UHGV virus genome: UHGV-0023958
DNA: 64,000 bases
Strand: one strand, 5' to 3'
From: a virus
The notes below the pieces were generated by a model. That model searched no databases, had not been told where the DNA came from, and was given only the letters and a program-made list of their open reading frames with translations. This document shows, one piece after another, positions 1 through 64,000 of this stretch. The position numbers and the translations under genes were made by a program. Positions within the stretch are counted from its first letter, which is position 1. Each line of letters begins with the position of its first letter.

Positions 1-18
1 ATAAATCTTCCAGAAAAC

Positions 19-1044
19 GTGATAATTGTAGAAAATAAATATGGTCAAGGTTATGTAGTATCTGAAGGTAGTAGTCTTGATAATGCAAGAAATTGGGCTG
101 AAAGAAGTGATTGGGAACCTAAAGAATATAAATATAAAAATGGTACTTTTACTTTAAAGGTTACTAACGCTGCTGGTTATTCATCTCAAGGGGGCAAATT
201 ATCTTTCTGGAATTGTCAAATTAGAACAGAAGATGAAAAGGAATTTTTAATTGGAATTGCATCAGATTGTCTTGCTGAACTTATCATAAATAATACTTTG
301 ATAAATGGCAAATGTCAAAATAAGATATATTTTGCAAGATGTGGAAATTCTACTTGGGCTATAACAGAAAATATGCCATCATATAAAGCTGCTTTAGAAG
401 ATAAAAAGATTAAGGAAACTAAAACAACTATTAAATACGAACCAGGTGATCTTGTGGGAAGTTTAACATATACAGAATTATATCTTGGTGAAGTTTATGA
501 GTATATAAGTTTTTATCAACTTAACTCACGCGATAGATATTTCAAACACTTTGAGGTCAATGATAGAGCCTATGATAAACTTATAGTTATAAATGATAAA
601 CCTAGAAAATTTCACTGGCTTGTAAATGCTTATGATATTGATGAAGATTTCAATAATGAACCCACATTCTTCTGTACTTATTATCTATCTAAAAATAAGC
701 CAAAACGTAGAATTATAAAGAAGAGTTATGCTTTAAAAGATTATATAAATAACGCCTTAGAAGAATCTATAAAATATACTGCAAATAGATCAAGTGAATT
801 TAGTAGTGATGATCCTGTGCCTGAAATAGAAGTTTATTTAAGACAGTTTGTAAATGTCTATAGTCGTAAAGAAAATTTACCTCAGCCTAATAAAGAATTA
901 ATTCAAGAATTACTTACAAAATATCGCGCTATAGATCCATATAATTATACGATTAGGCATAATTGTAGTTATGTTATATATGAGCACGACTTAACTCCTG
1001 AATTATTAGAAGGTATCAAATCTGGCAAACTTGTTAAAGTTTAA
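19..1044 (+). CDS. hypothetical protein (5' boundary uncertain, window starts inside upstream context)
   Basis: 341-codon ORF from track; no recognisable motifs. Confidence 0.35.
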   Translation: MIIVENKYGQGYVVSEGSSLDNARNWAERSDWEPKEYKYKNGTFTLKVTNAAGYSSQGGKLSFWNCQIRTEDEKEFLIGIASDCLAELIINNTLINGKCQNKIYFARCGNSTWAITENMPSYKAALEDKKIKETKTTIKYEPGDLVGSLTYTELYLGEVYEYISFYQLNSRDRYFKHFEVNDRAYDKLIVINDKPRKFHWLVNAYDIDEDFNNEPTFFCTYYLSKNKPKRRIIKKSYALKDYINNALEESIKYTANRSSEFSSDDPVPEIEVYLRQFVNVYSRKENLPQPNKELIQELLTKYRAIDPYNYTIRHNCSYVIYEHDLTPELLEGIKSGKLVKV

Positions 1045-1075
1045 ATTGTAAAAATTATAATTGAATAATAAATTG

Positions 1076-1107
1076 AAAAAAGTCAACGAAATTAGTTGAC
1101 TTTTTTT
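1076..1107 (+). terminator. rho-independent terminator hairpin whose 3' half forms the -35 of the next promoter
   Basis: AAAAAGTCAAC-gaaatta-GTTGACTTTTTTT inverted repeat plus T-run. Confidence 0.55.
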
Positions 1108-1124
1108 CTGTTTTAGTATATAAT
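1096..1124 (+). promoter_or_regulatory. sigma70-type promoter
   Basis: TTGACT(1096-1101) -17bp- TATAAT(1119-1124); upstream gaaattag A-tract. Confidence 0.6.
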
Positions 1125-1160
1125 AGTATTGTAAATCAAAAAAAGAGAGGTATTTTATTT

Positions 1161-1688
1161 ATGAAAACACTTTTGATTGTAAATCTTATTGCCCTTGTAG
1201 TTCTTGTAGTATTTTTGACTTTGCTTTTAATTAATTATCTTAAAACTAATAAAGCACTATTTCACACTACAGCTGAGTTGGCTAGCGTTAAAGATGAAAA
1301 AGATAAGATTAAGTCAGAGCTTAATATTTATACTAAACCAAATCTAGCAGATATTTACCCCGAAGTTTATAACATAGTAGCTGCATGGTGCAAAGAAGTT
1401 GGGATTTATCAGGTAGCAATTAGGAATAGATATGACTCTAAATCAAATTGCTATAAATTCACCTTGTATACTGAAAGACCTGGAGCTTTTATCGGTAAAG
1501 CTGGAAGCACAATTGAGAAATATAAAAAGATGCTGTATGAATGTAGAGTCGGTTGCATGATTGGACAGATTGAGATAGAAGAAATCTCTGGCATAGTAAA
1601 TCAGAATCAAGTTGATGTAGAAGATTATTATAATTCTTATATGTCTAATTGGTTCGATTACGAGGAGGCGGGAGAGTATTATGAATGA
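1161..1688 (+). CDS. hypothetical membrane protein (N-terminal TM helix)
   Basis: ORF after promoter; SD AAAGAGAGG; hydrophobic N-terminus LLIVNLIALVVLVVFLTLLLI. Confidence 0.45.
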   Translation: MKTLLIVNLIALVVLVVFLTLLLINYLKTNKALFHTTAELASVKDEKDKIKSELNIYTKPNLADIYPEVYNIVAAWCKEVGIYQVAIRNRYDSKSNCYKFTLYTERPGAFIGKAGSTIEKYKKMLYECRVGCMIGQIEIEEISGIVNQNQVDVEDYYNSYMSNWFDYEEAGEYYE

Positions 1689-1909
1689 ATTAGAAGAAAT
1701 GCTTAAAAAATTATATGGTCTGCCGCCTTATGATAATTGGTCGAATATTTGTTACGGTGATGGATATTTTGCTAAATCCATTGAAGACAAATTTTCAGAG
1801 CAAGAAATTAAGCAGGCAAAAAAGAAATTAAAAATTTTTTGAAAATCTTGTAAAAACATTTGATATATATATGATATAATATACTTGTAAATAGAAAGAG
1901 GTGTTTAAA

Positions 1910-2143
1910 ATGAAAGTTGAGGAATTATTTAAAGTTATTGATACGAGGTTTTTCTACCCTGATATTCATATTGTTGACGATGCAAACTCAAGAAGCGTCC
2001 AAACATTTAAATATCTGCGGGATGGCGGAACTTACGTTAAAGAAATGCTTAATCAATTTGGAGACAGAACAATTGTACCACTTGGTGTTGATTTTGGTAC
2101 TGATGAATATGGAATTGACTACATTATAATCGAGGTAAAATAA
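1910..2143 (+). CDS. hypothetical protein
   Basis: SD GAAAGAGGTG then ATG 1910; preceded by extended -10 TGaTATAAT at 1872-1880. Confidence 0.4.
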   Translation: MKVEELFKVIDTRFFYPDIHIVDDANSRSVQTFKYLRDGGTYVKEMLNQFGDRTIVPLGVDFGTDEYGIDYIIIEVK

Positions 2144-2144
2144 T

Positions 2145-2444
2145 ATGTTTGTAATAAGTATAAAGAAAATATTTGACTGTTCAGGAAACAGATTAGAGAA
2201 ACCAGAATATGAATATTTTAGTTATGATAAATATGCGGGTTCTTTTAGTACTGGCTATCCTACTTGGGATGATTTTTATCATGCTGAAACTTTTAAAACT
2301 GCTGAACAAGCTAAAAAGGTTTATATGGAAAATTTACATATTCTTTATTGCAGTTGGAAAGACTATGACAGGGAAAGCGTAAGAATTTGTGAAATTAAAT
2401 TTAAGCCTATAGAAAAATTACCTTGGAAGGAAAGTGAAGACTAA
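2145..2444 (+). CDS. hypothetical protein
   Basis: ORF tightly packed with neighbours (ATGTTTG overlap). Confidence 0.4.
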   Translation: MFVISIKKIFDCSGNRLEKPEYEYFSYDKYAGSFSTGYPTWDDFYHAETFKTAEQAKKVYMENLHILYCSWKDYDRESVRICEIKFKPIEKLPWKESED

Positions 2445-2446
2445 TT

Positions 2447-2734
2447 ATGGAAATTAAAACTTATTATATAGAATTTAACTCTTGTAAAGATGGAGTAGTT
2501 TATTCTTTAGAGCAAACTGTAGAAGCAGCAGATATTTATAATGCTATGACAATAGTAGAGAATTACTGCCATGACAATTATGGAACTTGTGAAATTACTA
2601 GCGTTAAGAAAGTAAATAAAGATACTTTTACGTGTGAAGTTTGTAAAAGAAAATATCAATGGGCTTCTCCATGTACACCCGATGACTGCGAAGATAGATT
2701 TAAAGATTTTTGCAATAGAATAGAAGAAAATTGA
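2447..2734 (+). CDS. hypothetical Cys-rich protein
   Basis: ORF track; CxxC pairs. Confidence 0.4.
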   Translation: MEIKTYYIEFNSCKDGVVYSLEQTVEAADIYNAMTIVENYCHDNYGTCEITSVKKVNKDTFTCEVCKRKYQWASPCTPDDCEDRFKDFCNRIEEN

Positions 2735-2752
2735 ATTTGTGAGGATGAAAAA

Positions 2753-3040
2753 ATGATTGATATTAATACAGCTGTAAGGACTACTGAACGCAAACGAAAG
2801 AAATGTAAAAAAGATAATACAGAAAAAGATTATCAAAGATTTTTAAAATATTTAAATAAAAAAATTATTAAGGCGTGTAAAAAGGGAAGTTTTGATTATT
2901 GTTTTGATGTTGGTTGTGAAAGAAAGATTTTAGATAGATTAAAAACTGATTTAAACAATTTGGGTTACAAAGTAAATATTCGTGGACCTTTTTATAGTTT
3001 AGATACTTATTGGGAAATAAGAATTAGTTGGGAAAAGTAA
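2753..3040 (+). CDS. hypothetical protein
   Basis: ORF with SD GAGGATGAAAAA. Confidence 0.4.
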   Translation: MIDINTAVRTTERKRKKCKKDNTEKDYQRFLKYLNKKIIKACKKGSFDYCFDVGCERKILDRLKTDLNNLGYKVNIRGPFYSLDTYWEIRISWEK

Positions 3041-3069
3041 GGAAAGGATAAAAGAGGAAGAAATTTAAA

Positions 3070-3522
3070 ATGAAATTAAAAGGTAAACAAGCAGATGCGT
3101 TTGTGGATGCTTTGTCCAAAAGTGAAAAAATGAATGAAGAAAAAGAGAGTGGATTGTGTGCTTATAAATCGATGAATATAGAAGAGATTAAAAAAGAAAT
3201 TGATTACAAGCAAAAATACAATGATTTAATTGCACATATAAATACAGTACCGTTTATCACTAGCCCGATGGGAGACCTGCCAGTTACGTCAACAACTGTC
3301 AGAAATCTTTTAGACAAGTTGATAAAAACGGAAGAAGAAAACCATAGTTTAAGTAAACAGCTTTATGATTTAAATATTTATATCAATACCATCGAAGAAA
3401 TTCAAAATAATAACACAAAACATCTTGTAGATCTAATTAAAAAGGATATTCCCAAAGAATATCATAAACAGATTGATGAAACAACTAACATATTTCTTGG
3501 AGTGCAAAATGGAAAGATCTAA
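3070..3522 (+). CDS. hypothetical protein
   Basis: ORF with SD AAGAGGAAG. Confidence 0.4.
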   Translation: MKLKGKQADAFVDALSKSEKMNEEKESGLCAYKSMNIEEIKKEIDYKQKYNDLIAHINTVPFITSPMGDLPVTSTTVRNLLDKLIKTEEENHSLSKQLYDLNIYINTIEEIQNNNTKHLVDLIKKDIPKEYHKQIDETTNIFLGVQNGKI

Positions 3523-3921
3523 ATCTATTTCTGTGCGAATCATAAACAAAATCAAAAATTTAAAGATGAAGATTTTTGAATATGAAGACGAAGAACCAGA
3601 ATATGTAAACAGAAGGGCTGTTGCAATTTGCGATAGACACATTGAAAAATATCTTGCAAACGTTACACCTTATGAATCTGAAAGAAAAGAATTACGAGAA
3701 AATATTAAGTGGACTTGTGATAACTGCATGGAGAAATTAGAAAAACTTGGTTGGGAAGTTTATGGGCAATTATGAGTTTGAAGAATTTGTAAAAATTCTT
3801 AAGTGGGAAATACAAAAATATACCGTGAATCAAAAGATGAATGGAAAAGAGATAAATCCAGAAAACATTATTGATTTGATTGTCAAATGTGAAAATAAAG
3901 CAATAAAAAAATACTTTACAG

Positions 3922-4425
3922 GTGAAAATAATGAAAGGAATTGAAGTTTACAGAGGAAAAGTTGTTGACGAAGACGAATACGTGCAGGGTATATTAATCG
4001 GAGAAGATCAAATCTTTCAATATACAGAAGATGGTGAGTGGTCAGTAAATTGCGGCATCGGTTGTTTTTCTATCATACCAGAAACGATTGCGTATTGTGG
4101 AAAAATGGATATTGGAGATTTGACGGTTCTTCCGAGAACGGAAGAAGTGCAAGAATATCTGAAAAACCTTCCAAAATTTTATCTCGTTGCTTGTTGGGCG
4201 AGATATGGAGTTGTTGAATTTCCGTATAGCGGGAAAGATGTATTTGACGAAAAAGAGGGGTATGTTCCGTTGATATGGGAGTACGATGACCACAATGGGA
4301 CTTCCGACGAATATTATTTAAGAAAAATAACGGACACCACAACAGCTTCGATTTGGAATTGGTATAATAATAAATCAGTAGCAGAAGATGTAGCGAAAAA
4401 ACTTAACGAAAAATTCGATAAGTGA
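3922..4425 (+). CDS. hypothetical protein
   Basis: 167-codon ORF; antisense ORFs inside judged spurious. Confidence 0.45.
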   Translation: MKIMKGIEVYRGKVVDEDEYVQGILIGEDQIFQYTEDGEWSVNCGIGCFSIIPETIAYCGKMDIGDLTVLPRTEEVQEYLKNLPKFYLVACWARYGVVEFPYSGKDVFDEKEGYVPLIWEYDDHNGTSDEYYLRKITDTTTASIWNWYNNKSVAEDVAKKLNEKFDK

Positions 4426-4435
4426 AAATAATTTC

Positions 4436-4465
4436 AAAAAGTCAATCAAAATCGGTTGACTTTTT
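4436..4465 (+). terminator. terminator hairpin fused to the next promoter's -35
   Basis: AAAAAGTCAATC-aaaat-CGGTTGACTTTTT. Confidence 0.5.
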
Positions 4466-4484
4466 GTTTTGATTGTGCTATACT
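4456..4484 (+). promoter_or_regulatory. sigma70-type promoter
   Basis: TTGACT(4456-4461) -17- TATACT(4479-4484); SD AAAGGAGAG then ATG 4515. Confidence 0.6.
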
Positions 4485-4514
4485 AATTATAACGAATCTT
4501 AAAGGAGAGAGTTT

Positions 4515-4904
4515 ATGAAGAAAGAATATGGTTTCAGACACGCAGAATTCAATTGCGAGTATAGATATCCGATTATTTTTCATCCGATTCATAATTTCAA
4601 AGAATGGAAAGCTTATCGGTGGCGCAGAAAATATCTTTTAAAAAACGGTTTCGGACCAGAAGCATTTTGGGATACGGATCATTGGTTTGTTGATGTTATG
4701 CTTGAGATTTTAAAGAAACATTATGAATGGAGCAAAGAAAACCTGGATTCAAAAAATAATGAAGGTGTAGCAAATTTTCAAAAAGATCTTGCCCGTATGA
4801 TTGAAATTTTGGAATTTAAAAAAGATGAAAACGAAGCAGATGTGATTACTGACAGCGAATTTTTTAAATTACTTCAAAAGAGACTTCCTTTTTTATGGAA
4901 TTAG
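4515..4904 (+). CDS. hypothetical protein; the only gene I found that ends in TAG
   Basis: 129-codon ORF; stop TAG 4902-4904 abuts the left end of the IS element. Confidence 0.5.
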   Translation: MKKEYGFRHAEFNCEYRYPIIFHPIHNFKEWKAYRWRRKYLLKNGFGPEAFWDTDHWFVDVMLEILKKHYEWSKENLDSKNNEGVANFQKDLARMIEILEFKKDENEADVITDSEFFKLLQKRLPFLWN

Positions 4905-6235
4905 CGCAAGAAAATCCGTGACTTTAGTCGTGGGATGAATTGCGCGTAACAAGTTATGGAAGTAACTCGCGATAGAGAGTATGTTTACTCGATTCAATAT
5001 CACACAAAGAGGAGGTGAAGAATGTGGGAAAAGCTTATAAATATCGTATATATCCGAATGAAAAGCAGAAAGAGATAATAGCAAAGACATTTGGTTGTTG
5101 CCGTTTTGTATATAATAAGTATCTTGCGCAGAGAATTGAATTATATCAAACAAATAAATAGAGTTTGTCATACGTTAAGTGTGCAAAAGAAATATCTAAA
5201 TTAAAAGACGAACTTGAATGGCTTAAGGAAGTTGATTCCACGGCTCTTCAATCTTCCCTCAAAGATTTAGATAATACTTATCAGAAATTCTTTAAAGAAC
5301 ATACAGGATTTCCGAACTTCAAAAGTAAGAAAACGCACAGATATTCTTACAAATCTAGATATGTGAACGATAACATAAAATACCTCGGTAAATATATCAA
5401 ACTTCCAAAACTCGGATTGGTAAAAACGAAAAACAAGTTAATACCACAAGGAAGAATAGTAAATGTAACGATTTCTCAAGAACCAAGTGGTAAATATTAT
5501 GTTTCATTGTGTTGTGTAGATGTTGAAATAAAAGCATTACCAACAACTGGTAACACAATAGGCATAGATTTAGGAATTAAAGAATTTTGCATAACAAGTG
5601 ACGGAAAACTTGTGAACAATCCGAAATATCTTAAAAACTCGTTAAATAAACTTACAAAGTTGCAAAGAGAATTATCTCGAAAACCAAAAGATAGTTCTAA
5701 TCGTAACAAAGCAAGAATAAAAGTAGCAAGATTATACGAGAAAATTTCAAACCAGCGTAAAGACTTTTTACAAAAACTCTCAACCAATATCATTCGAGAA
5801 AACGATGTAATTTGCATTGAAGATTTGCAGGTGAAGAATATGGTTAAAAATCATAAGCTTGCACAGGCAATTAACGATGTTTCTTGGTCGGAATTTGTTC
5901 GAGAGTTAGAATATAAAGCACATTGGCATGGTAAGTTAGTTATTAAGGTTGATAGATTTTTTCCTAGTTCTCAAACTTGTAGTATTTGTGGATATAAGAA
6001 CGAGGAAACAAAAGATCTAAAAGTAAGAGAATGGGATTGTCCAGTTTGTCATACTCATCACGACAGAGATGTGAACGCTGCGATAAACATTCTTAATGAA
6101 GGACTAAAGCAATTAGCTTAAATATAAGAACCGCAGGAACTGTGGGGATAGCTTGGTAAATATTCTGACAGTAGTTGGAAGTTCCCAAGAATCTCACGGC
6201 TTTTAGCCGTGAGAGGTCCAAGGGATTAAAATAAT
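4905..6235 (+). mobile_element. IS200/IS605-family TnpB-only insertion element (no tnpA) with subterminal right-end hairpin
   Basis: TnpB ORF plus perfect 8-bp hairpin CTCACGGC-TTTTA-GCCGTGAG at 6193-6213 downstream of the stop, typical right-end/omegaRNA region; left boundary approximate. Confidence 0.55.
5024..6121 (+). CDS. tnpB: TnpB (IS605 OrfB, RuvC-like plus zinc finger) carrying one in-frame TAG at 5159-5161
   Basis: N-terminus [31 protein letters not shown] from GTG 5024, in frame through TAG into the 5165 ORF; RuvC motifs [27 protein letters not shown]; C-terminal CSICG..CPVCH zinc finger. Confidence 0.75.
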
Positions 6236-7051
6236 ATGACAGAACAAGAAATTTTTAATAGAGTAAAAGAGCACCACGAAGAAGCTAAATCATTAGGATA
6301 TAATGTCGTTGCAACTATTCTTCAAGGTTCACAGAATTACGGTCTTGAAATTGATTGCGAAGAATATCATTCTGATGTAGATACAAAATGTATCATAATT
6401 CCTAGTTTCGATGATTTTTGTTCTAATAAAGGTAGAATTTCTACTACGTATGTTCGGGCAAACAATGAACATATTGATTTAAAGGATGTTGGAACGTTAT
6501 TTGAATTGTTTAGGAAAGCAAATGTAAATATTCTTGAAATATTATTTTCAAAATATTATATTGTTGAATCAGATTACAAAGACTGGTTTGAAAAACTTCG
6601 TAGTTACGGAGAGCGTATTTGTAGTGCGAATAAGTGTCAAACATTCAGAACTATGTCTGGTTTGTCAATGGAAAAATACAAAGCACTTAAACATCCTTAT
6701 CCCTCAATTATTGATAAGATTGAAAAATATGGATATGACGGAAAACAACTTCATCATATTTTGCGTATAGCTAATTTCATCGGAAGATATTATCGTGGAG
6801 AAAGATTTAAAGATTGTCTGAAAGTCCATAAAAATTCTCGTGAGAATATGGATAAAGCAAAACTGAACTGGTTTTCTCTTGGTACGGCGGAATCTCTTGC
6901 AAAGATGTGGGACGATTTCACGAAAGAAATCAAAGATAAGTATTGCGAAGAACATAAAAACGATCCTATCGACGAAAAGATGTACGAAATTTTAAACAAA
7001 ATGAAAGTAGAAGCATACAAAGTGGCATTTAGAAAAGAATTGTCTCTGTAA
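6236..7051 (+). CDS. putative Pol-beta-superfamily nucleotidyltransferase
   Basis: GSQNYGLEIDCEEYHSDVDT resembles the GS..(D/E)xD nucleotidyltransferase signature; function not assignable. Confidence 0.35.
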   Translation: MTEQEIFNRVKEHHEEAKSLGYNVVATILQGSQNYGLEIDCEEYHSDVDTKCIIIPSFDDFCSNKGRISTTYVRANNEHIDLKDVGTLFELFRKANVNILEILFSKYYIVESDYKDWFEKLRSYGERICSANKCQTFRTMSGLSMEKYKALKHPYPSIIDKIEKYGYDGKQLHHILRIANFIGRYYRGERFKDCLKVHKNSRENMDKAKLNWFSLGTAESLAKMWDDFTKEIKDKYCEEHKNDPIDEKMYEILNKMKVEAYKVAFRKELSL

Positions 7052-7342
7052 AACAAGGTGAATTATTATGGAAAATGTAGTATTTTTTGAAACCGATAAA
7101 GATTTAAAGAAACTAACCGGTGTGAAAGATTTTAAAGAACTTTGGGATGAAGGCTGGGATTTGGATGATTGGGATTTCGGTATTCAGACTGAAGAAGAGT
7201 GGGATGAAATGAATCCAAATTCTAAATATTATGATGATTGGAAACATTTTTATCGCTGGTGCATGGAAAATATGATGAATACGTTCCAGGTAGGTCATTA
7301 TACGCATAATGGGAAACATTATTATTTTAAACATCATTAACT

Positions 7343-7771
7343 ATGTTTAGCGAGAAGAAAATAAATAAATATTTTGAGCTTGCAAAGAACGCTTCGAAGT
7401 TCTCGGATTTCCATAAACAGAAGATTGGTGCAATTATTGTAAATAAAAACCACGTTGTGTCTGTCGGTTGGAATACACAAAAAACTTCTACGATGCAAAA
7501 GCAATACAATAAAAGTATTTCAAAGCCTTGGATAGACACTTCACCGAATTGTATGCACGCCGAAATAAACGCGTTACAAAGATTACCAAAGCAACTACGC
7601 GATGATTTATCTAAGAGCCACCTGTTTGTTTATCGAGAAAGTAATGGCGTAAAGAGATTAGCGAAACCTTGTAAGGCATGTGAAAAAGCATTAAGAGATT
7701 TCGGGATTACGAATGTTCATTACACAGGATTGAATTCTTTTGTTTATGAAAAATATTTAGAGGGAGAATGA
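7343..7771 (+). CDS. dCMP (deoxycytidylate) deaminase
   Basis: zinc-deaminase motifs CMHAEINAL and PCKACEKAL; IGAIIV..GWN core. Confidence 0.65.
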   Translation: MFSEKKINKYFELAKNASKFSDFHKQKIGAIIVNKNHVVSVGWNTQKTSTMQKQYNKSISKPWIDTSPNCMHAEINALQRLPKQLRDDLSKSHLFVYRESNGVKRLAKPCKACEKALRDFGITNVHYTGLNSFVYEKYLEGE

Positions 7772-8139
7772 TGATTTTTGTTTTGAAAGATGATGTGTGG
7801 TGCGACACAGTATTTAGTTCTATTGATAGCAAAAGTTTAAATATTTGTGTTAGAAATTCTTATAAAATCAAATATTCCGATGATATTGAGAATTTATTAA
7901 AAATAATTAGCGATAGTCCTACTTTCACGGAATTTAAAATTGCTGGTTATAAACGAACATTGTTAAGTATGCGGCGAGAATGGGAAGCGCATAATCTTCT
8001 TTATAAACTCGGAATTTTTAAAGATAGCACAGGAAGCACAGATTTAGATAACAACGAAAGCTTTATACGAAAGGCTGGCTATACGGTTTTATCGTTTATT
8101 TATAGATTGTTTAATAGGAGAAAGAAAGTAAAAAAATGA
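7768..8139 (+). CDS. hypothetical protein
   Basis: ORF overlapping neighbours by 4 nt (operon). Confidence 0.4.
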   Translation: MMIFVLKDDVWCDTVFSSIDSKSLNICVRNSYKIKYSDDIENLLKIISDSPTFTEFKIAGYKRTLLSMRREWEAHNLLYKLGIFKDSTGSTDLDNNESFIRKAGYTVLSFIYRLFNRRKKVKK

Positions 8140-8822
8140 TTGAAGTTGAATTGATTTCATATACACAAAATCCAGTAAATGTAATTGAGAGCGCGGCATC
8201 GACTTGCTACGATTCTACGCCGACAGACGGAAGAATTATGAACCACTGCTACAAATCGGGGCATCATTCAGTTTTGGAATTTGCTGAATTTGCTTTTAAA
8301 ATCAAAGGTGTGAGCAGAGCTTTAACGCACCAACTGGTACGCCATAGATTGGCAAGTTTTGCACAGAGGTCGCAACGCTATTGTTCAGAAGACGGTTTTC
8401 AATACGTTATTCCCCCGAAGATTAAAAATGATCCGAAAGCGTTAGATTTATACGAAAATTTGATGAATTATATTTCTCGCACTTATAATGAATTGATAGA
8501 AAGAAATATTGAACCAGAAGATGCACGCTTTGTTTTACCGAACGCTTGCGAAACAGAAATTTGCGTAAAAATGGATCTGCGAGAACTTATTCATTTTTGC
8601 AACGAAAGACTTTGTGTGTGTGCACAGTGGGAAATTCGTCAACTTGCGAGTAAGATGAAAGAGAAAGTTATTGAGGTCGAACCAAAATTTGCACCTTATC
8701 TTGTTCCGAAATGTGAAAAACTTTCACCTTATAGCTTCTGCACAGAGAGCAAAAAGAGAAGTTGTGGTAGACACCCTGTTATCGGAGATATTTTTAAAAA
8801 GGCGGAAAATAAAAATGAGTGA
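8136..8822 (+). CDS. thyX: FAD-dependent thymidylate synthase ThyX
   Basis: ThyX signature RHRLASFAQRSQRY (RHR..S motif); about 228 aa. Confidence 0.8.
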   Translation: MIEVELISYTQNPVNVIESAASTCYDSTPTDGRIMNHCYKSGHHSVLEFAEFAFKIKGVSRALTHQLVRHRLASFAQRSQRYCSEDGFQYVIPPKIKNDPKALDLYENLMNYISRTYNELIERNIEPEDARFVLPNACETEICVKMDLRELIHFCNERLCVCAQWEIRQLASKMKEKVIEVEPKFAPYLVPKCEKLSPYSFCTESKKRSCGRHPVIGDIFKKAENKNE

Positions 8823-9082
8823 TTATAAGAGTTTCACCTATTCGGTTGGCGATGATACCGAAGTAACAAATTATTATTCTGCAGATACCATATATTATGC
8901 AATTGCCGACATTATTTTCGAAGATAATATTTATGATATTGTGAAAGACAAATTGACCGAACCAGAAATGGTTAGAATTATAACAAATCTTTCAAAAGAA
9001 ATTAAAGAGGCAAATATAAATATTGATTATTATATGGATTGCCTTAAAGAGTATTTTCACAACAAAGACAGCGAGGTTTAAA

Positions 9083-9493
9083 ATGAGATTTTCATTTAGA
9101 GTTTATGATTTAAATTATGATCATATTTTTTCTTATCACGAAATGTTTCATAAAAAAGATGATAGAAATAAAGTAGCTTATAAAATATATAAAAACATTG
9201 AAATGTTTTACATAACTCATAAAGACGAATTCCCAGCGATTATCGAAGTATGGAAATACAACGTTTCTTCGCATAATACACGTAAGTTGATGTGTGTTGC
9301 GAATTATGACGAAGAACAAAAAGAAGGGTTTTCGATTGCGTTCACAAATGAATTTATGAAAACATTAAAAGCGTACCCGCTTCCGAAGCCTGTGAGACGA
9401 GAGTTTAAAATGCAGTTCGGAGACCTCGTAAATATAATAGAAGATAGTATTTTAAAAAAAGACGGTGACGAAGATGCGGGACTGCTCTCCTAA
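9083..9493 (+). CDS. hypothetical protein
   Basis: SD AGCGAGG then ATG 9083. Confidence 0.4.
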   Translation: MRFSFRVYDLNYDHIFSYHEMFHKKDDRNKVAYKIYKNIEMFYITHKDEFPAIIEVWKYNVSSHNTRKLMCVANYDEEQKEGFSIAFTNEFMKTLKAYPLPKPVRREFKMQFGDLVNIIEDSILKKDGDEDAGLLS

Positions 9494-9887
9494 AAGATGT
9501 TTGTTTCCGAGTTGTGGCAAAGGTATTTGTTGTTCGTTATGCGATGATAAAAAATGCAAAGAAAGATGTGTAGATGATGCGACCGTTTGCAAATATATAA
9601 CAACAGACAACGGAACAATTATTAATCGAAAGAAACCAAAAATTGAAGTAAGGACACTTTCGTATTTAAAGGAAAATTCTTATACAAATTGTTTGCTCGA
9701 AGAAACACGTTGCCATTTAAAAATTTGTTGCAAGTTTTGTGAGAATTTCAAATCTTGTGAAAATGCTTGTCAGGAAAATCCTGCGCAATGCAAATATATC
9801 ACTATTAAACCAACACAGGTTGTAAAGCAAGAACCAAAGAAGCGTGGAAGAAAAAAGAAGGAGAATGTTGAAAATGCAGAACTTTGA
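9465..9887 (+). CDS. hypothetical Cys-rich protein with basic KKRGRKKK tail
   Basis: ORF track; repeated C-x2-C and CK motifs. Confidence 0.4.
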   Translation: MTKMRDCSPKRCLFPSCGKGICCSLCDDKKCKERCVDDATVCKYITTDNGTIINRKKPKIEVRTLSYLKENSYTNCLLEETRCHLKICCKFCENFKSCENACQENPAQCKYITIKPTQVVKQEPKKRGRKKKENVENAEL

Positions 9888-10311
9888 TATTGATTTTTTA
9901 GCGAGAGGTTTTCATCTTGATAAGAACGGAAGCGTTAAAATCAAAATTGATGATGAAACAGAAGTTAGTGGTTGGTGGGCATACGGAAATCTTGTTAAAC
10001 TTGGAACTAATTTTTATATTGTTAATGAAATAAATTCTTTTGTTGTAGAAGATTGGTCTGTTTGCAAATGTGTTGGAATTACAAATGGAGATCATCCAGT
10101 ATTCACGCATGATATTATTTCTTATACAATTCCAGAAACGCCGAAGGGCGAAACTGAAATTGGCGAAGTAGTTTCAATCAATCAGTTTGTTCGTATTGAC
10201 GGAAGATATTGGACACACTTATACGATATCAATATGGGCGATTACAAACTCGCTTGCGAAGTTATCGGGAATGTCTTCGAAACACCAGAAAAACTTGAAA
10301 TAAACGAATAA
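9874..10311 (+). CDS. hypothetical protein
   Basis: SD GAAGGAG then ATG 9874. Confidence 0.4.
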   Translation: MQNFDIDFLARGFHLDKNGSVKIKIDDETEVSGWWAYGNLVKLGTNFYIVNEINSFVVEDWSVCKCVGITNGDHPVFTHDIISYTIPETPKGETEIGEVVSINQFVRIDGRYWTHLYDINMGDYKLACEVIGNVFETPEKLEINE

Positions 10312-10321
10312 TTATTTTTAT

Positions 10322-10358
10322 AAAACCGTGCAAAATCACTTGACTATTGTACGGTTTT
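10322..10358 (+). terminator. hairpin AAAACCGTGC..GTACGGTTTT whose loop contains the -35 of the next promoter
   Basis: 10-bp inverted repeat flanking TTGACT, followed by TTTT. Confidence 0.45.
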
Positions 10359-10368
10359 ATGATATAAT
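10340..10368 (+). promoter_or_regulatory. sigma70-type promoter of the NAD operon
   Basis: TTGACT(10340-10345) -17- TATAAT(10363-10368). Confidence 0.6.
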
Positions 10369-10416
10369 ATGTGTAAAATCGACCACTGGTATGGTCGTTT
10401 TGAAAAGGTGGTAGGT

Positions 10417-11199
10417 ATGTCTCAATATTTCATAACATCAGATGTTCATGGTTTCTTCGACGAGCTTATGGTTGCCTTAAATTCAAAAGAGTTTGATGTG
10501 AATAATTCAGACCACAAACTGATTATTCTCGGAGATCTTTTCGATAGAGGACCAGACAATAGAAAAGTTTATGAATTTGTAAAATCACTCGGAGATAGAT
10601 TTATATACGTTCGAGGAAATCATGAAGATTTACTCAGAGAGTGCGTTAGAGAAATCGTTTCTGGAAGAGAGGTGTCGGAACATCATTGGCATAATAGAAC
10701 TGTAGACACTATCGCTGAATTTACGCAAATGAACACAAATGTGTTTCGAGGGTTTGTTCGTTGGGAAAGTGTAAATCAAACAACGTGGGAAGTTATGAAA
10801 CCGATTCTCGATTGGATTGATGAAAAGTCGGTTGATTGTTACGAACTCGATGATAATGTGTTTGTACACGGCTGGATTCCGTCAACTTTCAGAAAAAATT
10901 GGACGAAAGAAAACTGGAAGCGCGCCCGTTGGTACAATGGAATGGAAATGTGGAAGAATGGTTATTGTTTGGAAGACAAAATCATTTGGTGTGGACATTG
11001 GTGCTGTAGTTACGGTTGGTCGAAAATAAGACAGGACTACAAAGAATTTCCACAGAAAAATAGAAAAGGCTGGGAAAAATCGTTTCAACCGTTTATTGAT
11101 GACGGAATTGTGGCGTTAGATTCTGGTGTAACATATAGTAAATTTTTAAATTGTGTTGTTTACGACACACAAAACAAAGAGGTAAATATTTATGTTTGA
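10417..11199 (+). CDS. PPP-family metallophosphoesterase (Ser/Thr phosphatase or ApaH-like)
   Basis: DVHGFFDEL (GDxHG), LGDLFDRGPDN (GDxxDRG), RGNHE (GNHE); SD AAAAGGTGG then ATG 10417. Confidence 0.6.
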   Translation: MSQYFITSDVHGFFDELMVALNSKEFDVNNSDHKLIILGDLFDRGPDNRKVYEFVKSLGDRFIYVRGNHEDLLRECVREIVSGREVSEHHWHNRTVDTIAEFTQMNTNVFRGFVRWESVNQTTWEVMKPILDWIDEKSVDCYELDDNVFVHGWIPSTFRKNWTKENWKRARWYNGMEMWKNGYCLEDKIIWCGHWCCSYGWSKIRQDYKEFPQKNRKGWEKSFQPFIDDGIVALDSGVTYSKFLNCVVYDTQNKEVNIYV

Positions 11200-11938
11200 T
11201 GCAAAAAAAGTAAAATCTGAATTGGTAAACTGGATTAAGGAAACTGTTGGAGATTCTAATGTTGTTATTGGAATTAGTGGCGGTAAAGACTCTTCAATTA
11301 CAGCAGCATTATGTGTTGAAGCACTTGGTAAAGATAAGGTATATGGTGTTTTAATGCCACAGAACGTACAACTTGATATTGATAAAGCGCAACAGCTTGT
11401 TGATATTTTAGGTATTAAAAATTTTACTGTTAATATTGGTTCTACTTATAATGAATTGACTAAATGTGTTCACGAGGCATTTTGTTCATCTAAAGAAAAT
11501 TGCTATCTTCCAGATTTATATACCACTAATACTCCCGCAAGAATTAGAATGACTGTATTGTACGGTGTAGCAGCTTTAATTGGAAATTCTCGTGTTGCAA
11601 ATACCTGCAACCTGAGTGAAGATTATGTTGGTTATGCTACAAAATATGGTGATGGTGCAGGAGATTTTAGTCCTTTGAGCGATTTAACTGTAACAGAAGT
11701 TAAGCAAATTGGATATGAACTTGGATTACCGAAAGAACTTATTGAAAAGATTCCAGATGATGGTATGTGCGGGCAATCAGATGAGGAAAAACTTGGTTTT
11801 ACTTATGCTGTTTTGGATAAATATATTAGAACTGGTGAAATCGAAGATTTAAATACAAAGAACAAGATTGATAGACTGCATTTGGCTGGTCTTCATAAAC
11901 TTGTTCTTATGCCTAAGTTCATTCATAAAGAGTTATAA
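11192..11938 (+). CDS. nadE: NH3-dependent NAD+ synthetase NadE
   Basis: PP-loop GISGGKDSS; ARIRM; TKYGDGAGDFSPL; 248 aa. Confidence 0.75.
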   Translation: MFDAKKVKSELVNWIKETVGDSNVVIGISGGKDSSITAALCVEALGKDKVYGVLMPQNVQLDIDKAQQLVDILGIKNFTVNIGSTYNELTKCVHEAFCSSKENCYLPDLYTTNTPARIRMTVLYGVAALIGNSRVANTCNLSEDYVGYATKYGDGAGDFSPLSDLTVTEVKQIGYELGLPKELIEKIPDDGMCGQSDEEKLGFTYAVLDKYIRTGEIEDLNTKNKIDRLHLAGLHKLVLMPKFIHKEL

Positions 11939-12360
11939 TGCACAAAGTTTTTGAAAAAGATTATTTTTTGTATAAATTGATTAAACAATATCAAGAACAT
12001 GGCAATATCATTATTGCTTATGATTTTGACGATACAGTTCACGATTACCGCACTCATGAACCGATAAACGAGATAATTGATTTATTACAACAACTCAATA
12101 AAAATGCAAATGTAAAATTGATTTGTTATACATCTAGAATAGATAATGAAATAGAATATGTAAAAAACTTTTTATCCAATAACCAAATACCATATACAAC
12201 TATAAATGAACCAGTTTTTGTAGAGGGAATGACTTCTGGGAAAATATATTATAATATTTTAATTGATGACAAATCTGGAATTATAGAAACATATAGAATT
12301 TTAAATGATTTTTTGAATTATATAAAAGAAAATAAGGAGATTATTTATGAACAAAAATAA
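11938..12360 (+). CDS. HAD-superfamily phosphatase
   Basis: HAD motif I DFDDTV, motif II CYTSR, motif III IDDKSG. Confidence 0.5.
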   Translation: MHKVFEKDYFLYKLIKQYQEHGNIIIAYDFDDTVHDYRTHEPINEIIDLLQQLNKNANVKLICYTSRIDNEIEYVKNFLSNNQIPYTTINEPVFVEGMTSGKIYYNILIDDKSGIIETYRILNDFLNYIKENKEIIYEQK

Positions 12361-13582
12361 GTATGCTGAGCTTTGTCCGATTGATTATAATGACGGTTGG
12401 GCGGTCCATTATTTGACAGAAACAGATGTATACAAATTTAATATGGGTATGGTGATGTTTTTAAAATATCCTAATCTTTGGGGAAAATACATCTTTAAAT
12501 GCAGAACTAAGGATGTAAAATTTAATAAAGGAATTCTTTCTGAAATCAATCGTCAAATCGACCATTTGTGCTCTTTAAGATTCACAGAACCAGAATTACA
12601 GTATCTTAAAACAATTCGGTATCTTGGTGGCGCATATCCAGAATATATTGAATATTTGAGATTATGGCATCCAATTCGTGATTATGTAAAGACTTGGATC
12701 GAAGATGATATGCTTCATATTGAAGTAGACGGACCTATGTTCCAATGTATGCAATTTGAAATTTATCTTTTGGAAATTGTGGCACAATCATATAATTATA
12801 TCAATGGCAATATCGAAGAAATTGAAGCATCTGGTATCAAAAAACTCGATGAAAAATTAGAAAAGTTTAAGAATGGCACTTATACTTTTAACTTCGCTGA
12901 ATTTGGCGCGAGAAGAAGAGCTACTGCTCGTATGCAGGATATTGCCGTAGATAAATGTCTGCAAACAGGTCATTGTGTCGGAACTTCCAATGTATATCTT
13001 GCAATGGTTTATGGGGTGACTCCGATCGGAACTTATGCTCACGAGTATGTTCAAATGTTCCAAGGTATTGATGGAATTCAGCTTGCCTATACAAATAAAT
13101 ACGCTCTTAAAGAATGGTTTGAAGTATTTAATGGTGATAATGGTACGGCCTTAACTGATACTTTGTCTACTGATTTATTCCTTATGGATTTTGATAAGCT
13201 TCAAGCAACTATGTACACTGGTGTAAGACATGACTCTGGAGATCCGTATGTTTGGGGAGATAAAATTATTGAGCATTATAAAAAACTTGGAATTGATCCC
13301 AAAACAAAAACATTGTTGTTTAGTGATTCGTTAGATTTTAATAAGGCACAAGAAATCTACAATTATTTTAAAGACAAGTCCAAAGTTTCGTTTGGCATCG
13401 GAACATATATTTCAAATGATACGTGTATTGCTCCTTTGAATATTGTTGTCAAACTTCAATATGTAAATAATAAACCAGTTGCAAAACTTTCCGATGTGTC
13501 TGGTAAAACTATGTGTCAAGATAAAAATTATATTGAATATTTAAAAAATGCTGTTGAATACAGACTTGAAAGTGGGAGATAA
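12347..13582 (+). CDS. pncB: nicotinate phosphoribosyltransferase (PncB-like; NadV-like not excluded)
   Basis: N-terminal TETDVYKFNM (PRTase TDxYK motif), GTYAHEYVQMFQ (GTxAH), 411 aa. Confidence 0.65.
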   Translation: MNKNKYAELCPIDYNDGWAVHYLTETDVYKFNMGMVMFLKYPNLWGKYIFKCRTKDVKFNKGILSEINRQIDHLCSLRFTEPELQYLKTIRYLGGAYPEYIEYLRLWHPIRDYVKTWIEDDMLHIEVDGPMFQCMQFEIYLLEIVAQSYNYINGNIEEIEASGIKKLDEKLEKFKNGTYTFNFAEFGARRRATARMQDIAVDKCLQTGHCVGTSNVYLAMVYGVTPIGTYAHEYVQMFQGIDGIQLAYTNKYALKEWFEVFNGDNGTALTDTLSTDLFLMDFDKLQATMYTGVRHDSGDPYVWGDKIIEHYKKLGIDPKTKTLLFSDSLDFNKAQEIYNYFKDKSKVSFGIGTYISNDTCIAPLNIVVKLQYVNNKPVAKLSDVSGKTMCQDKNYIEYLKNAVEYRLESGR

Positions 13583-13588
13583 AGTATT

Positions 13589-14146
13589 ATGAATGTTAAT
13601 ATTATAATTGATATGCAAAACGATTTTATCGAAGGTTCTCTTAAAAATGATTCTGCAAAGGCAATTGTTCCAAAAATTTGCGAATTTATCAAAAAGAGAA
13701 AAGATGAGAATTTCGTAAGTACATTAGATACTCATCTTGACGAAAAATATCTTCAAACTCAAGAAGGTAAGATGCTTCCGATTAAGCATTGTATATATAA
13801 AACTTGGGGACATGAACTGAATTCATCAATACAAAATGTTTTATATGAGAATAATGTAAGTATAAAATATGCTTATAAGGAAACATTTGGAATGAATCCA
13901 GAAGGTTGGGAAAATATATTTAACAACACAGATTATAAAGAGAAAATTCATTTCTTTTTAACTGGCGTATGCACAGATATTTGCGTCGTATCAAATGCTA
14001 TGATTTTGAAATCTTTGTTCCCAGAAAATGAAATTACTGTATATTCTGATTTATGCGCTGGAACGACGCCAGAAAATCATCAAAAAGCACTTTGTGTTAT
14101 GCAAAGTTGCCAAATTAAGGTAGAGAAATTCTTTGATAATGTATAA
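13589..14146 (+). CDS. pncA: nicotinamidase, isochorismatase family (PncA)
   Basis: IDMQNDF and GVCTDICV cysteine-hydrolase motifs. Confidence 0.65.
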   Translation: MNVNIIIDMQNDFIEGSLKNDSAKAIVPKICEFIKKRKDENFVSTLDTHLDEKYLQTQEGKMLPIKHCIYKTWGHELNSSIQNVLYENNVSIKYAYKETFGMNPEGWENIFNNTDYKEKIHFFLTGVCTDICVVSNAMILKSLFPENEITVYSDLCAGTTPENHQKALCVMQSCQIKVEKFFDNV

Positions 14147-14669
14147 ATATAATTCTGGTTTGATAGTTGGAAGATTCCAATTCTTTCATAATGGACATAA
14201 ATCAATTCTTGATAAAGCATTAAAAGAATGTGAAATTGTAATTGTTTGTATTGGTAGTGTCGAAGAAAAACGAAATTATCGCAATCCATTTAATTATGAA
14301 GAACGTAAAAAATTTATTTTATCGGCTTATTCAAGAAAGGAAAGAAAAAGAATTAAATTTATTCCACTTGTATCTATAGGCGTTGGAGATAATCCTGTTT
14401 GGGGTAATTATATTTTAAATTCTTGCAAGTTTTATCATAATATTTCGCCCGAAGTATATTATACTGGAATGGAATCTGATAGAAATAATTGGTTTCCAAA
14501 TCAAAATATTAAAAACGTTTATATTGATAGAAATATAATTAATATTAGCGCAACAGAACTCAGAGAGGCTTTATTTATTAAAAAGGATTTATCTATAATT
14601 TTTCAGTATATGAATTATAAAGTTGCAAAAGGAATAATTAAAAAATGCAAAAATTATTTAAACATTTAA
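14133..14669 (+). CDS. nicotinamide/nicotinate mononucleotide adenylyltransferase (NadM-like)
   Basis: GRFQFFHNGH matches the GRFQPFHxGH motif of NadM/NadR NMNATs. Confidence 0.65.
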   Translation: MIMYKYNSGLIVGRFQFFHNGHKSILDKALKECEIVIVCIGSVEEKRNYRNPFNYEERKKFILSAYSRKERKRIKFIPLVSIGVGDNPVWGNYILNSCKFYHNISPEVYYTGMESDRNNWFPNQNIKNVYIDRNIINISATELREALFIKKDLSIIFQYMNYKVAKGIIKKCKNYLNI

Positions 14670-15202
14670 AATTAGTGCATCAGCATAGAAAATATGTTAG
14701 AAAAATATGTTTTAAAATGGGTATTTTCTGGAGAGGGATTGTACACGATTTAAGCAAATATTCGATTCAAGAATTAAAAATTGCTAAATACTACAATGGA
14801 AAGAAATCACCTCATCAACAATGTAGAGATGAAATCGGATATTCTCCCAGTTGGATTCATCATAAGCATAAAAACAAACATCATTATCAATATTGGCAAG
14901 ATGATGATGAAGATAATAAAATCATACCTATTAAAATGCCATATAAATATTGTATAGAAATGTTCTGTGATATGGTCGGCGCAGGAATGGCTTATTCGAA
15001 AGATAAGTGGAATACTGGCTCTCCTATTGAATATTGGGAAGAACATTGCATAGGAAAGGCTATTATTCATGAAGAAACAATCTCTCTGATGAATACACTG
15101 TTCTCTATTTTAAAACAATATAACACTATTGATGAATTTTATGTTTGGTATAAAAAACATAAAAAAGAAATTAAAAAAAGATATGAAACAGTAATTTTAT
15201 GA
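14645..15202 (+). CDS. putative HD-domain phosphohydrolase, last gene of the NAD operon
   Basis: H..H...HD arrangement (HQHRKY..GIVHDLSKY); weak. Confidence 0.3.
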   Translation: MQKLFKHLKLVHQHRKYVRKICFKMGIFWRGIVHDLSKYSIQELKIAKYYNGKKSPHQQCRDEIGYSPSWIHHKHKNKHHYQYWQDDDEDNKIIPIKMPYKYCIEMFCDMVGAGMAYSKDKWNTGSPIEYWEEHCIGKAIIHEETISLMNTLFSILKQYNTIDEFYVWYKKHKKEIKKRYETVIL

Positions 15203-15211
15203 AAATTTTCA

Positions 15212-15250
15212 AAATATCCTTGCGAAATTAGTTGACAAGGATATTTTTTT
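15212..15250 (+). terminator. terminator hairpin AAATATCCTTG..CAAGGATATTT plus T-run; loop and stem carry the next -35
   Basis: 11-bp inverted repeat followed by TTTTTTT. Confidence 0.55.
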
Positions 15251-15260
15251 GTGATATAAT
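15232..15260 (+). promoter_or_regulatory. sigma70-type promoter
   Basis: TTGACA(15232-15237) -17- TATAAT(15255-15260). Confidence 0.6.
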
Positions 15261-15291
15261 AAGTATACAAAATCAAAAAGAGGTAATAGTA

Positions 15292-15690
15292 ATGAGATTG
15301 TGGCACAAAGATTTAATCGAATATCTTCCAAAGTTACAGTTAGTAGCACAATGGAGGGAATTAAATTCTATTTATGTTCATCAGAATAATCATATTTTGA
15401 TTAATTATATCCATACTTATCCAAAAGAGTATTTATTATCTTATTCAAATTGTATTATAAATGAGATGAAAAAACGTGGAATTAAAATTAACAGTTATTT
15501 AAATTACGCAAAATATTTCAAAGACATTAAAAAAATTGATAATTTGAAATTCAAAGAGCATGATGATGATTATTTGAAAATTTGTTATTATAATTTATAC
15601 GAAAAATACCTACGTGGACAAAAAGATTTTAGTGAAAATATTTTTTCAAGATTAAATATTTATATAAACAATAGGATGGTATTAAAATGA
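15292..15690 (+). CDS. denV: pyrimidine-dimer DNA glycosylase (T4 endonuclease V / DenV-like)
   Basis: MRLWHKDLIEYLPKLQLVAQWRELNSIY parallels T4 endoV [27 protein letters not shown] including the catalytic-Glu context; KRGIKIN vs KRGFNIK. Confidence 0.5.
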   Translation: MRLWHKDLIEYLPKLQLVAQWRELNSIYVHQNNHILINYIHTYPKEYLLSYSNCIINEMKKRGIKINSYLNYAKYFKDIKKIDNLKFKEHDDDYLKICYYNLYEKYLRGQKDFSENIFSRLNIYINNRMVLK

Positions 15691-15992
15691 AATCTGCAAT
15701 TAAGTATTTTTTAAACACAATAGGACTTTCTTTTATGTTTTTGAGCTTTACCTGTGATTGTCCAGAAACAGCGAGTAAATTACTATGGTTCTTTGGTTTT
15801 ATGTTCTACTGTTCTGTGTGTTACTGGTCATGTGAAGATGAAGCAAAACAAGAAAGACAGATTAAAAAATTAGAAGAGAAAGTTGAAAAGTTGGAGAACA
15901 GATCGCGGAAGAAATATGTTAAACCAGAATTAAGTGTTGAAAATATTCCGTCGAATTATGAAGAATATTTGAAAAATAGAGGTGAATGGTAA
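15687..15992 (+). CDS. hypothetical membrane protein with coiled-coil tail
   Basis: two hydrophobic segments; ORF track. Confidence 0.4.
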   Translation: MKSAIKYFLNTIGLSFMFLSFTCDCPETASKLLWFFGFMFYCSVCYWSCEDEAKQERQIKKLEEKVEKLENRSRKKYVKPELSVENIPSNYEEYLKNRGEW

Positions 15993-15997
15993 ACAAT

Positions 15998-16309
15998 ATG
16001 ACAGATTTAGAATACGATCTTGATTTAGCTGCAGAATTTGGTAACGGTTTTATGCCAGAATCAGATGACGATGGTCTTGACTTTGAAGCAACGGCAAAAA
16101 ACCTTTCCAAAATGGGTTATCAAAAAATAATCTGGCGCGATGTAAATAAAAAACTACCAGATGGTAATTGGTATGTTTTGGGATATGACTATTACGGGCA
16201 AACGTATGCAGTGGTATCTTGGGATGGCACTGATTGGTCAGATGATAATGGAATGTGTTATAATGTAGATTATTGGGCAGAATTACCAGAAATTGAAATA
16301 GAGAAATAA
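15998..16309 (+). CDS. hypothetical protein
   Basis: SD AGGTGAATGG then ATG 15998. Confidence 0.4.
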   Translation: MTDLEYDLDLAAEFGNGFMPESDDDGLDFEATAKNLSKMGYQKIIWRDVNKKLPDGNWYVLGYDYYGQTYAVVSWDGTDWSDDNGMCYNVDYWAELPEIEIEK

Positions 16310-16814
16310 TTTCATTGAGAGGACATAACCATGATAAGAATATTAAATCCAAACAATCCCTGTAAAATATGCTATTACAATCATCTTAATCCTGATACCT
16401 GTGTAGACAAAGAATACGATTACGTTTGCGACGGATGCACCAGTTATCATTGCTGCCAAAACGTATCGGAGACAGAAGTGAGATGTCCCTATTATAAGGA
16501 AGAAAGGCTATGAATCGGAAAGAAGAATTTATCAAATTATTGGAAGCACAAACTTTTAAAACCAATTCCGAAATAGATGACTATGCTGACGAACACAATC
16601 TGTCAGCGGCCGAAGTTTGGCAATGGTTTTCGGAGTATAGAGATGATTGTTTAATCAAGCAATCAATTGGAACACCGTGCGAAGGATGTAAATACGTTAC
16701 AAGAGTAGAAGGTTTTGTGCCTTGTTATGAGTGTTGCAGGAGTAAGTCTGATTATTACGAAAAAATATAATAAAAAGCACGTTTTATTATTTGGTTGCGT
16801 AATGTTTATTATTA

Positions 16815-16843
16815 TTGACAAAAAGACAGAAATTGTTTAAAAT
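16815..16843 (+). promoter_or_regulatory. sigma70-type promoter
   Basis: TTGACA(16815-16820) -17- TAAAAT(16838-16843). Confidence 0.45.
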
Positions 16844-17323
16844 AATCGACATAAGATAAATATTGAAGGAATTATATATATGGAAACAGTAAAAATTAGA
16901 TTGATAATAGATGTACCAAAGAATAATTGTAACGAATGTCAGTTCAGAAGATATCATAGTGAAGAGGTTGGTTATCAAAGCTATAACGATTGGTATACTT
17001 GTTCTTTGTTTAAATGCAAACTCACCGATAACAAAAGATGTATAGCTTGTAAGTCTTTGGAGGTTGACTAAAAATGAAAATTATTTCGCAAGATGGATTA
17101 CATAAGTATGAAATAGCAGATTATTTCGTAGATCTTGAAAATGCAACGATATACGGTAATAGATATAGGGGAGAAATTATAGACAAAATTTTCCTTGGTA
17201 AATACGAAAATGAAGATTTAGCGACACGCGTATTCAAAGAAATGATCGATTATGATTCAGTAGTAGATGGTTGTTTCGAAATGTATCCTTATGATGGAAA
17301 TATTTTTGAAAAATAATTTTAGA

Positions 17324-17352
17324 AAAAGTCAGCAAAATTAGTTGACTTTTTC
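17324..17352 (+). terminator. terminator hairpin fused to promoter -35
   Basis: AAAAAGTCAGC..AGTTGACTTTTT. Confidence 0.5.
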
Positions 17353-17371
17353 TTTGTTTTCAGTTATAATA
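17343..17371 (+). promoter_or_regulatory. sigma70-type promoter
   Basis: TTGACT(17343-17348) -17- TATAAT(17366-17371). Confidence 0.6.
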
Positions 17372-17836
17372 TGAGTATAAAATCAAAGAAATGGCGATAA
17401 AAACAAGTTTAATTTGGAGGTAAATTATGAGCAAACTTGAAAGCTTAATTAAATTTAAAATTGGATATTATGACAGTCTGATTAATACTCTTTTTGTAGA
17501 AGATCCTGATAAAAACCAAAGAAATACGTTTATTTTAGAGACGAAAAAGAGAGCGTTAGAGCAAGTCTTAGAGGATTACCATAATGAAGAAATTTAAAAT
17601 CACAGAAACTAAACAACAGGTAGCAGTAGATATTTTAACAGAACTTGAAGTATGGATGATGGGATTGCCAGTAAATTCCGAACCAACTAAATTAGAACAA
17701 GGTGTAATTGACATCTATAATAAGATGTACAAGAAATATGGATTGAATAAAGATCCTTTCACACTTATGTGCTGTACTGATAAAGAATATTGGAAGAATT
17801 TGGCAGAGTATACAAGACAGGAAATGGAGAATAGAT

Positions 17837-18829
17837 TTGGATATGATGAGTCTTATTAATCAAGATATTTTGAAAGAAGTAGAAAGTAAGAAAGGTTTAA
17901 ATATCACACTGCAAAAAACATGGGAGAATTTAATCCGCCAAGTAAATAACGAATTTTGTGCTGGATATAAAGATAGATATGGTGTTCCAAAAGTTGATTT
18001 CTTTATGGAAGATAGTAATTGTTCAAAAGATTATTTCTATATTAGATTTAGAATTGAGCAAAACCCAGAATGGATGTTCGGTGTAGAGTGCGTGAAAAAA
18101 TCTGTGGAGAAGACTTATATTGATTTCAACTTCCGCTTTTGGGGACAATATTGGGATGTGGTAGACAAGTTTAGATATTCACGTGCAAAATATCGAGATG
18201 AAAGTACATTAAGAATTTTTACAGAAGAAGATACTGAATTTTCTTATGAAGAAGCAATCGATATTGGCGGTGTTTATAGTATTTGCAAGATTATAGATTT
18301 CATTATAAAAGAGCCAGAAATGGCATTTTGCAGAGATTATTATGGTTGGGATTACAACCTTGAATTGCATACTAAAAGAAGTGCTATCAATCAATATAAT
18401 AAATGGCGCAAAGAATTTATGGCGAAAAATTCAGCAAAAGAGATTTGTAGAGTAAAACTTCTTCATTTTATGAAAGACGAAGTTATGCCGTTTTACCCCG
18501 AAGATGCCTTCATTGTAGACAAAGGTGATAATGTAAGACCAAGATACGATATTTGTGTTTATGATGAAAAATGTATGGGACTTAATTGGGGAATCGACTT
18601 ATTAAAGAAAGAAGAAAAAGAAATTCGTCGAAAATACAAGGTATTTTTAAAAGAGTGTAGACAAGTTTTCAAAGAACATAAAGTAAATTTTGTTGATTAT
18701 GTGGATTTACCAAATGATGAATCAAGTTTTGGATGTTGCTATATTATTCCAAGAAAGCTTAAAGAGGCGGTAAAATATAAAAAAATCAACGATAACGGCA
18801 TTGAGTTGTATGTGGTGGACTATGAATAA
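17837..18829 (+). CDS. hypothetical protein
   Basis: 330-codon ORF. Confidence 0.45.
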   Translation: MDMMSLINQDILKEVESKKGLNITLQKTWENLIRQVNNEFCAGYKDRYGVPKVDFFMEDSNCSKDYFYIRFRIEQNPEWMFGVECVKKSVEKTYIDFNFRFWGQYWDVVDKFRYSRAKYRDESTLRIFTEEDTEFSYEEAIDIGGVYSICKIIDFIIKEPEMAFCRDYYGWDYNLELHTKRSAINQYNKWRKEFMAKNSAKEICRVKLLHFMKDEVMPFYPEDAFIVDKGDNVRPRYDICVYDEKCMGLNWGIDLLKKEEKEIRRKYKVFLKECRQVFKEHKVNFVDYVDLPNDESSFGCCYIIPRKLKEAVKYKKINDNGIELYVVDYE

Positions 18830-19528
18830 ATATGAAGGGTTATCAAAAGAACAGCTTATCTTTCTTTTACAGAGATACCAGCACAGTATGCTCATGATTG
18901 GGGAAATCTGTGTAAGTTCAAGCAAACAAGAAGTTTCGGCAGAAAGTGCATTGAATGAAATCAAAGATAATATTGTCAGCATACCTTATATGTCAGATAA
19001 AGAAAAATTATCTGCTTGGGTTGATTATATGCGCGGTAAAATATCTTCAAAAGAATATCGTAAAATTATACTTGGAGAAGAAGATGAGTAAATATAAGAG
19101 ATTAACTAAAACTGAACAGCTTATAGCAGTAACGCCAGTAAAACCAATTTATACAAGTATCACTTACGAAGAATTATATAGAAGACTTGAAGATATTGAA
19201 GATAAGATTGAATCTGGCGAATTAGTTAAATCCATAAAAAAAATAAGTAGGTGAATTATGAGTAGAGAAATAGATGTCCCATGCCAAACATTTATAAAAA
19301 CTATGCAATGTGATTGCGGCGGAGAATTAAGATTTACTTCAGATTTAAAAGATCTCAGAGAAGGACCTCCATATAAACATATTTGTAATAGATGTGGAAA
19401 AATAGAATGTTTTGAATCCACCTATCCCGTAACATTTTCAACTTATACCATGCCAGAAATTAAAGAGAATAAGAATGAATCAGAAAATTGAAAAATAATT
19501 TAAAATCTGAGTTTTATTATTAAAATTA

Positions 19529-19558
19529 GTTGACTTTTTGTTAAAAATACTATATAAT
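19529..19558 (+). promoter_or_regulatory. sigma70-type promoter
   Basis: TTGACT(19529-19534) -18- TATAAT(19553-19558); gene starts ATG 19580. Confidence 0.55.
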
Positions 19559-20681
19559 ATTAGTAACGAGGTAAAAAAAATGATTAAGTGTGATTTTTGT
19601 GTAGTTCCTTGGTATGATGAAAACGGGAGAATTTGTTTTAGCAGAAATAATTGCGATAAAGGTTATTGCTACGACGCAATACAAAGAATGACAGATGTAA
19701 TGAAAGAAGATTTTAAAACAAGAAATTCACGTAATATCAATAATAATTACAATTATAAAGGAAAAAAGAAATGATAATTGATTACATTGGACAAGAATTG
19801 ATTTGGAATCTTTTAGGAACAAATCCTTATCGTCAGAATAGTCCGCATTATTCTATTAAAATTAACTGCAAGACACAGATGCAGAATGAAGAGGCTACGA
19901 AGTTTATTCTTGCGCATATTCCATATTCCAAAGTAAAAGACGTGGTAATGGAATCAGATCACCTCGGAATTGCAACTGATAGAATAATAAAGAGAATTGA
20001 TATTAAGAATGTATTTGATGGTATCAGTTCTGTAGAATTTATAAACGAACGAATTGGAGTGGAATAAGAAAATTATGAAAAGTTGGAGAGATTTATTTGA
20101 TTGGATGGAAATGACATTTTACGCAGTTGTAAAAAAAAGTACATTTCACGTAAGACTTCAAGTAGTCGGTGAAAAGAAACCGTCTTATAGCATTACTGCA
20201 GACGGAATTTCTTATTTCCCCGTAACAAGAAAAATGGCAAAGAAACTTTTGAGAAATGGAATGGTGGTTGAAACTTTCAATGGATAATTATTGCGGTAAA
20301 CCAACAAAGAACGAAATCAGTAGGATAATATGGAAAGCGAAAAAGTGAAAGGAATTAAGGAAGCGATTGAAGTTTATAGCAAAGAGAATAAAAGCATTAC
20401 AATTTTGCGTGGTGTGGAAATACAAGCAATTCCTTATACCGATATTCTAACTCTAATCAATGAGTTGGAAAAGGAAAATAAAAGATTAAAAAGGGCTATA
20501 AACAATGTTCAAAAAAGTTTTGACAATGGAGAGTTTATAAGTAAAGATTGCAAAATAAGTGGATTAAAACAGTTTGCTGAAAGGCTGAAAGAAAGTGCAC
20601 AAACGAACTTAGACCATTTTATGGGATTTCAAAAAGTTGTTTTAGTAGAGCAAATAGACGAACTTTTGGAGGAATATAAAA

Positions 20682-21209
20682 ATGACTAAACAAGAACAAG
20701 TGGACGAAATGATGCTTGACGTCCCACAGACAATAGTTGCGTATGATGCAAACCCAAAAGGACAACATTTATATGGAGAACAACGGCTACAAATAGCAGA
20801 AGTTCTTTGTGATAAAGGTTATGGCAATGTGTCCGAGTACAGAGCTGAAATCAAACAGCTTGAAAAAGAAAACGCTCATTTGTTAAAAGCTTGTGAAGAA
20901 CAATTTACATTTAATACAACGACAAACAAAAAATTCAGTATTTTCAATTTGGTTAGAAAAGAATTTGCAGAGAAATTGAAAGAAGAGGTGGTTTGCAATT
21001 TATTTTGTAAAGGAACTGCTGTAAATAATACAGAAGAAATGAAAGCTTGCATTACAATGGCGCGGCAGTTACTTTATCGAATAAATAGACTTTTAAATGA
21101 AGATTATGGTTTTGATAAACCTTTGTGTGCAAGCGACCAGTTTAAAGTAGAACCAGAACTTGTAAAAAAGTATAAGATAGATAAATTATTAAAGGATTAT
21201 GGAATATGA
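20682..21209 (+). CDS. hypothetical protein
   Basis: ORF track, operon overlap ATGA. Confidence 0.4.
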   Translation: MTKQEQVDEMMLDVPQTIVAYDANPKGQHLYGEQRLQIAEVLCDKGYGNVSEYRAEIKQLEKENAHLLKACEEQFTFNTTTNKKFSIFNLVRKEFAEKLKEEVVCNLFCKGTAVNNTEEMKACITMARQLLYRINRLLNEDYGFDKPLCASDQFKVEPELVKKYKIDKLLKDYGI

Positions 21210-22787
21210 TTTATCTTGGTAATTTATATGTCGAGCAGATTGAAAGAGACTATTGTGTTTCCTTTTCTGAAGAAGATAAAAAATGGTTGTTAGCACACCA
21301 TCAAGATAAAGCGGAAGATATTGAAAAAGATAAATGGCATTTCTTTGATATACCAAGAGTTGCAATCGTTGGAAGTCAAGAATTCAGACAGGAATTATAC
21401 GACAGATTGATTAAATATGAATTTGTAGGTCAATTTGGAATAGGTGTGGAAGAATGAAAATGACTAAATCTGAACAACTTAATGATATTGAGCTTATATT
21501 AAGTCATTTATCACATTTTGCAACAAATGAGGATATTGCCAAAAAACTATTTGCTGCTGGATATCGTAAAATCAATAAAGGTGACATTATAACAACAAAG
21601 AGTAAAATGGCATCATTAAAACATAAATCTGTAAAAGATTTTTATGAGAAATTAAATGAAGAATGTATGAAAAATGGTGATTATGATGACGATGCGGAAG
21701 ATATGTCACTCGTATCAGGAAGAATAAGCATTGTTGATATTTATAATGTATTAAAGGAGTGGGAAAATGAAAACAGATAAGCAATTAAAACAAGAATTAT
21801 CAGATATTTTAGATCAAGCAAAAGTAGAAGCTTTGGCAACAATCGGTTCTTTAAATAATGGTTTTGGTGGTTGGTATTCAAAACCAGTTGCAAATTACAT
21901 TAAACTTTATACGCAGGAAGTAGTTAAAGAATACGCTGAAAGATTGAATAAAAGAGCTGTTTCATATTCATGGGTTTGTGGTAACGGAAGTGCAGTATTA
22001 CTTGAAACGGTGAACGAAGAAAAAGAAAAGATTTTAAAGGAATTGAAATGATAGTAGTAAAACAAGATTTGATAGATACTATGCCAAAAAATTGCCGCAA
22101 TTGTCTATACTCTGATAGTGATCCTTTTAAAGGAATCGTATGGTGTAAATTATTAAGTTCCGAACATTTTATGACATATTATTTACAAGCTGAGTATTGT
22201 GGATTTGATTGTGAAAACAGACCTGAAAAATGTCCATTATTAGAGGTGTTAAAATGATTAAAGATGAACACATTTATTTATGTCAGCTTGGTTTTGCAAG
22301 ACCAACAATTGTAGAGCATAAAGATTACAAAGGGGAAATTGAGAGAGTTCAAACTGTTAATCTGTCGATTGATTATCTTGTAAAGGTTTGGAGAAGATGT
22401 TTTTTAATAGATCCAGATGAGATTATCTTTTTGCACATGAAACCAGTTGACTATGAATGTTGCAGTAAAAAAGCTTTGTCTAATTCACATTCGGTTGTTG
22501 AGTTACTCCGTCAAGAGGGTGTGATTTGTTTAAAGGGAGAAAACAATGAAGAAAAGATTTGATATTATTGAGTATATTAAAGGTTATATTAAAATGTATG
22601 ATAAAGGTCGTTATTCTAAAACTGATTTGATTGATAATATATCTGATACACTTTCCAAGGGTTCTTGGCAGATGCGCTGTGATGGAAAAGAAGTAGTAAA
22701 TGGTTCAATTAAAGGATTTGATTTTGACGGAAATCCACAAACATACTATGTTGTGGGTGAATGGTGTAGAGAAGAGGAAGATTAAAT

Positions 22788-23240
22788 ATGAGAATTATTA
22801 AAAATGGTGTAAGTAAATTACAGGATATTCAGCAATATAAATGTCAGATTTGCGGATGTGTTTATGAGTTAAATTTATGCAAAGAAGAGGTTGGTGCATG
22901 CCCTTGTTGCAACGCGCACGTAGGTTATCAAGTTAAATTCAATGATGATGTTGAGTTGAATATGAAACAAGAAGAAAAACCTAAAACACCAGATGAAGTA
23001 TATCCAGAAGAGTTTTATAGCTTTAAAGACGGTTTAGATAAATCTGACGAAGAAATCAGAGAACTAATTAAAGAAACAATTAAACATTATAAACAGAGTA
23101 ATTGTGGATATGCGATGAGTGCCAGCGGTAGACTTTTAATTGCAGTTTTTCAATCAGATAAAGATAATATAGACGATTATCAAGTAATTGTTACAAAAAA
23201 TTATTCATCATTAGATTCCGTGGAGTTATCAATAGAATGA
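22788..23240 (+). CDS. hypothetical zinc-ribbon protein
   Basis: CQICGC...CPCCNAH motif. Confidence 0.4.
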   Translation: MRIIKNGVSKLQDIQQYKCQICGCVYELNLCKEEVGACPCCNAHVGYQVKFNDDVELNMKQEEKPKTPDEVYPEEFYSFKDGLDKSDEEIRELIKETIKHYKQSNCGYAMSASGRLLIAVFQSDKDNIDDYQVIVTKNYSSLDSVELSIE

Positions 23241-23674
23241 GTAAAGATATTTTGTATAAAGCAAAGAGAGTAGATAACGGCGAATGGGTTTGCGGCTTAC
23301 CAATTTACAAAAACTATATTAGAGTATTTACCGAACATGAATATGAAGATGAAGATGGTAGAAAAGTAAAATATAGTACAACTAAAGACTATCAAGTAGA
23401 TCCAAAAACAATGTGTGAATTTATCGGTCTTATTGATAAAAACAAAAATAAGATTTTCGAACATGACATTGTAGAGTACGAAGATTGTCCAGCGAGCGAT
23501 TACTATAGAGAAACCATTATTGTAAATCGCGGTGTAATTGAATTTGAGGACGGTGCATTTTTCGTAACAAACAGAGAAACCGTTGAAATGGGTGATTTGG
23601 TTTACAACGGAGTTATGGAATGTAGTGTAGTAGGAAATACTTTTGATAACCCAGAATTATTGGAGGAAGAATAA
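23237..23674 (+). CDS. hypothetical protein, possibly YopX-like
   Basis: KAKRVDNGEWVCGLP loosely resembles YopX-family N-termini; weak. Confidence 0.3.
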   Translation: MSKDILYKAKRVDNGEWVCGLPIYKNYIRVFTEHEYEDEDGRKVKYSTTKDYQVDPKTMCEFIGLIDKNKNKIFEHDIVEYEDCPASDYYRETIIVNRGVIEFEDGAFFVTNRETVEMGDLVYNGVMECSVVGNTFDNPELLEEE

Positions 23675-23693
23675 ATTTATAGATTTATTTTAA

Positions 23694-23725
23694 GAAAGTC
23701 ACTAAAATCAGTTGACTTTCTTTTT
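23694..23725 (+). terminator. terminator hairpin fused to promoter -35
   Basis: GAAAGTCAC..AGTTGACTTTC followed by TTTTT. Confidence 0.5.
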
Positions 23726-23740
23726 CGTTTGATGTATAAT
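23712..23740 (+). promoter_or_regulatory. sigma70-type promoter
   Basis: TTGACT(23712-23717) -17- TATAAT(23735-23740). Confidence 0.6.
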
Positions 23741-23772
23741 TAGAGTATCAAAAAATCAAGGAAGTAAAAAAT

Positions 23773-24171
23773 ATGAAAGTAAAAGAATTTTTAAAACCAT
23801 TTACAAACGGATCTATATTTAAATTTAGAGACAAATTGTATACAGCTCAATATCTAAAAGATTTATTTGGTGACTTTGAAGTTGTAACCGCTGATAATAA
23901 TCCTCTCGCTAGAGGTATAGTTACTATAGTAATTGATGAACCAACTTGCGATTGCTATGAAGTAACCAAAGAAAGGCGTTATCTCACCGAATATGAAAAA
24001 GGCTACTATTATGGAAAACACAACGAAAAGATTGAATATATTACCGAAGAAGTTACAAGATGTTTAGACACCAAAGAAAGAGAAACTTGTACTTGTGGTG
24101 GGCATAAATCTCAATGCAATTTTTATAAAGAAAAATTCATGAAGGATCTAGAAGATAAAGAAAAAAAGTAA
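23773..24171 (+). CDS. hypothetical protein
   Basis: ORF track, SD AAGGAAG. Confidence 0.4.
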   Translation: MKVKEFLKPFTNGSIFKFRDKLYTAQYLKDLFGDFEVVTADNNPLARGIVTIVIDEPTCDCYEVTKERRYLTEYEKGYYYGKHNEKIEYITEEVTRCLDTKERETCTCGGHKSQCNFYKEKFMKDLEDKEKK

Positions 24172-24212
24172 GTAAATTCATAGGAATATTTGTTATTTCT
24201 CTCTAAAATTAG

Positions 24213-24241
24213 TTGACATTTCTCTAAAAATGTATTATAAT
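24213..24241 (+). promoter_or_regulatory. sigma70-type promoter
   Basis: TTGACA(24213-24218) -17- TATAAT(24236-24241); gene ATG 24272. Confidence 0.6.
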
Positions 24242-24837
24242 ATATATGTAAATCAAAGAGAGGTAACAATTATGAGAAAAGACAAATGGGTTGTTTATGG
24301 AGAATGTGGTGGTTCTTTTACAAACCTTAAAGATGCTTGTGAATGTGCAAAGTTTGCGAGTGAAGAGTGTGGCGAAGCAAGCGTTGTTCTAATCAAAGAT
24401 GGTTGCAGCTATATTGATTATGAAAACGGTAAGAAAGTGTATGATGGCTGGAAGAGGTAATTTATAAAAGAGGTAAATATTATGGTAGTAATCGAAACTT
24501 TTGAAGGCGAAAAATTCAATCTGGAAGATGTTGAAGAAATCTGGCTTGTAGAAATTGACAACAATGATTATAACAAAAATATCGATGTAAAACGTTATAA
24601 TAGTGGTATTTATACGGATGAAGATTTCATGGATCTTTTGGAAGAAGTTTCGAAAGATATGATATGTATGCCACATAGATGCCGTAGACTTCTTGTAGAA
24701 CCTAATGATGGATATTATAATAGGAAAGAAATTAAAAGATTTATTGTAAACGGCAAATCTTATAGTGCAGATACTTTACTCTGTGGAAGATTGTAAGAAG
24801 AATATAGAAATCAAAGATAGAGAGAGGTATTTCTAAA

Positions 24838-25353
24838 ATGGAACTAAACGTAAGAATTGTAGATTATCACGCAGGTGTACCTTTTGAAACTAATGGTGGA
24901 AAAATTTCTTCTTATGAATTTTATACTGCACGAGTAAACTTAGCACAACCGATATTGAGATGGTTCGAAGTTAAAGGAAGAAATAAAGCTAAGAGAGCTG
25001 CAGAGTTTATCAAACAAGCGTTCAAAGATAATCTTGAAGTTTATACTTATGATTATTCTAAAGGAATTATTAGAGTTGTGGGGGTTGTCGGAATGACGAT
25101 AAAAGAATTATTTGATAAAAATAAAGATTCAAAAATTAAAGAATGGAATAGAGGCGTTTTACGAGAATTTTCTACCTATGAAGATTATATTACTTATTTA
25201 AATAATTATTTCGGAGATAAAGTTGTAATAGCAATTATTAACGGTGAGCTGAAAAAATATTCTGAAAATTCATATTCTCTTGATGTTGTAGTTGAAACGG
25301 AGATTCCTAAAATCTGTATTTACGAAGGTTTTTGGTGGGATGTGGAGAAGTAA
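24838..25353 (+). CDS. hypothetical protein
   Basis: SD GAGAGAGG then ATG. Confidence 0.4.
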   Translation: MELNVRIVDYHAGVPFETNGGKISSYEFYTARVNLAQPILRWFEVKGRNKAKRAAEFIKQAFKDNLEVYTYDYSKGIIRVVGVVGMTIKELFDKNKDSKIKEWNRGVLREFSTYEDYITYLNNYFGDKVVIAIINGELKKYSENSYSLDVVVETEIPKICIYEGFWWDVEK

Positions 25354-25885
25354 AATGGATAAATATTTAGCAGATAACAACGAAGTAAATTATGATCTTT
25401 GTAAGAATTATTGCGACGGATATTGCTGGGAAGATCCCGATTGGTACTGTCTTTGTGATTACGAAGGATGCCAACCAATTTGTGAAGAGTATGAAAAAGA
25501 TGAAGATTGATAAATATAATGATTTTTGTGACAGGCATTGTAAATGGTGCACATCTCTTGTTTGTGATGATATAAACGATGAAGAAGCAAGAGATGGTTG
25601 TCAATATTTCAGAGATGAATTTCCAGAAGAAGTTAAAGACGTTGAATATTGGAAAGTATTAGATAAGATTTTGAGGAATAAGTAAATGAAAAGAATATTT
25701 GACGAAAATTATAAAATATTTATCAAAACTTCTAATAAATGCGGATGCAGGTTTTCTTATGAAGTGGAAGATATATGTGGGAACTGGGATCATGTATACT
25801 GCCCACGCTGTGGAAAATATTTAACTACTTACGTTTTGAAGAAGATGGAAAATATTAAAATTGATTTTAAAGAGGATTTTGGTAA

Positions 25886-26716
25886 ATGAACGAACCAATT
25901 ATAATGTATGGAAAAGAAGTTGCGGATAATATGTTGAAAGATTTTAAGGCGAAAGAAGGTTCTTGTCTTTATATCTTTTCAAATCAGGCGGATCCAGCAA
26001 GTAAAGTATACGTAAATAATAAAAAGAAGAAATGCGAAGAACTCGGCGTTCCTTGTATTGTTTATGATATTTCAAACGCAACAATGGAAGAAATCGAAAG
26101 GTATTTTTCAGACATTGTAGTTTTGAATTGGGATAAATTTTATAATCCTTATATCATTGTTCAGCAGCCAATCCCAAAACACCTTAAGCAGTACGAGAGT
26201 AAATTTGAAGCCGTTATGAAAGCACTTTCAAGTTCCGACATCGATGCTTTCGACGGAGATTTATCGACAGAGTTTAAAACGCCAGCAACGCCGCTTGGAA
26301 TTATCAAAATGCTCGATTATTATGTAGGTCTTGATAAACTCGATGGGATGAACGTGGTTGTTATCGGTCGTTCTAAAATCGTTGGCAAACCGATGGCTGA
26401 TTTGCTTTTGAAATATAATTGTACCGTAACTATTTGCCACTCGCACACGAAAGATTTATCGCTTTATACGAAGAACGCAGATTTAATTGTAAGCGCAGTT
26501 GGTAAAGCAAAATTTCTTACAGCAGATTATATCGGAGAGAACAAACCGATTGTTGTTGATGTGGGAATTAATCGCGATGAAAACGGAAAGCTTTGCGGCG
26601 ATGTTGATTTTGAAGCAGTTGCACCGAAATGTTCGTTTATCAGTCCAGTACCAAAAGGCGTTGGAGTTTTGACGGTTGCAAGTTTGGTATATAAGATGGG
26701 AGAAAATATTGAATGA
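25886..26716 (+). CDS. folD: bifunctional methylene-THF dehydrogenase/cyclohydrolase FolD
   Basis: VVVIGRSKIVGKPMADLL, CTVTICHSHT, VVDVGINR, GDVDF, PVPKGVGVLTVASLV: classic FolD blocks. Confidence 0.75.
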   Translation: MNEPIIMYGKEVADNMLKDFKAKEGSCLYIFSNQADPASKVYVNNKKKKCEELGVPCIVYDISNATMEEIERYFSDIVVLNWDKFYNPYIIVQQPIPKHLKQYESKFEAVMKALSSSDIDAFDGDLSTEFKTPATPLGIIKMLDYYVGLDKLDGMNVVVIGRSKIVGKPMADLLLKYNCTVTICHSHTKDLSLYTKNADLIVSAVGKAKFLTADYIGENKPIVVDVGINRDENGKLCGDVDFEAVAPKCSFISPVPKGVGVLTVASLVYKMGENIE

Positions 26717-27183
26717 TAAAAGATAATCCAGATTTCAAATGGTTAGTAACCAATTTTGATTGTAACAAGCAAAAGATTGAGAAGTATAATATTCTTCGAT
26801 ATCGTGAAGAAGAGATTAAAAAGCTTAAAAAGAAATATCCGACAAAAGAAGAATTTAAGAAAGAACTTGAAATGCGGTGCAAATCTAGATTTTGGTCTCG
26901 CGCGGAGTATGAGCTTATTCTCGAAATCGGAGATGAGAACGTTTTGCTTAAACCTTGGTGCGGATGCAGAGATGATAATTATCGTATAGATGTAACATTC
27001 GAAGATGAAGATAATTTTGATTGGGTGCAATTTGCACTTAAACAAGTGGAAGATATTCCAGAACTTACAACTAATCCATATTCAGTAAAAATCGATGTTT
27101 GGGATCAACTCGAATATCGATGGGATGATTTTGTGGATTATGTTTGGAATTATCACCACAAATGGCAGAGGAAGAAAAAATGA
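26713..27183 (+). CDS. hypothetical protein
   Basis: ORF track. Confidence 0.4.
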   Translation: MIKDNPDFKWLVTNFDCNKQKIEKYNILRYREEEIKKLKKKYPTKEEFKKELEMRCKSRFWSRAEYELILEIGDENVLLKPWCGCRDDNYRIDVTFEDEDNFDWVQFALKQVEDIPELTTNPYSVKIDVWDQLEYRWDDFVDYVWNYHHKWQRKKK

Positions 27184-27352
27184 AAGTATTGGTTGTTATT
27201 CTTGGAATTTTGTCCGCAGTAATTATTTTAGGTTTGTTGGCATTTAGTTTTATTTTCGAAAGTGATTATCAACAGCCAAAAGAATGGGATAAAGATAAAA
27301 AAGCAAAAAGCAAAGATGATTTGCTAAATAATAACGAAAATAGGAACTGATT

Positions 27353-27901
27353 ATGTATAAAATTGATTTGAGACTGAAAACGCTTTTCCCAGCGATTATG
27401 GGAGCAAGGGACGAGACTACCGATATTGAATTTAGAGTGATTTCGGAAAACGGAATTAACATCGATAAAAGCGTGGTTGTTACAGCAACCGATATAACCG
27501 ACAATATTTATGGCGTAGAAAACATTTACGTATATAAAAATTGTATCGTTGTAGAAGTGAAGCGAGATCCAGATGAAGATTCTTTAGGTGAAGAGTACAT
27601 CACCGACGAAGATACAGATGGTGATGAAAATCCGTATTCTGATTTTGATACACACGATGACAAACCGTTTTATGACGGACCGAAGCTCGTTGTAAACAAT
27701 TTTGATAAAAAGTCGGAAGAAGATATTATAATCGATGGTTTGGACATGGTTTACGGAGCGACTACAAACAAAACCGAAATCACGATTGTTTACCATCTCA
27801 AAAACTCCGATAAACCTTTACAGGCACAATTTTATCTTAAAGGCGATAAGACAAATCTGTCGAAAGAAGAAATTCTTAAAGAGTTGAACGATACCCTTTA
27901 A
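27353..27901 (+). CDS. hypothetical acidic protein
   Basis: ORF track. Confidence 0.4.
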   Translation: MYKIDLRLKTLFPAIMGARDETTDIEFRVISENGINIDKSVVVTATDITDNIYGVENIYVYKNCIVVEVKRDPDEDSLGEEYITDEDTDGDENPYSDFDTHDDKPFYDGPKLVVNNFDKKSEEDIIIDGLDMVYGATTNKTEITIVYHLKNSDKPLQAQFYLKGDKTNLSKEEILKELNDTL

Positions 27902-27976
27902 AATTGCGTGTTAATAAAAGTACATTTTTATTTTTGAGAAATTTTTAAATTTTTTCGAAAAACCCCTCAAAATCGT

Positions 27977-28005
27977 TTGACAAATTTGTAACAATGGTTT
28001 ATAAT
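27977..28005 (+). promoter_or_regulatory. sigma70-type promoter
   Basis: TTGACA(27977-27982) -17- TATAAT(28000-28005). Confidence 0.6.
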
Positions 28006-28049
28006 ATTGTTATGAAAAACGAAAGGGTAACAGCCTGAGGGAGTTAAAA

Positions 28050-28313
28050 ATGAAAAAATTTGTGTATATGGTCGATTATCAATATGAGTACGGAGCAGAT
28101 CAAATGGAATGTGATGATATAAAAGATTTAACAACGCAATTGCGTTATTTGGCAAAAGATAAAGCAGTCGTTGAAAATGTTAAGCTGGTTGAAAATGAAT
28201 ACAGATGGAACGAAGAAGAAATTTCTTTTAGTTTAGCACAACAAGTAATTAGAATTTTGGGTTATAAACCAAAATATATGAGGTCAAGAAATAAAAAATC
28301 GAAAAACAAATAA
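28050..28313 (+). CDS. hypothetical protein
   Basis: SD GAGGGAG then ATG 28050. Confidence 0.4.
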   Translation: MKKFVYMVDYQYEYGADQMECDDIKDLTTQLRYLAKDKAVVENVKLVENEYRWNEEEISFSLAQQVIRILGYKPKYMRSRNKKSKNK

Positions 28314-28526
28314 GCCGAGCGAACGGAATATCTTGATTCATCTGATATGGACTTTTATGAAAAGACAAGAACCGTTGCGATTAGAAGGACGTTATCGTGG
28401 AGTTAAAACCGCTGTAGAGCCTACGCCGATACTCGATTATTGTACACCATCTTTCAAAGGATATTATACCAGCGCAAAAAAAATTACAATATTTCAAAAA
28501 AAATTTTGAAAAGTCTATAAAATCGT

Positions 28527-28555
28527 TTGACAAAATGATTTTAATATGATATAAT
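28527..28555 (+). promoter_or_regulatory. sigma70-type promoter firing into an ORF-free region
   Basis: TTGACA(28527-28532) -17- TATAAT(28550-28555); no ORF or SD for about 450 bp downstream. Confidence 0.55.
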
Positions 28556-28561
28556 ATACAC

Positions 28562-29010
28562 GTAATCAGTTGAAGACAAACACCTCCCTAAACATCAACC
28601 GATACTGATTGCAACATTTGTACCTCAAATAATAAGATGTAGTACGGAGCTAACCACTCCGTATGATGAGATGAGAATGACTTGACCTCCGCGTGGTTCA
28701 TCTTGGGTAATTCTAACAAAGTCAAAAATCGCGACAAAAAAATACGGACAGCTAATAGTGCTTACTTTTGCTTATAGCAACAAACTGTTAATTTGTATTA
28801 GTGCTATAATTCAGTCCTTAAAAATGTCGCAGCTAGCGGAACTTACTTTTTATAAATAGACGATGAATATATTTGATAGCTCCGCGACATAATTATTTTT
28901 TTTGAATCGAGATTTTCAGCTAGTCGAGCTTACTTTAATATAAACTGTTCCTATAAACGGATAATATAGCGCGACAATTACGAAAATCTTGATTCTTTTT
29001 TTTATTTTCG
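28562..29010 (+). ncRNA. candidate promoter-driven non-coding RNA region with three direct repeat units
   Basis: ORF-free; repeats CAGCTA(A/G)NNGNGCTTACTTT at about 28752, 28830 and 28918, each preceded by a CGCGACA-like motif; hairpin TACGGAG..CTCCGTA; anti-SD-like CACCTCC. Confidence 0.3.
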
Positions 29011-29022
29011 GTGTAAAATCGT

Positions 29023-29051
29023 TTGACATTATAAAAATAATATGCTATAAT
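29023..29051 (+). promoter_or_regulatory. sigma70-type promoter
   Basis: TTGACA(29023-29028) -17- TATAAT(29046-29051). Confidence 0.6.
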
Positions 29052-29084
29052 ATAATCAGCAAAAACGAAAGGAGACTTTTTACG

Positions 29085-31223
29085 ATGAAAGAAACTTTTA
29101 AAAAATATCTGTTTGACAAAAACATTCTTGTGAATGACGGTGCAGAAGAGAAAGACGAAGAGCTCGAATCTTTGCTTTGCACAGCTCTTATGGCTAAATA
29201 CGGCTATAACGTTGTTTCTGGGGCAGAACTTATGTCGAAGCCAGTACTTAATTACGTAGCGGAACAAATCCGTTATATCGCTAAGCCTACCGAGCCTTTT
29301 TATAGAGGATTTCCCGAAAGCGTTAAAAAACTTTGCCCAGAAGAGCGTTTATTTGACCAACTTTGGTCTTATTATAAAACTTATGGTCTTGGAGATTTCT
29401 CCGAAGAACAGCATTCGGTTTGCGAAAGTCCCGTTGAGAGAATTGCGCTTCTCAAATCTTTTACGACGAAGAACGTGAAAATCTTAAATGAAAAAGATGC
29501 GGAGAAAGAACTTGAAAGTTTGCTGCAGGGCTTGTGTGATCAGACAAGACCTATAAGCGAATATCAGTTCTCGGTGCTTGTTGAAGCTATTCGCGAATAT
29601 GATATGTTTACATTTAAATTTGCATCGTCGAATACGGCAATCAAAGTTTTGCTTGAAACGAGAAATTTGAGATATGCAGAAAAATCTTCCGTGCCGCTCG
29701 AATTAAGTCATTTCCCTAAAATCGTTGAAGAGCTTAATTATAAAGTTTATCACAACAATAATGTCAAAAAGCTCAATCTTAAAAACCAAGATAGAAAGTT
29801 TTTAATCAATGTTTTGAAAATTTTGATTAAAAACAGTTATAACGATTTCGATTTTATTTCCGCACCATATCAGGTGACATCCTGTGTTGAAAAGCGAGCT
29901 ATCTGGAAAGGAATTCTTTATCACCTGCATTATAAAGATGACAGACTCTCTTTCATTTACAGTTCGAAAGTATTTTCTGGAATGTCGGAATTCGAATGGT
30001 TTATGGAAGGCGAAAATACTTACGGTGCCGCTTCGATTTTAAAGTATCGAAAAGGAACGAGCGCGGTTCTTCGTCATCTTGATTATATCGTGTCAAGAAC
30101 GAAAGAGCTTTCGGAGATTGAAAAAGTTCTTGGTCTGCTCAAAGAAGATCTCAACCCGATCATCTTGATGCAACTTATTCAGCATTATAGTGATTATAAT
30201 CGCAAGCCAGATGAATCACGTAGTTTTTCTTTCAACAAATTCAATATGAAGAAAACCCACAGAGAAACTGGTTATGAAATCGAAAGAAGCAAATCACATC
30301 TTGACGAACTCGAAGTAAAATATCTTAAAGATTATTTCACCAAAGCTTTTTATGAACTGATGAGCAAGAAAAAAGCTGGTAAAGTTTATCTTGAAGACGG
30401 AATGAAAGACATCGCTGTGCCACTTGATATGGCTACCGCTAACGGTGGTGTTGGTTGTTTACCGACTGGCTCGCGTATGACAATTCCAAACGGTGCAATC
30501 GTTCGTGCTTTCACTTATTGGGAAAAGGTAAATGATGTCGATTTGTCTTGCTGGCTTGTAGATAAAGATTTTAACAATATTAGAGAATTCAATTGGAGTG
30601 AGTGGAGCAGTATCAGAAATTATCGCTATCAGACAAATTGGGATTTAAATTCCGTAAATTTCTCTGGTGATCAGACATCTGGTTATAACGGCGGTAGTGA
30701 GTATTTCGACATTGATATTGATAATGTTCTTAAAACTTATTCTACATCACGATATATGATTTTCTTTAACAACGTATATTCTGGCGTAAAATTCAAAGAT
30801 GTGTTCTGCAGAGCTGGTTATATGCTCCGCGACAAGTTTAACAGCGGTGAAGTTTATGAGCCTAAAACAGTCCAGACGGCTTTCAACATCACGTCAGATT
30901 CAACGTTTTGCGCTTTGTTTGCGATTGATTTACAAACCAGAGAGATGATTTGGCTTAATCAAAACGTTAATTCCAACGCCCGTTGCTCGTTCACCGAAGA
31001 TAATTCTTGGGTGAAGAAATATATTAATCTTACTCAATATCTGAACGTTTACAAGCTTTTTGAAAACGTCGGAGAAAGAGTAAGCGATCCGAAAGAATGT
31101 GTCAGCGAAGATGATTATATTATCACCAAAGAACCCATCGATACTAACTTCGATACAAAGGCAAATATAATCACAGCTTATACCACGGAGAAGATTATGT
31201 CGTTTATCGAGGGTAAGAAATGA
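29085..31223 (+). CDS. large hypothetical protein with C-terminal TerD-like domain (about 30465-30970)
   Basis: SD AAAGGAGAC then ATG 29085; C-terminal segment DVDLSCWLV..FSGDQTSGYNGGSEYFDIDIDNV..MIFFNNVYS..TFCALFAIDL parallels TerD blocks (DLDASAFLL..GDNRTGEGDGDDE..IIFVVTIHD..TAMLFGELY). Confidence 0.45.
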   Translation: MKETFKKYLFDKNILVNDGAEEKDEELESLLCTALMAKYGYNVVSGAELMSKPVLNYVAEQIRYIAKPTEPFYRGFPESVKKLCPEERLFDQLWSYYKTYGLGDFSEEQHSVCESPVERIALLKSFTTKNVKILNEKDAEKELESLLQGLCDQTRPISEYQFSVLVEAIREYDMFTFKFASSNTAIKVLLETRNLRYAEKSSVPLELSHFPKIVEELNYKVYHNNNVKKLNLKNQDRKFLINVLKILIKNSYNDFDFISAPYQVTSCVEKRAIWKGILYHLHYKDDRLSFIYSSKVFSGMSEFEWFMEGENTYGAASILKYRKGTSAVLRHLDYIVSRTKELSEIEKVLGLLKEDLNPIILMQLIQHYSDYNRKPDESRSFSFNKFNMKKTHRETGYEIERSKSHLDELEVKYLKDYFTKAFYELMSKKKAGKVYLEDGMKDIAVPLDMATANGGVGCLPTGSRMTIPNGAIVRAFTYWEKVNDVDLSCWLVDKDFNNIREFNWSEWSSIRNYRYQTNWDLNSVNFSGDQTSGYNGGSEYFDIDIDNVLKTYSTSRYMIFFNNVYSGVKFKDVFCRAGYMLRDKFNSGEVYEPKTVQTAFNITSDSTFCALFAIDLQTREMIWLNQNVNSNARCSFTEDNSWVKKYINLTQYLNVYKLFENVGERVSDPKECVSEDDYIITKEPIDTNFDTKANIITAYTTEKIMSFIEGKK

Positions 31224-31365
31224 AATATATTGTTGAAGTAAACGTTCCAAAATATATTGAAATCGAAGCCAACAGTGAAAATGAAGCGAGGGAGCGAGTA
31301 AAATCCTCCCTCGATCCAAAACAACGTGAAATAGCTGAAATCAAAGTTGCTAAGGAAGTTAAACT

Positions 31366-31803
31366 ATGAAGAATAAGTTTAAATGCGGTATGCGCGCTAA
31401 TTGTAAAACGATAGATGATGCGTGTATAATTAAATTTAATTTTAGTAAATATTATTTTGAAGATAAAGAATTGATTTATTATACGAATAAAGGTATTTAT
31501 AAATACAAAGAATTATTTCCGAAGTCAGAAGGTTACAAAAATCCTTTGAAAATTAAGGAACTAAAATTGATTTCAATTGATAGAATAGAATCATCCGACA
31601 ATATTTTTGGTGATTTAGAGAAAGAGGTTTTGTATAAATATAGATTGTGGTTTGTAGATAATAAAAATAAAGTATATAATGCTGCGGCTGGTGAGGGAGT
31701 ATTTATTTATTGTTCAGATGATGAATTGAGAGGTAGATATAACATCAATTATACTATCAAGAAAACACGTTTTGATTCATTGTATAAGCTTAATTGGGAA
31801 TAA
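31366..31803 (+). CDS. hypothetical protein
   Basis: ORF track. Confidence 0.4.
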   Translation: MKNKFKCGMRANCKTIDDACIIKFNFSKYYFEDKELIYYTNKGIYKYKELFPKSEGYKNPLKIKELKLISIDRIESSDNIFGDLEKEVLYKYRLWFVDNKNKVYNAAAGEGVFIYCSDDELRGRYNINYTIKKTRFDSLYKLNWE

Positions 31804-31897
31804 TCCAAGCGATGCGCACGCTTGATTATTTATATATTATTTCAGGGTTCGCGATGTAGCCATAATTGCATCAGCCCTTCAGAGCAAAGGAAATAGT

Positions 31898-32240
31898 TAT
31901 GGAAAAAGTTTTATTGAGTGCAAAGCAAGCAGCAGAGTTGTCATTGAACAAAGGGTATGAGTGGTTTAAAAACCAAGTTTTCAAACAGATTCGTGAAACA
32001 GCCGAGAGAGGCGAAAGTGAATTGCATTGGGGAATTTCTTACCCGTTCTTGAAAAAGTACCTTGAAGATACGTCCGATACAATTTTTAGCACGCCTTCTA
32101 TTGGGAATATCTATATTACAAATATTCGTAAAATCAAATCTCTTTTATTGGATTTTGGATATACGGTCAAATTCATAACATGCGAGGATGATGATTTTTA
32201 CGAACTAGTAACAGAACTTGTTATTACATGGTACAATTAA
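31898..32240 (+). CDS. hypothetical protein
   Basis: SD AAGGAAAT then ATG 31898. Confidence 0.4.
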
Positions 32241-32256
32241 ATAAAGCATAAAACAG

Positions 32257-32289
32257 GAAACGCTCTTAATCGGGCGTTTCTTTTATTTT
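32257..32289 (+). terminator. rho-independent terminator
   Basis: GAAACGC-tcttaatcgg-GCGTTTC then TTTTATTTT. Confidence 0.6.
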
Positions 32290-32634
32290 GCTCTGTAACA
32301 CGTCAAATTTAAACGATATACACAAATCGATAACTTATACCACTCAAACATTCTTGTGCAAATTTGGGGCTATTCTGTCAACGTAGGAAGGTTTTAAGCT
32401 AACAAGCGAGCAAGCTAATTATCTTAATCTCCCACTCTTTATTATAATCGCTTAAAATACTCTTAAATTGGGTGATATGACATTGGTCGATGGGATTTAT
32501 CGAGCGAAGCAAAGATATGCAAAATAAGTGCTATTTTGTAAGCCAGGATTGATTATAACATATATTCTTTATATATAACAAAATAAATGTTAAATGATGA
32601 GAAAAATATTTTTAGTGTATTTGCGTGAAATTAG

Positions 32635-32663
32635 TTGACATTTCTACTTTTATATGATATAAT
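32635..32663 (+). promoter_or_regulatory. sigma70-type promoter
   Basis: TTGACA(32635-32640) -17- TATAAT(32658-32663). Confidence 0.6.
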
Positions 32664-32687
32664 TGTATTATAAAAGAGGTATTAATT

Positions 32688-32939
32688 ATGGAACTCAAAG
32701 ATGCAAAGAAACTTATCAAAAAGATCGGTGTAAAATCCTGGATTGAATCAGGTACGAATGTTGTTATGGTTGGCGATAAACTTATTGATCCGACCGAATC
32801 TTTCTCAAGACTTGATTATTACACAAAACACCTGGGGATAAAGTTCTGCGGCGAAGATGAGCTTACTGTTCCGTGTGGTGAAATATGTCTTAATAACGAC
32901 ATGTTAATTTTTTATAATGTAATTACTGAGATATTGTGA
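32688..32939 (+). CDS. hypothetical protein
   Basis: SD AAAGAGGT then ATG. Confidence 0.4.
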   Translation: MELKDAKKLIKKIGVKSWIESGTNVVMVGDKLIDPTESFSRLDYYTKHLGIKFCGEDELTVPCGEICLNNDMLIFYNVITEIL

Positions 32940-32963
32940 AAATATTCGTTATCGCTCATTATT

Positions 32964-32998
32964 AATCCAGTTGGTGAGTGTTACTACCCAACTGGATT
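32964..32998 (+). terminator. terminator hairpin ending the left arm
   Basis: AATCCAGTTGG..CCAACTGGATT, 11-bp stem. Confidence 0.5.
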
Positions 32999-33239
32999 GT
33001 CTTAAAGGTTAATTTAAAGGTCTAAAGATACTGACTAAAATAAGTATAAAAAGGTAAAGGCAGTTGGTTTAACGAAGTAACAAGAAAATATTGTAACTTG
33101 GATTGAGAAAGATGTAATTTATAGAAGATAGTTTTATATAGGTTAAAATGGCTGAAACCCTTTATTTTAAAGGGATTGAAGCGTTTTTAGAAGTATAAAA
33201 ATTCTATAATATAGAAATTGTTTTTCAACAATTTCCGCG

Positions 33240-33540
33240 CAAGCGCAGAATAATTATTCTATATTTTTATATTTGCTGTGTGGTTTTAGCACGAAAAATA
33301 CCGGTGTATGTGAATTTATGATGTTTGTGTTGGTTTATGGTTGATTATTGTGTACTTGGCTTATATGAGTTTATAGGTGTTTGGTGTGAATTTATATGAT
33401 TATATATGGCTTATAGTTGATTTATATAGTTTTATGATGTGTGTTTATAATATATTTTATAATAGTTTTATAATAATTTAGTGATTTTATATGGTTTTAT
33501 GATATGTTCTCTTTTTCTTTATAAAAAAAAGAGAATCAAA
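33240..33540. repeat. AT/GT-rich iteron-like degenerate direct repeats (TTTATATG / TTTATGAT units)
   Basis: repeated gtgaatttat..gat, ggcttata..gatttata.., ttttatgatgtg units; flanked by palindromes at 33150-33260. Confidence 0.45.
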
Positions 33541-33685
33541 AACACCAAATTTTACCCTAAATCCAAAATTTCCAACTTTATCCCAACCCCGTCGGTTTAA
33601 GTTCAAACTAAAACCAAAATAATGTATAAAAAAATATCCGCCGCCCGAAAGGGCGAAGGATATTTGTCATATTTGTCTTTGAATA

Positions 33686-33762
33686 AAAAGTTGTCAAACG
33701 TTCCGGTATATAAGTGTTCTATTACTATATTATTATATACCCAGTAGTTTGACAACTTTTTT
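33686..33762. terminator. bidirectional terminator, 14-bp inverted repeat with T-runs on both sides
   Basis: AAAAGTTGTCAAAC..GTTTGACAACTTTTTT. Confidence 0.5.
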
Positions 33763-33772
33763 GTCTTAAATC

Positions 33773-35233
33773 TTAAAAATCTAAATCCTCAATCTCGTCT
33801 TTGTATAAAATTCCATCTTCAGTCTTCTCTAATAAATGTTTCAATTTCTTACCATTTGACATACCGCGTTCGAAAGCGTAACTACAAACCAGTTCGTTTA
33901 AACTCATGGTTGTATGTTGTAAGAATTCTTGAATTTTTACAAAAGACTCATCGGCATAAACCGTATCTGCTTTTGTAACATAAGCGTCATTTTTATAATC
34001 TTCTATCTCTTGAGCTTTTTCAAGCTTATTAAGATATTCTTTTGTTTGATCGTAAAAATAATCATTTATATTACGATTTTGAAGCATAAGACATTTTCGT
34101 TCTTGAGATTTACAATATTGGAAAAACTGTTCCTCTTCAACAGCTGATTTAACATCTTCTTTAATCGCTTTATTTAAAGAATCATTATGTTTTGATAAAG
34201 TTCTTTGTTTATGAGCTTCTTTGAATTTACCTTGAATAAATTTTCTTAAATCAGAATCGCTAATCATTCGTTTGGCTATGTCTTCACATTGTTGATCTTG
34301 TGAGACAATTACAATATAACTTGATAATCCGATTAATCCGAGATGTTTAAGAATTAATCTATCCAAATCATAATAGAATTGATCTCTGTTTTCTTGATTG
34401 AGTTCTGTTACATACTTAACGTTATATTTTTCCAGAAGTTTCTTTTGAATAAGAAGATATTTTCTCAGCTCTTCTTTTTCTTCAAGCATCACAAAGTTAT
34501 AATCTTTCTTAATCTTATTATCATAAACAGATCTGATTTTTCCGCTCTCCAAAGCTTCTAAAACCTTTTGTTGAGATTCTGGCGTAAGCTTATAAGCACC
34601 ATATCTTTCAGTTTTGAAAATAGCATGTTTATTTGTAAGCTTTGTGCAAGCAGATTGGAAAGCATGATCAAAAGACGAAGTTGTGTTTCGATAAAAGAAA
34701 TCAAGATTAATAACCGCGTTTTCACTATGTTCATCTTGGTATTCTTCGTAATTATTAAATCTTACGTCAATTGTAGAAAGTAATTGATTTCTGCTATCTT
34801 CGTCATAAGGTTTCCAATGGCTGTTCGCCATTCCGAGTAACTCATACCAATAACGTTTTGTTAAGGCAACTGGATTACATTCGGCTTGTGAAAGTATAAC
34901 GCTTAAAGTTAAAGCAACATAATCGGATAAAGGAATTTTTTTGTTGATTTGTTTTGTAATCGGAATTTCATTTGTTTTGATTTTGGTGAACTCTACAGAA
35001 TTACCACTTTTGATACAGTCGGTGTTTTTTAATATTAAGTCTTTGGTTTGCATCATCGCACCTCCTGTACAATATTTCAGTCCTAAATCTTCAAAAACTT
35101 CTTTCCAATTCTTGTAACGATAATTGATTTTGAGATTTGATAAATCAATCTTTCTCAATACTTGAGGATCGCTGATTTTTTGTTGAATAATGTAGTTGTC
35201 AATACGTTTTTGAATATCAGTCTACTACGTCAT
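33773..35233 (-). CDS. hypothetical protein whose codons 3 and 4 are both TAG
   Basis: minus-strand promoter TTGACA -17- TATAAT (35284-35312), SD AAAGGAG, ATG at 35233-35231, then ACG TAG TAG ACT in frame with the 461-codon ORF listed in the track. Confidence 0.55.
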
Positions 35234-35283
35234 GATAAACACTCCTTTTGGGCATAGTACACCCATTTAGATTTTATATAAAT

Positions 35284-35312
35284 ATTATAACACAAAATCA
35301 GAAAAATGTCAA
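35284..35312 (-). promoter_or_regulatory. sigma70-type promoter (minus strand)
   Basis: on the minus strand, TTGACA -17- TATAAT. Confidence 0.6.
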
Positions 35313-35501
35313 CTGATTTTGCGTGAAAAACAAAAGATTTTTAAATATTTCTTCCTTTAAGGGAAAATCGCTACAAGCCTTTAAAATAAAGGACTTTTTT
35401 GAAAGTTTAGGAGATTTGTATTTTTAAACACTAACTTATCCGCCGCCCGAACACCGATAAAAATAAATTCAAATAAATTCATAAAAACCCCTTAAAAATA
35501 C

Positions 35502-35530
35502 TTGACAAATTCAAATAAATATAGTATAAT
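35502..35530 (+). promoter_or_regulatory. sigma70-type promoter
   Basis: TTGACA(35502-35507) -17- TATAAT(35525-35530). Confidence 0.6.
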
Positions 35531-35577
35531 TAATATATAAATATTGGGCGGTCCGCCGCCCGAAAGGAGAAAAAAAA

Positions 35578-36611
35578 TGAAACTTGAAGACATGAGAGTC
35601 GGTGCATTTGTCAAGTGCACAAAGCCAGAATGGGATTGCTACGGCGATATGTTCGAAATCACAAAGAAATATCCAGACGGTAAATGGGAAAATGGAAAAT
35701 GGGAACTTGAAACAATAAAATGTGCCAGAGGAGCTTTAAAAGAAACTCTTAAAGGAGTGCAATATAAAACCGTTGTAACACAAAAGACTTTACAACATAA
35801 TTTTAAACTCGATAAAGAACATACGGCAAAAAGAGAACTTAAAATCGTTTGCCGCGCAGATGGTACAACATTTATTAGTGATGGCACGGTGTGTGAAAAT
35901 GTAGGTCTTTATCATGAAGACAAATACGATGAATTTGTCGGTGCTGTAGAAGCATTGGCAAAGTTTTATGGCAGGAAATCTCCGTTTGATGAAATCGAAG
36001 AATTGAAAGAAGCTGTACGGACGGCGGAAGAGCCTGTTGAAGCAACCGAAGTAAGCGACGAATGGTCAACCGTAGAGAAAGAAGAGCCGAAATCTCACTC
36101 ACCAGTAGACGATATGGATCTCACGCCGCCTTTGGAAGAAGGATGTCTGATTGAAGTTTTGAAACCACAAGTAACAGAGACCGGTGAAGACGTAACTGGA
36201 GCATGGCAATATGTCTATTTTCTTGAAGACGGGGGTAAATTCAAAGACGAAGAGGGATTTCCCCGTAAAGACTTAGAGGGCATTACACATGCTGTTGTAA
36301 ATGATGTTACTAAAATTGATAACCGTAAATATTATTGGTGTGGATTGCCTTTCGCGGAGAACGAAATTAAAGTTGTTAAAGAAAGCTATCGTGATATTTG
36401 GCCAGAAGATACGACTTATAAGTTTGGCAGTCGCGTTTTCTTAAACGATAAATCATATACTTCAAATCGTAAATGTCGTGGAACAGTATTTGATTGCAGA
36501 AAAAGCAATGGTCGCACTTATTACCATGTTCATTGGGATAAGAAAAACGTTCATCGCAGATGTGATGAAGAGTGGGTTGAAGAAATTTCTCTTCATTCAT
36601 CGCTTTATTAA
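35578..36611 (+). CDS. hypothetical protein
   Basis: SD AAAGGAGAA then ATG 35578; followed by terminator. Confidence 0.5.
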
Positions 36612-36620
36612 AATAATTAT

Positions 36621-36650
36621 AAGGGCGGCGGATAGCCGCCCTTTTTCTTT
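36621..36650 (+). terminator. rho-independent terminator
   Basis: AAGGGCGGC-ggata-GCCGCCCTT then TTTTTCTTT. Confidence 0.65.
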
Positions 36651-36867
36651 GTTTATTATCCGCCGCCCAAGGACGGCTTTAAATAAGCCTACATTGCGTA
36701 TCTTATCTTACCTGATAGATTATACCAGCAAATCGAAACGTACGAAATTAGACGATGTTTTGTAAGCCAAGGGTGATTATAATATCTTATGCGGGCGGCG
36801 GCTTAAAAAAATAATCGGTCAGCTCGAAAATTCTTTAAAAAATATTTTAAAAACATATCAAAATCAG

Positions 36868-36896
36868 TTGACTTTTTCCAAGAAATATGTTATACT
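36868..36896 (+). promoter_or_regulatory. sigma70-type promoter firing into an ORF-poor structured region
   Basis: TTGACT(36868-36873) -17- TATACT(36891-36896). Confidence 0.55.
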
Positions 36897-36902
36897 ATAC
36901 GT

Positions 36903-37421
36903 GTCGAAAGGTTGAGAGAGAAATCTCAAGATATTCTCATTGAATCCCCCATAAAACAACTACAAAATTAAATCAACCTTTCGACCATCATAGCTTATAG
37001 AAGAGAGGGATGAATCGATCCACACGTTCATAACAATCCTCCTAAAATTTTACATCCATTAAGTTTGATTTCTCCCTCTCTTAAATTTATCTACAGTGCC
37101 GTGCAGGAGCGTTTGCGATTCGTTCTTTGTTTGGTCTATTCATATTTGTTACTCCTTGGAAGACAGTCGGTCGAAAGATCGGCTGTTTTCTTGTTATATA
37201 TAAACAAACCGACGGTCAACCGTTTTTATCAATGGTTCAAGGGCGGCCTTCAACCCATCTTAGCGCGGCGCGGCGCGTAAATCCTCGCATAATAATCCCT
37301 CGCGTATCTTACTATTTGTATAGCGCAACTTTGGGGTTCGATGCGCTTGGGTGTTATTATATCCTTTAAAGAGTTTGTGAAGTTCTAAGGTTTGGCGGAT
37401 AAGATTATTCTCCTATCCGCC
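36903..37421 (+). ncRNA. candidate structured non-coding transcript
   Basis: starts at a 13-bp long-range inverted repeat GTCGAAAGGTTGA(36903-36915)/TCAACCTTTCGAC(36973-36985); second helix AAGAGAGGGA(37001-37010)/TCCCTCTCTT(37073-37082); ends near hairpin GGCGGATAAG..TATCCGCC (37393-37421); no convincing plus-strand ORF. Confidence 0.3.
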
Positions 37422-37433
37422 GCCCGTCAACTG

Positions 37434-37664
37434 CTAGTTAAGTATGATAACTTCTTGATATCCATCAATCATAAACGTCAAGATTCTTGCCTCCCCTATT
37501 TCAATTATATGAGTAGTTGGATCATTGAGAATTTCTTCTGCAATAATCTCTGCTTCGTATTCGCGCGCTTCTTTTCCGACAACGCCACGAATTTCGTTAA
37601 TCGTTTCTCCTGCTTCTTTACAAAACAGGTAAACACACCAACCGATAAGAATTAAAAGTATCAT
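37434..37664 (-). CDS. hypothetical small membrane protein, last ORF of the minus-strand block
   Basis: ORF track; hydrophobic N-terminus. Confidence 0.35.
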   Translation of the reverse strand: MILLILIGWCVYLFCKEAGETINEIRGVVGKEAREYEAEIIAEEILNDPTTHIIEIGEARILTFMIDGYQEVIILN

Positions 37665-37807
37665 AATTCACCTCAAATAATAAAATTTGTTCGAAGCCTC
37701 GCTCTTCGATAGCGGTTTGCTAATTTGGCGGATCTTTCGGTGGAAATGCACCATGGAGCCAAAGCCAAAAGCAAACAATAACAAATAGTAGACTAATTAG
37801 CATTAGC

Positions 37808-38260
37808 TTACATCACCTCCTTTCCGATTTTAATAATATTATCGATATTGAGCGTAAACATATTTCCGTTTGAGTGCAGAAGTTGTTTCGTGTTCAAATA
37901 TCCATAATTAACCAAAAATGACTTTCTCTCAATTTGGCCGTTGAGAAGATATTTCACCTTTGGTTTGTTTGGCGAAAGAAATGCTTGCAGATATAAACGG
38001 TTTTCATCGTAATTACTCTTCACGATACCGCTTATATTCGTCGGAGAGAACCATATATCAGAGGCTGTCGGTTTATAATTTAACCCGATACGAACCGTCA
38101 TTCTGACGAGCTTATTTACGCTGTAATGGTTCGCTTTCGCCTTGTCGGTTCTTACATCAATCTTATATAAGATCTTCACGTAAGAGCACTTTTTGTACGT
38201 TGAGAGAAATTTTACAAGTTTATCATAAGTCATAACTCCAACCCTCCTCGACTTTTTCAC
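37808..38260 (-). CDS. hypothetical protein
   Basis: ORF track. Confidence 0.4.
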   Translation of the reverse strand: MKKSRRVGVMTYDKLVKFLSTYKKCSYVKILYKIDVRTDKAKANHYSVNKLVRMTVRIGLNYKPTASDIWFSPTNISGIVKSNYDENRLYLQAFLSPNKPKVKYLLNGQIERKSFLVNYGYLNTKQLLHSNGNMFTLNIDNIIKIGKEVM

Positions 38261-38600
38261 GAATTTTAATAATTTGCGAACGTTTATCGCATTTCAAAGC
38301 GGCTTTATAATCTTTGACTTTCGGGAAAATTCTGAAATCAAACAAGAAATCCTTGAATTGATTCAAGATGAACATTTTCTTTTCTGGTGAAAGATTGTAT
38401 TTCACGCCTTCTGCTTCGAGCTCTGCTTTTGCTTGTTTGTAAAGCTTTTTGTTTTGATGTTTAAGAAGCTTTTCAATCTCGCTTTCAATGCGTACTTCAC
38501 AATCGTAAAGTTTGTCTACGTCAACCTTCGGTTTTTCACCGAAGGTTTCGCAAAGTTCTTTGTATTCGTCTTTGTAATTGTCATAACGTTCTTGTTTCAT
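38223..38600 (-). CDS. hypothetical protein
   Basis: ORF track. Confidence 0.4.
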   Translation of the reverse strand: MKQERYDNYKDEYKELCETFGEKPKVDVDKLYDCEVRIESEIEKLLKHQNKKLYKQAKAELEAEGVKYNLSPEKKMFILNQFKDFLFDFRIFPKVKDYKAALKCDKRSQIIKIREKVEEGWSYDL

Positions 38601-38614
38601 AATCTTATATCTCC

Positions 38615-38914
38615 TTAAACATTCAATGCTTCGATTTCACGGACAATAAGCTGACCGTCCCAACCAACTTCATATATGGCTTCTACCACATAATCCGTGT
38701 ACCTTGCTCCTGGCTGCACATAATAATCAGAACCGTCGTGCATACCGTATTCTTTTTCGAGATAATCTCTGATTTCGCCCAAAGATTTATCTTTCAAAAG
38801 ATTGTATTCTTCTTCGGGAACGTGAAAAACAATAATACTTTCGTTTCGTTCCCAGCCCTTGCGTTCTGCGTCTTCCAAGTTGTAAGTTAATTCTGTTCTT
38901 CCGATTTCGTACAT
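38615..38914 (-). CDS. hypothetical protein
   Basis: SD AAAGGAGAA then ATG on minus strand. Confidence 0.4.
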   Translation of the reverse strand: MYEIGRTELTYNLEDAERKGWERNESIIVFHVPEEEYNLLKDKSLGEIRDYLEKEYGMHDGSDYYVQPGARYTDYVVEAIYEVGWDGQLIVREIEALNV

Positions 38915-39342
38915 GATATTTATTCTCCTTTAAATTATTTCGTATTCATAATTTCCGAAAAGTTGCTTTGCTTCTTCGAGACTGATTTTGACAATATTCG
39001 GTTCAAAGCTCACGTCTCGTTCGTTTAAATAAGCGACCGCATTTTTCTTGCGTTTAAAGAGAACGAATTTCTTATTCTCTCCAAGTACGTGTATTCCTTC
39101 CTTGTCAAACCATTCACACATCCAAAACATTTTAAAGTACCTCCTTTAATTTACGTGCAAGTTCCGAATAAAACTCTTCCATTTCTTTTGCATGTTCCAG
39201 CTTTTTATCCAACTCTTCGTCATAATGACCGAGTTTGTCATATTCAACTTCGAGCTTATAACGGTCACATCTGAATTCTCCTTCAACGTAACCAACGCAA
39301 GCGATTACCTTTTGTATTTCGAGTTTCGTGAGTTTAATCATT

Positions 39343-39930
39343 TTATTTGTCCTCCAAAATAATTTTCTTTGATTGTAATTTGACTTTGCATTTTCCGCAT
39401 TGGTATCTCTGCGGATCTCTTACGATGCCGCATAAGCTTTTATATTTCCAAGTTGCGAGACAACAAGGACACCAAACCATATATTTAAACGTGGTTCTTT
39501 TTGGTGCTTCGAGAATGGCTTTATTAAACGTTTCGCTATCTGCACGAACAGTTGCTTTGTAGCCCCATTTCTCGCCGATTTTATCTGAACGAACTTTCCA
39601 CAAATACGAATGATGTTCTTTCGGTGTAACGAAATGACCGAGTTCATGGCAAATCGTTTTGCGAATTTGTTCATAATCTTGTTTAAGATTTGAACTAACC
39701 GTGATGATACACCGAGAATATCTGATTTTGTCAACACTCCTTTCATACGGATTAATCACGCTGTAAGCACATCTTCCAAGGTGTGAGCGAGAATTATCCA
39801 CATAAAGTTCTGGTGTGCAATTTTCGAAGTATCTCGGATAAAGCCGTTTGGCTTCTCCGAGACATTCATTCCAAATCTCGATGATTTTGCTGTCAGTTAC
39901 ATCTTTTTGTGTGCGTTTACGATAAATCAT
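39343..39930 (-). CDS. SprT-like zinc metallopeptidase domain protein
   Basis: HExxH motif ICHELGHFV plus C-terminal zinc ribbon CPCC..CGKC. Confidence 0.5.
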   Translation of the reverse strand: MIYRKRTQKDVTDSKIIEIWNECLGEAKRLYPRYFENCTPELYVDNSRSHLGRCAYSVINPYERSVDKIRYSRCIITVSSNLKQDYEQIRKTICHELGHFVTPKEHHSYLWKVRSDKIGEKWGYKATVRADSETFNKAILEAPKRTTFKYMVWCPCCLATWKYKSLCGIVRDPQRYQCGKCKVKLQSKKIILEDK

Positions 39931-39956
39931 AATCTATATCTCCTTAAAATTTAATT

Positions 39957-40298
39957 TTATCTTAACTCTGGAAAATATTGTTTCATTAACTTGAGAGTTA
40001 TTTTTCTATCCTCGAAAGCTTCCGTATTAAAACCAATACACATAGAACCATCTTTGGTCGATGTTTCCGTAATTGCGTAAGAGAGGATATAATTCTTATA
40101 TCCTCTCGGTCTTTCACCGTAGAAATAAGCGAAAGTGTTCCAGTATTCCACTTCGAATTCTTTCCCTCGAACGATGATTTTCGCACATTCTGTGCGTCCA
40201 TCGTTTGTATAGAATTTGTCAATCTCCATAAGATTTTGCATTTCTTCGTCGAAGCCTTTAAGAAACTGTTTTGCATTGAAATCGTTTTTGTTTACCAT
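39957..40298 (-). CDS. hypothetical protein
   Basis: ORF track. Confidence 0.4.
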   Translation of the reverse strand: MVNKNDFNAKQFLKGFDEEMQNLMEIDKFYTNDGRTECAKIIVRGKEFEVEYWNTFAYFYGERPRGYKNYILSYAITETSTKDGSMCIGFNTEAFEDRKITLKLMKQYFPELR

Positions 40299-40341
40299 AA
40301 TATTTATATCTCCTTTGATTTAATTTTTGTTACTTTAGATG

Positions 40342-40806
40342 TTAATTTCCAAGGATTTTATATACCTCACTGATAATATTAGGGATTACTGTCTTATTAA
40401 TTCTATTGTATTCTTCTTCGTTTTTAATGGAATCTTCTACTGGATTGGAAGAATAACCTGCAGAGCCTCTATAAATAAAATCAGAATAGTTTCTTGTAAC
40501 ATAAAAAGATTCCATAAGTTCTACTAATTTCCAAAGCTCATTATTGTTTACAGGAGTCTCTTTAAAGAATTTTTTAAAGGCATCATATCCGTTAGTATTT
40601 AAAAACATCATATCAAAATGCTGATGATTTCTTATATCTTTTGAGTTTTTTGGAGAGTTGTTATTAATAAAAGTTTCTACATAACCAAAACCCCAGTGCC
40701 AATCGCAATCCCAACTTGCTTCTTTTAAATAGTAATTAATTCCTTCACTATCTTTTCCAAGCAAATAATACTCCTTTCCATGCCAAGTAATAACTTTCTT
40801 TTCCAT
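40342..40806 (-). CDS. hypothetical protein
   Basis: ORF track. Confidence 0.4.
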   Translation of the reverse strand: MEKKVITWHGKEYYLLGKDSEGINYYLKEASWDCDWHWGFGYVETFINNNSPKNSKDIRNHQHFDMMFLNTNGYDAFKKFFKETPVNNNELWKLVELMESFYVTRNYSDFIYRGSAGYSSNPVEDSIKNEEEYNRINKTVIPNIISEVYKILGN

Positions 40807-41046
40807 AATTATTATTTACTCCTTAAAATTTAATCTTTTACATCCATTAAATATTCGTCACCAAGACAATCTGGACAACCTTTAAATATTTCATATCTTT
40901 CGGTATCTGTGTCTTTTGGAATATTTCCGTCGATTACAAATCTCTCTGTAGCTGCCAAAAACCATTGATTAATTCTTGTTTTTCACAAATAAGACTTAAA
41001 TCATTTTCGGTTTCAAACTCTTTTTCACAATTGCAACATTTAATCA
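40807..41046 (-). pseudogene. small zinc-ribbon gene split by a -1 frameshift (or a homopolymer sequencing error)
   Basis: MIKCCNCEKEF..ELINGFW in frame 0 hits TAA; the -1 frame continues ..ERFVIDGNIPKD..CPDCLGDEYLMDVKD; the switch lies near GGTTTTTGG. Confidence 0.3.
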
Positions 41047-41071
41047 TATTATTTACTCCTTAAAATTTAAA

Positions 41072-41674
41072 TCAATGTTTTTTAAACCAAACGGACATAC
41101 CTTTCTTTAATTGCCAGCATGCTTGACATTTATCGCAATGACCGACACATGGAATACTGTCCTGGGGTATTAACTCATTCCTGAAATCTTTCCCATAAAC
41201 ATAAGTCGTGGGAAGATGATAAGGATTTTCAGGAAGCCAACCGCTCCAGGCACTTAATACGATCGTCAAATTCTTTGGAATTTTCTTTCCAGAATCAAGA
41301 TAAGAATTTACGATTTCATATTTCTTTGTAAAACAAAGATAATGAGTTTCTTTGTTCTTTCTTGCAACTCTGCACATTCCTTCGAAGTATTCGGAGTCCA
41401 CGATATCTCCAGATGAATGGTATCTCACAAACCGTGATAAAGCGGTTTGCGTTGCAACACTATCAAAGAAAAGTTTCGGATTTTCTTTGTAGTGTTCAAG
41501 ATTTTCCTGCAGCGATTTTTGGACATTGTTATAAAGCCAATGTCCGTGTTTTGCATAACAACCTTTGTAACAAGGTGCGTCTGGTCTGCACGTAATTCCC
41601 GCTGGCATATTAATGCTGAGGATTTGTGCACTAAGTTTGCTATTCGTGTTACTAACATTTGCGTACTGTTTCAT
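41072..41674 (-). CDS. phage Gp37/Gp68-family (DUF5131-like) protein
   Basis: N-terminal GITCRPDAPCYKGCYA resembles the G..C....C..CYA signature of that family. Confidence 0.4.
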   Translation of the reverse strand: MKQYANVSNTNSKLSAQILSINMPAGITCRPDAPCYKGCYAKHGHWLYNNVQKSLQENLEHYKENPKLFFDSVATQTALSRFVRYHSSGDIVDSEYFEGMCRVARKNKETHYLCFTKKYEIVNSYLDSGKKIPKNLTIVLSAWSGWLPENPYHLPTTYVYGKDFRNELIPQDSIPCVGHCDKCQACWQLKKGMSVWFKKH

Positions 41675-41893
41675 CAGTCTTCGACCTCCTTATAACCTTG
41701 TTTTTTGTACTGCTCAATCATTTGTTTGATTTGAGTTTTCGGCATTTTGATTTGATCTTTCCCTCTGAAAAGGAAATAACCTTTTCTGATGGTTTTATTG
41801 TCGTTATCAACAATTGCCTGATAAGTGTTGCCGTTTTTGTCCGCGTTGGACGCGAAATACATTTTGTTTTCCATGATATTTATATCTCCTTAA

Positions 41894-42310
41894 TTAAAAA
41901 TTGCATTCCAAAACTGCGATAAGCAGCGAATCATGATCAACGAATTGAATATAAACATATCCATTGATGTCTTCGTTATACCACTTCAACGCTTCTTCAA
42001 AGTCGCAAGTACTGTCAATCGTGCAGATTTCTCCGTCAGGTGCGTCGAGCGTTACGACTTCATAATGAGCAGCGAATTCTGTGAAGTTGAATTCGAGTTT
42101 ATTGAGATATTCAAGCTCTTCTTTTGTCGGAATTCTGTCATCTTTATAGTATTCGAGTACTGTGGCGAAACGCCATTCCAACAAATCATCGTCGTCTGGT
42201 TCAGACGGGTAGCCCTTACATCTCTTGAGAAAGTCTGCACGATTTTTTATGCTTTCTTCTACAAAAATTTCAAGTGCGGTTTTAGTTTCCATAATATATT
42301 TTACCTCCAT
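41894..42310 (-). CDS. hypothetical protein
   Basis: ORF track. Confidence 0.4.
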   Translation of the reverse strand: MEVKYIMETKTALEIFVEESIKNRADFLKRCKGYPSEPDDDDLLEWRFATVLEYYKDDRIPTKEELEYLNKLEFNFTEFAAHYEVVTLDAPDGEICTIDSTCDFEEALKWYNEDINGYVYIQFVDHDSLLIAVLECNF

Positions 42311-42599
42311 TAATTAAAAATTTTTTCAAAAATTGCGTTTGAATCTTCCCAACATATCTCTCTTATTTCTTTAAGAGATTTACCTTGTTTTTGCAAACTG
42401 TTGAGATAATTCATGATTTCCCGATGTTGTTCTTCCGTATATTCCAAATCATCTGTTAATTCCCTTTCGATTTGCTCGACTGTGATTTCTGGTTTCATAA
42501 TAACTCCTTTCCTGCGGATATACCGCCGCAGGTCGGTTACAATTTTATTATAACAAATTAAATTTATTCTGTCAAGCGTTTGAAACAAAGTTTTTTAAA

Positions 42600-43235
42600 T
42601 TATTTTCCAAACGCAAGAATAATGTCGTGTTCGCAATATTCAAGTTCAAAATCAGAACCTTTTGCAGCCTGTCTAAAATCGTCAACCCATTTCCATTCAA
42701 TATGTGCACGTTCACATAAATCTTGGAAATGAGCTATGCTTCCAAACACACGATAACATTGTTTGCCGTCGTGAGAAACATATTCTGTTACGGTTTCTTC
42801 ACCCCAACTCTCTTTCATAAACGCAAGAATTTCTTCTTTCGTTTTAAAAGTCGGTTTGTGCGATTCGATTTCGCAAATATCGCTTCCGTCGTTTTCGCAA
42901 AGCCAAAGCATTACGTATTTGTTTTCAAGTGCGTATTTATTGAAGAATAATTTTGCATCTTTATATTCTTCATAGAATTCATGCGTATCTTGCAAACGAA
43001 TTCCTTTTTCGAATCTGTAAGTTTTAACACAATACTTACGTTTTTCGGTTACAGAATCGATAAAACAAAATTCCAAATTTCTTGTTCTGAGAATATGTAT
43101 CAAATGTACTTCGTCATAAGCTTCGATTTTAACGAATCTTACGCCTTCGATACCGTTGTTCAATGCAACTGCTACTTTGTAAATCTTCTTATTCATAATA
43201 TAAATTCCTTTTCCCTTATGGCTGGGAGCAACCAA
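42600..43235 (-). CDS. hypothetical protein
   Basis: ORF track. Confidence 0.4.
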   Translation of the reverse strand: MVAPSHKGKGIYIMNKKIYKVAVALNNGIEGVRFVKIEAYDEVHLIHILRTRNLEFCFIDSVTEKRKYCVKTYRFEKGIRLQDTHEFYEEYKDAKLFFNKYALENKYVMLWLCENDGSDICEIESHKPTFKTKEEILAFMKESWGEETVTEYVSHDGKQCYRVFGSIAHFQDLCERAHIEWKWVDDFRQAAKGSDFELEYCEHDIILAFGK

Positions 43236-43284
43236 ATTTATTTTAATTATTATTTATTTGGGCGGATTGCCCGCCGCCCACGGG

Positions 43285-43686
43285 TTAGACTTTATTTGCA
43301 ACAGTTTGTAATTTTATTGCAATCTCACATTCTTTCTTCGTTTTATACTTGCCGAAGCAAAGAAGAGGGCTGTATTGATGGCTAAATTTGTCGTAAACTA
43401 TCCACCATGTGTTACCATCAAGAGCGGTTCTTTTTCTGGGTTCAAACCGCTCTTCTTCTTTGTAGAACGTAATGCCCATTCCCACTTCCTTATTGCAGTT
43501 GTAGAAACGATATTCGTTTATGAATTTATCGAATCCTGTGTCTGTAGGAATGGCGGGAAGCGGTCTCCACCACGTTGAATTGGGATTTGCTTTACTTGGG
43601 AGAATATAAACCTGTTCTCCCTGCTTGTGCATCTTGCGAGCCTGTGCTTTCGTGATTTGTTCGTAAGTCATTTTGTTGTAGTTCAT
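43285..43686 (-). CDS. hypothetical protein
   Basis: ORF track. Confidence 0.4.
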   Translation of the reverse strand: MNYNKMTYEQITKAQARKMHKQGEQVYILPSKANPNSTWWRPLPAIPTDTGFDKFINEYRFYNCNKEVGMGITFYKEEERFEPRKRTALDGNTWWIVYDKFSHQYSPLLCFGKYKTKKECEIAIKLQTVANKV

Positions 43687-44021
43687 AATAATAATTCCTT
43701 TTTCGGCTCTTGACGTATGAGAGTGTCCCGACGTGATTATTTTAATTTTACTTTATGAATTTCTTTGTTACATACATGCTTCCGCCGCAATCGCACGTCC
43801 ACCAGTATCTACCTTTTTGGTCTTTTTTCGTGCCATATTCGTATTTAAACGATGCTTTTGCTGTCGGAATATGATTGGAAAAATAAACCGAAGATTTTTC
43901 AGACTTTCCACACTTCTCACATTTGAGAATAATCGGGAATTCGTGTTCATACAAGATTGCGTTGTCATTTTTGTCAAACATAGGGTATTTCATATTTTTA
44001 TCTCCTTTAAATTTTAATATT

Positions 44022-44408
44022 TTAATATTCGGTAATAAGAATATAGACGTTGCCGATTCTATTTATCCACTCATTGTCCTCTATATCTTTATCGTTGTTC
44101 ATTTTCCAATTACAGTAGTCGTATATTTCATTCCATTTCGCAACTACTTCTTCTTTTGAACCAATTAATGTATAGCAGATATATAACCAATCCATAAGAT
44201 CTTTGACCGTCTTGAACGATTCTAACATTTTAACATATTCTGTATATTGTTCTTCAAGCGACGGATCTGATTCGTCATATACTTCGAGCGAAAGATAATC
44301 AAGATATTCATAATCAGAATCGTAAATTTTTACTCTATCTTCTTCGCTTCTTTCTTCGAAATTTTCGATGTAAAGATTACCTAAATAGTTGTTGTTGATT
44401 TTACGCAT
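44022..44408 (-). CDS. hypothetical protein
   Basis: ORF track. Confidence 0.4.
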   Translation of the reverse strand: MRKINNNYLGNLYIENFEERSEEDRVKIYDSDYEYLDYLSLEVYDESDPSLEEQYTEYVKMLESFKTVKDLMDWLYICYTLIGSKEEVVAKWNEIYDYCNWKMNNDKDIEDNEWINRIGNVYILITEY

Positions 44409-44962
44409 GTTTTTTACCTCCTTTATGCGTTTTTGATTGTTTCGTCTGTAATTTTATAGTATTTGCCATCTATTTTCAGCAAATCCTCCCAATTACCGTC
44501 TTTGTATGTTCCAGCACACCACTCGTAATATCTACAAGAAATTCCATGTTGTTTTATACGCGGTAAAGCATATTGGATATTATATTGATGATTGCTGTTT
44601 TTATATTCTTTCATATTACACCTCATAATTTTATTTCTCTAAGTTCGAAGACAACCTCTTTGAACATTTCATCTACTTGTTCTTCTTCGACATCGCTGAT
44701 TGTTGCCAAAACACGGCTGTCTTCGTAGATTGTGAGTTCCCTTGTATCCTCATTATAAGAGTAGTTATATTCTTTCATATCTGTTTTCTCCTTATGAATT
44801 TTTTAGATTAACCGATAACTTCTTCAAGTGCTCTGTCGACTTGTTCTTTTTTAACATTATTGATTATTATAAGAACACGATCGTTTTTATAAATTATTAA
44901 ATCTTTTGTTTCTTCGTCGTAATAACAGCTATACATAATTACTCCTTAATTTTCCTTATAAA

Positions 44963-45598
44963 TTAATCTTTATCAATAAATTCATCGAGTTTGTCCTCGT
45001 AGAATTTAACAACATTTTGCTGTGCGAGATACTTTAAAAAGTTTCGAAGCGTTTCGAACGCAACCCAACCTTTTTCAGACAAATCACCGTTTTTCTTCAA
45101 TGGTCTCAATGCACCCATTTGTTTGAGTACGTCTTCAACAGTTGAGAATTGAGTTGCTTTCTGCTGCGCGGAATCAACTTTTTCGCTGTATTCCACGATT
45201 TCAAGTGTCCAAATTTCATTGATTAAACCGATAACCGTTTTTTTGCAGAAGTAATTCATCATAACGAAACTGTTCGTAGTGTAGATGTCATCGGCATCAG
45301 CTTCGTCATCGTAATTACAGTCTGAATCCATCCATTGAAGCGTTTCAAACGCCCAAGAACGCATTGAACCGTAACAGCCAACTGCGAAATCACTTCCTTG
45401 TCCATCATAAAGATTGATGAACTTGCGTTCCGTGCTTAAATTTTTCATAATCGCTTCATAGCTTTTCGGAAAACGGGTTTTATAATATTCTCTGTTTTCC
45501 TCTTTGTCCCACCACTCATCGATATTTGTGAGTTCTTTTTCTTCGAAACCAGGATAATTCTCTTGAATCTTTTTGATTGCATCTTTGAAACTATACAT
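44963..45598 (-). CDS. hypothetical protein
   Basis: ORF track. Confidence 0.4.
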   Translation of the reverse strand: MYSFKDAIKKIQENYPGFEEKELTNIDEWWDKEENREYYKTRFPKSYEAIMKNLSTERKFINLYDGQGSDFAVGCYGSMRSWAFETLQWMDSDCNYDDEADADDIYTTNSFVMMNYFCKKTVIGLINEIWTLEIVEYSEKVDSAQQKATQFSTVEDVLKQMGALRPLKKNGDLSEKGWVAFETLRNFLKYLAQQNVVKFYEDKLDEFIDKD

Positions 45599-45661
45599 AA
45601 TAAATTCCTTTTTCGGCTTTCTAAACAGGAAAGTGTCCCAAGGTAAGATTTGATTTGACGT

Positions 45662-46051
45662 TTAATATTTTCGAATACAACAGAATCTGTCATCGTCTTC
45701 ATCACGAAGATAAGAATAATGACCAATTTTGTCTGCTGCGGGTGCTTCATCTCTCGAATCCCAACCATCGTGAATGGTTGCAAGATTGAATAAATCAACA
45801 GTGTAAGCCTGTTGTTCATTTTCCCTGCACCATCCAAGATAGCTTTGAATCCGAGGGTTATCGAGGTAATTCAACTCGATGCCGCCTTTTCGAGAAATAA
45901 AGATAACCGTTTTTTCCTCGAATTCTTCGTGGTTGTCAATCCACTCGAACGCGAATACCAAATCGCCGAAATACGCTTCTGTGTTTTTTGCTGCGATTTC
46001 TGCAAGATTTTGTTTTAAGATACGTTTTTGGAAATTAGTAAGTTTAATCAT
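45662..46051 (-). CDS. hypothetical protein
   Basis: ORF track. Confidence 0.4.
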   Translation of the reverse strand: MIKLTNFQKRILKQNLAEIAAKNTEAYFGDLVFAFEWIDNHEEFEEKTVIFISRKGGIELNYLDNPRIQSYLGWCRENEQQAYTVDLFNLATIHDGWDSRDEAPAADKIGHYSYLRDEDDDRFCCIRKY

Positions 46052-47086
46052 TTCAATTCTCCTTTTAATTTAACGAGATAATTTCATCGGGCTCGTCTGA
46101 GCCCACTTTATAAATTAATGCTCTTGCTTCGCCCGTGTCTTTGAGAACGTCGAGAGCAATTTCGCTCTCGTTGCCGTCTTTGTCGGTGAGGATAAGGCGG
46201 ATTCCCTCCGCCATACCGTCATCGTAGTTTGCTACTTTTACCGTTCCGTTTTCGAGTTTTGCTTTTAACATATTATTAAACCTCCAAATTATTTTCTTCT
46301 GCAACGTCGCAAACAACGTTGTTATAAATCTGATTGTAAACATCATCGTTCGCAAGCCTGTTTTGTACTTCGTCGTTCATCCGCACAAGTTTATTACGGC
46401 TTATTTCTTCTGTCTTATATCCAAGACATTCCAAAGCGTTTTCGAAATCTTGAATATCAGATTCTTTTGCAATATCGAAAAACGCTCTACAGTTATCGAA
46501 TTCTGCATTGGGTTCCATTTTTGCCAAAACAGCTTGTAATTCTTTTACTTTCATTTTTTTTCTATCTCCTTATTGAATTTCATAAAATTTCGGCATTCCG
46601 CCAAGTTCGTAGTTGTAGATGGTTTCATCGGTTACGTCGTTGAACTGCGTATCGTACATATTATTGTAATTCGGTTCAAGATCTAACTCGCTGTTATAAT
46701 AAGCATTTTCTGCTTTAAATAAAGCTTCGTCTACATTTTCCGCATGAACCTCAACGGTTTGCGTACGCGTTTCTGTAACTTTGATGTAATAAGTTTTCAT
46801 AATATTCTCTCCTTAATTTTAATTTTGTTCAACTTTTGTTATAAAGTCTTCATCGCTTTCTTCATCACGCCAGTAAATGAATTGATTTCCTTTTACTGTC
46901 GTGAACACTTCAACCTTGTGTGCCATTTCGTTCCCTTCGTCGAGAACTTCTTCTTTGTAATCTTCCCACGAACGACGTTCGCCTCTCAAAAGGACATCAT
47001 CGCCATCGCAGACGATCACTTTATTCGGTTCTTTTCTCCGATACCAAATGACATAACCAACTTTTGCTTTGATAGTGTTGCGCATT

Positions 47087-47599
47087 TTATTTCACCTCCT
47101 TTTGTTTTGATTTCCATTCGCTTTCGGTAATTAACTTACCGAACACGCGTTTGTCGTCGCGACAGATGTTATTCTCTCTTGCTTGTAATGCCCAATCGAG
47201 AATTTCTTTTGCAGTTTCCTTGATTTGTTCATCGGTATATAACTGAAATTCGTTATATTTGAACAAATTCTTCGGAAGTATTGCCCCATACCGATTATTC
47301 CATTTATAATCTCGATTCGCTTTTGTAAAAGCGAAATCCATAAATGGATTGTCATCGAGTTCAATGTAATAATACATATTATCGATGACGAATTGCGTAT
47401 ATACGCCAAACGCGTCTGCGTGTTTCGATATAAATGTCGAACCGTCTTTCGCTTCAACTTCAATCGGCTCTTTTTTGAAATAATAATCGTGGCCGAGCTC
47501 GGCTGCGGGTTCTCCACCCAGTTCTTTCACTTGACGATCGATTTCGTCAAGAATTTTCGTTGCGTTTACGTTCCAGTTGTTTAAGTATAATTTTTTCAT
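47087..47599 (-). CDS. hypothetical protein
   Basis: ORF track. Confidence 0.4.
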   Translation of the reverse strand: MKKLYLNNWNVNATKILDEIDRQVKELGGEPAAELGHDYYFKKEPIEVEAKDGSTFISKHADAFGVYTQFVIDNMYYYIELDDNPFMDFAFTKANRDYKWNNRYGAILPKNLFKYNEFQLYTDEQIKETAKEILDWALQARENNICRDDKRVFGKLITESEWKSKQKEVK

Positions 47600-48901
47600 G
47601 ATCTTTACTCCTTATGATCAATTATTTCAAGTTTTTGAACTTTGACTGTATAGTGGTCACTGCAATAATAACCATTTTGATAAATTTCGTAAAAAAGTTC
47701 TTCTTTTTCACGAGTTTCAAGACACTCATAAATGTCTTCCCATTCTTCGGCAACACTGCCATCCGAATTTAAAACGTCTTCATATTCTGGATCTTTAACG
47801 ATGTCTTTCCTGCATTCCTCCCATTTCGCTTTCGCGTCTTCGAAGTTTGCATAAGCAAACGCAGTCGTGTTTGCATCGTCGCTGGTTGCCCAGTCAATAG
47901 TTAATAAATAGATATTTTTCATGATATTTATTCCTTATATTTTTTACCGTAATTAAAGATTTTAACCAAGATTTCATAATAAGATAAAACCGTCGTTAAA
48001 TCTTTGCTTTCGAATAAATCAGTTGTTATACTGATATATCCCTCCTCGCTTTCTTCAATCGATGCGTTATAAATCGATTCTTCTTTTTCGTTGATGTATT
48101 CCTGTACAATTATATAACTGTACTTTGCGATTTTCTTTCTTTTAACTGTTCTAAAGAATTCCAACATGATATTTTCTCCTTCGGTTTTTTATAACCAATT
48201 ATTTGCTTTATCGATGAAGTCCCATTTACCCATTTTAAGGATATCTTTAACGGTTTTACCTTCTTCCTCGACCAAATCGTTGATACAATAAGCAATTGCA
48301 TCTGTTGTCATTGTTTCAGCAGCGAGATAAACCTCAACGCTGAAAGCGCATAAACTTTCGAATTCCTCTTCGGTATATTCAAAGTCAAGAACTGCGTCAA
48401 GTTCGTTCGCGATTTCCAAATCGCAGATAGAGATTCCTAAATCTCTTACTTTGTCTAATTGTTCTCTGTACGTCATTTCCGTACACCTCCAAAAATATTT
48501 TTTACCCGTTTGTTTATGGTCGGTAGCGCAACCAGGTTTGTTAATAACGTTTGAAATACAGTTTTTGTTCCATTTTTTGCATATAGTATGTTTGTTTTTC
48601 ATCAAATGGATAAACTGTTTCATTGACGTTTCCATCTTCGTCTACGATTGTCAAACAATCGTAATCTTCGACAACAACGAGAACCGCTGTTTCTTCGGCG
48701 AAGAAAGACCAATTATTATCAATGATATTGATAATCTTATCAGCCTTCTCGCCGTTGTCGAGCTTCTCAGCGATGTACTGTTGAAGTTCATCGCGTTCGT
48801 TGTCGAAATCCGTCCAAGCATCGGGAACTTTAATGATTTCTGTGTAATTGGTAAACATATAAATCTCCTTTCCCCGTGTTGCCGTTAGGACAGCATAATT
48901 T

Positions 48902-49837
48902 TTAATCTTTAATTTCTTTAAGCGCATCTTTCCAACAATCGGAAGTTACGCCGTAACACTCTTTCATAGAGTAGTAAAGACATCCATCGGGAACTGCTTT
49001 ATGAATAAAATTGATAGGAAGTTCAATATCCTTTTCAAGTTCAATTCCCCAGCAACCACCGCCACCTGCACAAGAATCATAAAGCGCACAATCGACGTTT
49101 TTGTCGATTATTATCGAACCACAATCTTTTCGTTTGTAAGGTTCGTAAACATAACCGTTTTTGTCGCGAGCGTTGATAATTTTGTTGATTTTCAACAACT
49201 GTCTTACAGTCATTTTAATCGGAATAAATAACGCGGGACAAGATGTCGAGCAATTGATAACTTCCTGGTAAACGGTTTCCAAAAACCCTTTAACATCGAG
49301 TTTATCTTTCCCGTTCGTCAAGTAGTTTTGCAACTGTTCTTTTGTATAACCCTGCGTTTTCGCAAGCCATACAAGCGATGCTTTATTGTCGATTTCATCG
49401 TCTTCACAACCGTTGTAATGCGGATAAACCGCGTTGAGCGTATAATCGTAATTCATATCGCCCGTGTCAACAACGATATCGACATCGACTTCTTGTTTGA
49501 GATAATGCTCTTCTGGAACTTTGAAGTACCACATCTCCACGAGTTCGTCATCGACTTCATCGTAGCTGTATTTCGAACCTTCTGGTGTTTTGAGGAATTT
49601 GGAGACAATATCGTCTCGATATTGCCATTCACATCCCGTATAACAATCCCAAAGCATTTCTTCAAATGCTTTTTCAGGATCATCTGAATCAAGAACTTTT
49701 TCAAGTTCTTTGTCGCTTACCCGATCATTATAATCGGCGTAAGCTTCGTCGAAGAAACATTTGGTTTCTTCATCGAATTGATGGTAGTTTGCCTTTAAAA
49801 AGGCAGCGAGTTCATCGTGTAATTGTTGGTTTAACAT
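48902..49837 (-). CDS. hypothetical protein, Cys-rich C-terminus
   Basis: 311-codon ORF. Confidence 0.4.
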   Translation of the reverse strand: MLNQQLHDELAAFLKANYHQFDEETKCFFDEAYADYNDRVSDKELEKVLDSDDPEKAFEEMLWDCYTGCEWQYRDDIVSKFLKTPEGSKYSYDEVDDELVEMWYFKVPEEHYLKQEVDVDIVVDTGDMNYDYTLNAVYPHYNGCEDDEIDNKASLVWLAKTQGYTKEQLQNYLTNGKDKLDVKGFLETVYQEVINCSTSCPALFIPIKMTVRQLLKINKIINARDKNGYVYEPYKRKDCGSIIIDKNVDCALYDSCAGGGGCWGIELEKDIELPINFIHKAVPDGCLYYSMKECYGVTSDCWKDALKEIKD

Positions 49838-50260
49838 ATTAATATCCTCCTATGATTTATTTAATACTTTTAAGAATTTCTAAAACTGTTACTAACTGAT
49901 TTGAGTTAGCAACGTTCGTTTCGCGGCTGTGGTCGTATAAATTATACTCATTGAGTATTCTTTCAACCTCGTTCGTGATTTCTTCGCAATCTTCGTTCCA
50001 TTGCATCATCGAACAACCTGTGGGGTAGCAATCGATTTCATCAATAATCATATAAGTTTCTCCTTTGTCCGTATAGCCGATAACACAGCTTTAATTTTTA
50101 TTTGCGAATGTCTATCCATCCACCGTTCAATACACAATAGAGCTGAGCTATTGTGATTTTGCTTGATTTAAGGACTTGGTTTAAGTCCTTAACCGTCCGA
50201 ATATTTAGTTTCTTTTTACAAAGATAACTGAATTCATGAAAATCATAAACGCAAAGCATC

Positions 50261-50731
50261 TTATTTCACCTCCTTTGTGTTATCCACATATTTCCACCAA
50301 AGCCTTGCCAACTTAAAGTACAAGACTTCGTAGTTCTTCTTCAGCCTGTCGATCGCCGTTGTGTCGTTTAGACACAACTGAACAGTTACATCATCGATAA
50401 GATCTTTGAGTTCATCATCGTCCGTCTTATCGTAAACCCGATCCAAAAATCGAACACAGGCTTTCGCAGCCTTCTCTTCGGCTGTTTTCGGTTTGGGTTG
50501 CTGCTTCGGTTTTTCTTCGGGGAAAACGATATGCAGATGCACGAGCATCTTATCGTTTTCTTTCAGACGCTGAATGGACATATCTTTTGCCCACGTAACG
50601 CCACAAAGACGTTCTTTGCACATAAACCTGTATGTGCAATTTGAACAACATTGATCATAAAGCTGTTCAACGAGCTCTCTGTTGTTTGCCTTGTTTATCA
50701 TGTTGGCAAATTTCTCTTGATAAGTATTCAT
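50261..50731 (-). CDS. hypothetical Cys-rich protein preceded by a long structured leader
   Basis: SD AATGGAGGT then ATG 50731-50729; the track's N-terminal extension lacks an SD. Confidence 0.4.
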   Translation of the reverse strand: MNTYQEKFANMINKANNRELVEQLYDQCCSNCTYRFMCKERLCGVTWAKDMSIQRLKENDKMLVHLHIVFPEEKPKQQPKPKTAEEKAAKACVRFLDRVYDKTDDDELKDLIDDVTVQLCLNDTTAIDRLKKNYEVLYFKLARLWWKYVDNTKEVK

Positions 50732-50733
50732 AA

Positions 50734-51295
50734 CAAACCTCCATTGGTTGTGCGAGGTGCGTTGCCCTTTATCGCAGTCAACCGATTTGTTTATTGGAAC
50801 ATCCGTATTGTTAAGCGGTACGGATGCAAATTCCGATTTGCCTTCAGCAGACAACACTGTTACATATTTTCAATGCAAACGCATTGGTTTTCTCCACTTA
50901 CGCTGGTACTTCCCTCGTGTTTCCTGCTCGCAAACGCACCGTTTTTTGTATCGCAACGTGCGCAGGAAATCCATACGAGGTATCACCCAACGTATTGGAA
51001 CGGAAATGCAACTGTTCCGCGAAACCGACTTTCTTTTTCTTCCTCTCGGTTAGTCTTACGGGAATACCCAAGTTCTACATCCACCAGCTTGAGACGGTGT
51101 TTCTTACATAACGAGATGTAAGTCCCATTGAAGATACTTAACGCTTGCTTCAACACAAACGAGGCTCAACCCTACCTGAAGGGGATACGCTCAACAGCTT
51201 CGTATCATCCTGTCCTCTGCATTTACACGGGCTTGGAACCGTCTTTGGCTGCATTACAGAGTGTTTTTAACGTGGTTATCACTTCCACGTGTTTT
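50734..51295 (-). ncRNA. candidate large structured RNA (long 5' leader, ORF-less intron or ncRNA)
   Basis: about 560 bp at roughly 50 percent GC versus about 33 percent in the window; no SD-preceded ORF on either strand; many local inverted repeats (ACGTGG..CCACGT, CCCCTTCAGGTAGGG, direct GTTGAGC repeat). Confidence 0.3.
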
Positions 51296-51460
51296 TCACC
51301 AACGAGTCGAGTATTTGATTACTCGAACGTTCGTATGTGTATAGTGAACAGTTCGAAGAGCTCGTTCGCCATAGCGACATTCATCTTTCAACAAGGATTT
51401 TAAATCCTCGTTGGAAGCCAAACGACCGTTGATATAGATAAGATTCATCATCTTAAGCAT
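51296..51460 (-). CDS. small ORF (54 codons) with strong SD immediately upstream of the structured region
   Basis: AAAGGAGGT -7 nt- ATG (minus strand); MLKMMNLIYINGRLASNEDLKSLLKDE..; stop TGA. Confidence 0.35.
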   Translation of the reverse strand: MLKMMNLIYINGRLASNEDLKSLLKDECRYGERALRTVHYTHTNVRVIKYSTRW

Positions 51461-51720
51461 AGGTGATACCTCCTTTAAAGTAGTGTATTACGTTACAGAG
51501 AAGAGAAAGTAACGTAATGTAATATACATTTTTTAATATATATTACACTTAAAAAAGAATATGTAGTGATCTACATCCCTTTTGAAATCCAAAAAACTCA
51601 AATTTCCAAAAAAACCGAAAATTTTTCGCTCCCGCTCACCCCACCCAAAAATTTCCAAAAAATCCCAAAAAATTCGAAATTTCCCAACCTCGTTTTCTTT
51701 CGTGCCTCCCGAACACGAGC

Positions 51721-51753
51721 GTAAATAAAAAGCCCGCACATCTTGTGCGAGCC
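51721..51753 (-). terminator. rho-independent terminator (minus strand)
   Basis: minus-strand GCUCGCACA-AGA-UGUGCGGGC then UUUUUAUUU. Confidence 0.6.
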
Positions 51754-52040
51754 TCATAAATATTTAATTTAAACTCTATCCATTTCGATTTTTACATCTC
51801 TGTTATTATCATTTAAAACTTTAAAAAACAACAAAAGATTTTCCGCTCTTGCTTCAGGCGTTTTAAAATAAATAGGATTAGAATTGGAAACAAAATCATC
51901 ATTTTTATATAAATAAATATCAATATAATACGTATTCGTTTTTACATCTTGAGCTGTACAATCATAATTTATTCTACAAATCCCGTCTTCGCCTTCTGTA
52001 AACACACAAAATCTATCTTTTCGTTCACAATATCCCTTCA

Positions 52041-52553
52041 TTAAATTTTCTCCATAATAATTTGTTTCGGTAAAAAATTCCAACAATAATACGCGCTTGA
52101 AAACGTAATCTTGTTTTGAACAACTCCGTGGTTTAAAAACTTAATACGTTTATCAAACATCAAAAGCTGCAAATCTTTTTTCATAAACAACTGTTTCGGA
52201 GCAGAATCATTAAGCCACGTAAGTGCCATAAGTAACGCGAACGGTTTATTGAAACTCAACGCTCTCTCAAAAATATGTCTCTTTCCAGAAAACGGAGGGT
52301 TTGAAATAATACAATCCCAATGTTCAGACGGCTCATATTCATAAAAATTTTCATTATTTTCGATATGCGTTGCAATTACTTTATTGCCATTTGCTTTGAT
52401 TTGTTTTACAAACTCACTATCTTCTTTGTCGAACGGGCACCAAACCGCCCAATCTTTCGGGACATATTTAATAATTGGTTTCACGGCGTAATCAGGAGTA
52501 TAACATTCATTATTGTTTCCCTGACTATATAAAACTTTCTGACTATCAATCAT
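52041..52553 (-). CDS. small phage-type DNA N6-adenine methyltransferase
   Basis: motif IV IISNPPFSGK; CYTPDYAV N-terminal region; about 170 aa, as in small phage Dam-type MTases. Confidence 0.5.
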   Translation of the reverse strand: MIDSQKVLYSQGNNNECYTPDYAVKPIIKYVPKDWAVWCPFDKEDSEFVKQIKANGNKVIATHIENNENFYEYEPSEHWDCIISNPPFSGKRHIFERALSFNKPFALLMALTWLNDSAPKQLFMKKDLQLLMFDKRIKFLNHGVVQNKITFSSAYYCWNFLPKQIIMEKI

Positions 52554-53202
52554 TATTTCTTACCGTCCAATTCGCAAATGATTTTGTCTTTATATTTAAA
52601 TTTATAACCTTTATGCGATTTAAATTTTTCCAAATTTCTTCCTTATTGTTCATTTGGAACCCACCCGTATTCAGTATCATAGACAAATGAAACATCTTCT
52701 GTTTTATCTTTCTTCATCCATTCTGGATGATCGGAATGATCTTCGCCTTTATTACGATTAATATTATTCATAATCGTTTCGATTTCTTCCTGCGTAACGT
52801 TATATTTCTTTAAATTTTGCTTTTGTTTTTCTCTGTAATCTTTAAAAAAATTAGCCATATAAAATTATTTTTCCCACCATGTTTTCTTGACATTTACAAT
52901 ATAATCTATTTCACATCCCAGTCCTTCGAGCATTGACAAAACTCTGTCAAATCTTTGTCGCGGAGTCATATCGCAATTTGGAATAACTCCCATGTCGCGC
53001 AACGATTGCTCGTAATTGAGTTGCTCTTCTGATTTTTGATAAGATTTTTTAAAACCATTATTTCCGTTTTTACTCCAGCGGTTTTGTTGGTTTGAGTTAT
53101 TATTTTTATGAGTAAATTCGGAAATCCCGAATTTATTATATTGTCTGTTCTTATTATTATATTGATATGCCATGAAAACCTCTCTTGACTTTCGTCCCTT
53201 AT

Positions 53203-53231
53203 ATTATATCATAAATATAAGGGATTGTCAA
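53203..53231 (-). promoter_or_regulatory. sigma70-type promoter (minus strand) inside the central block, embedded in a palindrome
   Basis: minus strand TTGACA -17(atcccttatatttatga)- TATAAT; mirror CTTGAC..GTCAAG and CCCTTATAT..ATATAAGGG. Confidence 0.5.
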
Positions 53232-53518
53232 GCAATTTTAAATATATTTTTTAATTTTCTTCGGAAATTTCTTCTCTTCTGTCGAGAATGATTTCTGATT
53301 CGTCGGCTGTAACATACATGAATCTGTCTGAACCCCACTCTTCATACTGTGGATCGTGGGCGTAATCGATACAATAAATACCAAAACCTTCGTATGTTAA
53401 TAAAAGTTGATTTTCATTTTCAAGAAGAACTTTACAAACGCTTGCGATTGCTTTCCATAATTCTTCTTCCGACTTATATTTTTCGTGGTCTACTACAACG
53501 CAAGGTGTATTAATTTTA

Positions 53519-56329
53519 TTATTCATAAACAATTTCTCCGTCTTCGTTTATTAAGAAACTTTGCGCCTCTTTTGAAATAAGCATAAGTTTATACTTTCTT
53601 CCAAGGAATTCTTCGCCGTCTTCACATTCAATTGGCACGTATGTTTGTTTTTGTTCGATACAGTCGAGTATGTCATCACCAAGTATCTGCCAGGCAAAAT
53701 CCCAATTGAATTTCGTATATGATTGCGATAAAGCTTTAATATATGTCAACGTTTCCATCGTGGTAAGTTCGAGCGTCATCAAATCATTTTGAATTTCTTC
53801 TTTGATGATGTCGAGATAACCAAATCTTATGTCTTTAAAATCTTCATCGTCAACATCGAAATAAATGCTGTTAATAAGAGTGATTGCTTTTTTATTGCAG
53901 TATTTACGATACATATCGCGGAACTTTTGAAGAATATCTGGAATTATGATATAAGAATTTAAATCGTAATATGGAAGCATGCTTGTGCAGTTTTTATTAT
54001 ATTTAATATCAAAATCGATAGATTCGATATCACGACATAATAAATTCATCGTACAGTTTGTATTGATAAGTGGAAGAAACTTATGATATTTTTTTACAAA
54101 ATCATTCTCTTCTTTTGTTTTATTCTCTTTTATAAGAAGTTTTTTAAGTTTCTTTCCGAACATACATTTTGATGTTTCGTTATACGTATTTTCGTATTTC
54201 TTATATTTTTCGTTTAATTCTGGATATAAGTATCTAAAGAAATAAGGTTTTTTGGAAATAACGAGTGAATTATGATAATATTTTTCTTTTCTTTGCTCTT
54301 CTGTATCATCTTTGTCGATTTTCCAGATTTTAAGCCATTCGTCCTTCGGAGGACCTTTGGCTTCAACGCCTTTAATTCTGTCAATTTCCTGACCGTTGAT
54401 TTCTCGAAGAAGTTTTATGCGAAGCAGAAGCTCTTCCCGTTGCTTTTTTTGCTCTGGACGCTGGAACATCGGTAACATTGCTTCAATAATCGTTGAATAA
54501 TTACTGTAAGTTCCAACTTTTGTACCGAACCCACGAATATCTGTTTCTATGAAGTTTCTATGACAAATTTTGTGAGAAGGTGCCGGTTGTTTTTTATATG
54601 TGATAGGATTTGTATAATCTTTCATCGAACCTTTTAAAAATATCGGATTATTTGTGCTCATACAAATATCACCGTCAAAATCACTGTCTGAGTGTCGGAG
54701 TGTACTTAAATCATATATTGAATAAACAATCCCGCTTTCAATCCATTTGTACCATTTTGTTGTTTCTTCATTATCAAACAATTTGCAATGATTTATCTCG
54801 TGTTTATCAAGAAGTGGAGAGCGACAGAGAACTATTTCATCGCCAATATTTGCGCGATTTTTCCAGAAATTCGAATAAAAATGCTCACCGGGTAACACTC
54901 CGACGGGTGGCAATCCTAACGCGCTTTGACACTGTGCTATCGGATCGGAAATCATAAACGAATAATTTCCTTTAACCCATATTTTTCCAATTTTCGATTT
55001 ATTGATTGATTCAACTATGTTTTTGTAAATTTTTCTTTGGACATAAGAATCTTTTAAAAATTCTGGATTTTTTACAACCGCTTTCATAGCAAGGTTTTGC
55101 GCTCTTGTGTATACGTCAGAATATTCAATTTCCATATCTTGATTGAACCCACCGAGCGAATATAACATAGCATATAAATCATCTCCGCTACAAACTTTCT
55201 GAAGCCAATCGATGGTAGGTTGAATTAATTCTTTAACATCTTGTTCTTTTATATTTAAAACTTGAATATATTGATAATTTGCAAGAACCCATTCGTCATC
55301 ATATTTTTTGTTGTATCTAGATACACCCCATCCGATGTTATATTTAGTGGCATATGAATCAAAATCTTCCCAACTTGAATAAGCTTTGTATTCTTTAAAT
55401 TGACTTTCTGAAATCAAACAGTCTATATCTTCTATTTTATGTGGTATTCCCCATCTATCATAAATAACAGATATATTATACTCAGCTGCATACGCTTTAA
55501 AATCGAACGGAACGAGATTTCCTTTGATAAACACGGAGCGAACAACGTACGAACTGGCAACATAATCAAGCCCCATTTCCTCAGACCATTTCATTGCCAT
55601 TTCTGGAGAAACAAGCCCCTGTCCGTCACAGCTATTCATTGTTACGTCTTGGACTCTTTCCTCTACTGCCTTTTTCCCATCTTCTGTGTTTATAATCCAA
55701 TCGATTTTTTGATCTTTCAGTGTTGTTTCAAAATCTTTGATTATACAAACACGTGGTTTCGAAACCCACATTATCGAAGATGTTGAAAGAGAGAAATACG
55801 CAGACAGTTTGGCAATATTTGTTTCTTCGAGACGATTATTCAAATCGCACATCAAACGCGTAAATAATTCTTCGTAAATGCGCTCCGAACAGAATTGTAC
55901 CGTATTGTGTCTGATTTGTCCTGCACTGGCACTAAAACGAACATATCTTACACCGTTTAAATAAAACCCTGCTTTTGCAAGCCTTCTATATTCCGATTTT
56001 TTATTTACGGTAACAAGAACAAAATCTTTAACAAATAACTTATTTAAAATTGCATACCAGAATATTCTCGCATCTTTTGCTCTACCTTCTTTCTTTGCAC
56101 GTCTCATCGATCCACGAAGAAATTCTATTTCTTTAAATATCTCATGATGATTTCGATTATCGCCATTGATAAAACGAGCTTGTTGAAAAGCGATGTTATC
56201 TCCGAGTGAAACAAGATTTCCGTCCAAAGCAGCCTGTCTAGCATCGTATGATGGTATATCGAGGTTGTTTTCACAAATAAACTTTGAAGACAACTTTATA
56301 ATTTGATATAAAACTTGTTCGCGAGCCAT
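53519..56329 (-). CDS. putative YonO-like / two-barrel single-subunit RNA polymerase
   Basis: 936-aa protein with HSDSDFDGD (plus coords 54668-54682), matching the DxDGD metal-binding motif (NADFDGD in beta-prime; DxDGD in YonO/QDE-1-type RNAPs); translationally coupled TAATG with the upstream kinase. Confidence 0.5.
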   Translation of the reverse strand: MAREQVLYQIIKLSSKFICENNLDIPSYDARQAALDGNLVSLGDNIAFQQARFINGDNRNHHEIFKEIEFLRGSMRRAKKEGRAKDARIFWYAILNKLFVKDFVLVTVNKKSEYRRLAKAGFYLNGVRYVRFSASAGQIRHNTVQFCSERIYEELFTRLMCDLNNRLEETNIAKLSAYFSLSTSSIMWVSKPRVCIIKDFETTLKDQKIDWIINTEDGKKAVEERVQDVTMNSCDGQGLVSPEMAMKWSEEMGLDYVASSYVVRSVFIKGNLVPFDFKAYAAEYNISVIYDRWGIPHKIEDIDCLISESQFKEYKAYSSWEDFDSYATKYNIGWGVSRYNKKYDDEWVLANYQYIQVLNIKEQDVKELIQPTIDWLQKVCSGDDLYAMLYSLGGFNQDMEIEYSDVYTRAQNLAMKAVVKNPEFLKDSYVQRKIYKNIVESINKSKIGKIWVKGNYSFMISDPIAQCQSALGLPPVGVLPGEHFYSNFWKNRANIGDEIVLCRSPLLDKHEINHCKLFDNEETTKWYKWIESGIVYSIYDLSTLRHSDSDFDGDICMSTNNPIFLKGSMKDYTNPITYKKQPAPSHKICHRNFIETDIRGFGTKVGTYSNYSTIIEAMLPMFQRPEQKKQREELLLRIKLLREINGQEIDRIKGVEAKGPPKDEWLKIWKIDKDDTEEQRKEKYYHNSLVISKKPYFFRYLYPELNEKYKKYENTYNETSKCMFGKKLKKLLIKENKTKEENDFVKKYHKFLPLINTNCTMNLLCRDIESIDFDIKYNKNCTSMLPYYDLNSYIIIPDILQKFRDMYRKYCNKKAITLINSIYFDVDDEDFKDIRFGYLDIIKEEIQNDLMTLELTTMETLTYIKALSQSYTKFNWDFAWQILGDDILDCIEQKQTYVPIECEDGEEFLGRKYKLMLISKEAQSFLINEDGEIVYE

Positions 56330-56868
56330 TACACGCCCCTTTCTTTATATCTTTGTTCAATCAATTCATATAATTTAAAGCTTAAATCTTCGAGATCTTC
56401 GAGTGTACCGTCATTTTCGATATAAAAATCAAAATCATAATCATTCATCGCATTTTCAGAAGAATGTTTTCTTTGTTCTTCTGTCAAATCGTTTTCGATT
56501 GGTCTATCAACGAACAATGTAATAATTTCTTCCTTATCCGCAACGTTTGTCTCATTTGGATATCTACAGTCTGGAATAATTACTACTTCTTCTGGACAAC
56601 CAAGAACAAATTCTTTTGCGATTTTTACCCAACAATCAGATTTGTTGCTTCTATAAATATCTCCCGTGTGTTGAAGAATTGTTCTTCCAACAGGGCCTTT
56701 GTCACCTCGTGTCCAATGATAAGCGTTTTCGCAAATCATTTTCAGCGGATCGGCGAAATGATAAATCAAAACGCGTTTTCCTTCTTCTTCATATCTTCTT
56801 CTAAGAGCTTCTGCGGTACTATCCTTACCATGCCGCCCTTTACCAGAGATTAAAATAATCTTTTTCAC
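56329..56868 (-). CDS. deoxynucleoside monophosphate kinase (T4 gp1-like)
   Basis: MKKIILISGKGRHGKDSTAEAL parallels T4 gp1 MKLIFLSGVKRSGKDTTADFI (P-loop). Confidence 0.5.
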   Translation of the reverse strand: MKKIILISGKGRHGKDSTAEALRRRYEEEGKRVLIYHFADPLKMICENAYHWTRGDKGPVGRTILQHTGDIYRSNKSDCWVKIAKEFVLGCPEEVVIIPDCRYPNETNVADKEEIITLFVDRPIENDLTEEQRKHSSENAMNDYDFDFYIENDGTLEDLEDLSFKLYELIEQRYKERGV

Positions 56869-56883
56869 TATATAAGGTTCTCC

Positions 56884-57489
56884 TTAATTTATAAATTCTG
56901 GATGTTCATAAAAGAAAAGTAAACTTTCTTCAATTAAATCCCAGTTTTCTAAAATGTATACGCTTTCTTTATCGTATTCGCCAAGATATTGATTCCAAGG
57001 GAGCTGCATACCGTGTGTAATTAAAATTTTAATCGGTGCGTTTGTATTTAAAGAATCTGTTCTATCGTCAATCTGAATTCCGCCAGTCATATCAATATGA
57101 CCTTTACCAAAATCTGAAAGCGTATCTGTTCTAAATCCAACCCCAACGACTTCGGCCTCTGGAAGATATTTTGAAAAATACTCTTCTTTTCTCCGAAGAT
57201 TTTCAGAAGTTCCTTTTGTTACAATTTTTAAAGAAAATTTATCTTTATGTTTTCTCCAAAAGTTTTCAAATCCTTTTTTTATCTTTACTCTGTCAAAAAA
57301 ATCTTTGGAGTTATAAATTTCTGTAACTTCTGCTGGTGTTACTTCGTCGCAAATGGAATGGTAATTCCAATCTTCTAAATCCAAAATAGTTTTTGCAGGA
57401 GAAAGATTGTATTTTTCGTTGAGTATTTCAATTACAGCTTTAGACGAATCTAAAATTGTATCATCTGCATCAACATATAGAGTTACCAT
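56884..57489 (-). CDS. HAD-family 5'(3')-deoxyribonucleotidase-like protein
   Basis: HAD motif I LYVDADDTI; SD AAAGGAGAA; first gene of the minus-strand block. Confidence 0.45.
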   Translation of the reverse strand: MVTLYVDADDTILDSSKAVIEILNEKYNLSPAKTILDLEDWNYHSICDEVTPAEVTEIYNSKDFFDRVKIKKGFENFWRKHKDKFSLKIVTKGTSENLRRKEEYFSKYLPEAEVVGVGFRTDTLSDFGKGHIDMTGGIQIDDRTDSLNTNAPIKILITHGMQLPWNQYLGEYDKESVYILENWDLIEESLLFFYEHPEFIN

Positions 57490-57541
57490 CTCATTTTCTC
57501 CTTTATTTTAATTTCTGTGGCTTCATCTTAACCACGATGTT

Positions 57542-57570
57542 ATTATACCACATTTTACAAAATTTGTCAA
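57542..57570 (-). promoter_or_regulatory. sigma70-type promoter (minus strand) heading the central block
   Basis: minus strand TTGACA -17(aattttgtaaaatgtgg)- TATAAT. Confidence 0.6.
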
Positions 57571-58251
57571 CTATTTTCGACGTATATTGTAAAATATTTT
57601 CACAATTTTTATTTTTATTTATTGACACATGTATATACGCGTGCGTACGCGCGTTTTTATTATATTATTATATTTATTATATATTATTATAAATATCTTA
57701 TATATTATAATATTTTTTAATTTATTTTAGATTCCCCACCCAAAGAAAAACCCACCCAATAATTCCTTCGAAAAATTTTCGAAGTTCATATTTCCAAATC
57801 CAAAAACAAAAATAGAATTGAAATCAAAATTAGAAATATGAAAATAAGATAATCATTCATTACATTCTGCCCATAATATAGATTATATTTTAAATTATTA
57901 TAATCACGATTATCTTTATTCACAGACACATTACTTAAAGTTTAAGTAATTCCTCCTCCCGTCTTTTTTATTTGAGGTATAGTTTGGGAACCACGGTCCT
58001 CTAACGGCAATTATTCATTAGCCGAGCGAATATCTCTTGTCAGGCTCGCAACACCAATTAGTTTTGTATTCGGGACCTATATAAGCAAACCGATACTTGT
58101 GAAAGGGAAGATAAACATTTTTGCTACCCTTGATCAACGTGGACCTATTTAGTTTGTGATTATTATAACATATATCTAAAAATAAGTCAAGCGATTTTGT
58201 ACTAGTTTCAGGAAATTTTTTAAATATTTTTTTAAAATCATTTGAATTAAC

Positions 58252-58280
58252 TTGACAAATATTTAATAATATGTTATAAT
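58252..58280 (+). promoter_or_regulatory. sigma70-type promoter heading the right arm
   Basis: TTGACA(58252-58257) -17- TATAAT(58275-58280); SD AAAGGAGG then ATG 58308. Confidence 0.6.
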
Positions 58281-58307
58281 ATATTATGAATAAAGGAGGT
58301 TTTCTTT

Positions 58308-58868
58308 ATGAAAGATAAAAAAATGGAAAAAGAAATTTTAGATGTATATGATATATTCGAAAAACATAAAGATGAAAATTTTGAAGAAATCTTTACAAAT
58401 TATAAAGAAGAATTTGAAAAATCTTTACCTTCGTTGCCAGATGGAGATTATAAAGTAAAGATTTTAAATAAACTTTACGATAATTATGTAAATGTTGAAA
58501 ATCAAGAACATAAATTGATAAAGTTTTATAAAGAGGAAGATGATTTCATAAAAACAATTGAAAATAAAGATATGAAAGCACTCTTTTATTCATTCTATGC
58601 GCTCCATAAATTAAATATGCACGAGAGCGGTTGGGATAGTTATGATATAGACAAATTGCGCGAATTATCGGGCATTGAGAAGCTCAAATGCGAAGATTTG
58701 CCGCCAGTTTTGAAATATGGAATTCAACTTCGTGTGAGCGGAAGCAAAAAACCGACGCAAACCTTTCATATTGATAACGGAGTTGAAGGAAAGGAAATTT
58801 CGTGGAGTTGCTTCGACGATACTTTTAAAGAACGAATGAGGAGGCTGGTTTATGGAGATTGTAAATAA
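58308..58868 (+). CDS. hypothetical protein
   Basis: ORF track. Confidence 0.45.
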   Translation: MKDKKMEKEILDVYDIFEKHKDENFEEIFTNYKEEFEKSLPSLPDGDYKVKILNKLYDNYVNVENQEHKLIKFYKEEDDFIKTIENKDMKALFYSFYALHKLNMHESGWDSYDIDKLRELSGIEKLKCEDLPPVLKYGIQLRVSGSKKPTQTFHIDNGVEGKEISWSCFDDTFKERMRRLVYGDCK

Positions 58869-59625
58869 ATTAGAAGCAATTAAATATATGCTGAATAATA
58901 AATCTTACATTCCCGAATTGAGTACAAATAAATAGGATGCCTGGCTCTTATATTATTTAAGAAAGAAGAAGGGAAAAGATAAAGACGAAGCATATAAGAT
59001 TTGGCTTCCGATTTATGAAACAGTACACGAAAAATCTTCCAAGGGCGAATACCTTGGTGTCTTTTGGAATAAGTGGAAAACTTCCGCTTCAACCGTCCGT
59101 TTAAACAAACAAAATATTGCAACGATTTATCAAGAAGAGATTGATAGAATAAATAAATGCGACGTTAAAGCAACTTGGCAGAAGCAGTTATTGTTATTGA
59201 TTTTGGTTTATGCGAAAATGACAAACAATTTCAGATTAAGCGAAATTAATCTCGGCCTTTTCGCGAAATATATCGGAAAGAAAACGAAAGATATTACCGA
59301 AAATCTTTCTTACTCAATGACGCAAGAAGCGATTAAAAACGAGATATTCGAAATGGTTGAAATAAAGGAGTGGGATGATATTGAAGGTTGCTGGGAAACG
59401 AGTAGATATTTCAATATTCACGAATTTAAGAATGGCGAAGTCATTTGTAATATATGGAACGGCTATCAAGTAAAAGAATTAGATCATTTGTTTCCTATTA
59501 TTAAAACTTGCGAGAATTGCGGAAGCGAGTTTCGACCGAGTTCTCGTGGAAAAACTTGTTTATGTGAAAGATGTTATAAGAGAAAAAGATATGATTTCCA
59601 AAACTCTTTTCATATTGTTAAGTAA
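58852..59625 (+). CDS. hypothetical protein with C-terminal zinc ribbon; one in-frame TAG at 58933-58935
   Basis: SD GAGGAGG then ATG 58852; reading frame open from 58852 to 59625 except the single TAG (codon 28); C-terminal CENCG..CLCERC. Confidence 0.5.
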
Positions 59626-59760
59626 TTAAAATTACAACAGGAAATCCCCTCTCCTTTATGAGTAAAGAAATAGAAAACACAAAATGTGAATAAAACGTTT
59701 CTTTCAAAATAACAGAACTCCGCACGCGTATAAGATAAGCGGACCACGCGGAGTCGATTT

Positions 59761-59836
59761 GCTTTCATGGCTCAATTGGTAGAGCATTTGATTTGTAATC
59801 AAAGGATTCTCGGTTCAAGTCCGAGTGGAAGCTCCA
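59761..59836 (+). tRNA. tRNA-Thr (anticodon UGU), CCA encoded
   Basis: cloverleaf: acceptor GCTTTCA/TGGAAGC, D-stem GCTC/GAGC, anticodon stem TTTGA/TCAAA with loop TTTGTAA, T-arm CTCGG-TTCAAGT-CCGAG, discriminator T then CCA. Confidence 0.7.
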
Positions 59837-59890
59837 TTTATAAATGGTTTCCGCCGTCTGGTGGATTGAGATTAAAAGGAGATAGAAGTA

Positions 59891-61108
59891 ATGATTGAAG
59901 AAAAATTTCAAATGTTAGACGGCGAGAATACCGATGAATACACAATTCGTATTTGTTCAATGCGTGAAGACGAGAATTTAACTTGGCAGGAAGTTGCTGA
60001 TATAATCAACGAAGAAACAGATAGAAGTTATTCTGAGAAAAAGTATCGCACTGATTATAAGCGTTTTTGCGAAGGCATGAATAAAGGTTATGAAATTGCG
60101 AAAGAGGAAAGTGATAATTCTTCTTTGTCGCAAGAAGAAATCACTGTTAAGCTTCGAGAATTCGAAAAAGCAAAAATCAAAATGCGCGACGAGCGTATTG
60201 ATTATATGCGGATTATTCGAGAGGAAGCGCGTAAAGAATCTTTTGTTGATTTGGTTCGTCGTGTAATTCAAGAAGAAGTTAAGCCATACGATAACGGTGT
60301 TTATATTCTTCCAGAAGAAACGTACGATGACGATATGATTGTTTGTTTGAGTGATTTACACACTGGAATGGTGTGTGATAATTACTGGAACAAATTTAAT
60401 ACCGATATTTTAAAGCAAAGACTCGATAGATATTTGGTTGAAATATTAAAAATTCAAAAATTGCACAAGTGCAAAAATTGTTATATTGCACTTGGTGGCG
60501 ATAATATTAGTGGTTTAATTCATGTTAATATGCGCTTGCAAAATAATGAAGATGTTATTAGACAAGTGAAAATTGCTTCTTTACTTATTGGCGATTTTAT
60601 TAAAGCACTCGATGATTCTAATTTGTTTGAAAGAATTCAGGTAAATAGTGTTGCAGGAAATCACTCAAGAATTTCTCCGAACAAACAAGATCATTTAAAA
60701 GGCGAAGAACTCGACGATTTAATTCCTTTTTATTTGAATGTTATGTTTATGAACAGACCAAATGTAAAAGTGTATGAAGATTGTTCGATTGATTCTACTA
60801 TAGATAGTATTGTAACACGCGCGGGAAGATTGTTCTATATAACCCACGGAGATAAAGACTCGGAAAAGGGTGTTGCCTCACGACTTACAATGATGTTGGG
60901 AAGAAAACCTGACGGTGTAATTATGGGACATAGACATCATAACGCGTATAATACTATCGATAATGTAAAAATTATACAAAACGGCAGTTTTGAAGGCGTT
61001 GATGACCATTGTATCAATATGCGTATTTCTGGTTCTCCAGAACAAGTCGTATTCCTTACAAACGCAGACAGAGTTGTTAAATGTTTGTATGATATAAATT
61101 TGGGCTAA
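59891..61108 (+). CDS. calcineurin-like metallophosphoesterase (Mre11/SbcD-like nuclease or phosphatase)
   Basis: ordered motifs LSDLHTG, ALGGDNISG, AGNHSRIS, MGHRHH. Confidence 0.4.
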   Translation: MIEEKFQMLDGENTDEYTIRICSMREDENLTWQEVADIINEETDRSYSEKKYRTDYKRFCEGMNKGYEIAKEESDNSSLSQEEITVKLREFEKAKIKMRDERIDYMRIIREEARKESFVDLVRRVIQEEVKPYDNGVYILPEETYDDDMIVCLSDLHTGMVCDNYWNKFNTDILKQRLDRYLVEILKIQKLHKCKNCYIALGGDNISGLIHVNMRLQNNEDVIRQVKIASLLIGDFIKALDDSNLFERIQVNSVAGNHSRISPNKQDHLKGEELDDLIPFYLNVMFMNRPNVKVYEDCSIDSTIDSIVTRAGRLFYITHGDKDSEKGVASRLTMMLGRKPDGVIMGHRHHNAYNTIDNVKIIQNGSFEGVDDHCINMRISGSPEQVVFLTNADRVVKCLYDINLG

Positions 61109-61172
61109 TAACCTCAAATAACCCCTCTTTATGAGGGGTTATAATTTTAATATATTAAAAGGTGGATAGAAG

Positions 61173-62453
61173 ATGATTTTTAAAAAAACACCAGTAGATA
61201 AAAAGTATGATGCTGCTGGCGATGATGAAGATGGTTTATCTTCTGAAAAATACCCTCCTCTTGGGAATTTTAACACCGTAAGACAACAAGGCGGTTGTTT
61301 TGGGTGTGGGGCAATACGAAAAATCTCATCTTATCCCATCGTTCATCCAAAAAGCGGCTGGGGTTTGATGGATAAAAACGGCAAAAAACACTTTGTGTTT
61401 TGTGAAAATTGTTTTGCAAAGTTAATAGATCAATATACCGAAGAGGCGCATGGAAATAAATATAAAGCTTTATATCGTATGTGTATGTATACAGGTTATT
61501 ATTACGATGATAAGCTTGCACACAGGGTTATAGAAGAAGAACATAAATATGACGATAACACTCCAGTTCCAAAATCCTATCACTGGGGCTTGCTTTATAA
61601 TAAAGCAGTTCGCGAAGATTTGATACTTTCTGATAAGACATTTTACGATTCCGATAATATTATGTTTGAGGAAGTTGTAAAATATCATAATCAACACAGC
61701 GTTGAAGATTTAATGTCTGACGAAGATAAAAACAATAGAATTACAATTTTGTCAGTCTTTCACTGTGATCCGTTTGAAGACGAAGAATTATTGGATAGAG
61801 TTAAATTACAAAACGACCTTGTAACAATGATTGACGATTCAATGGCGGACGATATGGTTCGTCAAAAGGCGGCAATCGAAATCGTTCGTTCGTTTCATCG
61901 TATCGATAAAATTAGTAAAGCTTTACAAGAATTACAAACAGATAAAGATACAATGCTCGAACATACAAAAGAGATTAAAGAGTTGTCTGAAACTAAACAA
62001 AAAGAAACAAGCTTGGTAACTCAATTCTCAAAAGACCACGGGTTTGCCGAAAAATACGCCACTGCAAAATCAAGAGGTTCTGGTTCACTTGGTTATATTA
62101 TAAAAGAAATGAACGAGAAAGGATATGATAGGGGTGCTGTCAATAAATTTGATATAGACACGGCAGCGGCAATGAAACAGGTTGCGGATATAAGTTCTTC
62201 ATCAATGGCGAAACAAGTTGCGCTTAGTGATTCTGATAAAGCTGCTATGATAAAAGATCAATCGATAATGATTAATCGAATGAGAGAAACGATGGAAAAA
62301 CAAGCTGAAGAATTAAGACTACTTCGTGAAAAACATTTGAAATCTGAATTATTAGACGAGTATAAAAAAGATTTGAAAGATAAAGGTTTAAATGAAGAAC
62401 AAATAGATAGAGCTGTTAAAGAAGAATTAGATAGAAGGATACCAGTTGTATAA
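61173..62453 (+). CDS. hypothetical zinc-ribbon/coiled-coil protein; possible terminase small subunit by position
   Basis: immediately upstream of and coupled (TAATG) to terL; N-terminal CFGCG..CENCF, long charged C-terminal helix. Confidence 0.3.
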   Translation: MIFKKTPVDKKYDAAGDDEDGLSSEKYPPLGNFNTVRQQGGCFGCGAIRKISSYPIVHPKSGWGLMDKNGKKHFVFCENCFAKLIDQYTEEAHGNKYKALYRMCMYTGYYYDDKLAHRVIEEEHKYDDNTPVPKSYHWGLLYNKAVREDLILSDKTFYDSDNIMFEEVVKYHNQHSVEDLMSDEDKNNRITILSVFHCDPFEDEELLDRVKLQNDLVTMIDDSMADDMVRQKAAIEIVRSFHRIDKISKALQELQTDKDTMLEHTKEIKELSETKQKETSLVTQFSKDHGFAEKYATAKSRGSGSLGYIIKEMNEKGYDRGAVNKFDIDTAAAMKQVADISSSSMAKQVALSDSDKAAMIKDQSIMINRMRETMEKQAEELRLLREKHLKSELLDEYKKDLKDKGLNEEQIDRAVKEELDRRIPVV

Positions 62454-64000
62454 TGATAAGTGTATATAAGAATTCTACCGAAATAGAAGTAACTACTCGT
62501 CGTGCTGAAATTTTTGAAAAATATAATAAAGTAATTCAATACGGAAGAAGAAACCCAGTGTGGTTTATAGAAGAGATTTTTAAAGTTCCACTTTTGGATT
62601 ATCAAAAATATATTATAATGAACTCCTGGACTAAATAGCGTGCGATATGGGTATGTTCTCGTAACGCGGGTAAGTCCATGATGGGTGCATTATATACTAT
62701 GACAAAAGCATTATTGTTTCCGTCTTTTGAATGTTGGTTTATGTCTTTGAGTGCAAATCAGGCACAGACAACATTTAAAAAATTGGAAGATATTGCTAAA
62801 AAGAATATACCCTCACTTATTGGTTCAAGTGATGTTTTTATGAATGAAACCGTAAAATTACAAGCAAATTCTGACGGTTTCACACATCAAAAATCAAACC
62901 ATGAAGTAAAACTTTATAACGGTTCTCATATTACAACGTTGGCTGGTAAACCAGAAACAACCGTTGGTATGCGAAGCCATTTGAGCGTATATGATGAAGC
63001 TGGTAAAATTTCTGCTGAATATTATGGTTTAACAGAACCATTTGCAACGCAAGATACCAACTTCAAAACTGGTGAAAAAATTGATTTGAACGTTATTCCA
63101 AAAATGATTCCAACACAACTTCTTTATATGTCTTCTGCGGAAGATACCTCTTCATATTTATGGGATATTTATAAAGAAGGCGCGAAGAGAATGATGATGG
63201 GTGATAACACTTGGTTTGTCGCAGATATAAATTGTGAAATTCCGTTACACCCTACAAAAGGCGGTAAGCCGTATGCTCCACTGTTAAATCAACAGGTTGT
63301 TGATGACGCTATGCGTGTAAACGAATATAAAGCATTGAGAGAATATTATAATATATTTGATACTACTGGTGGTAACGATGCTGTTATCAATAGAACTATT
63401 ATTATGAGAAACGAAGAAGAGTATCTTCCTGTTTTTGCTAACGATAACACGGTTACGCCAGGAGACAGAATATATGCTTTGTGTTTCGATCCTGCTTTGA
63501 TGTCGGATAACTCAATTATCTTGATTGGAGAACTGACGAAAAAAGACGGAGTTGGTTGGACTGGAAGAATAGTAAATTGCATCAACCTTATTGAATCTTT
63601 AAATAACGGAGAGAAGAAAATTTTGACAGCAGTTGAACAAGTCGAGCGTTTAAAGAAATTGATTATTGATTATAATGGAAACGCACCAGAGTATAAGAAT
63701 TTAACAATATTTATAGATCCTGGTTCTGGTGGTGGCGGACATATATATTCAGATATTCTTATGCAGAATTTTGTTGATGAATATGGAATTAGACACTTTG
63801 GTTTAATCGACCTGGAAGATGAGAAATCTGCTTTGGAACAAAACAAATTCCCACTCGCTGTAAGAGATGTTTTACATTTGTATACTGCAACAAAATATAA
63901 AAATGAGTTTTACAGTGCGGTAACAACAATGTGCGAACAGGATTTGGTTAAATTTCCTTACACAGATTCGTTCGGTTCTAAAAACTTTACTATAAACGGA
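62453..64000 (+). CDS. terL: terminase large subunit (partial, runs off window) with one in-frame TAG at 62636-62638
   Basis: 61-codon N-terminal ORF ends at TAG; same frame continues RAIWVCSRNAGKSMMGALY (Walker A) .. HLSVYDEAGKI (Walker B) to the window end. Confidence 0.7.

Follow-up and report, generated by a model that had tools for sequence, protein, structure and literature searches.

A predicted twister ribozyme fused to a large conserved RNA in a non-coding cassette of a gut phage

Between a 54-codon ORF and a Cys-rich 156-codon ORF of the gut phage genome UHGV-0023958 lies a gap of 564 nt on the minus strand (51295..50732) that is free of ORFs, which raises the question of what this stretch encodes, if not protein. 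Within the 64,000 nt analysed here, referred to as the window, the gap is distinguished by its composition: the GC content is 0.445-0.495 across 50800-51299 (200-nt windows), compared to 0.26-0.39 upstream (51400-52300), 0.33-0.39 further downstream and about 35% for the phage. Every gene adjoining the gap is located on the minus strand. The ORFs inside the gap lack ribosome-binding sites on both strands and are broken in related phages through indels of 1, 2, 4 and 13-14 nt, and the substitutions are distributed 31/34/31 by position modulo 3 (p = 0.91), thus lacking a three-base periodicity. An initial annotation, made from the DNA letters, had described a GC-enriched and ORF-free region of about 560 bp, which is borne out by the GC profile, the missing ribosome-binding sites and the indels of the relatives. 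It had further called the region structured, in agreement with a predicted folding energy of -166.4 kcal/mol, which is better than that of dinucleotide shuffles (z = -2.2; one of 100 shuffles was equally good). As judged from sequence comparison, the gap is a non-coding RNA cassette of a gut phage and is neither an intron nor junk. The features of the locus are as follows; designations beginning with L refer to related phage loci.

51520..51755, minus strand: upstream control region with terminator, phased T-tracts and palindrome
51755..51729, minus strand: terminator of the upstream control region
51706..51585, minus strand: phased T-tracts of the upstream control region
51555..51520, minus strand: palindrome GTGTAATATATATTAAAAAATGTATATTACAT, promoter-like, directly abutting the cassette in L031
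51296..51460, minus strand: 54-codon gene (upstream context), with AAAGGAGG 7 nt before the ATG
51290..51270, minus strand: 5' hairpin P0, ACGUGG/CCACGU with a 9-nt loop, first element of the cassette
51260..51209, minus strand: minimal type-P1 twister consisting of P1, P2 and P4 only, predicted cut U51256/A51255
51206..50795, minus strand: large structured RNA of 412 nt, reaching 428 nt in relatives whose H10 is longer
51103..51122, minus strand: helix H5, 7 bp with a variable loop; one pair is G-C (17), A-U (3) or G-U (2)
51067..51093, minus strand: helix H6, hairpin of 8 bp with a variable loop of 11 nt
51025..51064, minus strand: H-type pseudoknot, S1 UUCC/GGAA, S2 CCGA/UCGG, A-rich third loop
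50893..50999, minus strand: long arm H9, four segments with about 35 bp in total
50870..50887, minus strand: hairpin H10, 18 nt here and 31-32 nt in eight of 22 copies
50796..50834, minus strand: 3' terminal hairpin H13, 9 + 3 bp, end of the cassette
50732..50794, minus strand: leader hairpin and ribosome-binding site of the next ORF, outside the cassette
50261..50731, minus strand: 156-aa Cys-rich gene (downstream context), GGAGG before the ATG, seven Cys in 156 aa

The two ORFs that border the gap had been correctly recognized before, the one at 51460..51296 by an ideal SD and the one at 50731..50261 as Cys-rich. The 54-codon protein is kept in relatives and its DNA changes are mostly synonymous; by this pattern, the ORF is a real gene and not an exon. 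The 156-aa protein belongs to a family of 125 clusters reaching down to 54% identity, whose members occur with or without the RNA described below. It has no match in Pfam or PHROG, and nothing was matched by tblastn against phages; an AlphaFold (AF2) model predicts an all-helical protein (pLDDT 72), for which comparison to the folds in the PDB gave no significant match. Pfam and PHROG scans of the neighboring small proteins were similarly uninformative. The phage encodes an RNA polymerase of 936 aa of the YonO / eukaryotic-RdRP-like type (Pfam PF05183), and as its cultured relatives infect Bacillus, Clostridium, Enterocloster and Thomasclavelia, the host is probably a gut Firmicute, with Clostridia suggested by the relatives of the polymerase. 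The control region upstream of the 54-codon gene is 66-85% conserved in all relatives, even in those with a different RNA cargo, and no sigma-70 consensus promoter was recognized in it. The palindrome was also considered as a repeated promoter motif and rejected as such, since 21 matches with up to three mismatches in the window compare to 25 expected.

The gap had been proposed to be an ORF-less self-splicing intron that splits one gene, a reading that would account for a GC-rich, ORF-free segment between two ORFs of the same strand, and a group I intron is indeed present elsewhere in the related phage L025. We weighed this reading against a permissive scan of positions 50200-51800 with Rfam 15 (E <= 10), in which, beyond a twister, no group I or group II intron, ROOL, GOLLD, HEARO, OLE or other ribozyme was found; a scan of the whole window at E <= 0.05 yielded no match to ROOL or GOLLD either. 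The negative result of the permissive scan is meaningful because the scan recovered HEARO (132 bits, L026), the group I intron (70.6 bits, L025) and a pistol ribozyme (63 bits) in related phages. Likewise, reading the gap sequence revealed neither GUGYG nor a hairpin with a 2-nt bulge resembling domain V, so that the earlier failure to find group I or group II signatures by eye was correct, and the Rfam scan is equally devoid of them. The element resembles an ORF-less group I intron in size range, GC enrichment and phage setting, but there is no match to a P1-P10 core, no exon continuity, and its 5' end is formed by a twister instead of a P1 or a 5' splice site. The flanking ORFs possess their own ribosome-binding sites. 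Of the other 21 distinct copies, 16 carry a further ORF between the 54-codon ORF and the RNA, and in four copies a 69-codon ORF separates the RNA from the 156-codon gene. As other ORFs intervene and the 156-aa family also occurs in RNA-less phages, the two ORFs are independent genes and not exons, and the suggestion that they might join into one conserved protein does not hold. We thus consider an intron at this position to be extremely improbable.

The single Rfam match is a twister of type P1 that covers the full model (1-68) with 57.5 bits, corresponding to E = 6.7e-12 in the 1.6 kb of positions 50200-51800 and to 2.7e-10 over the 64-kb window and 4227 families. The score is under the Rfam gathering threshold of 67.2 bits because the optional hairpin P3 is missing and a short CAAAG segment is in its place. 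This ribozyme at 51260..51209 had been overlooked in the initial annotation, and it is the most informative feature of the region. The three stems are P1 UCUGU/ACAGG, to which most relatives add a U-A pair, P2 UGCA/UGCA and P4 ACGG/CCGU. Pairing in these stems is 100% across the 22 sequences; P1 varies once (G-U/G-C), as does P4 (C-G/U-G). The internal loops are found at the consensus positions of the P1 permutation, only the optional P3 hairpin being deleted, and the core blocks UAA, GC.GCC, GGU.CCAAGCCCG, UAAA and GAGG are all there. G51217 aligns with the catalytic G45 when the twister of the window is compared to the Osa-1-4 sequence, whose U6-A7 numbering agrees with PMC6154101.

The consensus is departed from at two positions only, by a C-to-U change in GGUCCC, giving GGU[U]CC, and by a G-to-A change in GAGGG, giving GAGG[A]. 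Both changes are mutually complementary, would form a U-A in place of a C-G pair, and recur in the independent twister of the more distant phage L023. The two segments are presumably partners in the twister pseudoknot T1. More generally, potential partners for the pseudoknots T1 and T2, which connect the P4 loop with the internal loops, are present. Compared to the type-P1 consensus, the element thus differs by the presumed U/A pair in the position of C/G and by its score below the gathering threshold, and its activity is a prediction. P3 is missing from about 22% of twisters, and the crystallised minimal form of Osa-1-4 is devoid of P0, P3 and P5 (PMC6154101). Stem order, the U-A cleavage dinucleotide and the absence of P3 are shared between the phage twister and Osa-1-4, as are the blocks GCC, CCAAGCCC, UAAA and GAGG and a guanine at the G45 position. 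In contrast to Osa-1-4, the phage twister is fused straight to the structured RNA of 412 nt. Cleavage would most likely occur between U51256 and A51255. In two of the 22 variants the twister is seemingly disabled: that of L039/L040 carries a C-to-A change in the CCAAGCCC loop together with a G-to-U change at the equivalent of the catalytic G45, and that of L007 has lost one nucleotide of the CCAAGCCC loop (one A of CCAAGCC). The large RNA is intact in both, and since variants with a disabled-looking twister keep it, cleavage may not be indispensable.

The RNA that follows is predicted to comprise about 15 helices and one H-type pseudoknot, and has loops with the self-complementary sequences AGCU and UGCA. 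Its structure was curated on an alignment (A3) of 22 distinct sequences with a mean column identity of 94% and amounts to 118 pairs that are distributed over 20 helices, with P0 and the twister stems P1, P2 and P4 counted in; 99.3% of the alignment cells are paired. Nine pairs are changed on both sides, a number that was reached by none of 500 column shuffles (mean 3.9), while sliding the partners by 1-3 columns left 0-2 compensated pairs; this covariation rests on few events, as the copies are all at least 92% identical and belong to one phage lineage. Variation is located in loops, in hairpins of variable length and in compensated pairs. In H6, a U-A pair is replaced by C-G in L010 and L031, and the copy in the window represents a C.A intermediate. 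The most extensive change affects the pseudoknot of L004, in which a segment of 50 nt is replaced: S1 becomes GACC/GGUC, corresponding to two compensated pairs, and S2 is retained and one pair longer. Similarly, two compensated pairs arise in L031 and L035, where UUUCCUGC/GCAGGAAA of H9 is exchanged for UUCCUUGC/GCAAGGAA; L010 and L030 carry G-U intermediates of this segment. H9 also contains a symmetric 6x6 internal loop, GUGAUA/GAAGUA, which by eye resembles a loop-E or sarcin-ricin motif. For H10, at least three versions of the stem exist (CCAAUGC/GCAUUGG, CCAGCAA/UUGUUGG and a long form of 12 bp), and its closing pair is seen as A-U, G-U, C-G and U-G. Changes in H13 are limited to G-U to A-U and G-C to G-U. 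Some pairings put forward by RNAalifold were rejected as they are broken by substitutions, namely the long-range pairings of AACAC, located before the twister, with GUGUU and of UUCAAUG with CAUUGAA, and that of GAGCCUC with the downstream ribosome-binding site. Taken together, we hold with high confidence that the gap harbors a twister along with a genuine structured RNA. As the whole fold is under strong purifying selection, the large RNA most likely acts through its three-dimensional structure, be it by offering a binding platform, by forming an RNA-only assembly or by catalysis as a ribozyme.

Copies of the cassette were gathered by IMG/VR searches with the 156-aa protein and with the RNA polymerase, and further ones by searching a protein database with the translation of a spurious antisense ORF and metagenome contigs with a 26-mer of the RNA. 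This resulted in 39 locus entries, some of which were the same contig fetched again, corresponding to 22 distinct sequences from pig-gut, human-gut and viral metagenomes. The boundaries of the cassette are sharp and identical in all 22 distinct copies, in five upstream and three downstream contexts. At the 5' side it begins with ACACGUGG. This start lies 3-6 nt past the stop codon of the upstream ORF, of which there are four different ones, and in L031 it abuts the promoter-like palindrome without an ORF in between; the stem of P0 is invariant and its loop variable among the copies. At the 3' side it ends with GGAUGUUCCA, followed by the shared leader of the 156-aa or the 69-aa ORF. In L011 the sequence diverges completely just past H13 and continues with an unrelated leader, in L037 a member of the 156-aa family is preceded by the last hairpin of the RNA only, and RNA-less phages share sequence solely from CCAUCAAAC onward.

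The distinct copies are 92-97% identical to that of the window, whereas the nucleotide identity of the adjacent protein gene amounts to 74-94%, and the two values are uncorrelated. This pattern indicates strong constraint or recent exchange, if not both. The cassette might be a selfish or neutral recombination module that has spread recently, its identity reflecting horizontal exchange and the twister being a mere conserved linker. Consistent with this possibility are the independence of RNA identity from the divergence of the neighboring gene and the highly mosaic locus, whose modules are swapped at sharp boundaries. The distribution is narrow as well: the 26-mer recovered eight metagenome loci, none of 185,579 species genomes contained a copy, and an N-masked pattern of the RNA in IMG/VR yielded nothing beyond the 11 related contigs already found. 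Scans of IMG/VR with masked stems or other motifs led back to these 11 contigs or to random hits, which did not withstand nhmmer, and a more distant copy turned up in none of the searches. The translated antisense ORF gave six clusters, all of close relatives, in a database of 5.8 billion proteins, and blastn in distant mode with the region gave no match in 50,697 phage records. In the distant phages L023-L029, which share the RNA polymerase family, nhmmer profiles of the alignment detected no homologue of the large RNA and a twister in L023 only. However, the changes are not randomly placed but fall into loops, compensated pairs and length-variable hairpins whose stems are preserved, and the pseudoknot of L004 maintains both stems despite the wholesale replacement of its segment. 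Constraint is therefore favored, and we regard a passively spreading module as improbable.

The second proposal of the initial annotation, a large phage ncRNA comparable to ROOL or GOLLD, is upheld in so far as the RNA is large, conserved and covarying, while the absence of a model match and of adjacent tRNAs speaks against this kinship. ROOL and GOLLD are phage or prophage RNAs whose function is unexplained (PMC12286853, PMC5737381). The RNA of the window is likewise encoded by a phage, extends over hundreds of nucleotides, and has many helices, a pseudoknot and no known protein partner, features from which a divergent member of a described family (ROOL, GOLLD, HEARO, OLE or raiA) might be suspected. 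With 412 nt it is smaller than ROOL (581 nt on average) and many GOLLD members (>800 nt). ROOL and GOLLD often reside beside tRNA islands and occur in several phyla, whereas the RNA described here is not located beside such islands and appears confined to one narrow phage lineage, where it carries a predicted self-cleaving ribozyme at its 5' side. A gathering-threshold Rfam scan of the window detected nothing but a single tRNA-Thr, which is encoded on the other strand at 59761-59836, about 8.5 kb from the RNA. No match in sequence or structure to ROOL or GOLLD was obtained; with permissive filters and E <= 10 over 1.6 kb the twister is the only one of the Rfam 15 families to match, and the HEARO model, which gives 132 bits on L026, gives none here. 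No IscB-like ORF was found near the region by Pfam and PHROG scans of the neighbors. Membership in one of these families is thus very improbable. By analogy, size, pseudoknot, near-invariant junctions and phage origin would place the RNA functionally beside ROOL and GOLLD as a member of neither family.

A different comparison is provided by theta ribozymes, minimal HDV-like ribozymes that in gut phages sit directly against tRNAs (PMC10879173). In both cases a small ribozyme of a gut phage is located against a structured ncRNA, and its cleavage would define one end of that RNA. In contrast to theta ribozymes, which lie 3' of the tRNA, the present ribozyme is a twister and not HDV-like, its partner is a large RNA instead of a tRNA, and it is positioned 5' of this partner.

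Based on these findings, we propose that the twister-fused cassette is processed into an RNA of about 460 nt with a twister cap, which is either free or the 5' domain of an mRNA; to this overall picture we assign a probability of roughly 55%. Transcription of the minus strand would enter from a unit that starts past the terminator at 51755..51729, at or near the start of the operon. The twister would then cleave co-transcriptionally between U51256 and A51255 and leave the upstream mRNA with a 2',3'-cyclic phosphate 14 nt past the P0 hairpin, which would stay on this upstream product. The downstream RNA would begin with a 5'-OH buried in the compact twister fold, giving rise to a twister-capped product of about 460 nt (51255..50795). 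This product might be trimmed free as a discrete ncRNA or might stay on the downstream mRNA as its 5' domain; at the 3' end of the cassette, the window contains neither a terminator nor another ribozyme. That the large RNA acts as a discrete RNA has, in our estimation, slightly less than an even chance.

If the RNA remains attached, it might function in cis as a 5' untranslated leader of the downstream operon, that is, of the 69-aa and 156-aa genes and beyond. It could then stabilize the 5'-OH end against 5' exonucleases, affect the polymerase in an antitermination-like fashion or sense a ligand. The cassette keeps a constant orientation and is always followed by the same leader and ribosome-binding site, and its unit comes after a terminator and may start a transcription unit. 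As the twister is positioned 5' of the RNA and neither a terminator nor a ribozyme occurs at the 3' side, the RNA would remain joined to the downstream message after cleavage. On the other hand, the leader at 50732..50794 is nearly identical in L036, L041 and L042, which lack the RNA, and precedes either the 69-aa or the 156-aa ORF. The downstream genes and their ribosome-binding site are similarly unchanged in phages without the RNA or with an alternative RNA of about 1.1 kb, and since they are present unchanged in its absence, they do not depend on the cassette. Moreover, a length of 412 nt with about 15 helices is far bigger than that of known leaders, and the twister-like element of the alternative RNA is located at the 3' end, where it would detach the RNA from the downstream message. 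We thus view a leader function as possible but rather doubtful, and prefer the processing of the cassette into a twister-capped RNA.

Related phages likewise carry ribozymes between the genes of this operon. In place of the window cassette, L036, L041 and L042 carry the different ORF-free RNA of about 1.1 kb (1188-2333 in L042), which shows 78.6% identity between L036 and L042 with many visible compensated changes and has a twister-P5-like element at its 3' end. L031, L037, L039 and L042 possess a type I hammerhead with a covarying stem II between the 69-aa and 156-aa ORFs, L036 a pistol ribozyme about 90 nt upstream of a 158-aa homologue, and L023 a twister after a different small ORF, 80 nt before the next ORF and without the large RNA. 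Bacterial ribozymes of these classes have been reported to cluster together near phage genes, which is unexplained (PMC6765202). As in the published clusters of hammerhead, twister, pistol and hatchet ribozymes, unrelated classes occupy interchangeable intergenic positions of the same operon. Beyond these clusters, the positions are precise here, as the ribozymes come just behind small ORFs, precede the next ORF by 60-90 nt or occupy the ends of large ncRNAs. This precision suggests that the ribozymes might dice the transcripts of these operons.

Known large RNAs include the rRNAs, RNase P, the group I and group II introns and, lately, ROOL and GOLLD. To our knowledge, new large and intricately folded RNAs of bacteria or phages are rare, and the known ones are all biochemically remarkable. 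In the literature searched, we found no description of a large RNA directly fused to a 5' twister. The predicted twister adds a new member to a known class, and the large RNA matches no described family. It is tempting to speculate that the 412-nt RNA represents a new class of functional phage RNA, either a ribozyme or a ROOL/GOLLD-like RNA-only assembly, with a 5' end made by the twister, an idea that we rate as unlikely and offer as a conjecture.

What twister, hammerhead and pistol ribozymes do in bacteria and phages has been unsettled since their discovery (PMC6765202). Together with the cassette, the second, unrelated and conserved RNA of about 1.1 kb that occupies this site in related phages points in the same direction, as do the ribozymes of the hammerhead, pistol and twister classes between neighboring genes. 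If this holds true, the purpose of the self-cleaving ribozymes would be to dice phage operon transcripts into defined ncRNAs and single-gene messages, and the diced products would bear 5'-OH and cyclic-phosphate ends. The locus offers a testable arrangement in this respect, as it combines a 5' twister on a conserved large RNA with natural variants in which the ribozyme appears to be disabled and with sister phages whose equivalent positions are taken by other classes of ribozyme and by another giant RNA. Confirmation of the cleavage would provide direct evidence that ribozymes serve as RNA-processing punctuation in phage operons.

In related phages without the window RNA, the site of the window cassette, a 5' hairpin followed by a minimal twister-P1 ribozyme and the structured large RNA, is taken by a different RNA, about 1.1 kb long, GC-rich and free of ORFs, which is a candidate giant ncRNA. 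On the following contigs it directly follows the terminator and T-tracts that are shared with the window:

L042, 1188-2333
L036, 476-1614
L041, 1-553

The L036 and L042 copies share 78.6% identity and, as judged by eye, changes in the stems are compensated in many places. At the end of the RNA lies a twister-P5-like element (32.8 bits, E 1e-4); Rfam gave no other match for this RNA, and a 29-mer search of IMG/VR did not retrieve it.

Rearrangement was also observed within the large RNA of the window cassette. On contig L037 (100-470), GAAAUAUGUAACAGU and GGCAAAGCGG of this RNA are separated by an inserted 83-aa ORF, and the RNA's 5' part is replaced by unrelated sequence, which includes a further hammerhead-like element (1-60). 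This arrangement shows that the locus is highly mosaic. Natural variation affects the cassette twister:

L039/L040, 2124-2175: C-to-A in the CCAAGCCC loop and G-to-U at the equivalent of G45, the catalytic guanine of the Osa-1-4 twister
L007, about 3460-3510: 1-nt deletion in CCAAGCC

The changes in both variants concern catalytic or core positions of the ribozyme, and in both the large RNA is intact. Two of its helices, H1 and H8, carry self-complementary tetranucleotides in their loops, AGCU in H1 (window 51184-51206, minus strand; CAGCUG in L004) and UGCA in H8 (window 51000-51020, minus strand); the H1 palindrome is missing in L031. Both could form symmetric kissing loops, and such putative contacts would be of the same sort as those holding together the oligomers of ROOL and GOLLD.

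Additional ribozymes were identified around the cassette in the relatives. A custom pattern scan detected type I hammerheads, all of them placed between the 69-aa ORF and the Cys-rich 156-aa gene downstream:

L031, 2690..2648, minus strand
L039, 2883-2925
L037, 742-784
L042, 2883-2925

All have the motif order CUGAUGAG or CUGAAGAG ... CGAAAC ... GUC|GGGG, and stem II covaries (GUCUU/AAGAC versus GUCUC/GAGAC). These elements were not picked up by Rfam at E <= 0.1, and the window contains no type I hammerhead. Two further ribozymes were matched in relatives:

L036, 2844-2910: pistol ribozyme (63.1 bits, over its gathering score)
L023, 17470-17524: second twister-P1 (44.5 bits)

Roughly 90 nt separate the pistol from the most distant homologue of the 156-aa gene (54% identical), which lies downstream of it. 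The L023 twister-P1 comes directly after an unrelated 65-aa ORF, with the next ORF 80 nt further on, and has no large RNA attached; the RNA polymerase of this phage is 73% identical to that of the window phage. Other RNA matches in related phages and in the window were the following:

L026, 10349-10567: HEARO RNA (132 bits)
L025, 64-397: group I intron (70.6 bits)
L023, 853-889: abiF RNA (46 bits)
Window 25568-25639, plus strand: RT-6 RNA motif, matched weakly (28.5 bits, gathering score 46.7, E 0.04)

The polymerase and the region preceding the cassette comprise these window features:

53519-56329, minus strand: 936-aa ORF (Pfam RdRP PF05183, E 2e-10)
51585-51706, minus strand: phased T-tracts with TTTTTTGGG recurring at intervals of about 11 nt
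51520-51555, minus strand: palindrome GTGTAATATATATTAAAAAATGTATATTACAT, following the T-tracts

The 936-aa ORF encodes a single-subunit RNA polymerase of the YonO/crAss type, and its relatives are found in SPbeta-like, C. botulinum c-st, Enterocloster and Thomasclavelia phages. Matches to it extend over 3.0-3.95 kb in L023-L029 instead of 2.8 kb, suggesting insertions in the gene, perhaps an intron or intein. The roughly 11-nt recurrence of the T-tracts suggests bent DNA. No sigma-70 consensus promoter was found in the T-tract and palindrome region (51520-51706), and within the window the palindrome does not recur. Both elements are kept in all relatives, and one possible role of the region is that of promoter or operator for the phage polymerase.

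Follow-up and report, generated by a model that had tools for sequence, protein, structure and literature searches.

A YonO-type single-chain RNA polymerase encoded beside the late genes of an uncultured gut phage

Two-barrel RNA polymerases share eight invariant active-site residues (Iyer et al. 2003; Ruprich-Robert & Thuriaux 2010, PMC2919709), comprising one Asp and two basic residues in the beta-like barrel together with R-x-P and DxDxD in the beta'-like barrel (PMC2919709). YonO of the Bacillus phage SPbeta is a strictly DNA-dependent RNA polymerase with a strong preference for DNA templates, and its processive RNA synthesis depends on the Asp triad; expression of 37 late genes of SPbeta requires it, from a start upstream of yonK-yonJ (Forrest et al. 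2017, PMC5467207). Other described two-barrel enzymes are QDE-1 (2J7N, 7Y7P) and RDR2 (7W82, 7ROZ), which are eukaryotic silencing enzymes making dsRNA, and the phage-encoded transcriptases P23-45 gp64/P74 gp62 (8F72, 8F5M) and phi14:2 gp66 (6VR4).

Here, we analysed a 64,000-nucleotide stretch (the window) of the virus genome UHGV-0023958, which, unlike SPbeta, comes from a gut metagenome. An ORF at 53519-56329 begins with ATG and encodes 936 amino acids, including LSTLRHSDSDFDGDICMS. The preliminary description had reported this ORF and its DFDGD motif, both borne out by the ORF list, and had omitted that the gene lies on the minus strand. It had also placed the motif HSDSDFDGD at "plus 54668-54682"; these positions are indeed the codons of DFDGD (residues 550-554), but they cover the last five codons only, the full motif spanning 54668-54694. 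By itself the motif is weak evidence, because chance occurrence is possible; the six-frame translation of the window contains D.DGD at two places, the other one, at 27611-27625, lying in an acidic stretch. The motif is significant because of homology (PF05183, YonO) and the predicted fold, and a chance occurrence is ruled out by the homology found with PF05183, YonO BLASTP and hhalign.

53519..56329, minus strand: YonO-family single-subunit two-barrel RNA polymerase (RNAP), 936 aa, identified from ORF, Pfam, YonO similarity and structure model

The RNAP matches Pfam PF05183 (RdRP/QDE-1 family) with E=2e-10 and 40.4 bits over residues 111-688 and profile positions 55-572 of 582, above the curated gathering cut-off of 23.8 bits, and most RNAP homologues also carry this family. 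Direct comparison with SPbeta YonO gave 2e-36 and 27% identity over residues 115-615 by BLASTP, with DFDGD aligned to DNDGD of YonO, and a probability of 100% with E=3e-40 over residues 103-699 by hhalign, showing similarity across both barrels within one polypeptide. In tblastn searches, 24 SPbeta-like phage records were matched. Sequence searches of our PDB copy with the RNAP protein and with a 49-sequence profile returned nothing relevant and matched no YonO-like structure; similarity to Thermus-phage RNAPs and crAss gp66 was likewise not detectable in these searches. The gene product is clearly an additional YonO-type single-chain two-barrel RNA polymerase, encoded by an uncultured gut phage. 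The earlier call of a YonO-like non-canonical RNA polymerase is upheld by PF05183, the direct YonO similarity and the confident structure model; the enzyme type is already known from SPbeta and is not a novel kind of enzyme.

[quoted passage not shown] Foldseek comparison with the PDB ranked RDR2 (9e-17) and QDE-1 (~1e-15) first, over ~900 columns, followed by P74 gp62/P23-45 gp64 and crAss gp66; multisubunit RNAP largest subunits and isolated DPBB domains were also matched. AlphaFold2, Foldseek and hhalign all favour the kinship to YonO and QDE-1 for which structure prediction and profile comparison had been suggested, and the anticipated second barrel with conserved basic residues is present, carrying conserved Asp, Arg and Lys, all invariant.

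55490..55762, minus strand: first DPBB (beta/Rpb2-like), residues ~190-280, with model beta strands at 194-274 and invariant residues; domain limits estimated from model secondary structure
55625-55627, minus strand: D235 in DGQG, first barrel
55523-55540, minus strand: R264...K269 in VVRSVFIKG, first barrel
54650..54988, minus strand: second DPBB (beta'/Rpb1-like), residues ~448-560
54815-54823, minus strand: R503-S-P505, second barrel
54668-54682, minus strand: metal-binding D550-F-D552-G-D554, second barrel

All eight residues universal to the superfamily are found (D235, R264, K269, R503, P505, D550, D552 and D554), invariant in sets of 49 and of 59 relatives at 31-99% identity; they align to YonO D249, R266, K271, R492, P494 and D535/537/539, and are identical in the two proteins. 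The spacing D-29-R-5-K equals that of Qde1 D709/R738/K743, and over both barrels the values are 29/5 and 2/45 compared with 29/5 and 2/43 in Qde1, a comparison of spacing without residue-level alignment. Among them, D235, D550, D552 and D554 are the metal ligands, and R264, K269 and R503 contact the NTP and the RNA 3' end, with R503 positioned by P505. A pseudo-enzyme is ruled out, all catalytic residues being invariant. Assignment to the multisubunit beta'/Rpb1 subunits was also rejected; their clamp, bridge helix/trigger loop, funnel, switch 2 and split beta/beta' chains do not describe this protein.

YonO and the window RNAP are thus alike in being single two-barrel polypeptides, homologous over ~530-600 residues across both barrels, and both come from large siphovirus-type Firmicutes phages, where the gene adjoins a YonJ-type exonuclease gene and the late block and has a host-type promoter-like site upstream. 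In addition to the modest identity, they differ in length (936 aa here, 839 aa in YonO), in ~100 N-terminal and ~240 C-terminal residues of the window RNAP that cannot be aligned, and in the metal loop. Their surroundings differ as well: the window gene forms a unit with nucleotidase-like and dNMP-kinase genes, whereas yonO follows yonP, and the late block is divergent here but co-directional in SPbeta. QDE-1 and RDR2 share PF05183, rank first in structural comparison over most of the chain and have identical or nearly identical catalytic-residue spacing; at 12-16% identity, a TM-score of ~0.45 and high rmsd, however, only the core superposes, and the window gene, by contrast, comes from a phage and sits in a transcription-type context. 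With the Thermus-phage enzymes and gp66, the RNAP shares the two-barrel core and the Asp-triad metal loop. The loop of crAss-like phages reads DFDxD, compared with DxDGD here; gp66 forms one portion of a virion protein of >2000 aa, and gp64 has ~600 aa and belongs to a separate lineage.

Upstream of the RNAP gene lie two further genes of a putative transcription unit, and a small ORF follows it.

57570..57542, minus strand: putative host-type (sigma-70/sigmaA) promoter, TTGACA-17-TGgTATAAT, with extended -10, 12/12 consensus match
56884..57489, minus strand: first gene of the three-gene unit, putative 5'(3')-deoxyribonucleotidase of the HAD superfamily (NT5C-like), 201 aa, DADDT motif
56329..56868, minus strand: deoxynucleoside monophosphate (dNMP) kinase, 179 aa, Pfam DNMK PF21448 1.2e-15
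53251..53526, minus strand: 91-aa ORF, its ATG overlapping the RNAP stop codon (ATGAATAA), no family match
53203..53231, minus strand: second putative sigmaA-type promoter with a perfect consensus match, directly after the 91-aa ORF
51729..51755, minus strand: first intrinsic-terminator-like hairpin downstream on this strand, 12-bp stem with 6 GC pairs and a T-run

The start codon of the RNAP gene overlaps the stop codon of the dNMP-kinase gene (TAATG) and is preceded by an AAAGGGG ribosome-binding site, an arrangement that predicts translational coupling of the two genes. In relatives down to ~37% RNAP identity, the RNAP gene is immediately preceded by the dNMP-kinase gene, and the nucleotidase-like gene is kept ~1.1-1.2 kb upstream of the RNAP gene in many relatives. 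Matches of the latter to Pfam NT5C (4e-4, below cut-off), PHROG 2643 (5'-3' deoxyribonucleotidase, 4e-4) and PHROG 420 (2e-14) give its putative HAD/NT5C-like identity weak support. An operon with dNMP kinase and nucleotidase, as described previously, therefore stands for the kinase and for the layout, which recurs in relatives, and is tentative for the nucleotidase. The host-type promoter reported before this operon was found again, ~50 nt upstream of the first ORF; of 40 non-redundant relatives, 27 have a near-perfect equivalent on the strand of the RNAP gene, no more than 2.6 kb ahead of it and usually ~1.2 kb from its start. Such a perfect consensus would fit early expression as well as middle expression. 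The 91-aa ORF, found in some close relatives only, is probably co-translated with the RNAP, and the hairpin at 51729-51755 is the likely end of the transcription unit or units; the second promoter would drive the small genes that follow and a DNA methyltransferase gene (PHROG 799, 2e-36). We also inspected the ORF-free region 57930-58160 (minus strand), behind an 11/12 promoter match, for structured RNA, and it folded no better than shuffled sequence (z=0.08).

This arrangement bears on the idea of a virion-packaged polymerase, injected for the transcription of early genes in the manner of crAss gp66, N4 vRNAP or the tape-measure-fused RNAP of P23-45. The window RNAP is a stand-alone protein flanked by the dNMP-kinase gene and a small ORF rather than a module inside a virion or tail protein of >2000 aa, and its gene lies among nucleotide-metabolism genes after a perfect host-type promoter. 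Because the window contains 12 perfect host-type promoters, early transcription would have no need of a phage enzyme, and we consider virion packaging extremely improbable.

In our preferred reading, to which we assign a probability of roughly 0.75, host RNA polymerase would transcribe the RNAP gene early or in mid-infection from the consensus sigmaA-type promoter, with the RNAP, nucleotidase-like and dNMP-kinase genes forming one translationally coupled unit. The enzyme would then work, by analogy with YonO, as a processive DNA-dependent RNA polymerase on a long, host-promoter-poor late block, from near a YonJ-like gene into the terminase and structural genes. DNA-dependent late transcription by this enzyme, and with it the takeover by a middle-expressed phage polymerase put forward in the preliminary description, is suggested by the activity of YonO and by synteny.

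59191..59625, plus strand: 144-aa protein with C-terminal CxxC...CxxC zinc ribbon and basic tail, no family match
59891..61108, plus strand: YonJ-like exonuclease/phosphoesterase, Metallophos_2, PHROG 284 exonuclease 6e-61

PF27386 (YonJ_N) matches a protein in a related locus (L004) that is 99% identical to the YonJ-like gene product. Nearly all loci, SPbeta included, keep the block of YonJ-like exonuclease and terminase genes linked to the RNAP gene. Strong sigmaA-type promoters number 143 in ~471 kb upstream of the YonJ-like gene and 17 in ~315 kb downstream, making them ~5.6-fold rarer downstream, a scarcity also frequent in the structural operons of phages without a polymerase of their own. 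The YonJ-like gene would accordingly mark where a promoter-poor block begins; the block extends into the terminase gene and would be the target region of the polymerase. In many relatives, the gene of the zinc-ribbon protein is likewise found just ahead of the YonJ-like gene; its product is a speculative candidate for an accessory factor.

A comparison of the 330 nt preceding the YonJ-like gene at 20 divergent loci identified no late promoter; the ribosome-binding region (GATTAAAAGGAGAT) and tRNA genes alone recur, with sigmaA-type promoters in some. The start-site region of YonO in SPbeta (between the published primers, L001 ~8925-9190) contains no sigmaA-type consensus by eye. These regions are also where another explanation finds its footing, namely that the protein is a true two-barrel polymerase with a narrower or different job, such as making a specific ncRNA or tRNA transcript or priming, while the late genes are left to host RNAP, possibly aided by a phage factor. 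SigmaA-type promoters stand directly before the YonJ-like gene in four relatives (perfect in L002 and L014, near-consensus in L003 and L052), and tRNA genes lie just upstream of it in many loci. In the window, no clear terminator was recognised between a sigmaA promoter at 58252-58280 and the YonJ-like gene, so this promoter could read through, and host polymerase may account for transcription of at least the opening genes of the 'late' block; in SPbeta, >1 kb of non-coding sequence follows the YonO start site. This explanation must nonetheless accommodate the dependence of the 37 SPbeta late genes on YonO, the linkage of RNAP gene and late block across very divergent phages, and the rarity of host-type promoters beyond the YonJ-like gene. 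In addition, a scan of ~60 of the larger window ORFs revealed neither a sigma factor nor another RNAP subunit. On balance, we regard transcription of the late genes by the host enzyme as unlikely.

The family name raises a different alternative, in which the enzyme is an RNA-dependent RNA polymerase that copies or amplifies RNA, for example ribozyme-processed phage RNAs, instead of transcribing DNA. By family and by structure, it best matches the eukaryotic RdRPs QDE-1 and RDR2, its GenBank relatives are annotated 'RNA-dependent RNA polymerase', and self-cleaving ribozymes (twister, twister-sister, pistol) occur in the window and its relatives. On the other hand, YonO, the only member from bacteria or phages to have been characterised, has a strong preference for DNA templates, and QDE-1 too uses DNA templates (PMC2950127). 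The annotations are Pfam name transfers, not tests, and the position beside the late block suits a transcriptase, leaving an RNA-copying enzyme very improbable.

Separately, we observed a twister ribozyme candidate in the window, and self-cleaving ribozymes are frequent in the phage clade of the window RNAP. The terminase gene of the window contains a conserved in-frame TAG, whereas the stop codons used in the window are almost never TAG; neither the window nor 36 related loci yielded a suppressor tRNA. These two TAG observations support the notion of an amber-suppression lock, and it is conceivable, if distinctly unlikely, that the late block is under a double lock, with the phage polymerase, maybe guided by the zinc-ribbon protein, required for transcription and amber suppression (TAG to Gln) for translation. 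A more remote idea is that this member of the RdRP family can copy RNA as well and has a functional link with the self-cleaving ribozymes of the clade.

Returning to the two-barrel polymerase, searches yielded 668 homologues in the protein collection and 156 in IMG/VR, as well as homologues in cultured phages of Enterocloster, Thomasclavelia, Clostridium and Bacillus; cultured relatives include Enterocloster phages PMBT24 and CB457P1, Thomasclavelia phage TR-TP1 and Bacillus phage BUCT082. Contigs of IMG/VR 3300045988 are 99% identical to the phage of the window. Phages of the clade have genomes of 95-200 kb, many from gut metagenomes, and share the expression cassette and its position beside the late genes; a megablast search of GenBank phages with 19 kb of window sequence gave no close genome. 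MAG bin labels are mixed, mostly Clostridia with some Bacteroidales, the latter probably being binning artefacts, and the host is probably among gut Clostridia/Bacillota. In some relatives, group I introns, some with homing endonuclease genes, lie inside the DFDGD codons, and introns in such sites are typical of essential, highly conserved targets. The relatives are widely annotated as 'RNA-dependent RNA polymerase' or 'hypothetical protein', and intron-split genes as truncated proteins; we consider these to be mis-annotations.

For the window alone, our analysis amounts to correct annotation rather than discovery. To our knowledge, no relatives of cellular RNA polymerases are smaller than the YonO-type enzymes, and we know of only one such enzyme that has been studied so far. 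The YonO type is no Bacillus curiosity, being the signature of a large phage clade that supplies many sequences for structure work and promoter hunting, and whose cultured members are systems in which the late-transcription model can be tested.

The 936-residue reading frame described earlier as a YonO-like non-canonical RNA polymerase coincides exactly with a computed ORF, on the minus strand of the window, and the operon proposed for it, with a dNMP kinase and a nucleotidase behind a host-type promoter, is indeed present, albeit with a weak nucleotidase match. DFDGD lies where the preliminary description had placed the motif, but the full HSDSDFDGD extends beyond the span given there, to 54694.

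Features of the polymerase operon (window coordinates)
57570–57542, minus strand: perfect sigmaA-type promoter match, TTGACA-17-TATAAT with TG extension, ~50 nt before the HAD/NT5C-like gene
56884–57489, minus strand: HAD/NT5C-like protein with a DADDT motif (Pfam NT5C and PHROG deoxyribonucleotidase, both weak at 4e-4)
56329–56868, minus strand: dNMP kinase (Pfam DNMK, 1.2e-15), directly 5' of the polymerase gene
53519–56329, minus strand: polymerase ORF, ATG start, 936 aa, containing ...LRHSDSDFDGDICMS...
54668–54694, minus strand: whole HSDSDFDGD motif, in the polymerase ORF
54668–54682, minus strand: DFDGD, residues 550–554 of the polymerase ORF
53231–53203, minus strand: second perfect promoter match, past a 91-aa ORF
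51755–51729, minus strand: terminator-like hairpin, the first on this strand downstream of the polymerase

The polymerase start codon shares TAATG with the stop of the preceding ORF, with AAAGGGG just 5', and its stop overlaps the ATG of the 91-aa ORF (ATGAATAA).

With two copies in a six-frame translation of the whole window, one of them elsewhere (27611–27625) in an acidic run, the D.DGD pentapeptide is by itself too common to carry meaning; the case for the polymerase was therefore built on homology and fold. The sole Pfam match is PF05183 (RdRP, QDE-1/RDR family; 40.4 bits, above the curated cut-off of 23.8 bits, E=2e-10), covering residues 111–688 and profile positions 55–572 of 582, and the PHROGs match is phrog_8308, of unknown function (2e-95). 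A tblastn search of GenBank phages matched 40 records, including yonO of SPbeta/SPBc2 and 20-odd SPbeta-like phages (E about 1e-30) as well as Bacillus phage BUCT082, Clostridium phage c-st, and Enterocloster and Thomasclavelia phages, with the gene labelled 'RNA-dependent RNA polymerase', 'DNA-directed RNA polymerase' or 'hypothetical protein'. Direct BLASTP against YonO gave 27% identity across residues 115–615 (E=2e-36), aligning DFDGD to DNDGD of YonO, and a 49-homologue profile matched YonO with 100% probability (E=3e-40, residues 103–699) in an alignment that takes in the family motif KKPYFFR. The same 49-homologue alignment yielded a confident AlphaFold2 model (pLDDT 89.4, pTM 0.83), for which the best Foldseek matches in the PDB were RDR2 (9e-17) and QDE-1 (about 1e-15) over ~900 columns, followed by the Thermus-phage RNAPs P74 gp62 and P23-45 gp64 and by crAss phi14:2 gp66. 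Matches in BFVD were two-barrel polymerases only, the closest (70% identity) being an entry of 563 aa from an uncultured siphovirus, annotated 'RNA-dependent RNA polymerase'. Since structure searches with the model return two-barrel polymerases, the two refuting outcomes named beforehand, a lack of double-psi beta-barrels or a motif located in a loop of some unrelated fold, do not apply to this ORF. By every computable membership test the polymerase belongs to the two-barrel superfamily and the YonO/QDE-1 lineage, and it falls outside the virion-packaged giant polymerases and multisubunit beta'. Taken alone, the assignment to the YonO/QDE-1 type is close to certain.

Eight residues common to all two-barrel RNAPs have been defined, which in Qde1 are D709, R738, K743, R962, P964, D1007, D1009 and D1011 (PMC2919709). 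Their counterparts here are D235 (DGQG), R264 and K269 (VVRSVFIKG), R503 and P505 (CRSP), and D550, D552 and D554, with spacings of 29/5 and 2/45 compared with 29/5 and 2/43 in Qde1. All eight are without variation in the 49-sequence alignment and invariant in 59 unique sequences of 31–99% identity that include YonO, where the equivalents are D249, R266, K271, R492, P494 and D535/537/539. A check for a second barrel with conserved Lys/Arg residues had been proposed; in the secondary structure of the model, two segments hold the complete set: D235, R264 and K269 group in a beta-rich segment at ~190–280, and R503, P505 and D550–D554 in a segment at ~448–560.

Among 156 IMG/VR relatives, loci around the polymerase gene were fetched for 80 (contigs of 95–200 kb; numbered with L), several of them 95–99% identical to the window. 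The order nucleotidase-like gene, kinase, polymerase, with the kinase directly 5' of the polymerase, is kept in relatives down to about 37–45% RNAP identity, and 27 of 40 non-redundant loci have a near-perfect sigmaA-type promoter 5' of the polymerase gene on its own strand, usually ~1.2 kb before the RNAP start. The phage belongs to a broad group around Enterocloster phage PMBT24 and the proposed 'Phassvirus' genus, and papers on phages of this group do not discuss the polymerase.

The polymerase gene is uninterrupted in the window; in at least 14 relatives, inserts of 255–1170 nt break it within the DFDGD codons (L032 at ~11309–11565, L074 at 11645–12679, and L027, L031, L034, L041, L052, L054, L058, L060, L063, L064, L073 and L075). 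The L032 insert matches a group I intron model over its full length, though weakly (21 bits, E=0.003), with the predicted splice within the Phe codon, and that of L074 encodes a 273-aa GIY-YIG-like protein. Such splitting accounts for truncated 'RdRP' annotations, e.g. the 563-aa BFVD entry.

The window contains 12 perfect TTGACA-17-TATAAT sites, most of them TG-extended, a tally that rises to 21 when one mismatch is allowed.

Perfect promoter sites
15232, 24213, 27977, 28527, 29023, 32635, 35502, 58252, plus strand
57570, 53231, 42575, 35312, minus strand

Every perfect or one-mismatch site starts at or before 58252, and none lies in the final 5.7 kb, where the YonJ-like gene sits and the terminase gene begins. 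The 12 perfect sites mark the window as a putative early/middle region driven by host RNAP. This region is rich in nucleotide and NAD metabolism genes: auxiliary clusters at ~6200–27200 (plus strand) comprise an NAD salvage/synthesis set (NAMPT-like, NAD synthase, isochorismatase-type nicotinamidase, cytidylyltransferase-like NMNAT) and a nucleotide/folate set (dCMP deaminase, ThyX, FolD), together with a pyrimidine-dimer glycosylase and two YopX-family proteins, an SPbeta-type marker. Between divergent promoters lies an ORF-poor 0.5 kb (57600–58160), into which an 11/12 sigmaA-type match at 58190–58162 (minus strand) is directed; the predicted fold of 57930–58160 (minus strand) is no more stable than that of shuffled sequence (z=0.08), giving no sign of a structured RNA there.

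Downstream of the polymerase, 36 nt past a 54-aa ORF, lies a candidate self-cleaving ribozyme of the twister-P1 type (Rfam RF03160; 51260–51209, minus strand; 57.5 bits, E=3e-12, below the gathering score of 67.2), with a largely intact core, one hairpin of the family model absent, and ~350 nt of GC-richer non-coding sequence after it. The surrounding ORF-free 430 nt (50860–51295) are 91–97% identical in 12 close relatives, a higher conservation than some neighbouring genes show; folding gave a z-score of only -1.68, and an Rfam search of this stretch returned nothing beyond the candidate. Around the polymerase gene, relatives also have many small structured RNAs that exceed the Rfam gathering scores, namely twister-sister, pistol, twister-P5, RAGATH-18, HEARO and abiF (L052 2053–2132; L073 13336–13550, 17384–17433 and 18554–18619; L032 1331–1392), with abiF beside tRNA genes in L027, L041 and L074.

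YonO is a strictly DNA-dependent, highly processive RNAP with an essential Asp triad. Plaque formation and the expression of 37 late SPbeta genes both depend on it, and it initiates upstream of yonK-yonJ (PMC5467207). The window encodes a homologue of YonJ.

59891–61108, plus strand: YonJ homologue (Pfam YonJ_N on the 99%-identical L004 copy; PHROG 284 exonuclease, 6e-61)

A 426-aa gene and then the terminase large subunit follow without real gaps. In nearly all loci examined, SPbeta included, the RNAP gene has a linked YonJ-like gene, either 3.5–8 kb downstream on the same strand or, divergently oriented as in the window, 3–7 kb upstream, and in relatives the terminase and structural genes continue beyond it. 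A count over 44 non-redundant loci gives 143 strong sigmaA-type promoters in the ~471 kb that precede the YonJ-like start versus 17 in the ~315 kb that follow it, a 5.6-fold drop.

Directly 5' of the YonJ-like gene is a tRNA-Thr(UGU) gene (59761–59836, plus strand), and many relatives carry tRNA genes (Thr, Asn, Tyr, or larger arrays) in the same spot. A 144-aa protein (59191–59625, plus strand), without a match in family searches, has a C-terminal CxxC...CxxC zinc ribbon and a basic tail, and in many divergent relatives the protein immediately 5' of the YonJ-like gene ends in a like zinc ribbon; the 144-aa protein could be a transcription or DNA-binding factor.

The terminase gene (62453–64000, plus strand) carries one in-frame TAG (62636–62638) just before Walker A (…NSWTK*RAIWVCSRNAGKS…), kept in eight relatives at 96–98% nucleotide identity. 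This conservation, the CAG (Gln) at the same position in the 89%-identical L011, and a TAG in the gene next to the terminase in L013 where all others have Gln, suggest that late genes may be subject to TAG-to-Gln suppression or recoding, in line with the recoding described in related gut phages (PMC10607447). A search of the window and of 36 related loci turned up no suppressor tRNA. Stops of the 96 window ORFs of at least 80 aa are TAA (73), TGA (22) and TAG (1). An IS605-type TnpB-like transposase (4922–6121, plus strand; PHROG 506, 7e-121) also has an in-frame TAG (5159–5161), separating its typical N-terminus from the remainder.

Identity, fold, catalytic residues, signals and synteny are observed; which template the enzyme uses, the timing, which genes it transcribes and what part, if any, the nucleotide enzymes play are inferred. 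In the best-supported model, host RNAP would make the polymerase from the consensus promoter, the polymerase would then transcribe the promoter-poor late block, and the co-expressed nucleotide enzymes would probably serve dNTP supply, not transcription. We put this whole model at roughly 0.75, below the family assignment, for several reasons. Upstream of YonJ-like genes a late promoter was sought and not found, only a ribosome-binding region and tRNA genes recurring, and the SPbeta YonO start site is only bracketed between published primers. Host RNAP could also enter the late block, since a sigmaA-type promoter lies immediately 5' of the YonJ-like gene in four loci (L002, L003, L014, L052) and no recognisable terminator separates the window's sigmaA promoter at 58252–58280 from that gene. 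Finally, promoter-poor structural operons occur in many phages.

The polymerase differs from YonO in that identity is low, the N- and C-termini are unalignable, the operon partners are not the same, and the late block is divergent from the polymerase gene, whereas it is co-directional in SPbeta. YonO is, to our knowledge, the only characterised member of the YonO-like RNAPs. YonO-like proteins of Firmicute phages have been known since 2003–2010, with YonO function known since 2017, and the majority of the 668 homologues found for the polymerase are already tagged PF05183. The preliminary interpretation is correct, and the polymerase adds a phage member to the already known YonO-like type.

Follow-up and report, generated by a model that had tools for sequence, protein, structure and literature searches.

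The window analysed here, a stretch of 64,000 nucleotides of viral DNA, ends inside a gene for a terminase large subunit (TerL) whose reading frame contains, ahead of the ATPase core, a TAG at codon 62 (TAG-62). The locus raises the question of whether this codon stops translation, reflects an error of assembly or is read as an amino acid and, if it is read, as which residue, by which decoder and in how much of the genome. With high confidence we favor a code-15-like recoding of the late genes of an SPbeta-like phage (~147-160 kb, 33% GC, from metagenomes), in which TAG would specify glutamine and be read by an amber suppressor tRNA, tRNA(CUA), encoded by the phage itself. Features of the window are listed in Table 1.

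Table 1. Positions of TerL, its motifs and other features in the 64,000-nt window
Feature	Position	Strand	Remarks
TerL gene, 5' part	62453..64000	+	Codons 1-516 of ~630; runs off window end
In-frame TAG, TerL codon 62	62636..62638	+	Predicted to be read as Gln
DYQ, adenine-binding (YQ) motif of TerL ATPase	62597..62605	+	5' of TAG; residues 49-51
Walker A / P-loop, SRNAGKS	62657..62677	+	3' of TAG, 5' of first in-frame ATG (M76); residues 69-75
YDE of Walker B (VYDEAG)	62990..62998	+	Residues 180-182
426-aa protein gene	61173-62453	+	Directly 5' of TerL; no in-frame TAG
YonJ-like exonuclease	59891-61108	+	5' of TerL; no in-frame TAG
YonO-type single-subunit RNA polymerase	53519..56329	-	PF05183 match, 2e-10
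TnpB (IS605 OrfB-type) gene	5024..6121	+	GTG start, AGGAGG RBS; second window gene spanning an in-frame TAG
In-frame TAG, TnpB codon 46	5159..5161	+	Same TAG in independent contig L065
Only clear TAG-terminated ORF in window	4515..4904	+	Readthrough adds 13 codons, then TAA
TAG-spanning candidate, rejected	3621-3944		Upstream extension or non-coding readthrough
TAG-spanning candidate, rejected	28381-28737	-	Upstream extension or non-coding readthrough
TAG-spanning candidate, rejected	37260-37664	-	Upstream extension or non-coding readthrough

The TerL frame is open from its ATG, with which the TAA stop of the preceding gene overlaps (TAATG), through 516 codons to the window end, and TAG-62, in frame with that ATG, is the sole stop within it. 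The residues just before the TAG, ..LLDYQKYIIMNSWTK, include DYQ, and those after it, RAIWVCSRNAGKS, carry Walker A and are followed by VYDEAG. In an alignment of the TerL family, D49 and Q51 are invariant and the Asp motif of the C-terminal nuclease, HDDRAY, falls at residues 565-570; DYQ, SRNAGKS, YDE and HDDRAY are all invariant or nearly so and follow one another in the canonical order, canonically spaced. Homologous sequence continues through the TAG: tblastn matches to Bacillus-phage terminases cover residues 10-374 of the query in one piece, and the PHROG family phrog_2, 'terminase large subunit', covers residues 23-433 (E = 1.6e-20). A profile of the TerL family matches T4 gp17 (PDB 3EZK, 2O0H, 3CPE) with no gap across DYQ..SRxxGK[ST], the TAG taking up exactly one residue position. 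The T4 protein has the same YQ motif, Walker A (SRxxGK[ST]) and Walker B (xDE) with identical spacing and has no in-frame stop, although the match is very distant (E = 6e-4) and confined to the N-terminal ATPase segment. A PDB search with the single TerL sequence gave nothing relevant, the family profile being required for the gp17 match, and Pfam TerL_ATPase scores the protein under its cut-off (17 vs 23.7 bits). Judged from its ATPase and nuclease motifs, the gene is a gp17-type terminase large subunit.

After the TAG, the earliest in-frame ATG is M76, immediately past the P-loop, so that a restart there would drop both the YQ motif and Walker A. Because the TAG sits between these two motifs, an active TerL requires readthrough of codon 62. 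The preliminary description had claimed that the frame contains a TAG with no new start before the ATPase core, which is confirmed by the frame, by the homology across the TAG and by the position of M76, and that a terminase cut before its P-loop would be non-functional, which agrees with what the M76 product would lack. If the TAG were a true stop, the gene would be an amber pseudogene or would be expressed in two pieces, an N-terminal fragment of 61 aa and a product of 555 aa from M76. Code-11 gene callers do annotate it in this way (61 aa + 555 aa), and one such protein, P0001, represents 448 member sequences, but the 555-aa piece is the one without the two ATP-binding motifs.

TAG-62 is present in all 19 copies of the locus, which come from independent metagenome assemblies and are 0-3% divergent, and it is identical in 10 of 10 contigs from independent samples that differ by 0-82 mismatches per 2,828 nt. 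The contigs compared represent different samples and come from independent assemblies of ENA, Logan, JGI and IMG/VR. An assembly or sequencing artefact, in favor of which stands only the prior that metagenome assemblies have errors, is refuted by this identity across sources and has a negligible probability. No frameshift and no usable alternative start was found, and the independent assemblies agree, so the possibilities that the preliminary description had named against its own reading fall away. Synonymous sites flanking TAG-62 vary between diverged strains while the TAG itself is kept, which argues against a true stop; at ~3% divergence, this conservation is by itself no proof of selection for a regulatory role. 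Megablast of positions 61100-64000 against 50,697 phage records gave no match, ruling out a sequenced isolate or laboratory amber mutant.

Since the two genes upstream of TerL contain no in-frame TAG, TerL is the first recoded gene in that direction. On the 3' side of the window, the 54 late ORFs of close relatives (97% identical) hold 63 in-frame TAG codons and no in-frame TAA or TGA. Thirty-one of these TAG codons lie in the tape-measure gene (2,739 codons, 0 TAA/TGA; 30 TAG in a second strain), the genes next after it hold 7, 2, 4 and 1, and others occur in tail genes, a 640-aa gene and elsewhere. TAG is sparse in most late genes (0-2) and dense in the tape-measure and tail genes, and its positions vary by strain, with CAG in other strains. 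Under code 15 the late block comprises 54 ORFs with a coverage of 0.953 and not one TAG terminator among them; under code 11 it falls into 84 ORFs with a coverage of 0.892, 27 of them 'ending' in TAG. Coverage of the early-gene window is unchanged between code 11 and code 15 (0.863 vs 0.864), so that the comparison of coding densities proposed in the preliminary description gives a gain in the late block and none in the window. Replication genes contain no in-frame TAG, nor do ~118 early ORFs in the window, TnpB excepted. Recoding thus spans the late block, from TerL through the gene just past the tRNA, and the early genes use the standard code. Only 2 of 120 greedy ORFs in the window end in TAG, one of them the TerL fragment, and in more distant relatives TAG makes up 7-13% of terminators. 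The many in-frame TAG codons of the late genes, together with the tRNA(CUA) encoded by this lineage, leave the true-stop reading of TAG-62 very improbable and effectively refuted.

The wording of the preliminary description needs correction here: TAG-62 is the only TAG in the part of TerL that the window contains, and just one other gene of the window, TnpB, spans an in-frame TAG. Before that codon TnpB has HTH_OrfB_IS605 (aa 1-45), and after it OrfB_IS605 (RuvC) and the TNB zinc-ribbon; with Q in place of TAG-46, all three domains score higher than their gathering cut-offs. Besides the three rejected candidates of Table 1, ~20 code-15 ORFs of the window with a TAG near the 5' end were set aside as upstream extensions or non-coding readthrough. 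Code 11 splits TerL, the tape measure, tail genes and TnpB into fragments, and most public gene calls show the splits, although some are already code 15 (630-aa TerL in L004 and L005). Translation table 15 is appropriate for annotation of the contig, at least for the late block.

Which residue the TAG represents was read from codon alignments. In ungapped blastn alignments across strains, 282 columns contain a TAG codon, and the alternative is CAA in 69 and CAG in 62 of them; GAG (12), TAT (11) and AAA (9) are the next commonest. The two glutamine codons thus make up 131 of 232 alternative-codon observations, ~10x the next most frequent codon. In the relatives P0013, P0035 and P0026, whose TerL is ~50% identical and free of TAG, codon 62 is CAA, and glutamine is therefore the residue that fits the TerL column, as it mainly is among strains. 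From codon alignments and generic tRNA features (U1, G73), on which the assignment rests, TAG corresponds to Gln. Decoding as another residue (pyrrolysine, Tyr, Glu or Lys) finds some support in the columns that alternate with GAG, TAT or AAA, in the tRNA(CUA) showing no special closeness to tRNA-Gln among the tRNAs of the phage, and in the label 'Pyl' given to it by ARAGORN, a label which that program attaches to any CUA tRNA. The predominance of CAA and CAG and the CAA in three independent relatives speak against it. The structure of the tRNA further opposes pyrrolysine. Its D-loop contains GG, a T-psi-C loop is present and the acceptor and D stems are separated by two bases, as in standard tRNAs and unlike tRNA-Pyl. 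No PylS- or PylBCD-like ORF was found among the large ORFs scanned. We judge a residue other than glutamine to be improbable.

The tRNA(CUA) itself is 75 nt long, forms a canonical cloverleaf with an encoded CCA, scores 52.8 bits against the Rfam tRNA model and marks the 3' edge of the block of recoded genes. ARAGORN finds it in all close relatives whose sequence extends over the site (L043-L045, L047-L049, L066, L067-L077). These relatives are ~97-100% identical to the window; the window's own contig, ERZ28615470 scaffold_91 (159,917 bp), is not among them and, judging from them, probably carries the tRNA as well. Linkage to TerL is direct in one case, in which L009 (TerL with TAG-62) and L043 (tRNA) denote one and the same contig of 94,146 bp, and a 4.7-kb contig from another sample, reached via the neighbouring methyltransferase sequence, also carries tRNA(CUA). 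The predicted sigma-A promoter of the tRNA matches at 12 of 12 positions (TTGACA-17-TGnTATAAT) and is followed by a 20-bp palindrome, TGTCAAATCTAAATTTGACA, which is operator-like. Inside the window ARAGORN and Rfam give only a tRNA-Thr(UGU) and no suppressor. A recent origin of tRNA(CUA) by duplication of the tRNA-Gln(UUG) that the phage encodes was rejected, the identity of 41/75 being no higher than to other tRNAs. A six-frame translation of all fetched DNA, covering all but ~9 kb of the genome, contains no GGQHVN-type release factor motif, and no release factor or aminoacyl-tRNA synthetase appears among the large ORFs scanned. Of the genes that the preliminary description had suggested looking for elsewhere in the genome, the suppressor tRNA was thus found, in close relatives, and the release factor and synthetase were not found in the DNA covered. 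Its central claim, that an amino acid is inserted at the TAG by way of a code-15-like reassignment or a phage suppressor tRNA, draws support from the Gln column, the late-block coverage and tRNA(CUA) together.

The same pattern could arise if the host itself used TAG for Gln and the phage merely matched it, in which case the recoding would be neither phage-driven nor stage-specific. A search of bacterial genomes for the host gave, as the closest genome-resolved relatives, only Paenibacillus prophages and MAG-binned phage-size contigs whose TerL is 33-50% identical, which leaves some room for this explanation. We know of no bacterium with TAG = Gln. In-frame TAG is confined to the late block, with none in early and replication genes apart from TnpB, and the phage has its own tRNA(CUA), both of which argue against a host code. 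Borges et al. (10.1101/2021.08.26.457843) moreover predict standard-code hosts for TAG-recoded phages. A recoded host is on these grounds very unlikely, and late-gene recoding by the phage is retained as the explanation.

In gene content the phage resembles SPbeta, with which it shares a YonO-type RNA polymerase (PF05183), YonJ_N, YonD_N and YonB around the packaging/structural module and a large (~135-160 kb), low-GC genome. This polymerase identifies the phage as SPbeta-like and may be the enzyme that transcribes its late genes. Megablast detected no nucleotide-level match to SPbeta among the 50,697 phage records, and TerL is ~25% identical to the nearest cultured-phage terminases; its tblastn matches, in Bacillus, Clostridioides, Thomasclavelia and Microcystis phages, are only 23-27% identical. 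SPbeta uses the standard code.

Recoding of TAG in late genes has been well documented among gut phages, and the present case leaves knowledge of the recoding mechanism unchanged. TAG-to-Gln (code 15) phages with suppressor tRNAs include the crAss-like, Lak, Agate, Jade, Sapphire, Garnet, Amethyst and Topaz phages (Borges et al., 10.1101/2021.08.26.457843), and Gln at TAG has been validated by metaproteomics in other phages (Peters et al., PMC9523058). As in the Borges clades, in-frame TAG codons cluster in structural and late genes with replication and early genes standard, TAG aligns with Gln, a tRNA(CUA) is phage-encoded, the genome is low in GC and seldom uses TAG to end a gene, and close strains differ in which codons are TAG. 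The genome size (~147-160 kb) is like that of Agate (154 +/- 27 kb), a likeness of size and general features only. The phage differs from those clades in its SPbeta-like gene set (YonO-type polymerase, YonJ, YonD, YonB), in having only one suppressor tRNA, located precisely where its one contiguous recoded block has its 3' boundary, in the lack of an RF2 in the fetched DNA, which covers all but ~9 kb of the genome, and in the sparse TAG of most late genes beside the dense tape-measure and tail genes. Another comparison is offered by phAss-1 of the proposed 'Phassvirus', a human-gut phage of siphovirus type with a genome of ~136 kb (Babkin et al. 2023, PMC10607447). There, too, TAG breaks TerL, the tape measure (~3,150 aa), the portal and the tail fibre, the sites of suppressor Gln are occupied by Gln in other TerLs, and tRNA-Sup(CUA) genes occur with no dedicated aaRS (PMC10607447). 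In contrast, phAss-1 encodes 36 tRNAs, its suppressor is present in 2-3 copies and recoding affects 28% of its ORFs, early-type genes among them (PMC10607447), and the TerL-region megablast against 50,697 phage records detects no nucleotide similarity to it. With the present phage, the phages that switch the meaning of TAG in late genes come to include an SPbeta-like lineage that has a YonO-type RNA polymerase.

In the mechanism that we propose, tRNA(CUA), transcribed from its own sigma-A promoter, would read TAG in the late genes, presumably in competition with host release factor 1, and would be charged with Gln by host enzymes. Recoding may thereby link the synthesis of late proteins (packaging, tail, probably lysis) to the supply of suppressor tRNA, a coupling proposed by Borges et al. 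(10.1101/2021.08.26.457843). That recoding here acts as a gate, as opposed to passive codon drift, we put forward tentatively and hold to be rather doubtful. TAG-62 is the one TAG fixed in every strain, and it opens the recoded block at the end opposite to tRNA(CUA). If the tRNA promoter were under the control of a phage repressor, freeing the tRNA would allow packaging, tail assembly and lysis to proceed in a single step; a gate would also license the mobile-element nucleases (TnpB and a GIY-YIG endonuclease) and would lay a code-switch over the transcriptional early/late or lysis/lysogeny switch of an SPbeta-like, possibly temperate phage. The layout is unusually clean, with one contiguous block, one edge tRNA with a host-type promoter and one invariant TAG before the terminase P-loop, and therefore lends itself well to tests of whether late-gene expression is timed by recoding.

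The TerL gene of the window strain also contains a 1.48-kb insert, which matches no Rfam intron model and is therefore termed only 'intron-like'. A homing-endonuclease ORF within an intron-like insert has in-frame stops as well, an arrangement also reported for Agate (10.1101/2021.08.26.457843).

The terminase large subunit gene (TerL) runs past the end of the window; translated in frame, it spans 516 codons there and has just one stop, a TAG at codon 62 (TAG-62). The sequence 5' of this codon is ..VPLLDYQKYIIMNSWTK and the sequence 3' of it is RAIWVCSRNAGKS.., followed by ..SVYDEAG... The next in-frame ATG beyond the TAG is M76, directly after the P-loop. Using tblastn, TerL gave one-piece alignments (query 10-374 or 15-360) to annotated terminases of Bacillus phages Stills, Slash, PBC4 and others, and PHROG family phrog_2 ('terminase large subunit') matched residues 23-433 (E = 1.6e-20). 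A TerL profile built from 27 family members aligned with T4 gp17 (3EZK, 2O0H, 3CPE) without gaps across 'L-DYQ ... SR-x-x-GK[ST]'. Since homology crosses the TAG and the gp17 alignment is gap-free, the TAG occupies exactly one residue position of the ATPase core, with the adenine-binding YQ motif before it and Walker A after it. These motif names follow established knowledge of gp17.

The public assembly collection has 87 blocks with the 426-aa protein encoded beside TerL. Comparison of the window with ten 90-160-kb contigs, taken from different ENA, Logan and JGI samples, showed 0-82 mismatches over 2,828 nt. All ten carry TAG at codon 62, and in one of them the codon four positions upstream has changed synonymously. 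With IMG/VR contigs included, 19 of 19 locus copies have TAG in this column. Judging from this conservation, TAG-62 is neither an error nor the sign of a dead gene. The in-frame TAG claimed in the preliminary description is confirmed by an open frame and by homology on both sides of the stop, and assembly error, one of the alternatives raised there, is excluded by contigs from different samples. At ~3% divergence, a selected gate and mere inheritance cannot be told apart as reasons for the fixed codon. Scaffold_91 of ENA ERZ28615470 (159,917 bp) corresponds to the window at a constant offset of 2,237, and its ends overlap by ~55 nt; the genome is therefore circular or circularly permuted.

In order to assign an amino acid, every TAG within long ORFs called under translation table 15 (code 15, TAG read as Gln) was mapped, at all loci, to its counterpart codon in the remaining loci. 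The outcome was 282 TAG columns, 145 of them polymorphic, in which the alternative codon was CAA in 69 and CAG in 62; GAG (12), TAT (11), AAA (9) and GAA (8) came next. The TerL family comprised 573 matches, with full-length members at 40-59% identity. At codon 62, several members have Q (WTKQT, WTTQK); the residue in other members is E, K, R, T or N. In the DNA of three Q-bearing relatives the codon is CAA, and TAG occurs nowhere in their TerL genes. Gln is therefore the supported reading of TAG, and the recoding is confined to this lineage inside a larger TerL family that uses the standard code.

A downstream walk via IMG/VR contig IMGVR_UViG_3300045988_176183 (97.3% identity to the window over a 3.3-kb overlap) produced a 60.6-kb composite of relatives. 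Its tape-measure gene is a single frame, 2,739 codons long, that contains 31 TAG but neither TAA nor TGA; in a second strain the gene has 2,998 codons and 30 TAG. The tail genes that follow contain 7, 2, 4 and 1 TAG; five more lie in a 273-aa gene close to the end of the block. Read with the standard bacterial code (code 11), the composite splits into 84 ORFs at a coverage of 0.892, 27 of which 'end' in TAG; code 15 gives 54 ORFs at 0.953, with 63 TAGs in frame and none as a terminator. Window coverage is equal under both codes (0.863 vs 0.864). Strain-specific TAGs were also found in other late genes of the ten loci, where other strains have CAG (see table). By these comparisons, late genes from TerL on are shown to use TAG as a sense codon equivalent to Gln.

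No suppressor tRNA was found in the window or the first 50 kb downstream. At the 3' end of the recoded block, downstream of NrdD and an N6/N4 DNA methyltransferase, all close relatives with sequence at the site encode a 75-nt tRNA whose anticodon is CUA: UGGGGAAUAGCAUAACGGUAGUGCGGUGCUCUCUAAAAGCACUCUGUGUCGGUUCGAGCCCGACUUCCCCCGCCA. ARAGORN finds this tRNA(CUA) in the related contig stretches L043-L045, L047-L049, L066 (another ENA sample) and L067-L077, and the Rfam tRNA model scores it at 52.8 bits. One 94,146-bp contig holds both L009, with TAG-62 in TerL, and L043, with tRNA(CUA). A tRNA matching TAG is thus shown, at the level of sequence, to be encoded by the lineage. It folds into a canonical cloverleaf with U1 opposite C72, then G2 and G3, discriminator G73 and an encoded CCA, features that fit bacterial tRNA-Gln and are not proof of it. 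At 41/75 identity, it is no recent duplicate of the tRNA-Gln(UUG) that the phage itself encodes in a tRNA cluster ~20 kb beyond. That cluster (L093-L103, ~3.5-5 kb past the matched gene) includes Asn, Trp, Gln-UUG, Ala, Val, Tyr and Leu; its content varies among near-identical strains, and some calls have abnormal anticodon loops (ARAGORN label 'tRNA-???').

About 70 nt upstream of tRNA(CUA) is a sigma-70-type (sigma-A) promoter with a 12/12 match and an extended -10 (TTGACA-17-TGnTATAAT). Between them lies a 20-bp palindrome, TGTCAAATCTAAATTTGACA, which is a candidate operator; promoter and palindrome are conserved in all strains examined. Within the fetched sequence (all but ~9 kb of the genome), a GGQ-type release-factor motif is absent, and the large ORFs scanned there include no release factor or aminoacyl-tRNA synthetase. 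In this phage the recoded genes form one contiguous block, bounded on one side by a single suppressor tRNA. The preliminary description was right that TAG is decoded as an amino acid, for which it proposed code-15-like reassignment or a suppressor tRNA supplied by the phage, as the late-block TAGs, the Gln columns and tRNA(CUA) indicate, and the contig requires translation table 15 for its late genes.

Host enzymes would charge tRNA(CUA) with Gln, and the tRNA would compete with host RF1. TerL, tape-measure and tail proteins might then build up in active form only once the suppressor is abundant, so that the code change would add a translational condition to late-gene expression, a model proposed by Borges et al. 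for other recoded phages (bioRxiv 10.1101/2021.08.26.457843).

Within the window, genuine in-frame TAGs occur in TerL and TnpB only. The TnpB TAG, also present in independent contig L065, separates HTH_OrfB_IS605 from the OrfB_IS605 (RuvC) and TNB domains; thus a mobile-element nuclease is written in the phage's late-gene dialect. Other window ORFs with in-frame TAG were rejected as upstream extensions or read-through into non-coding sequence. TAG terminates just 1-2 of ~120 window ORFs, vs 7-13% in relatives with TerL 33-57% identical. Early and replication genes are thereby shown to avoid TAG, both in frame and as terminator. The scarcity of TAG as a terminator fits the model because early-gene read-through would otherwise be costly. 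Read-through of the only two TAG-terminated ORFs would add 13 codons (the ORF directly upstream of the TnpB element) and ~58 codons.

Late-gene TAG-to-Gln recoding with phage suppressor tRNAs has been reported for crAss-like phages, Lak phages and the six clades with 'gemstone' names (bioRxiv 10.1101/2021.08.26.457843). Metaproteomics has validated it (PMC9523058), and phAss-1 is a further described case (PMC10607447). This phage displays every defining feature of such recoding for which sequence allows a test; the finding is real, and the phenomenon itself is already known. It matches the Agate clade in genome size and in one feature reported for Agate phages, a homing-endonuclease ORF with in-frame stops inside an intron-like insert. 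Particular to this phage are its SPbeta-like gene set, with a YonO-type RNA polymerase and YonJ, YonD and YonB families, its single recoded block with one suppressor tRNA, and the lack of nucleotide similarity to any of 50,697 records of deposited phages.

Selfish-element load is unusually high (TnpB, GIY-YIG, HNH, LAGLIDADG, a possible intein). In the window's own strain, a 1.48-kb intron-like insert splits the TerL nuclease motif ..EKERRMH|DDRAY.. and encodes a GIY-YIG endonuclease ORF with three in-frame TAGs; Rfam intron models did not match it. Many database TerL homologues are truncated at the MH|DDRAY site. The RNA polymerase gene is three ORFs (368, 177 and 550 aa) in L007, which suggests another insertion. 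In two relatives, tRNA-Thr(UGU) carries a 129-nt insertion within its anticodon loop, and ARAGORN calls no tRNA at either site. The insertion is itself a nested tRNA-like element: the Rfam tRNA model matches it at 33.8 bits, with acceptor, D and T arms and an ACCA end, and 66 nt replace the anticodon arm. The RlaP-like, Thg1-like and Rnl1-type genes form an RNA-repair-type set and may provide tRNA repair for a phage dependent on its own tRNAs. The genome is tightly packed around five ORF-free stretches, in which Rfam at gathering thresholds found nothing.

Positions of features in the window and in related metagenome contig stretches (L handles)
Feature	Sequence	Position	Strand	Remark
TerL	window	62453-64000	+	
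426-aa protein gene	window	61173-62453		beside TerL
DYQ (TerL)	window	62597-62605	+	upstream of TAG
TAG-62 (TerL)	window	62636-62638	+	
SRNAGKS, P-loop / Walker A (TerL)	window	62657-62677	+	downstream of TAG
YDE (TerL)	window	62990-62998	+	within ..SVYDEAG.., downstream of TAG
TerL intron-like insert	L002	~12975-14457		just beyond window end (window 64000 = L002 12828)
Strain-specific TAG	L003	13916		CAG in other strains
Strain-specific TAG	L005	11593		inside TerL; CAG in other strains
Strain-specific TAG	L002/L008	17909		CAG in other strains
Strain-specific TAG	L005/L007/L010	16435		CAG in other strains
Strain-specific TAG	L010	13425		CAG in other strains
Promoter and palindrome	L049	13645-13742		relative, ~52 kb downstream of TerL; directly upstream of tRNA(CUA)
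TnpB (IS605 OrfB-type)	window	5024-6121	+	in-frame TAG at 5159-5161
TAG-terminated ORF	window	4515-4904	+	
TAG-terminated ORF	window	37434-37664	-	~58-codon read-through
YonO-type single-subunit RNA polymerase	window	53519-56329	-	Pfam RdRP family match
Replication module	L068	11014-12126, 16454-19753		LAGLIDADG endonuclease ORF; RecD2-like helicase with weak intein-splicing-domain match
tRNA-Thr(UGU)	window	59761-59836	+	intact; just upstream of late genes
tRNA-Thr(UGU) with insertion	L001	~8494-8622		also in L010
ORF-free stretches (0.4-1.5 kb)	window	28510-28988, 32241-33772, 35159-35543, 36612-37126, 57693-58307		no ORF >=55 aa, either code
RlaP-like nucleotidyltransferase	window	6236-7051	+	
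Thg1-like protein	L030	5927-6739		~3 kb upstream of window start
T4 Rnl1-type RNA ligase fused to GIY-YIG domain	L096	18379-20271		elsewhere in genome
Auxiliary metabolic genes	window; L001	12347-13582, 25886-26716; 93-1361		early region

The auxiliary metabolic genes of the early region encode nicotinate phosphoribosyltransferase, a FolD-like methylene-THF dehydrogenase/cyclohydrolase and serine hydroxymethyltransferase.
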